Part shown: positions 1 through 32,000 of the stretch, in pieces | Position numbering within the stretch: position 1 is the stretch's first letter | Layout of the letters: each line of letters opens with the position of its first letter | Assembly: GCF_000023965.1 (NCBI RefSeq) | Contig: NC_013202.1 | Coordinates: forward strand, 270,001-302,000 | Direction of reading: 5' to 3' | Source of the DNA: Halomicrobium mukohataei DSM 12286 | Lineage (GTDB): Archaea > Halobacteriota > Halobacteria > Halobacteriales > Haloarculaceae | Length of the DNA: 32,000 nucleotides | The notes under the pieces: generated by a model | The model's input: the letters and a program-made list of their open reading frames with translations, nothing else | The model's database searches: none | What the model was told of the DNA's origin: nothing | Translations under genes and position numbers: made by a program

Positions 1-246
1 CCCGTTCTGTCCATGCAGTGTACGGCGGGCCCCCGCCAAATAAATACTGCAGTTCTCGGAGAGTATTTTTCGCGGTTAGAGAGGTGGAACTTCCGTCGGT
101 GGGTGAACGCGAGTCAAATAATATCGGAATTATACGAGAGGTATTCGAGAGTGTGTCGAGTGACCACGTGGTGTGTTCGGAGCGGTTTATCGGCGTAGGA
201 TTTTAGTGAGAATCGCGCGTAGAGACACACGAGGAGGTGAATCGTG

Positions 247-471
247 ATGACTGCCAGTACGAAACGGAACGTTCCTCGGAACGGTAATCGAACTGCGCTG
301 TCGCGATACGACCTCGTGCTGGCCGTCATTCCGACGGCCTTCGTCGTTGCGCTGCTGTCGAACGTCCTCTTTGGTATCCCGCTGCGAACGGTGTTGCCGG
401 CCAGTTCGCTGGTCGGCGTCCTCGCACTCGCCGACACGCTGTACGTCAATCCGCCGATCGACGGGAGGTGA
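247..471 (+). CDS. small membrane protein with two predicted TM helices, function unknown
   Basis: ORF track 244..471. ATG at 247 is preceded by GGAGGTGA (233-240). Third codon positions are GC-rich. Hydrophobic stretches LVLAVIPTAFVVALLSNVLF and LPASSLVGVLALA. The stop TGA at 469-471 is also the left 3-bp flank of the adjacent repeat element. Confidence 0.5.
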   Translation: MTASTKRNVPRNGNRTALSRYDLVLAVIPTAFVVALLSNVLFGIPLRTVLPASSLVGVLALADTLYVNPPIDGR

Positions 472-549
472 TACTACCGGCTGTAAATCTGTCACGGATT
501 TCGCCACCTCGGGGTGGCGAATATCTGAACGAAGTGACAGCCGGCAGTA
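472..549 (+). mobile_element. MITE-like palindromic element, family 1 (78 bp), copy 1
   Basis: TACTACCGGCTGTAA...TTACAGCCGGCAGTA terminal inverted repeats and a central palindrome TTCGCCACC-TCGG-GGTGGCGAA. 70/78 identical to copy 3 (16753-16830) in the same orientation. Flanked by direct TGA (469-471) and TGA (550-552). Confidence 0.65.
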
Positions 550-814
550 TGAAACCGACGGGCGAGTTACCACTGTCTGGCGCGTCGGGATCGCTCAGTG
601 ATCGGTACGTCGACGAGGGGGAGACAGACCGCAAGCGAGCACGGACGGAGAACGGTCTCGCCAACCTGGTTGGGCACACGTTTTATCAGTCCGGTTACCG
701 TATATAACAATCACGTGACCATCTCACTCTCGTCGGTCGACCGTTTCAATCCCGACGAGGCAACCGGGTTCGACGACTGGCACCGCTTGCAGATCCAGAC
801 AAAATGCACTTCCA

Positions 815-1780
815 ATGGTAGACACTGACGATATCAAGGCGAGTAAATCGATTCAACAGCGCACTGGCCGGACCTTCCACCTGGCGACCCGCGTCCTCCC
901 CAAGCGGATCCGCCACGCCACGTACGTCCTCTATGCGTTCTTCCGGGTAGCCGACGACGTGGTCGACCAGCCCGACGGCCCGGGGCCGGCGGTCCAGCAC
1001 GAGCGCCTCGAAGAGATCCGAGAGGCCGCCCTCGGTCACGCCTCGGCGACGGGCGACGACGCGGCGGTACTGGAAGCGTTCGCGGAGTTGCGCGAGCGTC
1101 ACGACATCCCCGACGAGGAGGTCAACGTCTTCATCGACGCGATGGAGATGGACATCGCCCGGGCCCGCTACGAGACGTTCGACGACCTCGTGGAGTACAT
1201 GCGCGGGTCGGCCGTCGCCGTCGGCAACATGATGATGGACGTGATGGACGTCGAACAGCCGGAGACGGCACGGCCACACGCCGCGGCGCTGGCCGAGGCG
1301 TTCCAGCTGACGAACTTCCTCCGGGACGTGCGCGAGGACATCCACGAGTACGGTCGAGTTTACCTGCCCCAGGCGACGCTTGCGGAACACGGCGTCACCG
1401 AGGACGACCTCGCCGAGGCGACCGTCACCGACGACTTCCGGGCGGTGATGCAGACGGAGCTGGCCCGGACAGAACGACGGTACCACGAGGGTGTCGCCGG
1501 AATCAGATACCTCCCCGAGGACAGCCAGTTCGCCGTCCTCCTGTCGGCGGTACTGTACGCCGAACACCACCGACTCATCAGAGCACGGGGCTACGACGTG
1601 CTCACCGAGACGCCCGAGCTCACCCGCCGTCGGCGGCTCTGGCTGCTGGCCCGGACCTGGTGGCACTGGCGTCGCCACCACGATCCCGAGGCCGCGTTCT
1701 ACGCGGTCAGTGCGATCTCCGAGCCGTCGCCCGCCGCGGAGACGCCGGTCGGCGTCCGAGATTCGAGCCAGCCGGCCTGA
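815..1780 (+). CDS. crtB: phytoene synthase (squalene/phytoene synthase family)
   Basis: 321 aa. Asp-rich motifs YAFFRVADDVVD and NFLRDVREDIHEYGRVYLP are typical of head-to-head prenyl synthases (CrtB). Confidence 0.9.
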   Translation: MVDTDDIKASKSIQQRTGRTFHLATRVLPKRIRHATYVLYAFFRVADDVVDQPDGPGPAVQHERLEEIREAALGHASATGDDAAVLEAFAELRERHDIPDEEVNVFIDAMEMDIARARYETFDDLVEYMRGSAVAVGNMMMDVMDVEQPETARPHAAALAEAFQLTNFLRDVREDIHEYGRVYLPQATLAEHGVTEDDLAEATVTDDFRAVMQTELARTERRYHEGVAGIRYLPEDSQFAVLLSAVLYAEHHRLIRARGYDVLTETPELTRRRRLWLLARTWWHWRRHHDPEAAFYAVSAISEPSPAAETPVGVRDSSQPA

Positions 1781-1906
1781 CGCCCGACAATCTACAGCGC
1801 CGGTCCGGAGGTTCGACTGCCTCGTTTTACCGGACGCCAGCACGTGAGCGGCCGCTCCTCGTCGGTGGGTTCGGTCGGCGAAAAGAGAGCGGAAAACGAG
1901 CGAGCG

Positions 1907-2497
1907 TTACTTCCCGCGGCCGCGGTTGCTACGGAGGCTCGGGCGGATGTGTTCGGCACCCTTGCCGCGCGTGTCCAGTCCGCGGTTGCGCTTGCCGGCA
2001 CCGGTCAGGCCGCGTAGCGCGCGGTCGGTGTGGTCGTCGTCTGCGATCCAGCCCAGGTCGTCGTCGTTCTGGATCGCGGGGTGTTCGGGGTCGACGAGGA
2101 TGATCTCGTGCCACTTCTGGCGGCCGTCTTCTCCGACCCAGTAGCTGTTGAGCACGCGGAGGTTCGGGTACGTGCGGGTGGCCCGTTCCTCGGCGACGCG
2201 CTGGATGTCCTTGCGGCGCGTGATGCGGGTGACGCCCTGGCGCTTCGAGCGTCGACCGGCCTTGAATCGCTCCTTGCGAGCCCCGCCCTTGCGGACGGAC
2301 GTTCGCACGACGACGACGCCTTGCTTTGCCTTGTAGCCCTGCGAGCGGGCCTTGTCGAGGCGGGTCGGGCGTTCGATGCGCTCGATAGCGCCCTCTTCGC
2401 GCCAGTCCTGCTGTCGCTGCCACTGGAGTTCGGCGAGCTTGCCGTCGTCCGGGTTCTGCCACGCTTCTCGAATGTAGGAGTACGAACTTCGTGCCAT
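1907..2497 (-). CDS. rpl15e: 50S ribosomal protein L15e
   Basis: The track ORF 1907..2584 contains MARSSYSYIREAWQNP... from the internal ATG at 2497. It is a very basic 196-aa protein with a characteristic L15e N-terminus and a KKGGARKERF-like core. The upstream 29 codons look non-coding. Confidence 0.93.
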   Translation of the reverse strand: MARSSYSYIREAWQNPDDGKLAELQWQRQQDWREEGAIERIERPTRLDKARSQGYKAKQGVVVVRTSVRKGGARKERFKAGRRSKRQGVTRITRRKDIQRVAEERATRTYPNLRVLNSYWVGEDGRQKWHEIILVDPEHPAIQNDDDLGWIADDDHTDRALRGLTGAGKRNRGLDTRGKGAEHIRPSLRSNRGRGK

Positions 2498-2723
2498 GTG
2501 TGTATCACCACGGGCGTTGCGTGGTTCAACGCCGGAATCGTCCGGAGTCACATCCCGACCTGTACGACCCGTCGATCGGTCCATGCAGGTGCCCGCTGGT
2601 GCCCGTCGTCCAGCGAGTTACTCACTGCTTCCCGGCTTGCGCCCTTAAGCCATTCGAAGCTGATCGAGACGGGCTCTGCGTGACCACCAACACGCTGATT
2701 GCCGGCCGGTCGCAACGGGTGGT

Positions 2724-3614
2724 ATGCGCGTCGTCACGCTGCTGCCGTCGGCGACCGAGATCGTCTACGCGCTCGGCGTCGAGCCGGTCGGCGTCTCCCA
2801 CGAGTGCGACTATCCCCCGGCGGCCAGCGAGCAGCCGTCGGTGAACCGCTCGCGGGTCGATCCGACGGCCGCGAGCGGCGAGATCAACGAGCAGGTCGCC
2901 GCCGCCGAGGAGGAAGGCGTCTACGCCATCGAACGAGAGACCCTGGCGTCGCTCGATCCCGACCTGATCGTCACGCAGGGCGTCTGTGACGTGTGCGCCG
3001 TCGACCACGTCGTCGTCGAAGACGCGGTCGCGGAACTCGGTCTCGACGCGGAGGTGCTGACGCTCGACGTACACTCCCTCGACGACCTCTTCGAGTCGAT
3101 CCAGCGCATCGGAGACGTACTCGGCCGTGGCGAGCGGGCGAGCGAGCTGGTCGGCGACTTGCGCTCGCGGGTGGCCGAGGTCGAGACGACGGCCGGGCGA
3201 GCCGAGTCGACGCCGAGCGTCGCCGTCCTCGACTGGACGGAGCCGGTCATGGTCGCCGGCCACTGGGTGCCCGAGATGGTCGCCAGCGCCGGTGGCGAGT
3301 ACGGGCTGGAGTCGGCAGGCGCACACTCCCGACCGCGCGAGTGGGACGAGATCAGGGCGTACGATCCGGAGCGACTGATCGTCTCGCCCTGCGGGTTCGA
3401 CCTGGCACAGATCCGCGAAAATCTCACGGACCTGACCGAGCGGCCGGGGTGGGCAGAGCTGTCGGCAGTCCGGAACGGGCACGTCACGCTCGTCGACGGC
3501 CACCACTACGTCAACCGGTCGGGACCGCGCCTCGTCGACACGCTGGAGTTCCTCGGCTGGGCGATCCACCCAGATCCGTTCGATCGACCGCCGAGAGACG
3601 CCGTCAGTCGCTGA
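2724..3614 (+). CDS. BtuF/FhuD-like (type 2 periplasmic-binding-protein fold) substrate-binding protein, no signal peptide
   Basis: 296 aa. RVVTLLPSATEIVYALG, DPDLIV and WTEPVMVAGHWVPEMV blocks are typical of cobalamin/siderophore-binding proteins. The N-terminus starts directly in the first beta strand, so there is no Sec/Tat/lipobox signal. Confidence 0.7.
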   Translation: MRVVTLLPSATEIVYALGVEPVGVSHECDYPPAASEQPSVNRSRVDPTAASGEINEQVAAAEEEGVYAIERETLASLDPDLIVTQGVCDVCAVDHVVVEDAVAELGLDAEVLTLDVHSLDDLFESIQRIGDVLGRGERASELVGDLRSRVAEVETTAGRAESTPSVAVLDWTEPVMVAGHWVPEMVASAGGEYGLESAGAHSRPREWDEIRAYDPERLIVSPCGFDLAQIRENLTDLTERPGWAELSAVRNGHVTLVDGHHYVNRSGPRLVDTLEFLGWAIHPDPFDRPPRDAVSR

Positions 3615-4425
3615 CAGACTCCGAGAGCGAGCAGCGGCCGTCGTACTCGGCCTCGGTCACCGACGACAGCGCCGGATCGGAGCCACAGACCGGGCAGTCC
3701 GGGTTCGGCGCGATCGGCACCTCGTCGACGCTCATCTCGCTCGCGTCGTACACGAGCAACCGTCCGTCGAGACTCTCGCCCTCGTCGAGGAACCACTTGA
3801 CGACCTCCGTCGCCTGGAAACAGCCGATCGTCCCCGGCAGCACGCCCAGCACGCCGGCAGTCGCACAGTCCGGCACCGCCCCCTCTGGCGGTGCCGACGG
3901 GAACAGGCAGCGATAGCAGGGACCCTCGCCCGAGAACGTCGTCACCTGTCCCTCGAAGCGATAGATCGCGCCGTGGGAGACCGGCGTTCCGGCCAGCGTA
4001 CAGGCGTCGTTGACCAGGTACCGGGTCCCGAAGTTGTCGGAGGCGTCGACGACGAGGTCGTAGTCGGCGATCACCTCCTCGGCGTTGTCCCGCGTGAGTC
4101 GCGTCTCGTAGGCGTCGACGGTCACGTCGGGGTTGCGATCGGCGACGAACTCGCTGGCGCTGTCGACCTTCGGTCGGCCCACGTCGTCGTCGGTGTGAAG
4201 CACCTGCCGCTGGAGGTTCGACCGTTCGACCACGTCGTCGTCGACGATGCCCAGCCGTCCGATACCCGCGGCCGCGAGGTACTGCAGCACCGGCGAGCCC
4301 AGGCCACCGGCACCGACGACGAGGACGCTGGCGTCCAGCAGTGCCGCCTGGCCGGACGGCCCGACATCGTCCATGATGACGTGGCGCGAGTACCGGTCGA
4401 GTTGTTCGGGATCGAGATCGACCAT
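3604..4425 (-). CDS. ubaA: E1-like SAMP-activating enzyme (MoeB/ThiF family)
   Basis: 273 aa. LDRYSRHVIM, the Rossmann motif VVGAGGLGSP, ERSNLQRQ, and two CxxC pairs (CYRC, CPVC). Colinear with haloarchaeal UbaA as I remember it. Confidence 0.85.
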   Translation of the reverse strand: MVDLDPEQLDRYSRHVIMDDVGPSGQAALLDASVLVVGAGGLGSPVLQYLAAAGIGRLGIVDDDVVERSNLQRQVLHTDDDVGRPKVDSASEFVADRNPDVTVDAYETRLTRDNAEEVIADYDLVVDASDNFGTRYLVNDACTLAGTPVSHGAIYRFEGQVTTFSGEGPCYRCLFPSAPPEGAVPDCATAGVLGVLPGTIGCFQATEVVKWFLDEGESLDGRLLVYDASEMSVDEVPIAPNPDCPVCGSDPALSSVTEAEYDGRCSLSESVSD

Positions 4426-4461
4426 GGCGAACGTGGACCGCCGAGAACAATAAGGCGTGCG

Positions 4462-5451
4462 CTACCGCTGGGCCTGCCAGTCGGCGACGAGTTCGTCGAC
4501 GGCGCGGTTGATGTCTGCGATCTGTTCGGTCTGGTCGTCGGCTTCCCCGGCGATGGCGGCGGTCGACTCGGCGATCTCCTCTGCGGCGGCCGTCGCCTGA
4601 TCGACCATGCTCGCGACTTCCTCAGTAGAGGCGGCCTGCTGGTCGGTCGCGCTCGCGACCTCCGCGATCCCGTCGTTGACCTCCCGGACCGCGTCGCCGA
4701 TCTCGTCCAAGATCTCGACGGACTCCTCGACGGACTCGATACCCTCGTCGATCTCGGCGTTGGAGGTCTCGAGGCTGTCGACTGCGTTTTCGGTGTTGCC
4801 CTGGATGCGACCGACCATCTGCTCGATCTCGCTGGCCTCGGACTGGGCCTGTTCGGCGAGCGACTTGACTTCGTCGGCGACGACCGCGAAGCCTTCGCCG
4901 GCTTCACCGGCACGCGCGGCCTCGATGGAGGCGTTGAGCGCCAGCATGTTCGTCTGGTCGGCGATGTCGTTGATCACCTCGACGATCTCGTCGATCTCAG
5001 CGACGCTTCGCTGGATCGTTCGGACGTCTTCGGTCACGCTGTCGGCGGCCCCCTGAATCCGCTCCATCGCGCCGTACACGTCCTGTGCGTTCTCCTGGCC
5101 CCGATCGGCCAGCGCCGTCGCCTCCTCGGTCGCCGTCGAGACCTGTTCTGAGGAAGACGCGATCTCCTCGACGGCCGCGCTGAGGTTCGACACCTCTTCG
5201 GCGATCTGGCTCATCCCCTCGTGCTGTTCGGCGGCCCGGCCGCGGATGTCGTCGACCTCTTGGGCGATATCCTCGGACGACGCCTGCAGTTCGGCGATCG
5301 AGGTCTGGATCTCGCTGGCGGCGTCGTTGTCGTAGCCCGCCTGCCGATCCACCCGCTGCTCGATCTGATCGTCGATGTCCGTGTCGAGGTCCTCGTCGAG
5401 ATCACTGGCTGTCGAGAGGTCCGGCTCCGCCCGGGGCTCGGTGTCTGACAT
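4462..5451 (-). CDS. soluble methyl-accepting chemotaxis transducer (signalling domain only)
   Basis: Highly conserved MCP tip [38 protein letters not shown]. No TM helix or HAMP domain. ATG at 5451 is preferred over the GTG at 5475 because a TATA-like box sits about 29 nt upstream, which implies a leaderless transcript. Confidence 0.85.
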
Positions 5452-5475
5452 TGGTAACCGTTTATCCAAATCCAC

Positions 5476-5483
5476 TTAAAAAT
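5476..5483 (-). promoter_or_regulatory. TATA-box-like element for the MCP gene
   Basis: ATTTTTAA on the minus strand, centred about 29 nt upstream of ATG 5451. The spacing fits haloarchaeal leaderless promoters. Confidence 0.4.
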
Positions 5484-5589
5484 GGTGTGCCCAACAGAAT
5501 CAAAAGCGATACTGAAGGGAGCAGATGTCGGCCACACCGCCGAAACGAGCGTCTTACCGGTGGCCGTTGCGGTCAGTGTTATAGTAGCC

Positions 5590-5653
5590 ATTGAAAGTCA
5601 ATGCACACCCGATCGCACGACAGCAGTGCGATCGGTGTGTGAATCGTTTCAAT
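5590..5653 (-). terminator. long hairpin abutting the carboxypeptidase stop codon
   Basis: Core stem CACACCCGATCGCAC / GTGCGATCGGTGTG (5604-5618 / 5626-5639, one bulge, 7-nt loop). Outer pairing ATTGAAA (5590-5596) / TTTCAAT (5647-5653). The stop TCA at 5649-5651 (TGA on the minus strand) lies in the outer stem. Confidence 0.35.
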
Positions 5654-7178
5654 TGTTACTATAGCAGTCGTACAGGTCACGGTACTTCGACTCGGCGTAT
5701 TCGAGGAAGTAGTCGGCGGTGAAGGGCTCGCCGGTCGCTTCCTCGATGAGGTCGTCGGTCTCGTAGCGTGCGCCGTGGCTGTGGACGTTGTCCGTGAGCC
5801 ACTCGTGGAGGTCGTCGAACTCGCCGTCGCGGAGCTGTCCGTCCAGATCGCCGATGTCGTCTTCGGCGGCGGCGAACAGTTGTGCGGCGAGCACCGACCC
5901 CAGGGAGTACGTCGGGAAGTAGCCGAAGGAGCCGTGGCTCCAGTGGATGTCCTGTAGGCACCCCTCGGCGTCGGTCTCGGGCCGGACTCCGAGGTACTCC
6001 TCCATCTTGTCGTTCCAGACCTGCGGTACCTCGCTCACGTCGAGGTCGCCGTGGATCAGGTCCCGCTCGATCTCGAAGCGCAGGACGATGTGCATGTGGT
6101 AGGTCAGTTCGTCGGCCTCGACGCGGATGCAGTTGTCCGGGTGGACCGTGTTGGCCGCCTCGTAGTACTCTCGGGGCGTGGCCGACGTGGCGAGGTGGTC
6201 CTCGACAGTCGGGGCAAAGCCCTCCCAGAACGGCCGGGAACGCCCGACGTGGTTCTCCCAGAGTCGGGACTGGGACTCGTGGACCGAGAGGTCTCGAGAC
6301 TCGCCCAGCGGCGTCCCGTAGTGTTCGTCGGGGAGCCCGAGCGTGTACGTCGCGTGGCCGAACTCGTGGATGGTCGAACTGAGCGCACCCAGCGGATCCT
6401 CGGGATCGAACCGCGTGGTCACGCGGGCGTCGAACTGCGTCCCGGTCGAGAAGGGATGTGGCGCAGTGTCGAGTCGCCCGCGGTCCCAGTCGTAGCCCAG
6501 GTAGTCAAGCGCCGACCGAACGAGGTCCTCCTGTGACGCCTCGTCGTAGCTGCCACCGGCGAAGGGGTCGGCCAGCGTCACGTCGCTGTCTTTGATGTCG
6601 TCGATCAGCGGGACGAGCGTGTCGCGGAGGTCTTCGAGTGCCGCTTCGGCGGTGTCGAGCCCGAGGTACGGTTCGTACTCCTCGAACAGGACCGCGTAGG
6701 GGTCTCGGTCGGGATCGATCGCCTCGGCGTACTCGCGCTTGAGCTGGACCAGCTCTTCGAGCGTGTCGGCGTAGATCTCGAAGTCGTCCTCGGCCTTGGC
6801 TTCCTTCCAGACCGGCAGCGCGTTCGAGGTGGCCTCCGAGATGCGCTGGACGAGGTCGCTGGGCACCTTCGCGGCGCGGTCGTGCTGGCGGCGAATCTCG
6901 CGGACGACCGCTTCCCGCTCGGGATCGAGGTCCGATCCCTCCAGTTCGTCCAGCCACTCGGCCACGTCGTCGTCGGTCAGGAGGTCGTGCGAGAGCGTCG
7001 ACAGCGCCGCCGACTGCTTCGAGCGGGCGGGTGTCCCCTCGTCGGGCATCATCACTTCCTGATCCCACTGGAGGACACCGGCGGCGTCGCCGACGTAGGT
7101 CAGCTGCTCGACGTGAGCGCGGAACTGCTCGTAGGTGTCGGGCGTCTCTGCGTCGTCAGCGTCGGCTTCCGTTGCCAT
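5649..7178 (-). CDS. M32 family carboxypeptidase (carboxypeptidase Taq-like)
   Basis: 509 aa. HEFGHATY zinc motif, HESQSRLWEN and IRVEADELTY blocks diagnostic of peptidase family M32. Confidence 0.9.
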   Translation of the reverse strand: MATEADADDAETPDTYEQFRAHVEQLTYVGDAAGVLQWDQEVMMPDEGTPARSKQSAALSTLSHDLLTDDDVAEWLDELEGSDLDPEREAVVREIRRQHDRAAKVPSDLVQRISEATSNALPVWKEAKAEDDFEIYADTLEELVQLKREYAEAIDPDRDPYAVLFEEYEPYLGLDTAEAALEDLRDTLVPLIDDIKDSDVTLADPFAGGSYDEASQEDLVRSALDYLGYDWDRGRLDTAPHPFSTGTQFDARVTTRFDPEDPLGALSSTIHEFGHATYTLGLPDEHYGTPLGESRDLSVHESQSRLWENHVGRSRPFWEGFAPTVEDHLATSATPREYYEAANTVHPDNCIRVEADELTYHMHIVLRFEIERDLIHGDLDVSEVPQVWNDKMEEYLGVRPETDAEGCLQDIHWSHGSFGYFPTYSLGSVLAAQLFAAAEDDIGDLDGQLRDGEFDDLHEWLTDNVHSHGARYETDDLIEEATGEPFTADYFLEYAESKYRDLYDCYSNN

Positions 7179-7256
7179 GCAACTGTGTTACAACGGCCGT
7201 CGTATAATCCCCGCGACGAGGGAAAGATTCACAGCCTCTCTGGTCGGGCCGTCGGT

Positions 7257-7643
7257 ATGGAACGCGAGACCGTCGATAGCGGCACTGAGTGGGAAGCCGA
7301 AGTGGGCTACTCTCGCGCCGTTCGCGTCGGCGACCGAATCGAGGTGTCGGGGACGACCGCCACCGACGAGGCGGGCGGGGTCGTCGGCGTCGGCGATCCG
7401 TACGCACAGGCAGCGAAGGCGATCGAGAACATCGAGACGGCGCTGGAGACCGCCGGAGCGGGGCTCGAAGACGTGGTCAGGACGCGCATGTTCGTCACGG
7501 AGATCGAGAACTACGAGGCCGTCGGTCGTGCCCACCGCGAGGCGTTCGGCGACGTGCGGCCGGCGACGAGCATGTACGAGATCGAGCGCCTCGTCGATCC
7601 GGACCTGCTCGTCGAGGTCGAAGCGGTCGCGATCAGCGAGTGA
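7257..7643 (+). CDS. RidA/YjgF/UK114 family protein
   Basis: 128 aa from the internal ATG 7257 of track ORF 6882..7643. The sequence before that ATG is a shadow of the carboxypeptidase gene. Typical size and blocks (GDRIEVSGTTA, RTRMFVTEIENYEAVGRAHREAFG, C-terminal LVEVEAVA). Confidence 0.8.
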   Translation: MERETVDSGTEWEAEVGYSRAVRVGDRIEVSGTTATDEAGGVVGVGDPYAQAAKAIENIETALETAGAGLEDVVRTRMFVTEIENYEAVGRAHREAFGDVRPATSMYEIERLVDPDLLVEVEAVAISE

Positions 7644-7738
7644 ACGCGCCGGCCACGTGACGACGACCCGAGCGAAGCGAGCCCCCTCGACGGCGGTGTC
7701 GGTCCCCCAGTTTCACGACCGATAACGAGGGAGGGAGT
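7606..7738 (+). repeat. left direct repeat (att-like) of the AT-rich insertion
   Basis: 7606-7728 equals 9966-10088 except for two substitutions (7625 g/9985 c, 7651 g/10011 a). Degenerate similarity continues about 10 nt further. It contains the last 12 codons and TGA of the RidA gene plus about 85-95 nt of non-coding DNA. Confidence 0.9.
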
Positions 7739-8046
7739 CGTGGGAAATATCGATTCTGTGTATGGTTTTTGAGTGATGCCTGCTGATACATTTGATGACG
7801 CCAGCAGGATCAATGAGATCTGCTGAGCAAGTTCATTGGGGCGAATTACCGCTTGGCTGTCTACAGTTCTATCCCAGCCGTAAGTCTACTGAGGAACGTT
7901 CGAAAGCAGAAGCGAAATACCGCGCAGAACGGATTGATATCTGCCCATTTGAGCCCCATCGTCTTCCAACATCTATTTCTAGTAGATTAAAATATTTCCA
8001 ACTATTCGATACATGTATATGTGTCCACTATTTATGATCATTTGTA

Positions 8047-9162
8047 ATGGCAGATAGTAATAGTGTGAATGAGGTTGACATAGATAAGCGTGAACTATTA
8101 AAGGCCATTGGATCAGTGGGTGCAACCGGTGGATTCCTATCATCCACCGCATCAGCAGGACAAATCGAAGAAGAAGAGGTTGATCTGGATGAGTTTGCAA
8201 CAAAACCAATATATGAGTTAGCTATTGACGTGATTGAGCATCCTAAACACTCAATGCTGGCTTTCACCACGTCAGTGATTGATGAAAGCCTTGGACTTTA
8301 CATCGCCACGGGTGTGTCTAAGCCAAAGAATTCCTATCTCCCTCGAGAGGGTACCCCACCAGGTCGGCGTGCCACGGAGGTAATCAAAGTAGCGGAAGCC
8401 AAGACTGGCGCTATAATGCAACTCGAATGGCACAGCAAGACCGAAATTAGCTACTGGGAAGCTGGTGAGATAATTGCCACTGATGTTTCAGATATAACCA
8501 ATAAATTAGATACCGGAAATAATGGGCGGCGGTCACACAGGAACAATTCCAAAGGCCCATCGGTGGAAATCCAGTCCCAGCCTTCGGATCGAAAAAAGAG
8601 AGTTGTGAGTAAGCAGACTGCTCCAGACTCTCTCCAAGGTATTATCGAAACACAATCCGAAACACCATCTACTGAAATAACTACGCAACAGTTTGATCCA
8701 TCCCGCTGTAACATTCCAAAGCTACCACAGGTCGGTATTGAAGAGTGTCAGGATGCTGGTGCATTCGGTGAGTTTTGTGCAAAAACTACCTCAATAGGCT
8801 GCATGAGAAAGCAATGCTCATGGGGCAAGACACCACCGCTACTTTCAGTCCCTGTGACGATTGCTGAAGGAAATGTTGGTGATGGAAAGGTTTATATTGA
8901 CATGTGGGCTGGATTGGAGATCACAGATTCAGGAAAATATTGCGTTTGGCTAGGCAGTGAAGCTGCTGGCGTTTGCGTGACGGATTGCTACCGAGACCGT
9001 CCTGATACGGCTGAAGCAACTAAGCTTGCAGAAGATTTCGTTCCTGAAATAGATCTTTTTGGGGCCGCCAAATTTGTCGGTGAAGTGATTGTCACTCTGA
9101 TAGCACTAATTATACTTGCTATCGTTGCAGCGGCGGCAGGGATAACCGGTGTAGGTGCATAG
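8047..9162 (+). CDS. secreted, C-terminally anchored Cys-rich protein with a Tat-like (KR) signal, function unknown
   Basis: 371 aa. N-terminus DIDKRELLKAIGSVGATGGFLSSTASA|GQ resembles a twin-arginine signal with KR and an AxA cleavage site. A polar linker follows. All 8 Cys lie in residues 221-314 (nt 8707-8988). C-terminal hydrophobic helix VIVTLIALIILAIVAAAAGITGVGA. It is the only long ORF on either strand in this region. Confidence 0.7.
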   Translation: MADSNSVNEVDIDKRELLKAIGSVGATGGFLSSTASAGQIEEEEVDLDEFATKPIYELAIDVIEHPKHSMLAFTTSVIDESLGLYIATGVSKPKNSYLPREGTPPGRRATEVIKVAEAKTGAIMQLEWHSKTEISYWEAGEIIATDVSDITNKLDTGNNGRRSHRNNSKGPSVEIQSQPSDRKKRVVSKQTAPDSLQGIIETQSETPSTEITTQQFDPSRCNIPKLPQVGIEECQDAGAFGEFCAKTTSIGCMRKQCSWGKTPPLLSVPVTIAEGNVGDGKVYIDMWAGLEITDSGKYCVWLGSEAAGVCVTDCYRDRPDTAEATKLAEDFVPEIDLFGAAKFVGEVIVTLIALIILAIVAAAAGITGVGA

Positions 9163-9221
9163 AGAACAAAGACAATATTATTGATCGCAGATCAAACAAC
9201 CATATATCACATTCCAGAATA

Positions 9222-9584
9222 ATGAGAAAGCTCCTGCTGCTCGCTTTTGCGCATATTGTAATTATAGCAACGATTTGGTTCCCGGAAAATTTTCTAAGTG
9301 ATGTATTTCAAACTTGGCTGGTGATCGTGGGCTTCACTATTTGCCCAGTTTTAATTTCGGCTATTCTGTGGAATCTGGGTCGAACTGAATGGAAATTCGC
9401 CCGTTCAAAAATTCACCCCCCCATCGTTTTACTTGTACTTACTGCTATGATTAATGGAGTTTCTCTTCTAATTACCGTGTCTCGGATAATTGAATTGGTG
9501 ATTCTTCTCGCTATTCTTCTTTCACTTCTTGCTGAAGCACGAGGTCTTTTTTATGCTTATAAGCAACTGTCGAGGAGGGGTTGA
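9222..9584 (+). CDS. small polytopic membrane protein (about 4 TM helices), function unknown
   Basis: 120 aa with four hydrophobic segments (LLLLAFAHIVIIATIWF, WLVIVGFTICPVLISAILW, PPIVLLVLTAMINGVSLLITV, LVILLAILLSLLA). Same strand as the Cys-rich protein gene and 59 nt downstream of it. AT-rich codon usage. Confidence 0.6.
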   Translation: MRKLLLLAFAHIVIIATIWFPENFLSDVFQTWLVIVGFTICPVLISAILWNLGRTEWKFARSKIHPPIVLLVLTAMINGVSLLITVSRIIELVILLAILLSLLAEARGLFYAYKQLSRRG

Positions 9585-9775
9585 TTACGATTAGGGACAT
9601 TCGACTTCCACTCAGCATGGTCCTGGCCCTCGCCTTCGTCATGCTCGCCCCAGTCGTTCTCACCGCCACAGTCTACGGGATTGCGCTGGCTGCTCTGGGG
9701 GAACCACTCCTCGCCGGAGCTGTCGCACTCGTCTGTCGTGCCATGCTCCTCATACTGCCGGCTGTACCTTCGTGA
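9581..9775 (+). CDS. possible small membrane protein whose 3' end runs into a MITE-like element
   Basis: 64 codons. TTG start overlaps the TGA of the preceding ORF (alternative ATG at 9617). Two hydrophobic helices. GC content is host-like. The stop TGA at 9773-9775 lies inside repeat copy 2. Confidence 0.3.
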   Translation: MITIRDIRLPLSMVLALAFVMLAPVVLTATVYGIALAALGEPLLAGAVALVCRAMLLILPAVPS

Positions 9776-9830
9776 AGATCTTCGCCACCCCGGGGTGGCG
9801 AAATCGCTCACAGATTTACAGCCGGTAGTA
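9753..9830 (-). mobile_element. MITE-like palindromic element, family 1 (78 bp), copy 2 (inverted)
   Basis: Its reverse complement differs from copy 3 at only 2 of 78 positions. Flanked by direct TCA (9750-9752) and TCA (9831-9833). Confidence 0.7.
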
Positions 9831-9965
9831 TCAGTACGGAACTCCTGTTCGGCGAGCACTTCTTCGAACGAATTTCGGACGACTCAGACCGAAGAAGAGA
9901 CGACGAACAGCTGGCACAGGTCATCCAGCACTTCTCTCAGCAACGGGGTATCGCTCCGCCGACGT

Positions 9966-10098
9966 TGCTCGTCGAGGTCGAAGCCGTCGCGATCAGCGAG
10001 TGAACGCGCCAGCCACGTGACGACGACCCGAGCGAAGCGAGCCCCCTCGACGGCGGTGTCGGTCCCCCAGTTTCACGACCGATAACGAAGGGGGCAGT
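9966..10098 (+). repeat. right direct repeat (att-like) of the AT-rich insertion
   Basis: Duplicate of 7606-7738 (see the left repeat). It carries an orphan copy of the RidA C-terminal codons and TGA (10001-10003). Confidence 0.9.
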
Positions 10099-10129
10099 AC
10101 TATAACTGTTCATCTGATTGGTACTAGGC

Positions 10130-11911
10130 ATGGCACCGCGTCACACAGGCACCTCGCAACTGCTCCACGTCGGCGAGCGCGAGACGTTGCTTCGGGAGGC
10201 GAGCGGCGCAGTCGACGCCGGAGGAGGCGACGTGGCGGTGACGACCGTCGACAGTATCGAGGCGGCCGACGAGCGGATCGACCGCGGGAACGTCGACTGC
10301 GTCGTCTACGAACACGGTGCCAGCGGAGAGGAACCGGAGTCGCTCCGGAAACTGGCCGATCGAGCGAGCGCGACTCCCTGGCTGTTCCTGACGAGCGACG
10401 AGACGGCCGTCGACGACGCCTTGCGGGCCGGTGCGAGCGACGTGGTCGTCCTGCGTGAAAACACCGACCGACGGCTGCTGTCTCGGCGACTGGAACATAT
10501 CCTCGCCAGACAGCGCCTCGGCGAGAGCGAAACTGGAGCAACGTCGACGATGACCGAAGCGCTGCGATCAGACCGAGCCGCGACGGATCTGCTGCTCGAT
10601 ACGCTCGACGACGTGTTCTACCTCGTCGGCACCGACGGGACGCTCGAACGGTGGAACGAGAGTCTCAAGACCGTCACCGGCTACTCGGACGCGGAGCTGG
10701 CGGAGATGAACGCGATCGCTCTCTTCGAGGAGTCGGACCGAAGGCGGGTCGACGAGGCCGTCGCCGAGACGCTCGAAACCGGATCGTCGAGCGTCGAGGC
10801 GTCGTTCGTGACCACGGACGGAGAGACGATCCCCTACGAGTTCACCGGTGCGAGACTCGCCGACGACGGCGACGTGCGCGGGCTCGTCGGAATCGGACGC
10901 GACATCTCGGAGCGCAAGGCCCTCGAAGCGGAACTCCGACGGAAAGCGAGCCTGCTGGACCACATCTTCAACCAGGTGCCGACCGCGCTGTACGTCAAGG
11001 ACACCGAGGCCCGTCACGTCCGGATGAGCGAGTTCCACTCCGACGCCGAGGGAACCCTTGGGAAGACGGACCCGGAGATCTACGGAGAGACGGAGTACAC
11101 CGAGTCGACGTACGCCGACGACATGCGGGTCATCGAGGAGGGCGATCGGATCATCAACCAGGAGGAGTTCAATCCCAGAACCGGCGAGTGGTCGCTCACG
11201 TCGAAGGTCCCCTGGCGAACGGAGGACGGCGAGATCCAGGGGCTGATCGGCGTCACCCGCCTCATCACGGAGAAAAAGGAGTACGAACAGAAGCTGAACC
11301 TCCGGAACCGGGCGATAGCGGAGGCACCGATCGGAATCACGATCCACGACGCGATGGAACCACCGGGCCGAATCGTCTACGCGAACGACAGCTTCCAGTC
11401 GCTGACGGGCTACGACGAGCCGGCGCTCGACGGGGAGGACCTCACGATACTGGCCGGTGCGGAGACGGAGCCCGGCCAGCTCGATCGACTCGACACCGCG
11501 TTCCACGACAGCGAGTCGAGGTCGCTCGTCGCACTCCTCTACCGGCGGGACGGAACGCCGTTCTGGGGCCGGATCACCGTCGCTCCAGTGACCGACGACG
11601 ACGAGGTGACGCACTTCGTCGGGTTCCTCCAGGACGTGACGGAGACCAAAGAGCGGGCAGAAGAGATCGAGCGACGACTCGACGAGTTCGGCGAACTCAT
11701 CGCAGAGGAGCTACGGACACCGTTAGAGCGTGCCGAGCAGTCCGTCGCGGCGATCGCCGACCCCAGTCAGCAGGCTGCCGTCGAGAACGCAGTCGAGTCG
11801 ATTCGGCGGGCCGACAAGCTCGTCGACGACCTGGCGGCGGTCCACTCGTTCTCGGTCAAGTCACGCGACGTGTTCGAGACGGCGTCGACGAGCCAGAGCG
11901 AGGACCGATGA
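10130..11911 (+). CDS. receiver-like / triple PAS (third is LOV-like) / degenerate HisKA signalling protein without an ATPase domain
   Basis: 593 aa from ATG 10130 (the track starts at TTG 10118). N-terminal CheY-like region. PAS blocks around LLDTLDDVFYLVGTDGTLERWNESL and LLDHIFNQVPTALYVKD. A LOV-like block IVYANDSFQSLTGYDE...RRDGTPFWGRITVAPV...FVGFLQDVTETKE. The C-terminus has FGELIAEELRTPLERAE where an H-box would be. No HATPase_c follows. Confidence 0.75.
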   Translation: MAPRHTGTSQLLHVGERETLLREASGAVDAGGGDVAVTTVDSIEAADERIDRGNVDCVVYEHGASGEEPESLRKLADRASATPWLFLTSDETAVDDALRAGASDVVVLRENTDRRLLSRRLEHILARQRLGESETGATSTMTEALRSDRAATDLLLDTLDDVFYLVGTDGTLERWNESLKTVTGYSDAELAEMNAIALFEESDRRRVDEAVAETLETGSSSVEASFVTTDGETIPYEFTGARLADDGDVRGLVGIGRDISERKALEAELRRKASLLDHIFNQVPTALYVKDTEARHVRMSEFHSDAEGTLGKTDPEIYGETEYTESTYADDMRVIEEGDRIINQEEFNPRTGEWSLTSKVPWRTEDGEIQGLIGVTRLITEKKEYEQKLNLRNRAIAEAPIGITIHDAMEPPGRIVYANDSFQSLTGYDEPALDGEDLTILAGAETEPGQLDRLDTAFHDSESRSLVALLYRRDGTPFWGRITVAPVTDDDEVTHFVGFLQDVTETKERAEEIERRLDEFGELIAEELRTPLERAEQSVAAIADPSQQAAVENAVESIRRADKLVDDLAAVHSFSVKSRDVFETASTSQSEDR

Positions 11912-11960
11912 GACGGTGCGCTCGCCCGAAGACAGCCAGTGACACCTGAGAGAACCACCG

Positions 11961-12722
11961 ATGAACTTCCCGGCAGACAGCGTCGTCGTCTTCGAGGAAA
12001 ACAGGACGCGCGGAGAGCTGTACTCGCTGTGGCTCGACGAGTACGACGTGGACGTGGCCGCGACCAAACAGGAGGCCGATGCGGAACTGGACGGGGCCGT
12101 CGTCGTCGCCGTGCTGAACCAGGGGTTCGCGGACGGTGCCGCCTCGAAGCTGCTGGAGATCGTCCGGTCGCGCGCACCGCTCTGTCGCGTCGTCGCGACA
12201 CGGGAGCGGTCGGATCCGTTCCCCGACCTCAACGTGGACCACCAGCTCGTCAAGCCGGTGTTCGAAGAAGAGCTGGTCGATCTCGTCGAGACGCTGCTCT
12301 GCCGGGCGAACTACCACCTCGCACTGAGCCGGTACTACCAGACGAACGTCGATCTCTCCTCGTTCGAGGTCCACGACGGCGACCACCCGCCCGACAGAAC
12401 GGAGTACGACGAACTCCAGCAGCGGGCCTCCAAGCTACAGAAGTTCATCGCCAGCCTGACCAAGGAGATGGAACAGGAGGACATCCGCGCAGTCAAGCGC
12501 GACATCCTCCTGGAGCGCGACATCGAGGAGACACACAGCACGGAGAAAATCGACAGCAAGTACCGGCCCAGGAAGTGTACGAACTGCGGTCAGCGGTGGG
12601 ACGGCAACGCCGACGGAGAGCCCGGCGTCACACAGCTCGGTGCATACGTCTGGCGGTGTGGGGGCTGTGGCCACGTCCAGATGGCGGCAGATCCCAGCCA
12701 CCAGCACGTCAACCGCTGGTAG
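11961..12722 (+). CDS. receiver-like / HalX-like coiled-coil / C-terminal zinc-ribbon protein
   Basis: 253 aa. CheY-like topology (SVVVFEEN, VVVAVLNQG, RVVATRE, HQLVKPVFEEEL). A coiled-coil segment follows as in HalX-domain regulators. CTNCG...CGGCGH gives a CxxC-x24-CxxC ribbon (nt 12576-12668). It lies 50 nt downstream of the PAS gene. Confidence 0.65.
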   Translation: MNFPADSVVVFEENRTRGELYSLWLDEYDVDVAATKQEADAELDGAVVVAVLNQGFADGAASKLLEIVRSRAPLCRVVATRERSDPFPDLNVDHQLVKPVFEEELVDLVETLLCRANYHLALSRYYQTNVDLSSFEVHDGDHPPDRTEYDELQQRASKLQKFIASLTKEMEQEDIRAVKRDILLERDIEETHSTEKIDSKYRPRKCTNCGQRWDGNADGEPGVTQLGAYVWRCGGCGHVQMAADPSHQHVNRW

Positions 12723-12753
12723 CCGGCGACACGCGAGAGACGAACGAGAGCCG

Positions 12754-13875
12754 TTACCGCGCGACCTCACTCGCTACGTCGCGGTAGATCGCCACACAGC
12801 GCTCTAGCACGTCGATCGAGACGGACTCGTCTGCGGTGTGGGCCTCGCCGGGCTGGGCCGGCCCGACGACGACGCAGTCGGTCCCAGCGCCCGCGAGGTT
12901 ACCGGCGTCGGTCGCGTGGGGCTTGACGACGTGTTCGGGCGCGCCGTCCTGTGTGGCGGTGGCCGCGTCCAGCACGAGATCGGCGAAAGCCTCGTCCTCG
13001 CAGGCCATCGGCGGGAGGTCCTGATCGACGGTCCACTCGACGCCGTCGATCGCCTCGACGCGTTCGATTGACGCGCGCTCGCCGGGCACCGTCCGTTCGT
13101 CGACGGTCACCGCACACGATTCGGGGATGACGTTCCACGCGCTCCCGCCGTCGATCTCCGTGACTGCGACGCTCCCGCGGACCTCGTGGCCCATGACCGT
13201 CGTCGACGGGAACGAGAGGTCCCGCACCACGTCGACCGCGTCGCTGGCCCGATAGATGGCGTTCTCGCCGCTCTCGACCTCGCTGGCGTGGGCGGCCGTT
13301 CCCGTGGCTTCGATCGTACTGCCACGGCGGCCCTTGTGGGCGACGGCAACGTCCGTGACGCCCTCGGCGGAGTAGCCCGTCGAGCCCTCGCCGACGACGG
13401 CGTAGTCGGGCGCGAACCCGTCGTCGATCGCGGCCGTCGAGCCCAGACAGCCAGATTCTTCGGCGACGAACGAGACGAAGACGAGTTCGCAGTCGAGGTC
13501 GGTCGCGTCCCGGAAGGACAGCATCGCGGCGGCGACCGCTCCCTTCATGTCGGCGGCCCCGCGACCGTAGAGGCGGCCATCGCGTTGCTCGACGCGGTAG
13601 GCACCGTCGTCGTCGACCTGCGACTCGTCCGGCGGCACCACGTCGTGATGGCCCGCCAGCGCGAGCGACGCCCCGCCCGCGCCGTCGCGGGCCACCGAGT
13701 CACCCGCGGAATCGACGCCCGGACCCTTGCGCGCGAAGACGTTGCCGTGCTCGTCCCGGAAGACGGCGCTATCGGTGTGCTCTCGGAGCCACTCCTCGAT
13801 GTAGTCGCCCGCGGCGGCCTCGTCCTCGTGGCTCGGGATCGAGACCAGCTCGCGGGTCAGGTCGGCGACGTGCAT
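12754..13875 (-). CDS. M20 family metallopeptidase (ArgE/DapE/acetylornithine deacetylase-like)
   Basis: 373 aa from ATG 13875 (the track GTG is at 13899). Motifs GHHDVVPP and YGRGAADMKGAVAA are typical of M20 dimetallopeptidases. Confidence 0.8.
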   Translation of the reverse strand: MHVADLTRELVSIPSHEDEAAAGDYIEEWLREHTDSAVFRDEHGNVFARKGPGVDSAGDSVARDGAGGASLALAGHHDVVPPDESQVDDDGAYRVEQRDGRLYGRGAADMKGAVAAAMLSFRDATDLDCELVFVSFVAEESGCLGSTAAIDDGFAPDYAVVGEGSTGYSAEGVTDVAVAHKGRRGSTIEATGTAAHASEVESGENAIYRASDAVDVVRDLSFPSTTVMGHEVRGSVAVTEIDGGSAWNVIPESCAVTVDERTVPGERASIERVEAIDGVEWTVDQDLPPMACEDEAFADLVLDAATATQDGAPEHVVKPHATDAGNLAGAGTDCVVVGPAQPGEAHTADESVSIDVLERCVAIYRDVASEVAR

Positions 13876-13967
13876 ACCCGTACAGAGAGTGCCAGCCACA
13901 AAAGGCTACACCGCCCCGCCTGGGGACTCCACAAGAGCCATTGTGTGCGTGGTCGAACAGGTGGCCA

Positions 13968-14972
13968 ATGACGACCTCGTCGAGCGAGGCGACGGACTCG
14001 GATTTCAGTTCGGTGCCGTCGCTGCGTCGCTGGCTCAAGACGTTCGTGATCGGTCTGTGTATGGGCTCTGCCGACGCGACGCCGGGCATCTCCGGTGGCA
14101 CTGTCGCACTGATTATGGGCATCTACGAGCGTCTGATCGCCGCGATTACGGCGATCACCCCGGAGCGAGCGAGGCGGTTTCTCCGCGCGCTCACACCGGT
14201 CGACGGCGGCGTCTCGCTTCGCCGGGCCGTCGCCGTCCTCGAAGAGGTCGACGTGTGGTTCCTGCTGGCGCTGGTCGGCGGCGTGGGCACCGCCGTCGTG
14301 ATCGTCGCCCGGATCGTCCACGTCGCCAGCGAGGAGACGCCAGTCCTGCTGTACGGCGCGCTGTTCGGCCTGATCGGCGCGTCCGCGGTGATCCTGCTGC
14401 GAGCGCTCAGCATCGAGACCGCGACCCACGCGGTCGCCGCCGCGTCGGGGTTCGTCCTCGCGTTCGTCCTGTCCGGTCCCGCCTCTCCGCTGGGGACCGA
14501 GGGACTGCTGGTCGTCTTTCTGGGCGGTGCCGTCTCGGTGAGCGCGATGATCCTGCCCGGCATCTCCGGCTCGCTCTTGCTGGTCGTGCTCGGGCAGTAC
14601 GAGCGGTTGTCCGGCGCGTTGACGACGTTCGTCGACGGCCTGCTGGCCGTCCTCACCGGGCGACCGGCGGCGGGACTGGTCGACGCCGGGACGGTCGTCG
14701 TCACGTTCATCCTCGGCGGGCTGGTGGGCCTGTTCACGATCTCGCGACTGATCCGGCGGGCACTGGACAGGAACCGGGGTGCGACGCTGGCCTTCCTCGT
14801 CGCGCTGGTCGTGGGCGCGTTGCGAGCGCCGATCACCGAGCTGTCGACCCGAGAGGCAGTCACCTGGACGACGGAGACGATCGCCGTCTTCGCCGCCGTC
14901 GCAGCCGCCGGCGCAGTGGTCGTCCTCGTGCTGGACTGGTACGCCGTCGATCTCGACTTCGAGGCGGTCTGA
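13968..14972 (+). CDS. DUF368 family integral membrane protein
   Basis: 334 aa from ATG 13968 (the track TTG is at 13941). Duplicated signature PGISGGTVALIMGIYERL and ILPGISGSLLLVVLGQYE, with multiple TM helices. Confidence 0.8.
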   Translation: MTTSSSEATDSDFSSVPSLRRWLKTFVIGLCMGSADATPGISGGTVALIMGIYERLIAAITAITPERARRFLRALTPVDGGVSLRRAVAVLEEVDVWFLLALVGGVGTAVVIVARIVHVASEETPVLLYGALFGLIGASAVILLRALSIETATHAVAAASGFVLAFVLSGPASPLGTEGLLVVFLGGAVSVSAMILPGISGSLLLVVLGQYERLSGALTTFVDGLLAVLTGRPAAGLVDAGTVVVTFILGGLVGLFTISRLIRRALDRNRGATLAFLVALVVGALRAPITELSTREAVTWTTETIAVFAAVAAAGAVVVLVLDWYAVDLDFEAV

Positions 14973-15105
14973 GCGCCCGACAACCCCACATCACCAACCT
15001 GAATTCGGTATTATAGAACGATCCCACAGAGAGATCACCACTTACCACGAAGATCTTCCGATTATGAGAACAATAATTAAGAGTGTGGGAGAGAATGAGA
15101 CGTTC

Positions 15106-15240
15106 ATGGCGGATCGTTTCAGCTACCGGGAGATTCGCGCGATAGAACGCGAGTACTGCCGCCAGAACGACAACATCGTCGGTTTCTTCGGCGGTGCCGA
15201 CGAGAGGAGCCCCGAGCGATCCTCGAACGGGGACGACTAG
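15106..15240 (+). CDS. possible small protein (44 aa, or 58 aa from ATG 15064)
   Basis: MADRFSYREIRAIEREYCRQNDNIVGFFGGADERSPERSSNGDD. It sits in a locally AT-rich intergenic stretch with a TATA-like TATTATAG at 15009-15016. No recognisable family. Confidence 0.25.
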   Translation: MADRFSYREIRAIEREYCRQNDNIVGFFGGADERSPERSSNGDD

Positions 15241-15292
15241 GCCCTCGTACGAGCCGTCGATGTGTACCGAGACATCGCCACGGCCGCCCGTA

Positions 15293-16555
15293 TCAGGCCG
15301 CCCCTCGCCGAGTGCCCACCCGTGACAGCGCCACGGCCAGTGCCGCGCCGAGTACCGGGAAGGCCGCCAGCGCGAGGAAGGTGCCGTCGGTGCCGACCGC
15401 CGACAGCAGGATGCCGGACAGCGCCGCGCCGGCCGCGCCGACGCCGAAGTTCGCCAGGTAGGTGAACCCATACGAGAGTCCGCGGTCGTCTGGCGGGCTG
15501 TACTCCGCGATGGTCGCCTGATAGAGCGGCTGGATGGCGAAGAGCACGAAGCCAAGCACCGCGCTGACAGCGAGCAGCGGACCCAGACCGGCCTGGGCGG
15601 CCGGCACGAACAACACCGCGACGACGGCGAGCGCAGCGAACACCCCGATCAGCCCCGTCGTCACCGAGATCCGGTCGGTGAGCTTGCCGCCAGCGTACTG
15701 GCCGGCGATGCCGACCGTCAGCAGGCCGGCGTAGACGTAGGAGGCGAGATCGAACTCCTCGGCCATCGGACTGCCGGGATCGAAGAGGCGGACGTAGTCG
15801 GTGATCGGCGGGAGAAAGCCACCGAGCACGTCCGGCAGGAAGGTGAGGACGCCGCGGTAGAACACGCCGTTCATCAGCACGACGCAGATCGCCAGCGCGA
15901 AGCCCGCCGTAAAGAGCGTCCGCGTGCCGGTGACGAACTCGCCGAGCGAGGACGGTCCGCCGCCACGGCCCTCGTCCGCGCCGCCGTCAGCGCGGACGGC
16001 GGCCATCTCGTCGAACTCGGCGGTGACTGCGTACGCGACCGCCAGCGCGGCGGGGATCGAGAGCAGGCCCGCGACGGTTCGCCAGTCGAAGGCCAGCAAG
16101 AGCAGCGCGGTCGCCAGCGGTCCGAACGCGATGCCGACGTTGCCGGCCATCCCGTGGTAAGCGAAGCCGGTGCCGCGCTCTGACACGCCCGTCGAGAGCA
16201 AGGAGAGGCCGGCCGGGTGGTAGACGCTGGCGGCGACGCCCCACAGCCCCAGCGCGAGGGCGATCGTCGGGATGCCCGGTGCGAACCCGAGCAAGAGGAA
16301 CGAGCCGCCCATCCCGAGCAGACAGCCGATCACGACGGTCCGAGCGCTCAGGAGGTCGGCGAGCACGCCCCCCGGAAGTGCGCCGATGCCAAAGAGGGCG
16401 TAGCCGACGGCGACGATCGTCCCGAGCAGCGCTGTCGTCGTCGAGAACTGCTGGAGCCAGACGACGACGAAGATGGGGATCGACAGCTCGTAGGTGTGGA
16501 CCGTCGCGTGGGCCAGCATCGCGAAGCCGACGATCGAGCGGTCGTTGTCGTTCAT
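15293..16555 (-). CDS. MFS transporter
   Basis: 420 aa from ATG 16555 (the track TTG is at 16576). About 12 hydrophobic helices in a 6+6 arrangement with a central acidic loop. A GGVLADLLSARTV motif-A-like loop follows TM2. Confidence 0.8.
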   Translation of the reverse strand: MNDNDRSIVGFAMLAHATVHTYELSIPIFVVVWLQQFSTTTALLGTIVAVGYALFGIGALPGGVLADLLSARTVVIGCLLGMGGSFLLLGFAPGIPTIALALGLWGVAASVYHPAGLSLLSTGVSERGTGFAYHGMAGNVGIAFGPLATALLLLAFDWRTVAGLLSIPAALAVAYAVTAEFDEMAAVRADGGADEGRGGGPSSLGEFVTGTRTLFTAGFALAICVVLMNGVFYRGVLTFLPDVLGGFLPPITDYVRLFDPGSPMAEEFDLASYVYAGLLTVGIAGQYAGGKLTDRISVTTGLIGVFAALAVVAVLFVPAAQAGLGPLLAVSAVLGFVLFAIQPLYQATIAEYSPPDDRGLSYGFTYLANFGVGAAGAALSGILLSAVGTDGTFLALAAFPVLGAALAVALSRVGTRRGAA

Positions 16556-16752
16556 CGACAGCGCGCGACCCCCCAACCGTGCTCGTATCGCCGCTGTGTT
16601 CGGGCAGACCGTTCGACTGTCTCGACGCGCGCCGAGGCGACCGGTCCGAGGCCGGTCGCCGGGCCAGCGCTGTCGGTCTCAATCATGCTGTACACCCAGA
16701 GATAGAGCATGAAAAACGTTGTTAGACCGGCCCCGGACGAGCGGCGGTTTCA

Positions 16753-16830
16753 TACTACCGGCTGTAAATCTGTGAACGATTTCGCCACCCCGGGGTGGCG
16801 AAGATCTTCACGAAGTTACAGCCGGCAGTA
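16753..16830 (+). mobile_element. MITE-like palindromic element, family 1 (78 bp), copy 3
   Basis: TACTACCGGCTGTAA...TTCGCCACCCCGGGGTGGCGAA...TTACAGCCGGCAGTA. Flanked by direct TCA (16750-16752) and TCA (16831-16833). The latter is the stop codon (TGA) of the gamma-glutamyltransferase gene. Confidence 0.7.
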
Positions 16831-18426
16831 TCAGAACCCGACGCTACTCCCGTCCTTGCGTGGTTCGGTCGCGCCAGACAGCGTCCCGTCGGGCTCGCGG
16901 CGCGCGATCTGGCCGCCACCGAACTGTCGGGGCGGGAGGACGGCCACGTCGTGTTCCCGTCGGGCGAGGTCGGCACCGATCTCGCCGGCCAGCCGTTCCT
17001 CCAGCGCGAGGCGGCCGTCCTCCATGTAGCGCCAGCGCGGCGCGTCGAAGGCCCGCTGGAGGGGCATCTCGTCGTCGATGAGGTTGCTGAGGACCTGGAC
17101 GTGGCCCTGCGGTTGCATGTATCCGCCCATGACGCCGAAGGCCGCCCAGTCCTCGTCGTCGAGTTCGACGAGGCCGGGGATCAGCGTGTGGAACGGCTTC
17201 TTGCCCGGTTCGAGCGTGTTGGGGTGGTCCGGATCGAGCGAGAACGACGCGCCGCGGTTCTGGAGGACGATCCCCGTGTCGGGGACGACGACGCCGCTGC
17301 CGAAGCCGTTGTACAGCGAGTTGATGAACGAGACGACGTTGCCCGCCTCGTCGGCGACGGTCAGCAAGACCGTGTCGCTGTCCTCGTCGGGGAGACCCGG
17401 CCCGCCGACGCTGACCTCGCCAGCGGTCTCGTCGACCGTCGCCGCCCGCTCGCTCGCGTACGCTGGATCGTGAAGATCCGGAACGGACTCGAAGTCGGGG
17501 TCGGTGATGTAGTGGTGGCCGTCGTGGAAGGCCCGCTTCATCGCCTCGGCGAAGTAGTGGACGCGCTCGGGCGAGCCCGCGGGGTGGTCGCCAGCGCCCA
17601 GCTCCGCGGCGACGTTGAGCGCCTCCAGCGCGATCAGGCCCTGGTTGTTCGGCGGCAGCTCGTAGACGGTCGCGCCGCCGTAGGTCGTCGAGACGGGATC
17701 GACCACGTCGGGGGTAAAGCCCGCGAGGTCGTCGGCCGAGAGGAGACCGCCCTCGGCCTGGACGGCCTGGCCGATCCGCTCGGCGATCGCCCCCTCGTAG
17801 AAGGCGTCGGCTCCCTCGCGGGCGACGGTCTCGAACGTCTCGCCCAGCCCCGGCAGCGTGACGGTCTGGCCCACGTCCGGTGCCTCGCCGCCGGGCAGGT
17901 ACGCCTCGCGGCCGGCGTCGCTGACGAACCGCTGGGCACAGGCGGCCCACGCGTCGGCGATGATCTCGCTGACCGGGTACCCCTCGGTCGCGTACTCGAT
18001 GGCCGGCTGGAGCACGTCGCCGAGCGCGAGCCGACCGTGCGCTTCGACGGTGTGCTCCCAGCCCCGCGCCGCGCCCGGAACCGTGATCGCCAGCGGGCCG
18101 AAGTCTGGCATCTCGCCGTCGTCGACGCGGTCCCGGACGGCCTCGCGTGTCGCGCGCTGGGGTGCGCCGCCACAGCTCCGGAGCGCGCCCACCTCGCCGT
18201 CGGCCGTGCGATACAGCGCGAACGCGTCCCCGCCGATACCGGTGCTCATGGGCTCGACGACGTTCAGCGCCGCCGCCGTGGCGACGGCCGCGTCGAAGGC
18301 GTTACCGCCCTCGCGGAGGAGTCTGACGCCGGCCTGTGCGGCCAGTGGCTGGCTCGTCGAGACGACGCCGCGGTTCGCGTAGACGGTAGAACGGCGCGAG
18401 TCGAACCGATCGAGGTCTGGATCCAT
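16831..18426 (-). CDS. ggt: gamma-glutamyltransferase
   Basis: 531 aa from ATG 18426 (the track TTG is at 18453). Blocks GGNAFDAAVA, PMSTGIGGDAF, DSDTVLLTVADEAGNVVSFINSLY and FGVMGGYMQPQGHVQVL match the GGT family. Confidence 0.88.
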   Translation of the reverse strand: MDPDLDRFDSRRSTVYANRGVVSTSQPLAAQAGVRLLREGGNAFDAAVATAAALNVVEPMSTGIGGDAFALYRTADGEVGALRSCGGAPQRATREAVRDRVDDGEMPDFGPLAITVPGAARGWEHTVEAHGRLALGDVLQPAIEYATEGYPVSEIIADAWAACAQRFVSDAGREAYLPGGEAPDVGQTVTLPGLGETFETVAREGADAFYEGAIAERIGQAVQAEGGLLSADDLAGFTPDVVDPVSTTYGGATVYELPPNNQGLIALEALNVAAELGAGDHPAGSPERVHYFAEAMKRAFHDGHHYITDPDFESVPDLHDPAYASERAATVDETAGEVSVGGPGLPDEDSDTVLLTVADEAGNVVSFINSLYNGFGSGVVVPDTGIVLQNRGASFSLDPDHPNTLEPGKKPFHTLIPGLVELDDEDWAAFGVMGGYMQPQGHVQVLSNLIDDEMPLQRAFDAPRWRYMEDGRLALEERLAGEIGADLARREHDVAVLPPRQFGGGQIARREPDGTLSGATEPRKDGSSVGF

Positions 18427-18501
18427 ACTGCTGGCAAACGGAGACAGGGGCAAAAGCGTTGGTCCGGGACAGTAGAGTGTCGACTTCCAGAATCAGTGGC
18501 A

Positions 18502-19266
18502 TCAGGACGGGACGGTCGCCCGGAACTGCTCGGGATCCTCGTGGAAACAATCGCCGACGATGATCGCGTCCGCACCAGCATCGAGGATCTCACGGGCGCG
18601 ACGACGACTATTGATCCCGCCACCGTAGACGAGTGTCGCGTCATCGAGGTGGGATGCCGCCGCTTCGACCTCTTCGGGACCGCCATAGGTACCCGAATAT
18701 TCCAGATAGAAGATCGGGAAGCCGTAGAACGCTTCCGTTGCGAGAGCCGCACCGGCGACCTGCTCGGTCGTGTACGCCGTCTCGACCCCCGAAACTGTCG
18801 CAGCCTTCGATTCGATGTTCTGGATGACGTATCCTTCGCCGACGATCTTGTCTGCCATCCGGGCAACCGCGTCCAACCCTTTCGACGCGATGAGATCGCC
18901 GAGCACTGGCAAGCCGGTGCCAAACAGTTCTTCGGGTTTGTTGCCGACTTCGGTGAAGAGATCGAGATGCTTACCCACGAAGTGCTCGCGGTCCCCGTTG
19001 TAAACGGCTGGAATCGCCAGAAGGTCCACGGCGTCGATAGTATCAGTCGAGACGTGATCCGAGCTGTACGGTTCCTGAAGGATGGGGATCGACGGGACCG
19101 CCTCACCGATCTGCTCAATCACTGCGAGCGTGTTCTCGGCCGTGACGCCGTCGGAACCACCGACGATGATCGCGTCTGTCTCCGACAGCACGCCGATGTC
19201 GCGTGGGAGATCCTTCGCGGGATCGATCTTCGTCACGTGGGTGATATCGTCCCAGTCGAGGTTCAT
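18502..19266 (-). CDS. geranylgeranylglyceryl phosphate synthase (PcrB/GGGPS family)
   Basis: 254 aa. ITHVTKIDP, IIVGGSDGVT and LVYGGGINS...AGADAIIVGD are typical of the GGGPS TIM-barrel family. Confidence 0.85.
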   Translation of the reverse strand: MNLDWDDITHVTKIDPAKDLPRDIGVLSETDAIIVGGSDGVTAENTLAVIEQIGEAVPSIPILQEPYSSDHVSTDTIDAVDLLAIPAVYNGDREHFVGKHLDLFTEVGNKPEELFGTGLPVLGDLIASKGLDAVARMADKIVGEGYVIQNIESKAATVSGVETAYTTEQVAGAALATEAFYGFPIFYLEYSGTYGGPEEVEAAASHLDDATLVYGGGINSRRRAREILDAGADAIIVGDCFHEDPEQFRATVPS

Positions 19267-19410
19267 AATTGCCGTGCGAAAGCGACGAAGATAATCCTTG
19301 CTCTCTCTCGAATTCGAGCGAGTGCCCCACAGTTATTTTCATACACCCGCCGGTCGGGTCGTATCGGCAACAGCGTCCGAGTGCAAAGGCACCGCACAAC
19401 ACCGGAGCGG

Positions 19411-19785
19411 TTATTCCGAGAACGAACTGGAGCCGACCGGCGGCGTCTCGTGCTGGAACGTCTGGACCTCCACGGTCCGCCCGTCCGGGTCGGTCGCGAA
19501 GAACTGGTAGATCCCGAAGTCGTCGTTCGGTTTCGGCGGGCCGCGGGCCACGTCGGCGAGGTCGGCGTGACAGTCGTCGACGGCCGCCTCGTCGTCGAGG
19601 ACGACCGTGACGATCCCGTCGGTCTCCGTCTCGGTCCCGTCGCAGAAGCCGACGAGGAGGTTGTCGTACGCGAGAATCGTACAGCCGCCGTCCTGTTCGA
19701 GCCACACGTCGAAGCCGAGTCGATCGGTGTAGAAGGAGACGGTCTCGGCGCGGTTCTCGGTCCGGAAGAAGACGATCCCAGACAT
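19411..19785 (-). CDS. VOC (glyoxalase/bleomycin-resistance/dioxygenase) family protein
   Basis: 124 aa. FYTDRLGF... and the overall size and pattern fit a single paired beta-alpha-beta-beta-beta module. Confidence 0.65.
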   Translation of the reverse strand: MSGIVFFRTENRAETVSFYTDRLGFDVWLEQDGGCTILAYDNLLVGFCDGTETETDGIVTVVLDDEAAVDDCHADLADVARGPPKPNDDFGIYQFFATDPDGRTVEVQTFQHETPPVGSSSFSE

Positions 19786-19870
19786 ACCGCCACCGAGACG
19801 CGCCAGCCACGTGAGCGTGCCGGCTGGCGTCGGCGGCGCTGGACGGGGCCGCGACGACAGCGTGCCCTCA

Positions 19871-19949
19871 TACGGAAAATTGTAGTTGCTTACCGGTGAG
19901 CGTCGCCACGGGGTAGACGCTCACCGGTACATTCCTACAACCGTCCGTA
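19871..19949 (+). mobile_element. MITE-like palindromic element, family 2 (79 bp), copy A
   Basis: TACGGAAAATTGTAG...TTACCGGTGAGCGTC-GCCACGGGGTA-GACGCTCACCGGTA...CTACAACCGTCCGTA. Perfect 14-bp inner stem. Flanked by direct TCA (19868-19870) and TCA (19950-19952). The latter is the stop codon of cbiO. Confidence 0.65.
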
Positions 19950-20756
19950 TCACTGCCGTCGCAGTCGTTCGACCGCTTCCTCGACGCGGACCGGCAGGTC
20001 CTCGAAGCCCGCCCGGTCGAACAGTTCGACGACGGTCGGGGGCGCGAGGCCGGCCTCGCGGAGTCGGTCGGTGTCGGTCAACACTTCGCGAGTCGATCCC
20101 GTCGCGACGACGCGCCCGTCCCGGCCCAGCAGGACGACCCGGTCGGCCACCGCCGCGACGAGGTCGGTGTCCGGTGTCGACGTGACGATCGTCACGCCGT
20201 CGGCCGACAGTTCGTCCAGCAGATCGAGCAGTTCGGCCTCGTTGTTGCCGTCGACGTTCGACAGCGGCTCGTCTAGCAGGAGTACGTCCGGGTCGACCGA
20301 GAGCACGCTGGCGATGGCGGCGCGGCGCTGTTCGCCGCCGCTGAGTCGGAACGGCGGGCGATCGAGGAGGTGTTCGAGGTCGAACCGCTCGGCCAGCTCG
20401 GCGACGCGCCGGTCGGCTTCGGCGGCCGACAGCCCCAGCTGGGCGGGGCCGTACTCGATGTCTTCGCGCACGGTCGGGTTGAACAGGTACTCGCCGGGGT
20501 CCTGCGTGAGCACGCCCAGCCGGTCGCGAACGGCGTCGCCCGGCTGGTCCGTCCCGAAGTAGCGAACGGAGCCGTCGTCGGGCGGTAACAGCCCGCCCAG
20601 CAGGAGCAAGAGCGTGGACTTGCCCGCGCCGTTGGGGCCGAGCAGCGCGACCCGTTCGCCGGCCTCGATCGTCAGGTCGACGCCGTCGACGGCGGTGGTG
20701 CCGTCCTCGTACCGGTAGGCCAGACCCGACGCTTCGATCACCGGGTCCGCCGTCAC
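19950..20756 (-). CDS. cbiO: ECF-type Ni/Co transporter ATPase component
   Basis: 268 aa. Walker A GPNGAGKST, signature LSGGEQRR, Walker B LLLDEP. The GTG start overlaps the cbiQ stop (GTGA). Confidence 0.88.
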   Translation of the reverse strand: MTADPVIEASGLAYRYEDGTTAVDGVDLTIEAGERVALLGPNGAGKSTLLLLLGGLLPPDDGSVRYFGTDQPGDAVRDRLGVLTQDPGEYLFNPTVREDIEYGPAQLGLSAAEADRRVAELAERFDLEHLLDRPPFRLSGGEQRRAAIASVLSVDPDVLLLDEPLSNVDGNNEAELLDLLDELSADGVTIVTSTPDTDLVAAVADRVVLLGRDGRVVATGSTREVLTDTDRLREAGLAPPTVVELFDRAGFEDLPVRVEEAVERLRRQ

Positions 20757-21550
20757 GCGGCGATCACCCGAACCACGACGACGACGACGAGCAACAGCGC
20801 GAACGCGGCGTCGGCGCGGCCCGGCGACCCGGACCGGTCGTACGGTCGCAGGCGCGTGCCACCGCGGGCGCGGGCGGCTCGCTGGACCCGTTCGCCGCGG
20901 TCGAGCGAGCGCAGGAGGAAGGTGCCCAGAAACGAGCCCGACCGCGCCCAGCGACTCCGGAGCGAGCCACGCGAGAACGTGCGGCTCCGGCGAGCGTGTG
21001 CCATCCGTTCGAGTTCCCGGAAGAACAACAGCAGCGACCGGTACGTGACCGCGAGGAGGGTGATCGCCAGCGGCGGGAGCCGAAGGCGACGCAGGGCCGT
21101 CACCAGCGGGCCGAAGCCGGTCGTCAGCAACAGCACGGACAGCAGTGCGAGCGAGGCCGTCACGCGGACGAGGAAGACCGCGACGTAGCTCAGTCCCGTC
21201 GCCGAGAGCGAGAGCGGGCCGAGCGCCGCGACGGTCGGTCCCGGCTGGAGGACCGCCTGTGGCGCGACGACGGCGGCCGAGGCCAGAACCGGCGGTGCGA
21301 TCCGTCGGCCGAGCCTCAGGGGCGCGATTCGCGAGCCGATCGCCAGTCCCATCGGGAGGGCGGCCAGCCCGCAGAGGATCGCGAGGTCGTCGGTCACGAC
21401 CGCGACTACGAGAAGCGAGAGGACGCCGACCAGCTTCAGTGCCGGGTCGACGGCCTGCATGAAGCCGTCGCGTCGAGGCGTCCGGGTCGTCACGAGAAAC
21501 GACTGGGCCTCGTCGCTGACCGCCGCGACGGTGCGGTCGAGCGCGTCCAT
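20753..21550 (-). CDS. cbiQ: ECF transporter transmembrane (T) component
   Basis: 265 aa from ATG 21550 inside track ORF 20753..21826. Multi-TM protein with the Arg-rich cytoplasmic helix YRSLLLFFRELERMAHARRSR typical of CbiQ/EcfT. It lies between the cbiN-like and cbiO genes. Confidence 0.8.
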   Translation of the reverse strand: MDALDRTVAAVSDEAQSFLVTTRTPRRDGFMQAVDPALKLVGVLSLLVVAVVTDDLAILCGLAALPMGLAIGSRIAPLRLGRRIAPPVLASAAVVAPQAVLQPGPTVAALGPLSLSATGLSYVAVFLVRVTASLALLSVLLLTTGFGPLVTALRRLRLPPLAITLLAVTYRSLLLFFRELERMAHARRSRTFSRGSLRSRWARSGSFLGTFLLRSLDRGERVQRAARARGGTRLRPYDRSGSPGRADAAFALLLVVVVVVRVIAA

Positions 21551-21858
21551 CAGTCGGCGAGTAGCCGTGCGATCGCCGTGGCGACGACGAGGGTCAGCGC
21601 CGTCCCGACGACCGCCGAGACGAACGTCCCCACCAGCGGGTCGAGGCCGGGGATCGCGTAGTCCGGCAGCAGTCCGGGGTTGTATGTCACCTCGTGTGCC
21701 ATCGCGCCCGTGCGCTCTGCGGCGTTCTCCAGGGGTTCCGCGTATCCGACCCGGCCGGCAGCCCACGCGAACAGCGGCGAGGCGGCGACGATGGCGGCGA
21801 TCGCGAGCAGACTCCGACGAACCCACGAACGGTCCCAGGCGTCGCTGGCGACGCTCAC
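21550..21858 (-). CDS. CbiN/NikN-like small membrane component (PDGLE-type)
   Basis: 102 aa from GTG 21858, which overlaps the cbiM stop as GTGA. N- and C-terminal TM helices flank AEPLENAAE...PDYAIPGL. Its position between cbiM and cbiQ supports the call. The start codon is inferred. Confidence 0.6.
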   Translation of the reverse strand: MSVASDAWDRSWVRRSLLAIAAIVAASPLFAWAAGRVGYAEPLENAAERTGAMAHEVTYNPGLLPDYAIPGLDPLVGTFVSAVVGTALTLVVATAIARLLAD

Positions 21859-22496
21859 GCGGCCACCTCCGTCGTCGTCGCGGTCGGGAACAGATCCGGC
21901 CGGGCGTCGGCGACGTAGCGGTAGACGACAGCGGTGATTCCGCCCTCGATCAGCCCAAGGAGGAGGTGCCCGACACCCATGATGGAGACGGTCGTCACCA
22001 GCTCGTAGGCGAACGCCGAGGAGGCACCGAGCTGGAGCGCGGCGGCCACGGCACCGGCCGTGATCCCCAGCCAGCCGGCGACGAAGGCGGCCACGAACTC
22101 GTTGTGGCCGGCCAGCAGCCGGTAGAGACCGTAGCCGACGTACACCTCGACGACGGCCATGTTCAGGACGTTCGCGCCGAGGACGACGAGCCCGCCGTCG
22201 CCGAACACGAGCGCCTGGATCGTCACGACGGTGGCGACACAGAGCGCACCGAGGTGGGGACCGAGCAGGATCGCGGCGAACGCGCCGCCGACGAAGTGAG
22301 CGCTGGTGCCGCCGGGAATCGGCCAGTTGAGCATCTGTGCGGCGAACAGGCCGGCGGCGACGATACCGAGCACCGGCGCAGTGGTGTCGGTCAGCTCGCC
22401 GTCGGCGCGTCGTGCAGCGACGACGAGCGTCCCGCCAGCGAGGGCGGCACAGACGACGGCGATCCACAGATCGAGGAATCCGTCCGGAATGTGCAT
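21855..22496 (-). CDS. cbiM: ECF Ni/Co transporter substrate-capture (S) component
   Basis: 213 aa from ATG 22496. The mature N-terminus MHIPDGFL is the conserved metal-binding N-terminus of CbiM/NikM. Seven hydrophobic helices. Confidence 0.85.
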   Translation of the reverse strand: MHIPDGFLDLWIAVVCAALAGGTLVVAARRADGELTDTTAPVLGIVAAGLFAAQMLNWPIPGGTSAHFVGGAFAAILLGPHLGALCVATVVTIQALVFGDGGLVVLGANVLNMAVVEVYVGYGLYRLLAGHNEFVAAFVAGWLGITAGAVAAALQLGASSAFAYELVTTVSIMGVGHLLLGLIEGGITAVVYRYVADARPDLFPTATTTEVAA

Positions 22497-22520
22497 ACGC
22501 TCCGGTCCGAGCGCGGACAA

Positions 22521-22549
22521 ATAATACTTTCTCATCTCTCAGTAATACT
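22521..22549. promoter_or_regulatory. divergent nikR / cbiM promoter region with two TAATACT boxes
   Basis: TAATACT occurs at 22522-22528 and 22543-22549, 21 bp apart, in the 107-bp nikR-cbiM intergenic region. The first box is about 27-33 nt upstream of the cbiM ATG, so it is TATA-like. Either box could also be part of a NikR operator. Confidence 0.3.
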
Positions 22550-22603
22550 CGCGGGAGACAGCAGTTGGACACGCTCTTGCCCGCCCCCGTCGTAGCCGGG
22601 GAC

Positions 22604-23014
22604 ATGAGCGACGATCTGGACCGGATCAGTCTCACGCTCCCGGCGGAGATGACCACGCGGCTCGACGACATCGTCGACGACTGGGAGTACGACAGCCGTT
22701 CGGAAGCGATCAGGGACGCCCTGCGTGACTTCTTCGGTGCCTACGAGTGGGAATCGGCCGACGACACCGTCCACCACGGCACCGTCGTCGTCGTCCACGA
22801 CCACCACGTCGACGGGATCGCCGACCAGCTCCAGACGATCCAACACGAGATGGCCGATCTGATCACGTCGGTCCAGCACATCCACCTCTCGCACGACACC
22901 TGCATGGAGACGCTGGTCGTCGAGGGGGCGGGCACTGCGATCACCGAACTGGCGAACCGCCTGCGGGCGATCGGCGGCGTCAATCAGGTCAAGGTCGTCG
23001 TCGTCGGCGACTGA
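22604..23014 (+). CDS. nikR: NikR family nickel-responsive transcriptional regulator
   Basis: 136 aa from ATG 22604 within track ORF 22337..23014. Ribbon-helix-helix N-terminus (ISLTLPAEMTTRLDDIV..YDSRSEAIRDALRDF) and a His/Cys-rich C-terminal domain (HHGTVVVVHDHH...HIHLSHDTC). Divergent from the cbiMNQO genes. Confidence 0.85.
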   Translation: MSDDLDRISLTLPAEMTTRLDDIVDDWEYDSRSEAIRDALRDFFGAYEWESADDTVHHGTVVVVHDHHVDGIADQLQTIQHEMADLITSVQHIHLSHDTCMETLVVEGAGTAITELANRLRAIGGVNQVKVVVVGD

Positions 23015-23104
23015 TCCCGCCCGCCATCGGGCACCGCCGCGTCACCCCAGCCCCGAGCCGCGAACCCACCAAGCTATTACGGCGGCGTGAGCGTACCGTC
23101 GCGT

Positions 23105-23347
23105 ATGCCGGCCAAGTCAGGCGCGTCACACTCGACTGGGTACCTCGTCAGCGTCGTCGTCAGCGGACTGTTGATCGAACACATCCTGGCGTTCGCGCCG
23201 TCGTTCCGACGCGTGTCTCGGATCGCGGGTGAGCTCCTCACCGCGTACACGAACGTCCCGATCTCCGAGGAGGCCGCCGGAATGCTGCTCGTGACGGCCG
23301 TCCTCGTCGGCGTCTGGGGCGTCGGTTACCACCTCTATCGGCACTAA
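23105..23347 (+). CDS. small membrane protein (2 TM), function unknown
   Basis: 80 aa from ATG 23105 (the track GTG is at 23087). GC3-rich codons. Helices YLVSVVVSGLLIEHILAFA and GMLLVTAVLVGVWGVGY. Confidence 0.5.
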   Translation: MPAKSGASHSTGYLVSVVVSGLLIEHILAFAPSFRRVSRIAGELLTAYTNVPISEEAAGMLLVTAVLVGVWGVGYHLYRH

Positions 23348-23400
23348 CGCTGTCGTGCCGCGAGGGACGGGCTTTTTACCACCTGTCCCGAAGGCAGGAT

Positions 23401-25290
23401 ATGGATATTGTACCGGACACGAGCGTGGTCATCGACGGCCGCGTGTCCGAGCGGATCGAAGCCGACGCGGATCCCGACTCCGAGGTCGAGGGGACGGGCT
23501 TTGCGGGCGCGACCGTCGTCGTCCCCGAAGCGGTCGTGGGCGAACTCGAAGCACAGGCCAACGACGGCCGAGAGACCGGCTGGGAGGGGCTCGAAGAGCT
23601 CCAGCGCCTCGTCTCGCTGGACGAAGACGGCACCATCGACGTGGAGTACGTCGGCCGTCGGCCCGACGCCGTCGAGAAGCGCGAGGCCGGCGAGGGCGAG
23701 ATCGACGCGCTCATCCGGGACGTGGCACAGGACCGCGGGGCGACGCTGGTGACGAGCGACGACGTGCAGGCCGAGGTCGCCAGCGCGAAGGGCATCCCAG
23801 TGGAGTTTCTCGACCCGATCGAGCGGACGATCGATCGCCTGACCATCGAGAACTTCTTCGACGAGGCCACGATGAGCGTCCACCTCAAGGTCGGCGTCGC
23901 GCCCTTCGCCAAGCGCGGGTCGATCGGCGACATGGCCTACCAGCCGATCCGAGACGACCCCGCGACCGAGTCCGAACTGCGCGGGTACGCCGCCGACATC
24001 GAGGAGGCGGCCCACGCCAGTCCCGAGGGGTTCGTCGAGCTGTCCGAGCCGGGCATGACGATCATCCAGTACCGGGACTTCCGGATCGCCATCGCGCGCC
24101 CGCCCTTCTCGGACGCCCTGGAGATCACGGCCGTCAGACCGATCGTCAAGACGGAACTGGACGACTACGAGCACGCCGACGAGCTGCGCGACCGGCTCAC
24201 CGACCACCAGCGGGGCGTCCTCATCTCGGGCTCGCCCGGTGCCGGGAAGTCGACCTTCGCCCAGGCCGTCGGGGAGTTCCTCGTCGACGCCGACTACGCC
24301 GTCAAGACGATGGAAAAGCCCCGCGACCTCCAGGTCGGCGACGAGATCACCCAGTACACCGAGCTGGGCGGTTCGATGGAGAAGACCGCCGACTCGCTGT
24401 TGATGGTCCGGCCGGACTACACCATCTACGACGAGGTCCGCAAGACCGACGACTTCGAGGTCTTTGCCGACATGCGACTGGCCGGCGTCGGGATGATCGG
24501 CGTCGTCCACGCGACGCGGGCCATCGACGCCCTGCAACGGCTGATCGGCCGTGTCGAACTCGGGCTGATCCCGCAGATCGTCGACACCGTCATCTACATC
24601 GAGGCCGGCGAGGTCCACACCGTCTACGACGTGACGACGGAGGTCAAGGTCCCCGACGGCCTGATGGAGGAGGATCTGGCTCGCCCGGTCATCCTCATCC
24701 GGGACTTCGAGACCGGCGAACCCAAGTACGAGATCTACACGTTCAACCGCCAGGTCGTCACGGTGCCACTGGACGACGAGGACGGCGGTGGCCCCGGCTC
24801 CGACTCGGGCGTCGACCGCATCGCGAAACAGGAGATCGAACGGGAGATCCGCTCGATCGCACACGGCCACGTCGAAGTGGAGCTGAAGAGCCCCGACACC
24901 GCCGTCGTCTGGGTCGAAGAGAGCGACATCTCGCAGGTCATCGGCAAGGGCGGCGGGCGCATCACGGACGTGGAGAACCGCCTGGGAATCGACATCGACG
25001 TGCGCACGCTGGCCGAGAAGCCGAGCGGCTCCTCGGCGTCGAGCACTGCCGGCGGCGGCGCGAACGCGCCGGGCCAGATCGTCACCCCGGAGATCACCTC
25101 CCGACACGTCCAAATCCCGATGGACGGTCATCAGGGCGACACCGTGGAAGTGCAGGCCGACGGCGAGTACCTCTTTACCGCGACGGTCTCGCGGGGCGGC
25201 GAGATCCAGGTCTCGCGTGGCTCTGCCATCGCCGAGGAGCTAGAGCAGGCCATCGACCGCGGCAAGACGATCACCGTCGTTCCCTCCTAG
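23401..25290 (+). CDS. PIN-domain / PilT-like AAA ATPase / KH-domain protein (PINA-type)
   Basis: 629 aa. N-terminal PIN-like DTSVVIDGR...LVTSDD, Walker A ISGSPGAGKST, and KH motif VIGKGGGRITDVENRLG, followed by a small C-terminal beta domain. Confidence 0.8.
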   Translation: MDIVPDTSVVIDGRVSERIEADADPDSEVEGTGFAGATVVVPEAVVGELEAQANDGRETGWEGLEELQRLVSLDEDGTIDVEYVGRRPDAVEKREAGEGEIDALIRDVAQDRGATLVTSDDVQAEVASAKGIPVEFLDPIERTIDRLTIENFFDEATMSVHLKVGVAPFAKRGSIGDMAYQPIRDDPATESELRGYAADIEEAAHASPEGFVELSEPGMTIIQYRDFRIAIARPPFSDALEITAVRPIVKTELDDYEHADELRDRLTDHQRGVLISGSPGAGKSTFAQAVGEFLVDADYAVKTMEKPRDLQVGDEITQYTELGGSMEKTADSLLMVRPDYTIYDEVRKTDDFEVFADMRLAGVGMIGVVHATRAIDALQRLIGRVELGLIPQIVDTVIYIEAGEVHTVYDVTTEVKVPDGLMEEDLARPVILIRDFETGEPKYEIYTFNRQVVTVPLDDEDGGGPGSDSGVDRIAKQEIEREIRSIAHGHVEVELKSPDTAVVWVEESDISQVIGKGGGRITDVENRLGIDIDVRTLAEKPSGSSASSTAGGGANAPGQIVTPEITSRHVQIPMDGHQGDTVEVQADGEYLFTATVSRGGEIQVSRGSAIAEELEQAIDRGKTITVVPS

Positions 25291-25311
25291 ACGGACGGAG
25301 ACGGGACAGAG

Positions 25312-26022
25312 ATGACGTTCGGGATCGAAACCGCGTACGTCGGCTGTGGACGTGCCGGGCGTGCGCTGGTCCGCGACGGGCTCGAAGAGCGGACGGGCGA
25401 GGCGGCGACGCCGGACCGGGGACCGGACCCCCGGCTGCTCACCATCGATAGCGGTGCGGACGAACCGGCGGCGGTGCTCGCGGCGTTCGATGTCGTCGTC
25501 GTGACCGGAGCTGTCGACAGTCCCGACGCACGGCGACAGATCGCCGAAGTCGGACGGGCGTGTCCGGACGACGCGACCTGTGTCGGTGTCGTCACCGGGA
25601 CGACGGACCGGGGGATCGAGCGGCTCGGCCGAGCGTGTGACACCGTCGTCCCCGTCGAGACCGACGCGCTCGCACGGGAGTTCGCGACCGACCTGCTGAC
25701 GTGGGCGAGCGAGCCGATGCTGCTGCGAACGGATTCGTCGCAGGTGTACGACGACCTCGACGGCGCTGGGGTCGCCGCCGTCGACCGTGTGACCGGCGAT
25801 CGAACGGCACTGCCGGCGCTCGTCGAGCGGGCCAGCGTCGACGAGACCGCGGACGGCCAGCGGCTCTGCTTTGGCTACCTCGCCTTCGGCGTCGACTTTA
25901 CCCTGGCCGACGACGAGCGGTTCCGGAGGCTCTGTGACCGGCCCGAGGTGGTCACCGGGCGGGCCAGCCTGGCCGAGCCCGACGCGTGTCGGCTGACGGC
26001 GGTCCGGCGGGTCCCGGAGTGA
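25312..26022 (+). CDS. hypothetical protein with degenerate FtsZ/tubulin-like colinearity
   Basis: 236 aa, GC3-rich, 21 nt downstream of the PIN-ATPase-KH gene. Blocks YVGCGRAGRALV, LLTIDSGAD, FDVVVVTGAVDSPDARRQIAEV, CVGVVTGTTDRG and IERLGRACDTVVPVETDAL align by eye with FtsZ H1/T1, NTD, T4, S5 and S6, but the GTP-binding signatures are lost. Confidence 0.6.
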   Translation: MTFGIETAYVGCGRAGRALVRDGLEERTGEAATPDRGPDPRLLTIDSGADEPAAVLAAFDVVVVTGAVDSPDARRQIAEVGRACPDDATCVGVVTGTTDRGIERLGRACDTVVPVETDALAREFATDLLTWASEPMLLRTDSSQVYDDLDGAGVAAVDRVTGDRTALPALVERASVDETADGQRLCFGYLAFGVDFTLADDERFRRLCDRPEVVTGRASLAEPDACRLTAVRRVPE

Positions 26023-26062
26023 CGGTCCCGGCGAGTGTGACAGTGACAATCGAAGCGACTCA

Positions 26063-26141
26063 TACGGATTATTGTAGCGATTTACCGGTGATCGTCTACT
26101 CCGTGGCGAAGATCACCGGTAAGCAACTACAATAAACCGTA
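26063..26141 (-). mobile_element. MITE-like palindromic element, family 2 (79 bp), copy B (inverted)
   Basis: Its reverse complement matches copy A at about 66/79 positions, including ATTGTAGTTGCTTACCGGTGA and CGCCACGG.GTAGACG. 12-bp perfect inner stem TTACCGGTGATC/GATCACCGGTAA. Flanked by direct TCA (26060-26062) and TCA (26142-26144). Confidence 0.65.
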
Positions 26142-26205
26142 TCACACACCGATCGCACGGCCGTCGTTGGATCGAGCGTGCGTCGACTTGCAGTGGCTCC
26201 GACGA

Positions 26206-26874
26206 CTACTGGAATCGGACGCCGAGATCGTGGAGGCCGTCGTTGTGTCGGGCAACGTTGATCAGCAGCGGCGTCAGTCCCTCGATCTCCGCGGCGTTGG
26301 CCAGCGGGCCGCCGTCGAGCGCGCGCAGTCCCTCGATCGACTCGGCCAACTCGATCACGGTGTCCTTGGCGTCGGTCTCGTCGCCGACGACGACGGTGTC
26401 CCAGTCGAGGTCGGCGTCGAGGTCGGCGAGCCGGCCGGCCGCGAGGTTGTGGAACGCGCCGACGACGGGGACGTCGTCGGGGGCAGCGTTGGCCGCCAGC
26501 TGCGTGACGCTGCCGACGCCGGGCCGGTTGTAGTGAAAGCCGTCCTCGTCGCGTTTCATACCGACCGCGGGAGAGACGAGCACGTCGTCAGGCGAGAGTT
26601 CGTCGGCGATGGACTCGACGGTGTCGGTGAGGTGGTAGGCGGGGACGGCGGTGACGATCACGTCCGCGCGCCGGGCGGCCTCGACGTTGCCCAGCCCCTC
26701 GACGCTCGCGTCACGGCCGCGGTCGTCGAGTGCCGTCGCGTACTCCGTCGCTTTCGCTGCTGCGCGCTCCGGATCGCGCGAGCCGACGAGCACGTCGTGG
26801 GCGGAGTCCGCGGCCCACCGCAGTGCCAGTCCCTCGCCGATGTCGCCGGTGCCGCCGAGTAGGGCGATTTCCAT
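26206..26874 (-). CDS. npdG: NADPH-dependent F420 reductase
   Basis: 222 aa from ATG 26874 (track ORF start 26913). MEIALLGGTGDIGEGLALR Rossmann motif. Overall colinearity with Fno/NpdG (VGSRDPERA, ADVIVTAVP, PLLINVAR). Confidence 0.75.
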   Translation of the reverse strand: MEIALLGGTGDIGEGLALRWAADSAHDVLVGSRDPERAAAKATEYATALDDRGRDASVEGLGNVEAARRADVIVTAVPAYHLTDTVESIADELSPDDVLVSPAVGMKRDEDGFHYNRPGVGSVTQLAANAAPDDVPVVGAFHNLAAGRLADLDADLDWDTVVVGDETDAKDTVIELAESIEGLRALDGGPLANAAEIEGLTPLLINVARHNDGLHDLGVRFQ

Positions 26875-27018
26875 ACCGAAAGGGTGGAGCGAACACCGAA
26901 TAAGTGTTGTCACACTCCCGCTACTTGCCGATGTCTGGCACTCGTGTGTCGGCTGAAAAGCCGTGGAGAGGGTCGCCTGCCCGGAGTGGCCGGTCGCGAC
27001 GCAGACCAGCCGGGAGTG

Positions 27019-27222
27019 TCAGTCGTCGCCCAGCAGCGGCGGTCCCGGCTCGCCCCGGAGCACGATCAGGTACGCGAGGACGAGCGACAGCACGACCCAC
27101 TGGACGCCGACGAACAGCTGCGAGGCGGGGTCTGGGGGGACGACGAGGACACCGAGTACGAGCCCGAACACGGCGAGGGTCACGGTGAGGCCGACGAACC
27201 ACAGCAGATCCGTTCGATCCAT
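27019..27222 (-). CDS. small membrane protein (2 TM), function unknown
   Basis: 67 aa from ATG 27222. GC3-rich. Helices LLWFVGLTVTLAVFGLVLGVLVV and VQWVVLSLVLAYLIVL. Confidence 0.5.
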   Translation of the reverse strand: MDRTDLLWFVGLTVTLAVFGLVLGVLVVPPDPASQLFVGVQWVVLSLVLAYLIVLRGEPGPPLLGDD

Positions 27223-27260
27223 ACCGTTCGATCGGTCCCGAACCGGCAAAAAGAGCGACC

Positions 27261-28142
27261 CTAACGGTCCGTCGACCGCGGCGAGAGCAGCTCCGGGAGG
27301 TCGTCGACGCTCTCGACGACGGCGGCCGCGCCGGCACGGGTGAACTTCTGTCGTCCCGTCTCGCCCGTGAGTCCCCCGGTGAGGACGCCGATACCGTCGT
27401 ACACTCGGCCGTCGGACTCGTTAGCGTTGACGGCCGTTCGCACGTCGTCGAGCGTGTCCCCGGCGAAGGCGATCCGGTCGGCGTCGAACCGCTCGGCCAG
27501 CGTCACCAGCGCGTGGGGATCGGGCTTGCCGGCCTCCCAGTCGTCCATGGTGAAGCGGTGCTCGTCGGCCACGTCGAGACCGGCCCGTTCCAGCGCGATG
27601 TCGGCCTCTGGAGCGGGACGGCCGGTGACGACGCCCACGTCGTAGTCGGCCTGCAGGGCCGCGATCGTCTCCGGATCGACGATGACCGGCTCGTCGTTGA
27701 CGAACCCCGGTTCGGCGATGCGGGGCTCGCGGCCCTCGATCTCGCGGTACAGCTCCGCGCCCAGATAGAGCATCTGGAACACGTCCCGGAGCTGGTCGGG
27801 GTCCCAGGCGTCGAAGACGTCCTCGCGGGCGTTCGGCGTCAGCGCCTCCCGGACGATCGCCTCGGCGGCGTCCCGGCCACCGCCCCGCTGGGCGATCCCG
27901 TCGGTGAACGCCTCGACCGTCTGGTCGAGTCCCTCGCGGCTCGCGAGCACGTACAGCGCCCCGGCGTGAGTCAGCTCCCAGTCGTTGTTGAACCCGCCAG
28001 CGTCCTTGAACGACTGGATCGCCGACCGGTCGATCGTCTCGCCGTACAGCCGCTCGATTGACTCGACGATGGCCCGTCGGTAGGAATCGGCCACGTCGAC
28101 GAGCACGCCGTCGATGTCCAGGACGACCGCATCCACGTGCAT
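27261..28142 (-). CDS. HAD superfamily hydrolase
   Basis: 293 aa. Motif [12 protein letters not shown], a large cap insertion, and a later GDTLDD motif. Confidence 0.75.
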
Positions 28143-28170
28143 ACCACCCGGAACGTGGTGGGCGACTATT

Positions 28171-28578
28171 TCACTTGCCTTTCGGCCCGTCCTGGCGGAC
28201 GCGGTACAGCGTCTCGCCGCCGGGCAGTTGCTCGCGGTCGACCGCGACGGCGGGCTGGTCGCCGCCCAGCGTCGTGAAATAACAGACTGCGCCGTGCTCG
28301 CGGGCGAGGGCGCGCAGCGGACGGTGCAGTTCGGGCGGGCAGTTCAGCGCGTAGACGGCCTCGGCGTCGGCGTAGACGCTCGGGTCCGGATCGGTCACGT
28401 CGTCCAGGACGAAGGCGAGCGCCCGCGGCACGTCCCGCCGAACCACGTCCGTGACGGTCACGTCGACGCCCCGCCGAGCGAGTCGTCGTGCCACGTCCGG
28501 CCGTCGGCCGACGCCGACCTCGACGACGCACTCGAAGTCGGCCAATCGATCGACGAGAGGGCTGCGTGGGTCGTTCAC
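28171..28578 (-). CDS. UPF0146 family protein (small Rossmann/methyltransferase-like)
   Basis: 135 aa, GTG start. [28 protein letters not shown] and ALNCPPEL blocks as in archaeal UPF0146 proteins. Confidence 0.65.
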
Positions 28579-28617
28579 GGCGGGATGTTTATGTCACATC
28601 GGCACATATGGCTTCGC

Positions 28618-29139
28618 ATGCACGTTGACGTCGTGCCGGTGGGAGACGTCTCGGCACGGGTCAAGCGCGAGGCCTCCAAGGGACTGCGGACCGTCTACGA
28701 CTGCGAGGTCTCGATGCACGAACCCCAGCCGATCCCCACCGGTGCGTACGACGCCGACCGGGACCAGTACCGGGCCGAGGAGTTCATCGATCTCGCCCAG
28801 CGAATCGGGAGCGGCGAGAAGAACATCGCGGTCACGCCACAGGACCTGTACTACCGGCGGCGCAACTACGTCTTCGGTCTGGCCTACCTCAGCGGCAGCG
28901 GGAGCGTCATCTCGACACACCGGCTCCAGACCTCCTCTGACGGGGGCTTCTCGAATCGGTCCGCGAGCGACATCTTCGGCGACCGGGTCCGGAAGGAGGT
29001 CGTCCACGAGATCGGCCACACGCTGGGCCTGGAACACTGTGACAACGAACGCTGCGTGATGAAGTTCTCCCCCACGGTCCGCGAGGTCGACGTCAAAGAG
29101 CAGTCGCTGTGTGGCTCCTGTGCGACACAGGTGACGTAG
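28618..29139 (+). CDS. amzA: archaemetzincin (peptidase M54)
   Basis: 173 aa from ATG 28618 within track ORF 28114..29139. HEIGHTLGLEHC zinc motif followed by CxxC-type cysteines (CVMKF...CGSC). Confidence 0.88.
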   Translation: MHVDVVPVGDVSARVKREASKGLRTVYDCEVSMHEPQPIPTGAYDADRDQYRAEEFIDLAQRIGSGEKNIAVTPQDLYYRRRNYVFGLAYLSGSGSVISTHRLQTSSDGGFSNRSASDIFGDRVRKEVVHEIGHTLGLEHCDNERCVMKFSPTVREVDVKEQSLCGSCATQVT

Positions 29140-29266
29140 TCGCTCTCTGCGGTGCGTTCTCGTCGCTGACCCTCGTCTACGAGCGGCCGCTGAAACGACG
29201 AGGGACGACGTTGCCAACTCAGTTAGGTATCGTCGTTATTGTGTATGTTAACTTATGGCACGATGC

Positions 29267-29479
29267 ATGAGCAAAACACAGGAGTCCGCCCGCATCGACG
29301 AACTCGGAGAGATCTTCGTGTCGGTCACCGGTGACGACGCCGTGACCGAATCACAGGACCGGGCGGCCAAGCGCAGCGACCGCGAACTCCCGGACGACGG
29401 CGGCGGCGTCGACATCGAGGACGGGCTCGACGACGCCGTCGACGGAGCAGAGGTCGGAGAGCCCGATCCCGTGTCGTAG
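29267..29479 (+). CDS. small acidic protein, function unknown
   Basis: 70 aa from ATG 29267 (alternative ATG at 29255). Strongly GC3-biased and Asp/Glu-rich. An AT-rich TATA-like stretch lies just upstream (29236-29252). Confidence 0.5.
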   Translation: MSKTQESARIDELGEIFVSVTGDDAVTESQDRAAKRSDRELPDDGGGVDIEDGLDDAVDGAEVGEPDPVS

Positions 29480-29509
29480 TGACCGCTCTCCGGACCCGTT
29501 CGCTAACGA

Positions 29510-29538
29510 GGTGATCGCTCCCGCTGGTCGCGATCACC
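29510..29538 (+). terminator. hairpin downstream of the small acidic protein gene
   Basis: Perfect 9-bp stem GGTGATCGC / GCGATCACC with an 11-nt loop. Confidence 0.3.
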
Positions 29539-29576
29539 CTACCTCGCGTGTCGCTACGCTCCCCGTTCGGTTGTTC

Positions 29577-29605
29577 GGAGATCCCTCACTGCGTTCGGGA
29601 TCTCC
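29577..29605 (-). terminator. hairpin abutting the ABCE1 stop codon
   Basis: Perfect 9-bp stem GGAGATCCC / GGGATCTCC with an 11-nt loop. Its last base is the first plus-strand base of the stop codon (29605-29607). Confidence 0.35.
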
Positions 29606-31434
29606 TACGGCGCGTAGTAGTACTCGCCGTCGCGTTTCTGCTGGCGGTCCAGCTGCGATCCCGGTTTGTTGATCCGGGGCCGGGAGGTCCGCTCGTCGCG
29701 CCGGAAGGTCACGTCGAGGTTCGAGAGGAACTGGTTCATCCCCTCGCGCATCTCGACGGGCGGGCTGGCGTGGCCCTGCTTTGCCGGCTCGCCGTCGAAG
29801 ACCAGCAGTCGATCCGAGAGGAGATCGATCATGTAGATGTCGTGGTCGATGACCATCGCCGTCGCGTCGTGGTTCTCCGCGTACCGTCGGATGGCGCTCG
29901 TCGCCATCACGCGCTGTTCCACGTCGAGGTGGGCCGAGGGCTCGTCCAGCAGGTAGAGGTCGGCGTCCTCCGAGAGACACGCCGCGATGGCGACCCGCTG
30001 GCGCTCCCCGCCAGAGAGATCGGTGAGCTGCTGTTCCATCACCGCGTCGAGCTGGAGGGGCTGGGCGATCTCGGTGTTCCAGTACGACGAGCCGAAGTCG
30101 TCCGTGATCGAGGAGAGGAAGGCGTCGACCCGCATCGGCTGGTCGATCTCGATGTACTGGGGCTTGTACGCGATGTCGAGGTCGGCGTCGACGGTTCCCG
30201 CGTCGGGTTCGAGCCGCCCGGCCAGCAGCTTCGCGAACGTCGACTTCCCGATCCCGTTCGGGCCGACGACGCCCAGCACCTCGCTCTCGCGGATCTGGCC
30301 GGCCTCGACGTCCAGCGAGAACTCGCCGTCGCCGTAGGACTTCGTGAGGTCGGGGTACTCGGCGACCACGTCGCCCGTCGAGACCGAGCGCGGGGCGTGT
30401 TCCTCGAACTCGATCTCCTGCTGGCGAAACCGCATGTTCTCGTTGTCGAGATAGCCAGAGAGGTACTCGTTGATGCCGTTTTTCGTCGACTTCGGGCTGG
30501 TGATGATACCGTACGCGCCGGGCTCACCGTAGGCGACGTGGAGCGCGTCGGCCAGCAGGTCCAGGATCGCCAGGTCGTGCTCGACGACCAGCATCGACCG
30601 GTCCTCGTCCTCGGCCAGTTCCTGGATCAGCTGGGCGGCGGTCATCCGCTGTCCGATGTCCAGGTACGGCGTGATCTCGTCGAGGAAGTAGAAGTCCGCG
30701 TCGCGAGCGAGCGTCGCGACCAGCGCGACCCGCTGGAGCTCCCCGCCAGAGAGGTCGTCGATGTGGTTGTCGACGACCGGACCGATCCCCGTCCGCTCGA
30801 TCAGGTCGTCCAGCGCACCGCGTTCGTCCGTTCGTTCGAGCAACTCGCTGGCCGTCCCGTCGAACTGGTCGGGGATCTGGTCGACGTACTGGGGCTTGCG
30901 TGCGACGGTCATGTCGCCCTCGCGCAGGTCTTCGAGGTAGTCCTGCAGTTCGGTGCCCCGATACTCGTCGATGACGGCCTTCCAGGCCGGCTCCTCGTCG
31001 AACCGACCGAGGTTCGGCGTCATCTCGTCGGCGAGGATGTGGACGGCCGTCGTCTTCCCGATCCCGTTCGGGCCGAGGATCCCGGTGACCCGGCCCTCCT
31101 GGGGAGCTGGCAGTCCGTACAGCGCGAAGGAGTTCTCGCCGTAGCGGTGGACCGGCTCGTCGCCGAGTTCCTGTGGGAGGTTGATGATCTCGATGGCGTC
31201 GAAGGGACACTTCTCGACGCAGATCCCGCAGGACTCGCCCAGACAGATCTCCTCTGAGATCCACACCTGGTCGTCGCTGCCGGCGTAGTTGTCGTCCTCG
31301 TCGTACGCGTCGCCGCGCTTGACGATGCACTCCTTGCCCGTCCGGTTGGGCGGGCAGAAGTTCATACACTCGTAGTTACAGCGGTCGGGCTGACATCGGT
31401 CGAGGTCGACGACCGCGATACTGTCGTCGGCCAT
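29605..31434 (-). CDS. abce1: ABCE1 / RNase L inhibitor-type ribosome recycling ATPase
   Basis: 609 aa. N-terminal FeS clusters (CQPDRCNYECMNFCP and CGICVEKCP). Two ABC domains (GPNGIGKTT / LSGGELQR and GPNGIGKST / LSGGERQR). Confidence 0.95.
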   Translation of the reverse strand: MADDSIAVVDLDRCQPDRCNYECMNFCPPNRTGKECIVKRGDAYDEDDNYAGSDDQVWISEEICLGESCGICVEKCPFDAIEIINLPQELGDEPVHRYGENSFALYGLPAPQEGRVTGILGPNGIGKTTAVHILADEMTPNLGRFDEEPAWKAVIDEYRGTELQDYLEDLREGDMTVARKPQYVDQIPDQFDGTASELLERTDERGALDDLIERTGIGPVVDNHIDDLSGGELQRVALVATLARDADFYFLDEITPYLDIGQRMTAAQLIQELAEDEDRSMLVVEHDLAILDLLADALHVAYGEPGAYGIITSPKSTKNGINEYLSGYLDNENMRFRQQEIEFEEHAPRSVSTGDVVAEYPDLTKSYGDGEFSLDVEAGQIRESEVLGVVGPNGIGKSTFAKLLAGRLEPDAGTVDADLDIAYKPQYIEIDQPMRVDAFLSSITDDFGSSYWNTEIAQPLQLDAVMEQQLTDLSGGERQRVAIAACLSEDADLYLLDEPSAHLDVEQRVMATSAIRRYAENHDATAMVIDHDIYMIDLLSDRLLVFDGEPAKQGHASPPVEMREGMNQFLSNLDVTFRRDERTSRPRINKPGSQLDRQQKRDGEYYYAP

Positions 31435-31435
31435 G

Positions 31436-31735
31436 TTAGAGTGCCGCCGTTGTCAGGAGGATTCCCCACGAGACGAACCAGAGCGAGAACGTCATGAACG
31501 CGACGAACAGGTAGTCCTTCGCGGAGAAGTCGTCGATGTCGACGCCCAGTACACTCAAGATCGGGAACTGAACGACGATCGCTGCGATCAGCACGGCGAC
31601 CGCGAGTCGATCACCCGCGCCGGCCGCTATCTCGTTGGCCGCGACACCGGCGGCTAACCCAGAGAGGGCCGCCAGTGTCGTGACAGTGAGCCCGCGCAAG
31701 TGCGAACTCATGCCCTCGACCGTGTCCGTTGCCAT
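31436..31735 (-). CDS. small integral membrane protein (3 hydrophobic helices)
   Basis: 99 aa from ATG 31735. The N-terminal 60 codons of track ORF 31436..31915 are Arg-rich and look non-coding. The stop TAA ends 1 nt before the ABCE1 ATG. It may be EMC6-like, but I cannot verify that. Confidence 0.55.
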   Translation of the reverse strand: MATDTVEGMSSHLRGLTVTTLAALSGLAAGVAANEIAAGAGDRLAVAVLIAAIVVQFPILSVLGVDIDDFSAKDYLFVAFMTFSLWFVSWGILLTTAAL

Positions 31736-31948
31736 ACGCCATGGTCCGCCGTCGGGGACCAAAAGCCGCCCGGTTCGGGCACGCTCGATGGCACGGTCAC
31801 GAGTCCCAGCCACGGGTCGGCGTCGAGCGCGGTCGCGAGTCGAACCCCCACCCAGAACGCCCGCGATACGGAGCAGTACGGGCAGCACAGTTCGTTGCTC
31901 GGCGTAACTCCTCAATCTTTATGGAGCCCGCGCCACTCGTGACAGGTG

Positions 31949-32000
31949 ATGACCGAAACCGACGGGGAGGCCATCGCGGACCTTCCACCGAGCGCGAAGC
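31949..32000 (+). CDS. 5' end of a CDS running off the window (possible HTH regulator)
   Basis: ATG 31949 gives MTETDGEAIADLPPSAK.... A TATA-like CTTTATGG lies about 27-33 nt upstream. The LPPSAK motif is common at the start of haloarchaeal winged-helix regulators. Only 17 codons are visible. Confidence 0.35.
   Translation, partial: MTETDGEAIADLPPSAK

Follow-up and report, generated by a model that had tools for sequence, protein, structure and literature searches.

The window, a stretch of 32,000 nucleotides of the Halomicrobium mukohataei DSM 12286 genome, contained a small islet located between a ridA gene and a PAS/HisKA sensor gene (Table 1). The ridA product carried a Ribonuc_L-PSP domain (PF01042, E = 9e-29, residues 12-126) and belongs to the RidA family, and the product of the PAS gene showed 91-95% amino acid identity to its orthologs. 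tRNA genes were sought in the window and none was found. Halomicrobium sp. IBSBa represented the empty site, with M32, 78 nt, ridA, 125 nt and PAS in this order and one copy of the sequence that is repeated in the window; window segments 5663-7731 and 9966-15236 were each collinear with it. This arrangement agreed with the first-pass annotation, which had proposed an insertion into an original order of ridA, spacer and PAS gene. An empty site in a relative is expected for any type of insertion, not just for site-specific elements. Among four close genomes the islet was present, absent or relocated, giving three allelic states.

Table 1. Features of the islet and its native surroundings (window positions).
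Feature	Position	Strand	Description
M32 carboxypeptidase gene	5649-7178	-	PF02074, E = 4.5e-163; native left neighbour; collinear with the IBSBa empty site
M32-ridA spacer	7179-7256		Native, uninterrupted 78 nt with both promoters; same length as IBSBa spacer, sequence nearly identical
ridA (RidA/YjgF family)	7257-7643	+	Intact native copy; PF01042; collinear with IBSBa through 7731
Left copy of duplicated block	7606-7731	+	12 ridA codons, stop and ~88 nt of flank; equals IBSBa (reverse) 9940-10064
J1	7726-7740		ridA 3' flank joined to cassette left end at G/A-rich microhomology (GGAG.AGT)
AT-rich non-coding leader of cassette	7732-8046	+	Aligns with KBTZ05 locus (L004) 9709-10000, several indels
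orf371	8047-9162	+	Orphan; Tat-like N-terminal signal, Cys-rich C-terminal domain, C-terminal transmembrane anchor
orf120	9222-9584	+	Second cassette gene; small polytopic membrane protein, 3-4 hydrophobic segments
M48/M56 membrane metallopeptidase 5' remnant	9617-9965	+	Pseudogene, ~93 codons, 5' third; broken by MITE
MITE-like palindrome, 79 nt	9752-9830		TC target duplication at 9750-9751 and 9831-9832
J2	9965-9977	+	M48 codon ~93 fused in frame to ridA codon 117; inner edge of right repeat
Right copy of duplicated block	9966-10098	+	ridA 3' fragment and native spacer; runs on into PAS-gene promoter region
PAS/HisKA sensor gene	10130-11911	+	Native right neighbour; PAS_4, E = 6e-34, and other domains

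The GC content of 7733-9600 was 0.444, against 0.676 +/- 0.019 in equal-sized windows elsewhere (z = -11.9), the tetranucleotide distance of the insert was 0.076 with a background maximum of 0.025, and GC3 was 0.34-0.38 in the interior ORFs and 0.84-0.88 in the flanking genes. The AT-rich anomaly noticed at first reading was thus real in both GC and tetranucleotide composition, and the insert as compositionally foreign DNA is supported. The earlier description needs correction for the right ~350 nt (9617-9965), which are GC-rich and, far from being anonymous, belong to a truncated M48 gene. Deviant composition, patchy distribution in close relatives and orphan cargo characterise the segment as a horizontally acquired islet.

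Searches of the interior ORFs against Pfam, NCBIfam and PHROGs revealed no integrase, transposase or replication family, as the first-pass annotation had stated for the DNA between the repeats, and neither integrase nor transposase was found among the called genes from ~17 kb upstream to ~24 kb downstream (window plus flanks). No viral relatives of the cargo were found in searches that included PHROGs. The cassette leader had no Rfam or Pfam match, and an 81-aa ORF at 7792-8037 was without conservation. The product of orf371 carries the Tat-like signal DKRELLKAIG (a homolog carries an RR motif), eight Cys in its C-terminal domain and a predicted transmembrane segment at 335-371. Homologues formed only two clusters among 5.8e9 proteins, and a profile search added 27 distant relatives. 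The comparison with the copy in Halomicrobium sp. KBTZ05 gave omega = 0.17, and orf371 is under purifying selection; orf120 showed 76% amino acid identity to its KBTZ05 copy with omega = 0.48. Small membrane ORFs also adjoin orf371 homologs at two other loci (L024 and L025), and cassettes of this type are sometimes accompanied by an M48/M56 protease and a FilR1-type regulator. The homologous cassette in Halalkalicoccus was without flanking repeats, and further ones lay in unrelated genomic contexts. The orf371 family was AT-rich in every high-GC host examined, which marks it as belonging to the fast-turnover cell-surface gene pool. The family, in which a Tat-type, Cys-rich protein anchored in the membrane is paired with a small membrane protein, is uncharacterised.

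The direct repeat is 123 nt long, and its copies at 7606-7728 and 9966-10088 differ at exactly two positions (7625 g/c and 7651 g/a), just as first read; the repeat search of the window extended the pair to 133 nt at 96% identity (7606-7738 and 9966-10098). The repeat takes in the 3' end of ridA (the final 12 codons, LLVEVEAVAISE, and the TGA) together with ~85-95 nt of downstream flank. An assembly artefact had been named as a possible objection; the duplication is genuine, since two independent assemblies (CP045142.1 and RZNE01000001.1) carry it in identical form, without a mismatch over 17 kb, and H. katesii DSM 19301 shares both the duplication and its junctions. Both katesii copies have two katesii-specific substitutions in common, and both window copies have one window-specific substitution in common, which indicates that the copies have been kept alike by gene conversion and have evolved in concert. 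Polyploid haloarchaea are documented to carry out gene conversion efficiently (PMC8223754).

The KBTZ05 locus runs M32, orf371-orf120-M48-orf176, ridA and PAS, without flanking repeats, and its M48 gene is intact (PF01435 match) and located 1.4 kb upstream of an intact ridA. The island abuts the M32 start codon, the 5' 450 nt of M32 are 86% identical to the sister IBSBa versus 97% elsewhere, and the M32-ridA spacer and the first 21 nt of ridA are replaced. From the lowered identity and the replacement, the KBTZ05 island was apparently imported by homologous recombination, as a double-crossover replacement, from a third lineage. It is 86% identical to the window island and therefore a relative of the actual donor.

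Window 9617-9965 matched the KBTZ05 M48 gene over its initial ~280 nt (L004 11571-11850; blastn). The palindrome within it is an in-frame insertion of 81 nt that brings a TGA and ends in 15-nt inverted repeats (ATACTNCCGGCTGTA). Other copies are located at about 469-552 and 16752-16831 of the window, each with a 2-nt duplication (TC, TC and TG at the three copies), and matches were found on haloarchaeal plasmids, including 13 places on one Halomicrobium plasmid; the KBTZ05 M48 gene lacks the palindrome. With its terminal inverted repeats, short target duplication, multiple non-coding copies and presence/absence polymorphism it can be classified as a MITE, and no partner transposase was identified.

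Both edges of the islet could be resolved against two identifiable parental arrangements, the island-free type of IBSBa and the island-bearing type of KBTZ05. At J1, the empty site reads ...GAGGGGAGCAGT followed by ACTAT, KBTZ05 before its cassette reads ...CAGGAGCAGT followed by CGTGGAG, and the window reads ...GAGGGAGGGAGT followed by CGTGGGA. The microhomology is GGAGCAGT, 8/8 between KBTZ05 and the empty site; the window's own sequence departs from this 8-mer at 2-3 bases. The 8-mer occurs twice in KBTZ05, once ahead of the cassette and once where the ridA 3' flank ends. The compositional boundary on the left of the cassette also falls at J1, and a discrete element end would explain that too. 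At J2, the KBTZ05 M48 gene reads CCGACGTTGGTCGTCGAGG followed by CAGGGG, native ridA reads CCGGACCTGCTCGTCGAGG followed by TCGAAGC, and the window reads CCGACGTTGCTCGTCGAGGTCGAAGCC, with a microhomology of 11/12 nt (TG.TCGTCGAGG). In the compared translations the M48 reading frame continues into LLVEVEAVAISE and the stop of ridA. The right repeat begins at this fusion, and its inner edge is therefore an illegitimate joint. Short matches between the parental sequences lie exactly at each breakpoint (8/8 at J1, 11/12 at J2), as microhomology-mediated illegitimate recombination requires. The chance probability of such a match at the breakpoint is about 1e-5 to 1e-4 for either joint, and about 2e-6 to 3e-5 for J2 in a fixed register. 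The 8-nt match of J1 is significant by position only: in free local alignment 110 of 500 shuffles attained its score (not significant).

We consider it probable that the islet was placed by microhomology-mediated or homologous recombination with the host machinery and without a site-specific integrase. This is an ordinary kind of event, well documented here by the empty site, two junctions with microhomologies, an M48 gene that is truncated and fused to ridA, the different position of the island in KBTZ05 and the concerted evolution of the repeats. The source would have been a pre-existing chromosomal islet, in which an AT-rich cassette of two genes for surface and membrane proteins precedes an M48 peptidase gene; its fragment 7732-9965 would have entered the spacer between ridA and PAS on a Halomicrobium chromosome that lacked the island. 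At J1 the cassette would have been attached by its left end to the point where the ridA 3' flank ends, over ~8 nt of microhomology, and J2 would have joined M48 codon ~93 to ridA codon 117 over the 11/12-nt match. The breakpoints on the chromosome overlap by 125 nt, and the overlapping stretch would for this reason end up on both sides, and ridA and the PAS promoter region would be left intact. Later the 79-nt MITE would have entered the M48 remnant, and the repeat copies would have been homogenised by gene conversion.

Four candidate routes yield one and the same product. The template could have been switched twice, in an MMBIR/FoSTeS-like manner, between chromosome copies with and without the island in one polyploid or hybrid cell; MMEJ could have captured a fragment; homology-facilitated illegitimate recombination (HFIR) could have given a transient ridA-island-ridA allele, in which MMEJ then made a deletion; or the cassette could have come as an integrase-free circle. 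We infer the route, since neither a double-ridA allele nor an island-bearing allele already with the M48-ridA fusion was found.

The last of these routes can be extended to a distinct explanation, which we regard as possible and clearly less probable than a single placement. An integrase-free circle composed of the cassette, the M48 remnant and one 125-nt block would integrate by RadA-dependent homologous recombination, popping in through the block at island-free ridA-PAS alleles, and would leave again when the two copies recombine; the repeats would be functional substrates and the islet would spread among related strains. J1 and J2 would have been made once, illegitimately, as the circle formed from an island-bearing chromosome. 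The earlier suggestion of a cassette mobilised in trans would survive only in this weaker form, as mobilisation by host homologous recombination. Such a circle would give as its Campbell product exactly the structure in the window, the repeats do recombine according to their gene conversion, and the island lies on different sides of ridA by lineage while one close relative is empty. Between the window and H. katesii, the AT-rich part of the island diverged by 0.37%, the flanks by 2.4% and the repeats by 3-5%, with the change at the repeats (P = 5e-7 even after GC-content scaling); mobility of a circle, if true, would explain this ~6-fold lower divergence between the H. mukohataei type and H. 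katesii. However, the GC-rich M48 remnant was not significantly below the flanks (4/349, P = 0.08), and the low divergence of the AT-rich part could therefore be an effect of composition. A circle or an excised allele was never observed, the KBTZ05 island came by ordinary double-crossover replacement and not via the 125-nt block, and only two independent carriers of the allele were available. A low divergence of the AT-rich part that changes at the repeats fits repeat-mediated mobility better than a one-off scar. It is similarly tentative that the islet is an integrase-free mobile cassette and the orf371 family a persistently AT-rich, rapidly exchanged, recombinase-less surface-protein module of haloarchaea.

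An origin wholly in cis appears improbable. From a KBTZ05-type ancestor, island and ridA would have been duplicated in tandem by unequal exchange at the GGAGCAGT 8-mers, followed by two deletions, one of the first island copy and one from the 3' part of M48 to the 5' part of ridA in the second copy. Both 8-mer positions in KBTZ05 supply the geometry needed for the exchange, and J2 would be a plain deletion joint here too. Strongly against it, the M32-ridA spacer of the window is the native 78 nt, near-identical to the empty site, which the deletion must recreate exactly, and the KBTZ05 spacers flanking the island have no detectable homology to it; three events are also required.

Least credible is the reading of the first-pass annotation that the repeats are attL and attR of a site-specific element at the ridA 3' end, decayed or CIME-like and with its integrase elsewhere: it would account for direct repeats that duplicate a gene 3' end and leave the gene intact, for the empty site and for cargo of foreign composition, and proviruses of the pleolipovirus type that encode integrases have been reported at other places in the H. 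mukohataei genome (PMC3384331), but the inner edge of the supposed attR is the in-frame M48-ridA fusion at a microhomology with M48 intact in the sister allele, the left repeat ends at the 8-nt joint, homologous islands elsewhere occupy different sites without repeats (KBTZ05 included) and only the sister species H. katesii has the same site, the searched -17 to +24 kb hold no integrase, the cargo lacks viral relatives, and no integrase is required for a 125-nt stretch of identity that gene conversion has homogenised. In this strain no integrase-bearing provirus was found within 10 kb upstream of the window. As a candidate, the site-specific integrative element is not supported: an empty site was found, while an integrase in the islet or the searched flanks, att-type edges and, beyond H. 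katesii, a shared target with the same repeats were not.

Placement by host recombination would make this locus a clean natural case in which a small foreign cassette is inserted and reshuffled without an integrase in a polyploid haloarchaeon prone to recombination, documented by three allelic states in four close genomes, base-resolved breakpoints, a gene-fusion by-product and gene-converted repeats. It also calls for caution, since long direct repeats that duplicate a gene 3' end around AT-rich DNA mimic attL/attR and can be recombination scars.

CIMEs are integrase-less, cis-mobilisable elements of streptococcal ICEs, and some site-specific integrative elements have their attL/attR at gene 3' ends. 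Like these, the islet duplicates the 3' end of its target, keeps the gene intact, has an empty site and AT-rich cargo and contains no integrase; unlike them, it has one repeat edge that is a gene-fusion joint within a truncated M48 gene, the window and flanks yielded no cognate integrase, and the same island occurs repeat-free at another site in a sister species. Template switching of the FoSTeS/MMBIR kind is known from eukaryotic and bacterial structural variants. The islet resembles it as a templated insertion bracketed by a duplication, with microhomology at both breakpoints; such switching is read here from the product alone, and the template would have come from another chromosome copy of the same cell, one that bears the island.

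HFIR is known from bacteria with natural transformation and from conjugation in E. coli (PMC3240628). It likewise sets foreign DNA beside a homologous anchor with the other end at a microhomology, and would give the islet via a double-ridA intermediate, but it usually deletes recipient DNA instead of duplicating it. We know of no demonstration of HFIR in archaea. Campbell-type pop-in/pop-out by homologous recombination is used in haloarchaeal genetics (PMC12281630, PMC7776575). Unlike laboratory pop-in, the islet would be a natural event with only ~125 nt of homology, and no circular form was observed; as in a pop-in product, the homologous target segment is present in direct orientation on both sides of the insert, and the repeats recombine.

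Joints of MMEJ or illegitimate recombination in haloarchaea are known from H. volcanii deletions (PMC5435918, PMC12281630, PMC2700283), where MMEJ joints have microhomologies of 3-19 bp (PMC5435918). Those deletions followed induced breaks, whereas the islet is a net insertion of ~2.15 kb with a 125-nt flanking duplication and requires two joints together with a second copy of the chromosome, or else a template switch. As in H. volcanii, both of its joints lie at short direct matches (8 and 11/12 nt) inside that range, with no recombinase gene or inverted repeats, and one joint fuses two unrelated genes.

Relative to an island-free site, the window has gained 2,234 nt of inserted DNA and a duplication of 125 nt, and the feature is probably a small islet that circulates horizontally and was placed here by host recombination, its flanking direct repeats being a by-product now homogenised by gene conversion. 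Through the comparison of four close genomes (the window, H. katesii and Halomicrobium sp. strains KBTZ05 and IBSBa), we found three allelic states. The gene order in IBSBa, a sister of KBTZ05 with flanks of about 97% nucleotide identity, is M32 (carboxypeptidase gene), 78 nt, ridA, 125 nt and PAS (PAS/HisKA sensor gene), with no island on either side of ridA. The window and H. katesii share the order M32, ridA, orf371-orf120-M48', 'ridA and PAS, where M48 is a peptidase gene. KBTZ05 has the order M32, orf371-orf120-M48-orf176, ridA and PAS; its island lies upstream of ridA and is not flanked by repeats, and its ridA-PAS junction is unoccupied. A PAS-protein scan of genome contigs gave H. katesii as the sole relevant relative, and outgroups were obtained through M32 homologs and context look-ups. 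M32 also adjoins ridA in a more distant uncultured relative, therefore the island-free order is ancestral. Window positions 5663-7731 and 9966-15236 are each collinear with the IBSBa empty site and the 78-nt M32-ridA spacer is nearly identical in both, so the left ridA, together with the DNA upstream of it, is native and at its original position; the idea that ridA was moved or copied upstream of the island was rejected on this ground. The first-pass annotation had proposed a true insertion into a ridA-spacer-PAS arrangement, which is borne out by the single repeat copy at the IBSBa empty site.

Direct comparison of the two repeat copies confirmed the 123-nt match reported earlier (7606-7728 and 9966-10088), with two mismatches (7625 g/c and 7651 g/a). 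The pair could be lengthened without gaps to 133 nt at 96% identity, and the block contained the last 12 ridA codons with the TGA, followed by about 88 nt of downstream DNA. The AT-rich interior noticed on first reading was equally evident in a composition check: the GC content of 7733-9600 was 0.444 against 0.676 +/- 0.019 elsewhere (z = -11.9), the tetranucleotide distance of this interval was 0.076 with a background maximum of 0.025, and GC3 was 0.34-0.38 between the repeats versus 0.84-0.88 in the flanking genes. An assembly artefact, considered possible at that stage, is ruled out, because two independent assemblies (CP045142.1 and RZNE01000001.1) are identical to the window over 17 kb and the same repeat-insert structure is present in H. 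katesii DSM 19301 (97.8% identity). No tRNA gene was found in the window and, as the annotation had stated, no ORF between the repeats matched an integrase, transposase or replication family. Milder GC dips (0.56-0.61) were located at 18400-19400, 14800-15400 and 5400-5800, the first of which takes in a gene of the PcrB family (GGGP synthase-like; 18502-19266) and a 202-aa ORF that carries no annotation (19263-19871).

Features of the insertion site in window coordinates, with differences between the window and H. katesii
Feature	Position	Description	Differences
ridA	7257-7643	RidA family, PF01042 E = 9e-29	
Left repeat	7606-7731		4/126 (3.2%)
AT-rich leader	7732-8046	315 nt	
orf371	8047-9162		
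orf120	9222-9584	small polytopic membrane protein	
AT-rich part of island	7733-9616		7/1884 (0.37%)
M48 remnant (with MITE-like element)	9617-9965	5' third of M48/M56 metallopeptidase gene, GC-rich	4/349 (1.1%)
MITE-like palindrome	9752-9830	79 nt, inside M48 remnant; 2-nt target duplication TC	
Right repeat	9966-10098		7/133 (5.3%)
Flanks			101/4200 (2.4%)

In KBTZ05 (locus L004), a copy of orf371-orf120 with 86% identity is followed by an intact 317-aa M48 gene (PF01435). The first ~280 nt of this gene were aligned by window 9617-9751 plus 9833-9977, which identified the right end of the insert as an M48 remnant. The MITE-like insertion, absent from the KBTZ05 M48, lengthens the remnant by 81 nt in frame and supplies a stop codon. 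Three copies of this element exist in the 32-kb window (about 469-552, 9752-9830 and about 16752-16831), with termini ATACTNCCGGCTGTA, centre GCCACCCCGGGGTGGC and target duplications TC, TC and TG. Related DNA was matched on haloarchaeal plasmids, at 13 places on the Halomicrobium sp. LC1Hm plasmid NZ_CP044130.1 and also in Haloarcula and Natribaculum. No transposase could be assigned to the element as a partner, and a search of Rfam with 7000-10400 (E <= 1) gave no match. At about 16577-16830 the window carries a full MITE copy in place of a toxin-antitoxin-like pair, a PIN-domain gene with a 77-aa partner, which in KBTZ05 (L004 20260-20885) and IBSBa (locus L020, 286-911) sits between the gene for the MFS transporter and that for gamma-glutamyltranspeptidase.

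The inner edges of the repeats form two junctions, J1 and J2. At J2 (9965-9977), the inner edge of the right repeat, the M48 sequence ends and the ridA sequence starts. The parents are the KBTZ05 M48 (CCGACGTTGGTCGTCGAGG followed by CAGGGG) and the native ridA (CCGGACCTGCTCGTCGAGG followed by TCGAAGC), and the window reads CCGACGTTGCTCGTCGAGGTCGAAGCC; 11 of the 12 nt are common to both parents, with a chance of 2e-6 to 3e-5 for such a match at fixed register. Since the two parents are read in one frame here, as L-(V/L)-V-E, J2 is an in-frame M48'-'ridA fusion, and the fusion is the derived state because it could not have given rise to an intact M48, to orf176 and to a complete ridA. The right repeat simply starts at whatever point this illegitimate joint was made. 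J1 (about 7731) is where the cassette's left end meets the last bases of the ridA 3' flank. The empty site reads GAGGGGAGCAGT followed by ACTAT, KBTZ05 just before the cassette reads CAGGAGCAGT followed by CGTGGAG, and the window reads GAGGGAGGGAGT followed by CGTGGGA; an 8-nt match between the empty site and KBTZ05 falls exactly at the breakpoint, and explains the weaker similarity seen for about 10 nt past the repeat. The earlier interpretation of the repeats as attL and attR is not supported, considering that the right one begins with an in-frame gene fusion at a microhomology.

The six repeat copies (left and right of the window and of H. katesii, and those of IBSBa and KBTZ05) were aligned. 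Two H. katesii-specific substitutions (GAGCG(G)AGCG and GTCG(A)TCC, substituted base in parentheses) occurred in both H. katesii copies and one window-specific substitution (GAG(G)TC) in both window copies, a sign that gene conversion keeps the copies evolving together; the 98% identity between them gives no date for the event. Efficient gene conversion is documented in polyploid haloarchaea (PMC8223754, PMC11276520).

Homology between KBTZ05 and IBSBa stops at the M32 start codon and returns 21 nt into ridA, so that the RidA N-terminus is MERQHISSG in KBTZ05 instead of MERETVDSG. The 5' 450 nt of the KBTZ05 M32 are 86% identical to IBSBa, versus 97% in the remaining gene. The recombination tract covers L004 9200-13272 (compared with L020), with the M32-ridA spacer and the first 21 ridA nt replaced. 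Apparently the KBTZ05 island was imported by double crossover from a third, more divergent lineage in which it already lay between M32 and ridA. Such a footprint indicates that the islet moves in this group by homologous recombination in flanking genes, for which no element-encoded function is needed. The spacers flanking the KBTZ05 island scored no better than shuffles against the native M32-ridA spacer or the ridA tail, so there is no support for a leftover of an earlier ridA copy in that genome.

Most likely, the window arrangement arose from an island-free chromosome and an island-bearing template via two microhomology joints, with a 125-nt overlap between the chromosomal breakpoints. [quoted passage not shown] All four routes give the same product and no intermediate allele was found among the genomes examined, so they are not discriminated. 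A purely in-cis origin, by tandem duplication and two deletions, is unlikely, as the window retains the native M32-ridA spacer intact, and this spacer has no homology to those of KBTZ05. An integrase-mediated origin is the least supported, with no integrase in the surrounding DNA (about 17 kb upstream through about 24 kb downstream), no viral relatives of the cargo, and no surrounding repeats in other members of the cassette family. Relatives of orf371 were found neither in viral and metagenome contig scans nor by tblastn against phage genomes, and the idea of a provirus remnant was dropped; PHROGs gave no match for orf371 or orf120. A pleolipovirus-type provirus was reported at 912,487-926,019 in H. 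mukohataei DSM 12286 (PMC3384331). In the 10 kb that precede the window (CP045142.1 919.5-929.3 kb, L029), housekeeping genes and a PIN/VapB pair only were present, with no such provirus, which either lies further upstream, at shifted coordinates, or is absent in this strain.

Returning to recombination between lineages, the AT-rich part of the island (window 7733-9616 against 7604-9487 of the H. katesii locus L008) is ~6-fold less diverged than the flanking genes, significantly low after GC scaling (P = 5e-7), and the repeats are at or above the flank level. Between the same genomes, dS was 0.008 for orf371 versus 0.055-0.078 for ridA and PAS. The islet could have been exchanged between the two lineages after their split, with the tract ending at the repeats, as route (d) predicts. 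The low value could also reflect a composition-dependent rate, since divergence in the GC-rich part of the island does not fall significantly below that of the flanks (P = 0.08). The island dS against KBTZ05 (0.45, above the 0.14-0.24 of the flanks) is not decisive because the KBTZ05 copy came from a third lineage. When the window was compared with L008, hot spots of divergence and indels were located at 5400-5800, 10400-10600, 15000-15400 and 15800-16000 (41-97 differences per 200 nt versus a background of 2-8), mostly in intergenic or N-terminal regions; that at 10400-10600 falls within the N-terminal, receiver-like portion of the PAS gene.

Among 5.8e9 proteins, orf371 formed two clusters only, both from Halomicrobium, and its omega of 0.17 indicates purifying selection. 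An exhaustive profile search revealed 27 distant relatives covering two domains, the best being a Halalkalicoccus tibetensis hypothetical protein (29% identity, E = 5e-42). The protein has a Tat-like N-terminus (DKRELLKAIG; PRRSVLRSLG in a homolog), eight Cys in the C-terminal domain and one C-terminal transmembrane helix; AlphaFold2 on a 2-sequence alignment gave no usable model (mean pLDDT 31.8). Small membrane ORFs adjoin the related genes in loci L024 and L025, a FilR1/HVO_A0261-type regulator is divergently upstream of relatives in two contexts, and one relative, from a metagenomic contig, is immediately followed by an M48/M56 peptidase that shares 28% identity with the KBTZ05 M48. From this recurring adjacency the orf371-M48 pairing is probably functional, and the protease half has been lost in the window lineage. 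In all high-GC contexts that were examined, the gene related to orf371 is AT-rich (GC3 0.34-0.45 versus 0.8-0.9 in neighbours). The family occupies small AT-rich troughs of high-GC haloarchaeal DNA, paired with a small membrane ORF (L024 5600-7400 of H. tibetensis, L025 7001-8335, L027 1555-4758 and L028 3751-6891), and two proteins with the Cys-rich domain, of 860 and 181 aa, are encoded near a transposase on a Haladaptatus megaplasmid.

The placement of an islet by host recombination is a known kind of event. MMEJ joints have been experimentally characterised in Haloferax volcanii, with microhomologies of 3-19 bp (PMC5435918; also PMC12281630), and the 8 nt of J1 and the 11 of 12 nt of J2 can be set beside them.

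Follow-up and report, generated by a model that had tools for sequence, protein, structure and literature searches.

A fused two-module, probable envelope protein in a low-GC islet of Halomicrobium mukohataei belongs to a rare, previously undescribed family

The 371-aa gene at 8047..9162 of the 32-kb window, the whole stretch of Halomicrobium mukohataei DNA analysed here, is a member of a rare family, not described before, of probable accessory envelope proteins. Two unrelated modules, an N-module and a C-module, make up the family; they are fused in the window protein and elsewhere are encoded by two neighbouring genes, often translationally coupled via a TAATG stop/start overlap. The gene resides in a horizontally acquired low-GC cassette with genes for a small membrane protein and an M48 protease, the latter dead in this genome. 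By analogy to ProC8, a haloarchaeal halocin precursor, the most likely role of the family would be that of an antagonism module, a tentative assignment that the genomic context mildly favours.

An earlier reading, made from the sequence only, had placed the gene in an islet, and this islet is real: its GC content is 0.44-0.50, against 0.65-0.70 in the flanks and 67% for the Halomicrobium chromosome, with the 371-aa ORF sitting in DNA of 46% GC. GC3 is 0.38 in the 371-aa gene and 0.35 in the 120-aa gene that follows it, compared with 0.72 in the adjacent RidA gene. Two copies of a 133-nt direct repeat, both on the + strand as are the islet genes and protein domains described below, delimit the region. 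The left copy (7606..7738) is the left edge of the islet; it consists of the final 38 nt of RidA, which is intact at 7257-7643, and of the 95 nt 3' of this gene. The right copy (9966..10098), 96% identical, was placed by repeat comparison and by alignment to the sister genome, Halomicrobium sp. HM KBTZ05; it is the right edge of the rearranged region and is fused to the M48 remnant via a 9-nt microhomology, TCGTCGAGG (9969-9977). The repeat was considered as the att site of an integrated element and rejected, since there is no tRNA at the islet and no integrase within it, the join to the M48 remnant occurs at microhomology, and the islet of the sister genome is located on the opposite side of RidA. 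Between the left repeat and the 371-aa gene lies an AT-rich region (7739..8046, + strand, GC 0.43) with only 52% global identity to its counterpart in the sister genome (locus L001). Inspection of this region revealed a TATA-like GTATATG at about −32 to −26 relative to the ATG of the 371-aa gene, a putative promoter element. An 81-aa ORF at 7792-8037 is not conserved in the sister genome, and an Rfam scan of 7000-10600 gave no match.

The 371-aa protein, whose N-terminus reads MADSNSVNEVDIDKRELLKAIGSVGATGGFLSSTASAGQ, carries at residues 1-37 (8047..8157) a Tat-type signal peptide in which the KR of DKRELLKAIG is followed by an h-region and then by ASA/G. Its motif, D-K-R-E-L-L-K, fails the strict RR rule of S/T-R-R-x-F-L-K, and yet the x-R-x-[FL]-L-K-x-x-G context is kept in 16 of 16 N-module proteins, with RR in eight, KR in seven and ER in one. 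The N-module (residues 45-195, 8179..8631) is beta-rich, contains AFTT, LYIATGV and W...YW..G, and is interrupted by a Halomicrobium-specific low-complexity insertion at residues 157-183 (8515-8595). All eight cysteines (221, 234, 244, 252, 257, 299, 310 and 314) fall within the C-module ectodomain (residues 221-335, 8707..9051), which displays TPP, WxG and CxWxGxE and ends in an amphipathic helix at residues 321-335; six of them, C234, C244, C257, C299, C310 and C314, are conserved in the family, while C221 and C252 form an extra lineage-specific pair. The protein terminates in an uncharged, Gly/Ala-rich hydrophobic segment (residues 343-371, 9073..9159) delimited by hydropathy, alignment and AF2. 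Kyte-Doolittle analysis detects this as the sole hydrophobic segment (window centres 344-362), E346 is the last charged residue, and AF2 places a helix at 342-366. The segment serves either to anchor the protein in a membrane or to insert into one. A PGF-CTERM or archaeosortase sorting signal was considered and set aside: the C-terminus, ...AAKFVGEVIVTLIALIILAIVAAAAGITGVGA, contains no PGF, PEF or VPXXXP motif and no basic cluster, and NCBIfam gave no match. The possibility that the N- and C-modules arose by internal duplication was likewise rejected (hhalign probability 0.1).

This anatomy agrees with what the sequence-only reading had described. The Tat-like signal with KR is present and its motif is shared by relatives, the N-terminal domain is acidic (pI 4.6) and followed by a polar, basic linker at residues 156-220 (pI 10.0), the eight cysteines are confined to residues 221-314 of the translated ORF, and the single C-terminal hydrophobic helix lacks a charged tail. 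The family strengthens the proposed export and disulfide features, through both the common Tat motif and a C-module cysteine count that is even (4, 6 or 8) in 23 of 23 members. Cysteines are moreover exchanged in twos: C299 and C314 have been lost together in one relative, P0008, and C221 and C252 gained together in the window protein.

Directly 3' of the 371-aa gene, the same reading had noted a four-helix membrane protein, and the 120-aa gene at 9222..9584 indeed encodes a basic protein (pI 10.3) with four hydrophobic segments, as supported by hydropathy and by its orthologue. The KBTZ05 orthologue of the 371-aa protein is 86% identical in amino acid sequence, several Halomicrobium assemblies carry an identical 371-aa protein, and comparison with the KBTZ05 orthologues gave dN/dS values of 0.17 for the 371-aa and 0.48 for the 120-aa gene. 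Judged by these substitution patterns, both ORFs are coding and not chance ORFs. The 120-aa protein is a candidate partner or immunity protein. A Halalkalicoccus relative of the 371-aa protein (36% identity) likewise precedes a gene for a four-helix protein, of 111 aa, so that the proposed pairing with a small membrane gene recurs outside Halomicrobium. The similarity between the 120-aa and 111-aa proteins is marginal (E 0.001, shuffle p 0.0015); that of the 120-aa protein to VP3 and to the small membrane proteins of the other loci is not significant, and no homology was detectable among small membrane proteins across subfamilies.

The third proposed product, a 64-aa two-helix protein (9581-9775), was a misreading. 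Base-for-base alignment to the sister genome identified a dead M48 metalloprotease gene at 9581..9977, with codons 1-57 at 9581-9749 and codons 58 to ~106 at 9831-9977. The two parts are separated by an 81-bp palindromic MITE-like insertion at 9750..9830, from which the stop codon of the 64-aa ORF is derived, and the 3' end of the remnant (~codon 106) is joined to the duplicated 3' end of RidA. The intact gene of the sister genome encodes a 329-aa peptidase, matched by Pfam PF01435 at E 6e-30, whose identity to the M48 peptidase adjoining a Halorussus cassette is 31%. Among known systems, the HtpX-like M48 membrane metalloproteases come closest to the stump, which is the orthologue of codons 1 to ~106 of this sister gene and lacks the HExxH part. 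Because it ends before HExxH (AHECAH) and is interrupted by the insertion, the 64-aa ORF is, as its alignment indicates, a pseudogene fragment and not a functional M48 member, and what could be annotated as a small membrane protein gene is in reality the start of a dead protease gene. The GC content of the 64-aa ORF (0.60) is host-like, as is that of the Halomicrobium M48 gene. The M48 gene has been lost here while the 371-aa gene is under purifying selection; therefore, the protease cannot be essential.

To the eye, none of the ORFs had belonged to a known family, a statement that held for curated libraries: scans of Pfam, NCBIfam, PHROGs and PADLOC, taking in the window ORFs, the neighbours and all 23 family members (E<=1 in Pfam and NCBIfam for the window protein, E<=0.01 in Pfam for the 23 members), gave nothing informative for either module or for the small membrane proteins. 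It did not hold for sequence space at large, where a small uncharacterised family exists. A word-indexed protein search returned only the protein itself and one orthologue, and its profile version only three proteins, but an exhaustive HMMER search (phmmer, E<=1e-3) of 1.84e9 representatives recovered 22 distant true relatives, all of which carry N and/or C modules. Those with a named source are all from haloarchaea (Halalkalicoccus, Haloferax, Halorussus, Haladaptatus and Halomicrobium). A GTDB genome scan with the pattern CxWxGxE...C...C produced 17 matches, among which that in Halomicrobium katesii was the only family member. A JGI metagenome scan added nothing beyond one family contig already in the set, and IMG/VR scans with three alignment-derived and one hand-made degenerate DNA pattern yielded no family member, their single pattern match lying outside the family.

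The N-module comprises a Tat-type signal and a beta-rich domain of ~150 aa with the hallmarks AFTT, LY[IV]ATG and W..YW..G; the C-module comprises a ~110-aa domain with six conserved cysteines, a short amphipathic helix and the uncharged hydrophobic end, with TPP, WxG and CxWxGxE as hallmarks. The window protein carries all of these. C257, G289, G303, C310 and G368 are invariant in the family alignment, and conservation reaches at least 90% at C234, C244, P263, W287, C299 and C314. Where the modules are split, none of the C-modules has a signal peptide. Two such pairs, L008 (N 160 aa, C 166 aa) and L011 (N 142 aa, C 172 aa), show the TAATG overlap. In L012 and L033 the N-module is instead the C-terminal end of Tat-signal LamG-like proteins of 860 and 1176 aa; these giant (SO2946-like_C) repeat proteins occur in Haladaptatus and Halorussus, with a membrane-bearing C-module gene directly 3'. 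Separately, public genome annotations place the start of several N-module genes 3' of the Tat motif.

AF2 modelling from two sequences only reached a pLDDT of 32, and the family alignment was used instead. The resulting model has a pLDDT of 72 overall and of 80-95 in both domains, with the N-module at 87-95 and its strand 184-189 at 87. When the whole two-domain model was used as the Foldseek query against PDB and BFVD, the best E value was 8e-3 or worse and TM did not exceed 0.19, and no viral envelope protein was matched. A PDB sequence profile search likewise gave no significant match for the family, and neither PDB, BFVD nor phage genomes contained a match to the 371-aa protein.

Each of the ten loci examined is a low-GC islet, and small polytopic membrane genes are present in nine, the exception being L074. 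An M48 gene adjoins the cassette in L001, L033 and L034, and a C39_2-like peptidase gene is found within the L072 islet. The sites occupied include a 334-kb replicon, near ArdC and TnpB genes, IS/TA-rich DNA, and a pleolipovirus provirus remnant. The last of these houses L008, a split paralogue in the same genome as the 371-aa gene, whose flanks hold a pleolipovirus ORF6/7-like gene (phrog_5952, E 1e-107), a VP8 NTPase gene (55% identity to HHPV-1 and Humcor2) and a homologue of a Halfgib1 gene. L008 lies directly 3' of the ORF6/7-like and NTPase genes and not at the VP3-VP4 position.

We propose a model in which the N- and C-modules would fold and bind each other in the cytoplasm and be exported together by the Tat pathway, a separately encoded, signal-less C-module hitch-hiking on its partner. 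Outside the cell, the cysteines of the C-module would form three or four disulfides, and the hydrophobic tail would sit in or insert into a membrane. The Cys-rich, membrane-active C-module would act as the effector, with the N-module either carrying or neutralising it. Protection of the producer would fall to the small membrane protein, and the protease would serve in processing or quality control. What the model says of architecture and export probably holds, with hitch-hiking suggested by gene-fusion logic only. KR or ER signals would fail TatFind, which counts against Tat, and Sec export may be an alternative for the fused forms. A dibasic KKR in the linker was considered as a conserved processing site and rejected: the family alignment shows it to be a Halomicrobium-only insertion, and thus no conserved cleavage site is evident.

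Small membrane genes and M48 (once C39-like) peptidase genes that recur beside the modules, together with a patchy, mobile distribution, suggest an antagonistic role for the pair. A precedent is ProC8, a Tat precursor in which immunity resides in the N-terminal part and the Cys-rich halocin forms the C-terminal one (PMC3387779). Against it, the small membrane proteins of different subfamilies are not detectably homologous and L074 has none; the window genome has kept the 371-aa gene under purifying selection but only a dead copy of the protease gene; and a plain surface anchor would account at least equally well for N-modules fused to giant LamG-like proteins. No family member has homology to killing or immunity proteins. 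The sequence-only reading had offered a halocin precursor with a cognate immunity protein as one of two possibilities; of this, homology to halocin C8 did not survive, while a bacteriocin-like cassette would be in keeping with the small membrane and peptidase genes and with the mobile distribution. The halocin_C8 domain TIGR04449 (NCBIfam, E<=1) did not match the window protein, nor did the HalI-like immunity domain PF22862 (Hac8_like_N, Pfam) match the window protein (E<=1) or the 23 members (E<=0.01), and neither the halR regulator nor the halT1-3 ABC transporter is found in the window or at related loci. No curated model exists for halocin H4; none of the 22 phmmer matches is H4-like, which counts only if the 359-aa Tat-signal H4 precursor is in the library.

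The strongest rival to the antagonism module, possible though on the whole doubtful, is a non-toxic surface pair in which the C-module is a disulfide-stabilised anchor and the N-module a docking domain, together tethering Tat-exported surface proteins, such as adhesins or lectin-like LamG repeat proteins, to the membrane. The fused 371-aa form would then be a surface protein acting on its own, for instance as a receptor, decoy or superinfection-exclusion factor carried as mobile-element cargo. This is consistent with the Haladaptatus and Halorussus arrangement, where the N-module ends the giant LamG-like protein and the C-module gene is immediately next, with the position of L008 just past the pleolipovirus NTPase gene, in an accessory ('moron') region that would be expected to hold exclusion genes, and with dN/dS values that indicate purifying selection and no sign of an arms race. 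It leaves the recurrent small polytopic membrane and peptidase genes unexplained, however, and makes the fused form an anchor without a payload; furthermore, the hydrophobic C-terminus, 25 to 46 residues long across the family, lacks the basic tail usual in stable type I anchors.

The other possibility raised from the sequence, and an improbable one, is that the islet preserves part of the structural module from a virus with a membrane, pleolipovirus-like or of an unknown kind, with the 371-aa protein as spike or fusion protein and the 120-aa protein as internal membrane protein. The succession of signal, ectodomain, helix and C-terminal hydrophobic segment, beside a four-helix protein of ~120-135 aa, mirrors VP4 and VP3, some VP4-like spikes carry Tat signals (PMC3384331), GC is low in all islets, and the paralogue L008 is flanked by, and follows, pleolipovirus genes; this last link is the part of the viral reading that stands. 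Similarity to spikes or VP3 in sequence or fold does not. No match came from PHROGs, from 50,697 genomes of phages and archaeal viruses searched by tblastn (E<=1), from Foldseek of the whole two-domain model against BFVD or from the solved structures of PDB, IMG/VR and INPHARED scans were without a match, and the N- and C-module HMMs match no ORF of HHPV-1, Halfgib1 or Humcor2. The 371-aa protein is about half the length of a pleolipovirus spike and has neither a basic cytoplasmic tail nor a long coiled coil, and its gene order with the four-helix gene is opposite to that of VP3-VP4. No gene of the conserved pleolipovirus cluster (VP3, VP4, ORF6/7, NTPase) or other viral gene is present in the 32-kb window or, the paralogue L008 aside, at the other cassette loci, and the 371-aa gene is conserved under purifying selection across two diverged genomes.

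Very improbable is a Tat-exported, membrane-anchored redox or metal-handling protein whose cysteines bind a metal or Fe-S cluster. Tat substrates often bear cofactors and six conserved cysteines do lie within one small domain, but cysteines are gained and lost strictly pairwise (4, 6 or 8 in 23 of 23 members), the spacings CxxC and CxxCxxC are absent, the neighbourhood holds no redox partner genes, no member contains a Pfam metal-binding domain, and haloarchaea send most secreted proteins via Tat, cofactor or not (PMC3387779). The idea that an old insertion has left behind ORFs without function, as the neighbouring M48 pseudogene, rearranged locus and MITE-like insertion might suggest, is barely credible for a 371-codon ORF with dN/dS 0.17 against an 86%-identical orthologue, an identical protein in several Halomicrobium assemblies and conserved family motifs.

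A bolder version of the antagonism module, which we consider unlikely, would make the family a 'membrane-anchored halocin', an archaeal toxin of two components and of a new class. Its disulfide-locked, membrane-inserting C-module would be exported by Tat hitch-hiking on the N-module and displayed on the membrane of the producer, on vesicles or on pleolipovirus-like particles to kill neighbours on contact or fusion, with the small membrane protein, and possibly M48, protecting the producer, and with proviruses and plasmids spreading the whole as a module for addiction or competition. Sequences are known for only three halocin precursors, so that a fourth, unrelated and modular class would, if real, widen the view of archaeal antagonism. 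Whatever the role, the natural fusion/split pair predicts Tat hitch-hiking of an archaeal membrane-anchor subunit, the fold is without detectable PDB or BFVD relatives, and the family is a compact marker of low-GC mobile cargo linking chromosomal islets, plasmids and pleolipovirus remnants.

Several known systems resemble the cassette in part. The E. coli hydrogenase-2 HybO/HybC is a Tat hitch-hiking complex. Like anchored Tat substrates and hitch-hiking complexes, the family combines an N-terminal Tat-type motif, a single C-terminal hydrophobic helix and an adjoining signal-less partner gene; it differs in that the anchor is on the signal-less partner, the first Arg is often Lys, and the sequences point to no cofactor or redox role for either module. 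Haloferax volcanii has Tat substrates that are anchored at the C-terminus (PMC3387779). The archaeal toxins SulA and SulB, the sulfolobicins, are likewise encoded by two adjacent genes, both of which are needed, and their products are membrane- or vesicle-associated and not freely soluble (PMC3387779); they come from another phylum, use Sec signals and are absent among the 22 HMMER matches, making the parallel an analogy only. ProC8 comprises the immunity part HalI and the peptide HalC8, which has 76 aa and 10 Cys, compared with ~150 aa and 6 Cys in the C-module. The family differs further in the terminal hydrophobic segment of the C-module, in the occurrence of its modules also as separate genes, and in having no halR/halU/halT neighbours. 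The likeness lies in a haloarchaeal Tat-signal precursor with an N-terminal domain before a hydrophobic, even-Cys C-terminal part (PMC3387779), in one gene yielding two interacting parts, and in an accessory, patchy distribution.

The 371-aa gene (8047-9162, + strand) and the 120-aa gene (9222-9584, + strand) occupy an islet at ~7739-9580 with a GC content of 0.44-0.50, versus 0.65-0.70 in the flanks, and both are real genes. GC3 is 0.38 and 0.35, respectively, against 0.72 in the adjacent RidA gene. Compared with its orthologue in the sister genome Halomicrobium sp. HM KBTZ05, the 371-aa gene shows 86% amino acid identity and a dN/dS of 0.17, and the 120-aa gene 76% and 0.48. The 371-aa protein is identical in assemblies GCA_009217585.1 and GCA_003992375.1 and in another strain's reads, and its gene is also present in H. 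katesii DSM 19301. Renewed examination of the ORF upheld the anatomy and islet described in the sequence-only reading: a KR-type signal (N-terminus MADSNSVNEVDIDKRELLKAIGSVGATGGFLSSTASA|GQ), an acidic N-terminal domain, a polar and basic linker, eight of eight cysteines within residues 221-314, and a single hydrophobic stretch at the extreme C-terminus, with charged residues ending at E346. The 120-aa product, also as described, is a membrane protein with four hydrophobic segments, and is basic. The islet showed neither tRNA genes nor Rfam matches, and its opposite strand holds no sizeable gene.

Neither protein matched Pfam, NCBIfam, PHROGs or PADLOC, in agreement with the initial impression of no known family, and a word-indexed search of 5.8e9 proteins with the 371-aa protein returned only itself and the KBTZ05 orthologue. 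That impression nevertheless needs amending, as exhaustive phmmer comparison with 1.84e9 cluster representatives detected 22 true relatives (22-36% identity) and a single false positive, a repeat protein. Those with a named source are all haloarchaeal (Halalkalicoccus tibetensis, Haloferax sp. AB510, Halorussus sp., Haladaptatus sp. DYSN1 and Halomicrobium); the remainder come from metagenome assemblies. Their alignment resolves two modules, unrelated to each other by hhalign. The N-module comprises a Tat-type signal and a domain with AFTT, LY[IV]ATG and W...YW..G motifs, while the C-module carries C234, C244, C257, TPP, W287xG289, C299xWxG303xE, C310 and C314, followed by an amphipathic helix and a hydrophobic, Gly/Ala-rich end that is 25-46 residues long and uncharged. 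A Pfam scan of all members gave zero matches, and no homologue of known function or structure was detectable in the searches made. The 371-aa gene represents the fused form of a rare, newly recognised two-module family from haloarchaea.

Members of ~315-371 aa carry both modules in one protein. At a paralogous H. mukohataei locus, L008 (160-aa N-module, 166-aa C-module), and in Haloferax (142 and 172 aa), the modules are separate genes with a TAATG stop/start overlap, the N-modules bearing RR signals and the C-modules lacking a signal peptide. In Haladaptatus and Halorussus, the N-module forms the final ~110 residues of LamG-like (SO2946-like_C) repeat proteins of 860 and 1176 aa, which have Tat motifs in frame upstream of their annotated starts, and the C-module gene begins 12-13 nt farther on. 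Public annotation starts the N-module genes downstream of in-frame Tat RR motifs in Haladaptatus (L012 5300-5410), Halorussus (L033 ~2160-2460) and Haloferax (L011 ~3050-3100); in Haladaptatus, the stretch from the upstream stop to the RR motif contains no ATG, GTG or TTG, and for the Haloferax C-module the probable start is the ATG within the TAATG overlap (3529-3535), 6 nt ahead of the annotated GTG. Across 16 N-module proteins the motif is x-R-x-[FL]-L-K-x-x-G, its first two residues being RR in eight, KR in seven and ER in one, so the KR of the window protein, first read as Tat-like, is a family-typical variant and not an accident. That fused forms exist speaks for joint action of the two modules on one side of the membrane. 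The Tat pathway exports folded proteins and complexes, and signal-less C-modules would hitch-hike through it on their N-module partners. Tat substrates with a C-terminal anchor are found in Haloferax (PMC3387779).

Each of the ten examined loci is a low-GC islet (GC 0.33-0.59; host 0.60-0.72), and small polytopic membrane genes adjoin the family gene in nine, the exception being L074; the pairing first seen in the window thus recurs among homologues. Their products measure 120 aa in the window and 121 aa in KBTZ05 (four helices), 111 aa in Halalkalicoccus, 160 aa and, from the opposite strand, 105 aa in L008, 87 aa in L012, 96 aa in L014, 273 aa in L011, 159 aa in L033, 145 aa in L034, 125 and 136 aa in L072, and 81 aa in L035. 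They are mostly non-homologous between loci, with two exceptions. The window 120-aa and Halalkalicoccus 111-aa proteins, whose genes lie 3' of the two long forms nearest to each other (36% identity), match over 39 residues (BLASTP E 0.001, a score reached in 3 of 2000 composition-preserving shuffles). The L008, L033 and L034 proteins (10568-11050; 6593-7072, - strand; 6839-7276) constitute a separate family that goes with split-type cassettes, with two TM helices, a ~70-aa soluble domain and the motif I-I-x-Y-x-[KE]-D-G-[ES], unmatched in Pfam and PHROGs. An M48 protease gene adjoins the cassette in KBTZ05, Halorussus and one metagenome contig, a recurrence whose chance is roughly ~1e-3 if ~five M48 genes per ~3500 are assumed. 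In the metagenome contig L072, a long-form member shares its low-GC islet with a 147-aa Peptidase_C39_2-like gene (1664-2107, - strand) and two genes for four-helix proteins. On a 334-kb replicon the neighbours include ArdC and TnpB, and IS elements, integrase fragments and Fic/antitoxin genes are also among the neighbours at other loci. Divergent to the Halalkalicoccus tibetensis long form lies a FilR1/HVO_A0261-type transcription regulator gene of intermediate GC (L006 9041-9844, - strand), a possible dedicated regulator, absent from the window.

The 64-aa two-helix protein proposed earlier proved to be a piece of a dead M48 gene. In KBTZ05 (L001), the stop of the 121-aa gene overlaps the start of a full-length M48 metalloprotease gene encoding 329 aa (PF01435, E 6e-30; HExxH as AHECAH). 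Its codons 1-57 align to 9581-9749 of the window; there the stump is broken by a palindromic element of 81 bp (9750-9830), which provides the stop codon of the supposed ORF, and codons 58 to ~106 resume at 9831-9977. Three copies of this ~81-bp, near-perfectly palindromic MITE-like element (hairpin dG about -50 kcal/mol) lie at 469-552, 9750-9830 and 16752-16831 with 89-97% identity, and a related copy is present in KBTZ05 (L001 20926-20980). A 133-nt direct repeat (7606-7738 and 9966-10098) combines the 3' end of RidA with another 95 nt. Its right copy, where a second RidA 3' end starts, is joined to codon ~106 of the M48 stump through a microhomology of 9 nt, TCGTCGAGG (9969-9977), and the gene order is M32/RidA/islet/M48 stump/RidA 3' end/PAS in the window versus M32/islet/M48/176-aa gene/RidA/PAS in KBTZ05, placing the islet on opposite sides of RidA. 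An att site of site-specific integration was rejected on both counts; the repeat is the scar of a multi-step rearrangement.

For function, we tentatively favor an antagonism cassette resembling ProC8, a Tat precursor whose N-terminal HalI gives immunity and whose toxin is the Cys-rich hydrophobic C-terminal 76 residues (PMC3387779); release and killing are putative, by analogy. The adjoining small membrane genes, recurrent peptidase genes, mobile and patchy occurrence with two cassettes in one genome, a domain locked by disulfides, and a Gly/Ala-rich hydrophobic end of variable length lacking stop-transfer charge all suit such a bacteriocin-like role. Against it, the M48 gene was lost from a genome in which the 371-aa gene is still under purifying selection, and the occurrence of the N-module as part of giant lectin-like fusion proteins suits a plain docking or anchor pair at least equally. 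A non-toxic surface anchor or exclusion factor is, on balance, somewhat unlikely.

A remnant virion protein, the second proposal of the sequence-only reading, is improbable. In its favor, the split cassette of L008 lies directly 3' of two pleolipovirus-type genes, one matching phrog_5952 (E 1e-107), of the pleolipovirus ORF6/7 type, the other sharing 55% identity with the VP8-type NTPase of HHPV-1 and Humcor2, and is bordered on its far side by a homologue of Halfgib1 gene HfxHg1_080. In pleolipovirus genomes, this position belongs to the variable accessory region and lies outside the structural block with VP3 and VP4. Neither module nor the 120-aa protein matched 50,697 phage and archaeal-virus genomes, PHROGs or IMG/VR, and the viral genes of L008 occur neither in the window nor at the other cassette loci. 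Pleolipovirus C-anchored proteins have basic terminal tails (...RxxxERVA), whereas the family ends uncharged. Given the accessory position, the lack of viral matches and the missing basic tail, the family looks like cargo able to ride pleolipovirus-like elements rather than a recognised virion protein. L008 7646-12998 (CP045142, ~1.44 Mb), in the same genome as the window, is itself a pleolipovirus provirus remnant missing Rep, VP3 and VP4, with the split cassette and AT-rich small membrane genes (GC 0.29-0.36) in its accessory region. Pleolipovirus-like proviral region 2 of DSM 12286 was placed at 912,487-926,019 (Sencilo et al. 2012, PMC3384331); the 371-aa gene lies at 937,299 in sister strain CP045142, and the islet may lie about 10 kb from that provirus.

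The number of C-module cysteines is even (4, 6 or 8) in 23 of 23 members; P0008 lacks both C299 and C314, and the window protein has the additional pair C221 and C252. Gain and loss in pairs is as disulfides predict and hard to square with a metal site, leaving a cofactor or metal protein highly improbable. AF2 pLDDT was 32 with two sequences and 72 with the 23-sequence alignment (N-domain 87-95, C-domain 80-90), the model including a C-terminal helix (342-366) and a confident isolated strand (184-189). When the whole two-domain model was run through Foldseek, PDB and BFVD held no match for it (best E 8e-3, TM <=0.19), and a PDB sequence-profile search likewise gave none. A dibasic processing site was rejected as a family feature, since it sits in residues 157-183 (NNGRRSHRNNSKGPSVEIQSQPSDRKK), an insertion in Halomicrobium alone. 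The selection acting on the 371-aa gene makes junk scarcely credible. Tat export, association of the N- and C-modules, disulfides and a hydrophobic end inserted into a membrane together probably describe the architecture and export.

The halocin C8 models TIGR04449 and PF22862, which define ProC8, are both unmatched, excluding the 371-aa protein from that family, and there is no H4-like protein among the 22 phmmer relatives and no halC8-type transporter or regulator gene near the cassette. ProC8 remains the best functional analogy, and the protein is best filed with the haloarchaeal envelope or halocin-like proteins that Tat exports and that are held at their C-terminus.

Follow-up and report, generated by a model that had tools for sequence, protein, structure and literature searches.

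The 32,000-nucleotide stretch of Halomicrobium mukohataei DSM 12286 analyzed here (positions 270,001 to 302,000 of contig NC_013202.1, hereafter the window) carries five short palindromes, each framed by a directly repeated TCA or TGA trinucleotide, and three of them start immediately after the stop codon of a gene. The question raised by this locus is what the palindromes are, whether the trinucleotide belongs to them or to the site in which they lie, and why they should be found at the ends of genes. Our analysis indicates that they are very probably non-autonomous MITEs of haloarchaea that insert at C-T(C/G)A-G, duplicate the middle three bases, and regenerate the TGA stop codons that they hit.

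Repeat and pattern searches of the window identified three family-1 and two family-2 copies and no others. Family-1 copy 1 (472..549, plus strand; 78 bp, ends TAC...GTA) lies between a proximal TGA at 469..471 and a distal TGA at 550..552, both on the plus strand, the former also serving as the stop codon of a gene for a 74-residue DUF8015 protein (PF26047), whose start differs by caller (247-471 in the public record, 316-471 in our own call). Family-1 copy 2 (9753..9830, minus strand), which has the opposite orientation to copies 1 and 3, is bounded on the left by TCA at 9750..9752 and on the right by TCA at 9831..9833; it sits within a low-GC island, with no stop codon at the site. Family-1 copy 3 (16753..16830, plus strand) has its distal, non-coding duplicate at 16750..16752 (minus strand; TCA on the plus strand, TGA on the minus strand) and its proximal duplicate at 16831..16833 (minus strand), the latter being the TGA stop of the gamma-glutamyltranspeptidase gene ggt (minus strand, 16831-18453 at most; 531 residues in the public record; PF01019, E = 1.5e-144). 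Family-2 copy A (19871..19949, plus strand; 79 bp, ends TAC...GTA) is similarly flanked by a distal TCA/TGA at 19868..19870 and a proximal duplicate at 19950..19952, both assigned to the minus strand, the proximal one being the TGA stop of an ABC-transporter ATPase gene (19950-20756, minus strand; PF00005, E = 3e-31). Family-2 copy B (26063..26141, minus strand), inverted relative to copy A, is bounded by TCA at 26060..26062 on the left and 26142..26144 on the right; the genes on either side converge on it, ending at 26022 and 26206, and again there is no stop codon at the site.

Every coordinate that the initial annotation had given for these elements and their 3-bp flanks matched the sequence, including the TGA...TGA of copy 1 and the TCA...TCA of copy 3, two copies of the same internal orientation, and gene calls and Pfam matches agreed with its identification of three of the five duplicates as functional stop codons. 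In the window, 3 of ~31 genes (about 10%) thus end directly in a hairpin. The predicted RNA folds reach -39.7 kcal/mol (z = -6.95) for copy 1, -45.7 and -49.6 kcal/mol (z = -8.5 and -9.3) for the two strands of copy 3, and -46.2 kcal/mol (z = -7.7) for copy A. A further stretch at 19813..19828 (minus strand), consisting of TGA and gcgTGCCGGCTGg, aligns as a probable decayed family-1 end, and two related loci, L123 and L124, have an intact family-1 copy at the same position.

Both families are part of a superfamily of 78-110-bp hairpins that is widespread in the Haloarculaceae and other Halobacteriales. A genome scan retrieved matches in at least 120 blocks of 8 kb each, belonging to Halomicrobium, Haloarcula, Halapricum, Halovenus, Natronomonas and a number of MAGs, and a metagenome scan for family 2 retrieved 88 stretches, amounting to more than 200 dispersed copies in many genera. 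For the comparisons described below, 117 family-1 and 96 family-2 copies (213 in total) were sampled from other haloarchaeal genomes and metagenomes, among the matches listed. The elements share 15-bp terminal inverted repeats that begin with TAC and follow the general pattern TAC-G-----TGTA; these terminal 15 bp are complementary and 94-100% conserved in copies retrieved with patterns that demanded conserved ends and a conserved center. Two variable, poorly complementary spacers separate the terminal repeats from a central palindrome, which in family 1 is conserved as TTCGCCACCCCGGGGTGGCGAA and displays compensatory changes at pair 35:44 of its stem (A-T in 48 copies, G-C in 27). Across the superfamily, the elements fall into size classes of 78-80 and 108-109 bp. 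Some copies are nested, one being inserted into another, and a sister family, TACTGTCGGACGG, is flanked by a TA...TA duplication instead of TNA.

The initial annotation had proposed that the TCA/TGA flanks were not part of the elements. Taken by itself, the window is weak evidence for duplication because, given an invariant T and A, agreement of the middle base in all five copies is expected by chance about once in 32; the wider sample was decisive. Identical 3-bp flanks were found in 88 of 117 family-1 copies (42 TGA, 37 TCA, 5 TAA and 4 TTA) and in 84 of 96 family-2 copies (46 TGA and 38 TCA). The middle flank base was the same on both sides in 88/95 family-1 and 84/84 family-2 cases, where permutation predicted 37.5 and 42.4; in 20,000 permutations, numbers of matches as high as those seen never arose. 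The flanks match as direct repeats in whichever orientation the element lies, and only one TGA or TCA is present where the element is missing. We conclude that the trinucleotide arises by target-site duplication and is separate from the element.

Filled and empty sites were compared in relatives, all three comparisons revealing one TGA or TCA prior to insertion. L123 and L124, whose ggt product is 89% identical to that of the window, lack both copy 3 and copy A: at each of the orthologous sites one TGA is directly followed by the sequence that in the window lies past the element. The orthologous ggt and ABC-ATPase genes have this single TGA as their stop, and homology runs straight on past it, as expected if insertion into a stop codon regenerates it. 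In the third comparison, locus L077 is filled by a related 108-bp element with TCA...TCA flanks while locus L081, 94-99% identical, has a single TCA. For copy 1, the sole syntenic contig (L195) lacks the whole DUF8015 gene. The elements are short and non-coding, have terminal inverted repeats and a duplication of fixed length, occur in many scattered copies, and are present at some sites and cleanly absent from the same sites in relatives, all of which are defining traits of MITEs.

The boundary of the duplication can be drawn in another way, such that the element would be ATAC...GTAT (80 bp), inserted between the T and the A of T-N-A with duplication of 1 bp only. Since the 1-bp and 3-bp descriptions predict identical filled and empty sequences, sequence is unable to separate them, and we regard the 1-bp description as unlikely on other grounds. 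About 14 copies differ at the outermost flank base only (GCA...TCA, TGA...TGC), which the 1-bp model allows; about 12, however, differ at the inner flank base (TGA...CGA), a similar frequency and the one expected if 3-bp duplications decay. The T and the A are near-invariant (108 and 115 of 117 family-1 copies), and 3-bp TNA duplication has a documented precedent (PMC12016507). In favor of the 1-bp description, the small mobile repeats (SMRs) of Haloquadratum walsbyi have been recorded as 80 bp + 1 and 110 bp + 1, yielding net insertions of 81 and 111 bp that match 78 + 3 and 108 + 3 here. Also in its favor, duplication in the IS5-related PHIS superfamily is reported to vary markedly, with none in group Spy (PMC4122938; PMC4482050). 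Under the 1-bp description the sister family would insert with no duplication at all, and the enzyme would be atypical for DDE transposases.

Retaining the 3-bp duplication, we asked how often insertions fall on stop codons and what governs this choice. The preferred insertion site is C|T(C/G)A|G. Family-1 copies have C at -1 and G at +1 in 70/117 cases; family-2 copies have C at -1 in 66/96 and G at +1 in 62/96. The C...G preference persisted when only intergenic insertions were considered (62%), and the middle base was C or G in 85-100% of cases. Based on our own crude codon-usage caller rather than a validated gene finder, 33 of 88 family-1 sites (37%) and 45 of 75 unique family-2 sites (60%) fell on a predicted stop codon, compared to a naive expectation of 12-18%; a criterion independent of gene calling placed 43/117 family-1 and 53/96 family-2 copies at stop codons. 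For family 1, the null proportions were 11.6% for TNA sites and 24% for CTNAG sites, and a position-weight model gave 20-26% (p = 5e-11 and 1e-3). For family 2, 40 of the 60 sites away from contig ends were on stops, compared to nulls of 18% (TSA) and 50% (CTSAG), with p = 2.5e-16 and 0.006. The excess left once the CTSAG preference is allowed for is thus modest (p about 0.001-0.006). Approximately half of the CTSAG sites in these genomes that are either non-coding or stop codons are stop codons, and only 2/75 family-2 and 5/88 family-1 insertions lie in called coding sequence, where ~64% of CTSAG sites are found. Stop codons are over-represented in the sample, as the initial annotation had predicted from the window; for the most part, however, this excess is a by-product of the C-TSA-G preference and of the loss of in-gene insertions rather than of stop-codon recognition. 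Selection against insertions in promoter regions found no support as a source of the stop excess, intergenic insertions lying in divergent promoter regions in 14/38 cases vs. the 37% predicted from available sites. Hairpin or palindromic targets likewise found no support; outside the C...G pair, the flanks were no more complementary than those of random CTSAG sites.

A functional reading of the association, whereby the hairpins are recruited or kept as 3'-end elements (terminators, mRNA stabilizers, or signals for translation or its termination) or the transposase actively recognizes gene ends, appears improbable to us, despite the excess over the motif-aware null (about 40% vs. 20-26% for family 1; 67% vs. 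50% for family 2), the great stability of the hairpins and the compensatory changes in the central stem. The elements show no preferred orientation with respect to the gene (family 1, 17 in the same and 16 in the opposite direction; family 2, 20 and 25), which counts against a 3'-end function and, like the nesting of copies, points to selfish behavior. Haloarchaeal terminators are U-tracts, whereas the longest T-run of the family-1 consensus is 3. The two traits looked for in an intrinsic terminator or functional 3'-UTR element, a defined orientation and a U-tract after the stem, were both absent. The presence of the element also varies among close relatives while the gene is unchanged, insertions in divergent promoters are as frequent as the sites predict, the target flanks are neither palindromic nor hairpin-like, and no Rfam family matched the elements at the gathering threshold.

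Much less probable still is that the palindromes are REP-like or IS200/IS605-type elements moved in single-stranded form by a HUH (Y1) RAYT/TnpA transposase. The whole element does fold as a hairpin, and IS200/IS605-type elements, along with non-coding sequences derived from them, abound in haloarchaea; yet IS605-type elements and PATEs have neither terminal inverted repeats nor target duplication, and insertion is next to a fixed oligonucleotide (PMC3119063). Terminal inverted repeats and duplication are both present here, such that the definition of REP, RAYT or PATE elements does not apply, and the C|TNA|G target is symmetric and is entered in either orientation. Finally, that the T-N-A flanks should be part of an 84-bp palindrome with one variable position and no duplication, the outer T...A and A...T prolonging the inverted repeat, is scarcely credible, as it requires complementary middle bases, found in 2/95 family-1 and 0/84 family-2 cases vs. 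88 and 84 identical ones, and empty sites retain one TGA or TCA.

Returning to MITEs that duplicate three bases of C-T(C/G)A-G, the insertion process may be pictured as follows. A transposase supplied in trans would cut C|TNA|G with a stagger that we infer to be of three nucleotides rather than one, and join the ends of the element to the target, after which repair would duplicate TNA. TGA is the common stop in these GC-rich genomes, often in a C-TGA-G context, and for this reason stops account for much of the target supply outside coding sequence. Because the duplication regenerates the stop on the side of the gene, the protein is unchanged; stop-codon insertions are then tolerated and in-gene insertions lost. 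As a result, many genes are followed at once by a hairpin whose folding energy is -40 to -50 kcal/mol and which is presumably neutral for expression.

Which enzyme mobilizes the elements can be approached from the duplication. The initial annotation had mentioned IS5/Harbinger-like transposases without assigning a family; the 3-bp TNA type of duplication agrees with such enzymes, but the TAA/TTA type of Harbinger is not matched and no parent element was found in the loci searched. Tourist elements prefer TAA/TTA, which account for only 9/88 family-1 and 0/84 family-2 duplications, and a PIF/Harbinger (Tourist) type was rejected. An IS630/Tc1-mariner (Stowaway) type, which duplicates TA, was rejected as well, families 1 and 2 duplicating three bases. 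Tourist MITEs, eukaryotic relatives of IS5, otherwise resemble our elements in being small, hairpin-forming and near genes and in having a 3-bp T-x-A duplication (3 bp according to PMC2213677), but differ in that TGA/TCA prevail here (79/88 family-1, 84/84 family-2) and that the host is archaeal. Within the IS5 family, the IS1031 group favors TNA targets and generates exclusively 3-bp repeats (PMC12016507; PMC1676026). MITEs of this bacterial group share with ours the TNA target, the exclusive 3-bp repeat (TGA included), short length, terminal inverted repeats and lack of coding capacity; in contrast, the end of our elements, TACTGCCGGCTGTAA, has no resemblance to GAACCTGTCTAGTATCT, the single published IS1031-group end to which it was compared (PMC12016507), and the target, C-T(C/G)A-G, is narrower here. 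Judging from the type of duplication alone, our best guess is an IS5/IS1031-like DDE enzyme.

A search of ~1.5 Mb of haloarchaeal loci and of 100 kb of the Halomicrobium plasmid pLC1Hm-01 revealed no autonomous element sharing these ends, and the loci contained no IS5-type gene bounded by them. Solo ends, and pairs of ends 200-4000 bp apart, were considered as traces of a parent and rejected, as they proved to be separate MITEs around ordinary host genes (peptidyl-prolyl isomerase, helicase, EF-1 beta, universal stress protein). Sequence inward of solo ends was not repeated elsewhere in these loci, and when all loci were compared with one another, the matches were between orthologs, none of them an insertion sequence ending in this way. 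The two 50-kb parts of pLC1Hm-01 carry two MITEs, the sole transposase being an ISH3-type fragment. A scan of viral contigs with 14-nt ends yielded 120 single chance matches and no element.

Bacterial systems offer partial parallels. Correia/NEMIS, ERIC and RUP elements are also ~100 bp long with terminal inverted repeats. Correia and ERIC duplicate TA, whereas TNA is duplicated here. Bacterial hairpin MITEs are co-transcribed with neighboring genes and form stable RNA stem-loops, but no systematic use of the duplication as a stop codon is described in PMC2229807 or PMC10969869. The SMRs of Haloquadratum walsbyi, SMR-A (~110 bp) and HqIRS41 (~80 bp), also resemble our elements in their description (Dyall-Smith et al. 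2011, PMC3119063). These are haloarchaeal, of matching size classes (80 and ~110 bp, compared to 78-80 and 108-109 bp for our elements) and net insertion lengths, and have conspicuous terminal inverted repeats that match those of no known transposon; their insertions are strain-specific and often within other mobile elements, and their mobilization was termed 'enigmatic' (PMC3119063). They differ in having been described without target duplication, the tables giving a 1-bp overlap and not 3, and in their reported preference for near-terminal palindromes of IS605-type elements (PMC3119063). No SMR element was found in plasmid PL47. A literature search of incomplete coverage returned no prior description of our elements or of stop-codon-duplicating prokaryotic MITEs.

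A bolder joint reading, which we put forward as a long shot, is that these hairpins and the Haloquadratum SMRs form one orphan superfamily. It would be moved by a transposase without a matching-end element of its own (chromosomal, perhaps domesticated IS5/PHIS-like, or of an unrecognized type) that reads only TAC-G-----TGTA and cuts C|TSA|G, and, through insertion on TGA stop codons, the elements would have equipped a considerable proportion of haloarchaeal genes, about 10% of those in the window, with a shared 3' hairpin now used by the host.

Several haloarchaeal genera carry dozens of unannotated 78-110-bp hairpins per genome, many of them flush with stop codons, where they can mislead predictions of gene ends, terminators and small RNAs. 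For a selfish element to be directed to the ends of genes, it is enough that its target motif is short and its duplication has the right length; the duplicated TGA preserves the protein, so that stop-codon recognition is not needed. The C|TSA|G target and the pattern of the ends are concrete handles for locating the missing transposase, and the result may also explain the Haloquadratum small mobile repeats of 2011. Filled and empty alleles between close strains, finally, provide both markers and natural experiments on 3'-UTR hairpins in archaea.

Each coordinate of the five hairpin elements was rechecked in the sequence, and elements, flanks and orientations were found where the initial annotation had placed them. 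All five start with TAC and end with GTA. The 78-bp family-1 elements comprise copy 1 (472-549; flanks TGA...TGA), copy 2 (9753-9830, inverted; TCA...TCA) and copy 3 (16753-16830; TCA...TCA), copy 1 having the same internal orientation as copy 3; the 79-bp family-2 elements are copy A (19871-19949) and the inverted copy B (26063-26141), both flanked by TCA...TCA. Single strands of the elements form hairpins with folding energies of -39 to -50 kcal/mol and z-scores of -7 to -9; the G+C content of the window is 65.7%. Genes were called with a codon-usage caller trained on long high-GC3 open reading frames, which recovered the Pfam-supported genes of the window. The calls agreed with the claim that three flank copies are stop codons of neighboring genes, namely a 74-residue DUF8015 gene taken from the public record (469-471, copy 1), the gamma-glutamyltranspeptidase gene ggt (16831-16833, copy 3) and an ABC-transporter ATPase gene (19950-19952, copy A). 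Among the matches listed, the nearest outside copies were in Halomicrobium katesii and a Halomicrobium plasmid; the window is identical to ~929253-961252 of CP045142.1 (GCA_009217585.1, a 3.09-Mb chromosome).

Copy 2 is located within a low-GC island (7606-10098) bounded by 133-bp direct repeats, 96% identical, at 7606-7738 and 9966-10098, the left one overlapping the 3′ end of a RidA-like gene (7257-7643). The ~2.2 kb between the repeats has 40-47% G+C vs 66% for the window, its ORFs 8047-9162 (371 residues) and 9222-9584 (120 residues) had no Pfam match, and the appearance of the island suggests an integrated element of foreign origin whose repeats would be an att-like duplication. At the distal junction of every TGA-type insertion, where GTA meets TGA, an outward-facing ATG is created (e.g. 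16750-16755 and 19868-19873); that of copy A opens a 202-codon ORF (19263-19871, minus strand) in a different frame from the genuine gene downstream.

Because five concordant flanks in one window were only suggestive, more copies were collected. A one-genome-per-species scan with a family-1 pattern devoid of flanks yielded at least 120 8-kb blocks, those listed coming from Halomicrobium, Haloarcula, Halapricum, Halovenus, Natronomonas, Halalkalirubrum and several Halobacteriales MAGs, with a few chance matches in Bacteroidota. Profile search raised family 1 to at least ~150 copies, 117 of which, among the matches listed, had both ends intact; a metagenome scan for family 2 returned 88 stretches; these contained 96 intact copies, which occupy 83 different sites. 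Matching flanks were found in most: 42 TGA/TGA, 37 TCA/TCA, 5 TAA/TAA and 4 TTA/TTA among the 117 listed family-1 copies, and 46 TGA/TGA and 38 TCA/TCA among the 96 of family 2, the flanks of the other 29 and 12 copies usually differing by a single base. In copies with T-N-A on both sides, the middle base was identical in 88 of 95 listed family-1 copies (permutation expectation, 37.5) and in 84 of 84 family-2 copies (42.4), values reached in none of 20,000 permutations. Flanks that merely extended the palindrome would need complementary middle bases, which were present in just two listed family-1 copies and no family-2 copy. One mismatch recurred, the gene-distal copy reading CGA and the proximal one still TGA (equivalent to TCG...TCA), five times among the family-1 matches listed and five times in family 2 (three TCG...TCA and two TGA...CGA), as in the haloarchaeal sequences L013 (5781), L061 (1903), L164 (2314) and L158 (1390).

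Unfilled sites were found in relatives. Metagenome contigs with a ggt 83-90% identical share the gene order CbiQ, ABC ATPase, 122-residue gene, ggt, MFS transporter, urease. In two of these contigs, L123 and L124, the ATPase gene ends ...GAG TGA GTGCACGCTGTCGTGGCGG, compared to ...CAG TGA [element] TGA GGGCACGCTGTCGTCGCGG in the window, and ggt ends ...GGGTTC TGA ACCGCCGTCGCTCG, compared to ...GGGTTC TGA [element] TGA AACCGCCGCTCG. Likewise, two MAGs 94-99% identical (L077 and L081) differ by a related 108-bp element (TAGTGTTTATCACGAG...), flanked by TCA...TCA in L077, with a single TCA in L081. There was thus one TGA or TCA before insertion and two after, and the trinucleotide is, as initially proposed, a target-site duplication outside the element. 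Downstream of the ATPase gene, L123 and L124 carry an intact family-1 copy (TCG...TCA; L123 ~2340-2420); the matching place in the window (19813-19828) and in relative L122 retains ~13 nt resembling one end plus flank, probably, from this resemblance, a decayed or deleted family-1 copy. L122, a syntenic metagenome contig, has two extra genes (149 and 224 residues, no Pfam match; 3085-4681) separating ggt from the MFS transporter gene; in other relatives the spacer there is 69-71 bp. A 1.8-kb insertion distinguishes two metagenome contigs 98% identical (L213 3245-5055 vs L165 4604-4614); its ends are unlike those of the hairpin elements.

Across 86 distinct 78-nt family-1 copies among the matches listed, the two ends (positions 1-15 and 64-78) are conserved and complementary to each other, the center (29-50) is a conserved 22-bp palindrome with compensatory changes (pair 35:44 is A-T 48 times and G-C 27 times), and the stretches in between (16-28 and 51-63) vary and for the most part do not pair. 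Scanning for other short elements revealed further families with TAC...GTA ends and otherwise unrelated sequence: TACGGTCGGTTGT (78 bp), TACTGTCGGACAC (108 bp) and TACGGATTAGTGCGAT (108 and 219 bp), which share the end pattern TAC-G-----TGTA and nearly all have matching TGA or TCA flanks. The 79-bp TACTGTCGGACGG family, found mainly in a Halovenus MAG, has TA...TA flanks rather than TNA; some of its copies have landed in a family-1 copy, at its terminal or subterminal TA (L040 73-228, L047 6380-6540, L050 4111-4269), and are therefore nested insertions of a variant with a 2-bp duplication.

We adopted the conventional reading of TAC...GTA ends and a 3-bp duplication. Sequence alone fits equally an element with ATAC...GTAT ends inserted between the T and A of T-N-A with a 1-bp duplication, but 3-bp TNA duplications are already documented for the IS1031 group of the IS5 family (PMC12016507), and we consider the 1-bp alternative unlikely. 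By this duplication type the elements would be of IS5/IS1031 type, in agreement with the IS5-like attribution in the initial annotation; no insertion-sequence-length element with matching ends was found in ~1.5 Mb of haloarchaeal loci and 100 kb of plasmid pLC1Hm-01. An unannotated ISH3-family transposase fragment of that plasmid (NF033541, E 1e-13; PF01609; L217 45799-46476, record positions 219799-220476), ~860 bp from a family-1 copy in a 4.4-kb stretch without listed genes, was rejected as the parent. By description and size, the nearest elements in the literature come from Haloquadratum walsbyi, whose "small mobile repeats" measure 80 or about 110 bp, differ in insertion between strains, are mobilized in an enigmatic way and carry conspicuous terminal inverted repeats related to no transposon (PMC3119063). 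The insertions tabulated there add up to 80+1 and 110+1, the same as 78+3 and 108+3 here, a match that suggests one kind of element, delimited there a single base farther outward at both ends. This kind of element, the MITE, was already known; no earlier account of these families, their target or the extent of their stop-codon occupancy in haloarchaea was found in the literature searched.

The base preceding the trinucleotide was C in 70 of the 117 listed family-1 copies and 66 of the 96 family-2 copies, and the base following it was G in 70 and 62, respectively. Intergenic insertions alone had the same preference (62% among the matches listed), so it is not a by-product of stop-codon context. 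The target is thus C/TNA/G (slashes delimit the duplicated bases), N being C or G in 90% of the listed family-1 duplications and 100% of family 2; no palindromy of the flanks was found beyond the C...G pair. The elements are MITEs with a C/TSA/G target and a 3-bp duplication.

To classify targets, the element and one flank copy were removed and genes called on the restored sequence. Predicted stop codons accounted for 33 of 88 listed family-1 sites (50 intergenic, 5 in called coding sequence) and 45 of 75 unique family-2 sites (28 and 2, respectively; away from contig ends, 40 of 60 sites were at stops). Nulls counting sites outside genes or at stops gave 11.6% (TNA) and 24% (CTNAG) for family 1 and 18% (TSA) and 50% (CTSAG) for family 2, with binomial p values of 5e-11 and 1e-3 for the family-1 matches listed and 2.5e-16 and 0.006 for family 2; a position-weight matrix built from intergenic family-1 insertions only gave 20-26%. 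By a caller-free criterion (a frame that stays open for at least 50 codons, scores positive for coding and ends at the flank), 43 of 117 listed family-1 and 53 of 96 family-2 copies occupied stops. The predicted enrichment at stop codons was thus borne out, and flanks, empty sites and stop-codon counts together support the main interpretation first put forward. Orientation relative to the gene was random in both families, which counts against a strand-specific RNA function of the hairpins, although their near-symmetry weakens this test. Avoidance of divergent promoter regions was rejected as the cause of the stop-codon excess left beyond target motif and loss from genes, 14 of 38 intergenic insertions lying there vs 37% of sites. 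About 64% of all CTSAG sites are in coding sequence, but almost no elements are. The pattern is one of a motif to which stop codons often conform, of stops regenerated by the duplication and of insertions lost from within genes, leaving a small stop-codon excess over; in about 40-60% of copies, the 3-bp duplication is also a stop codon.
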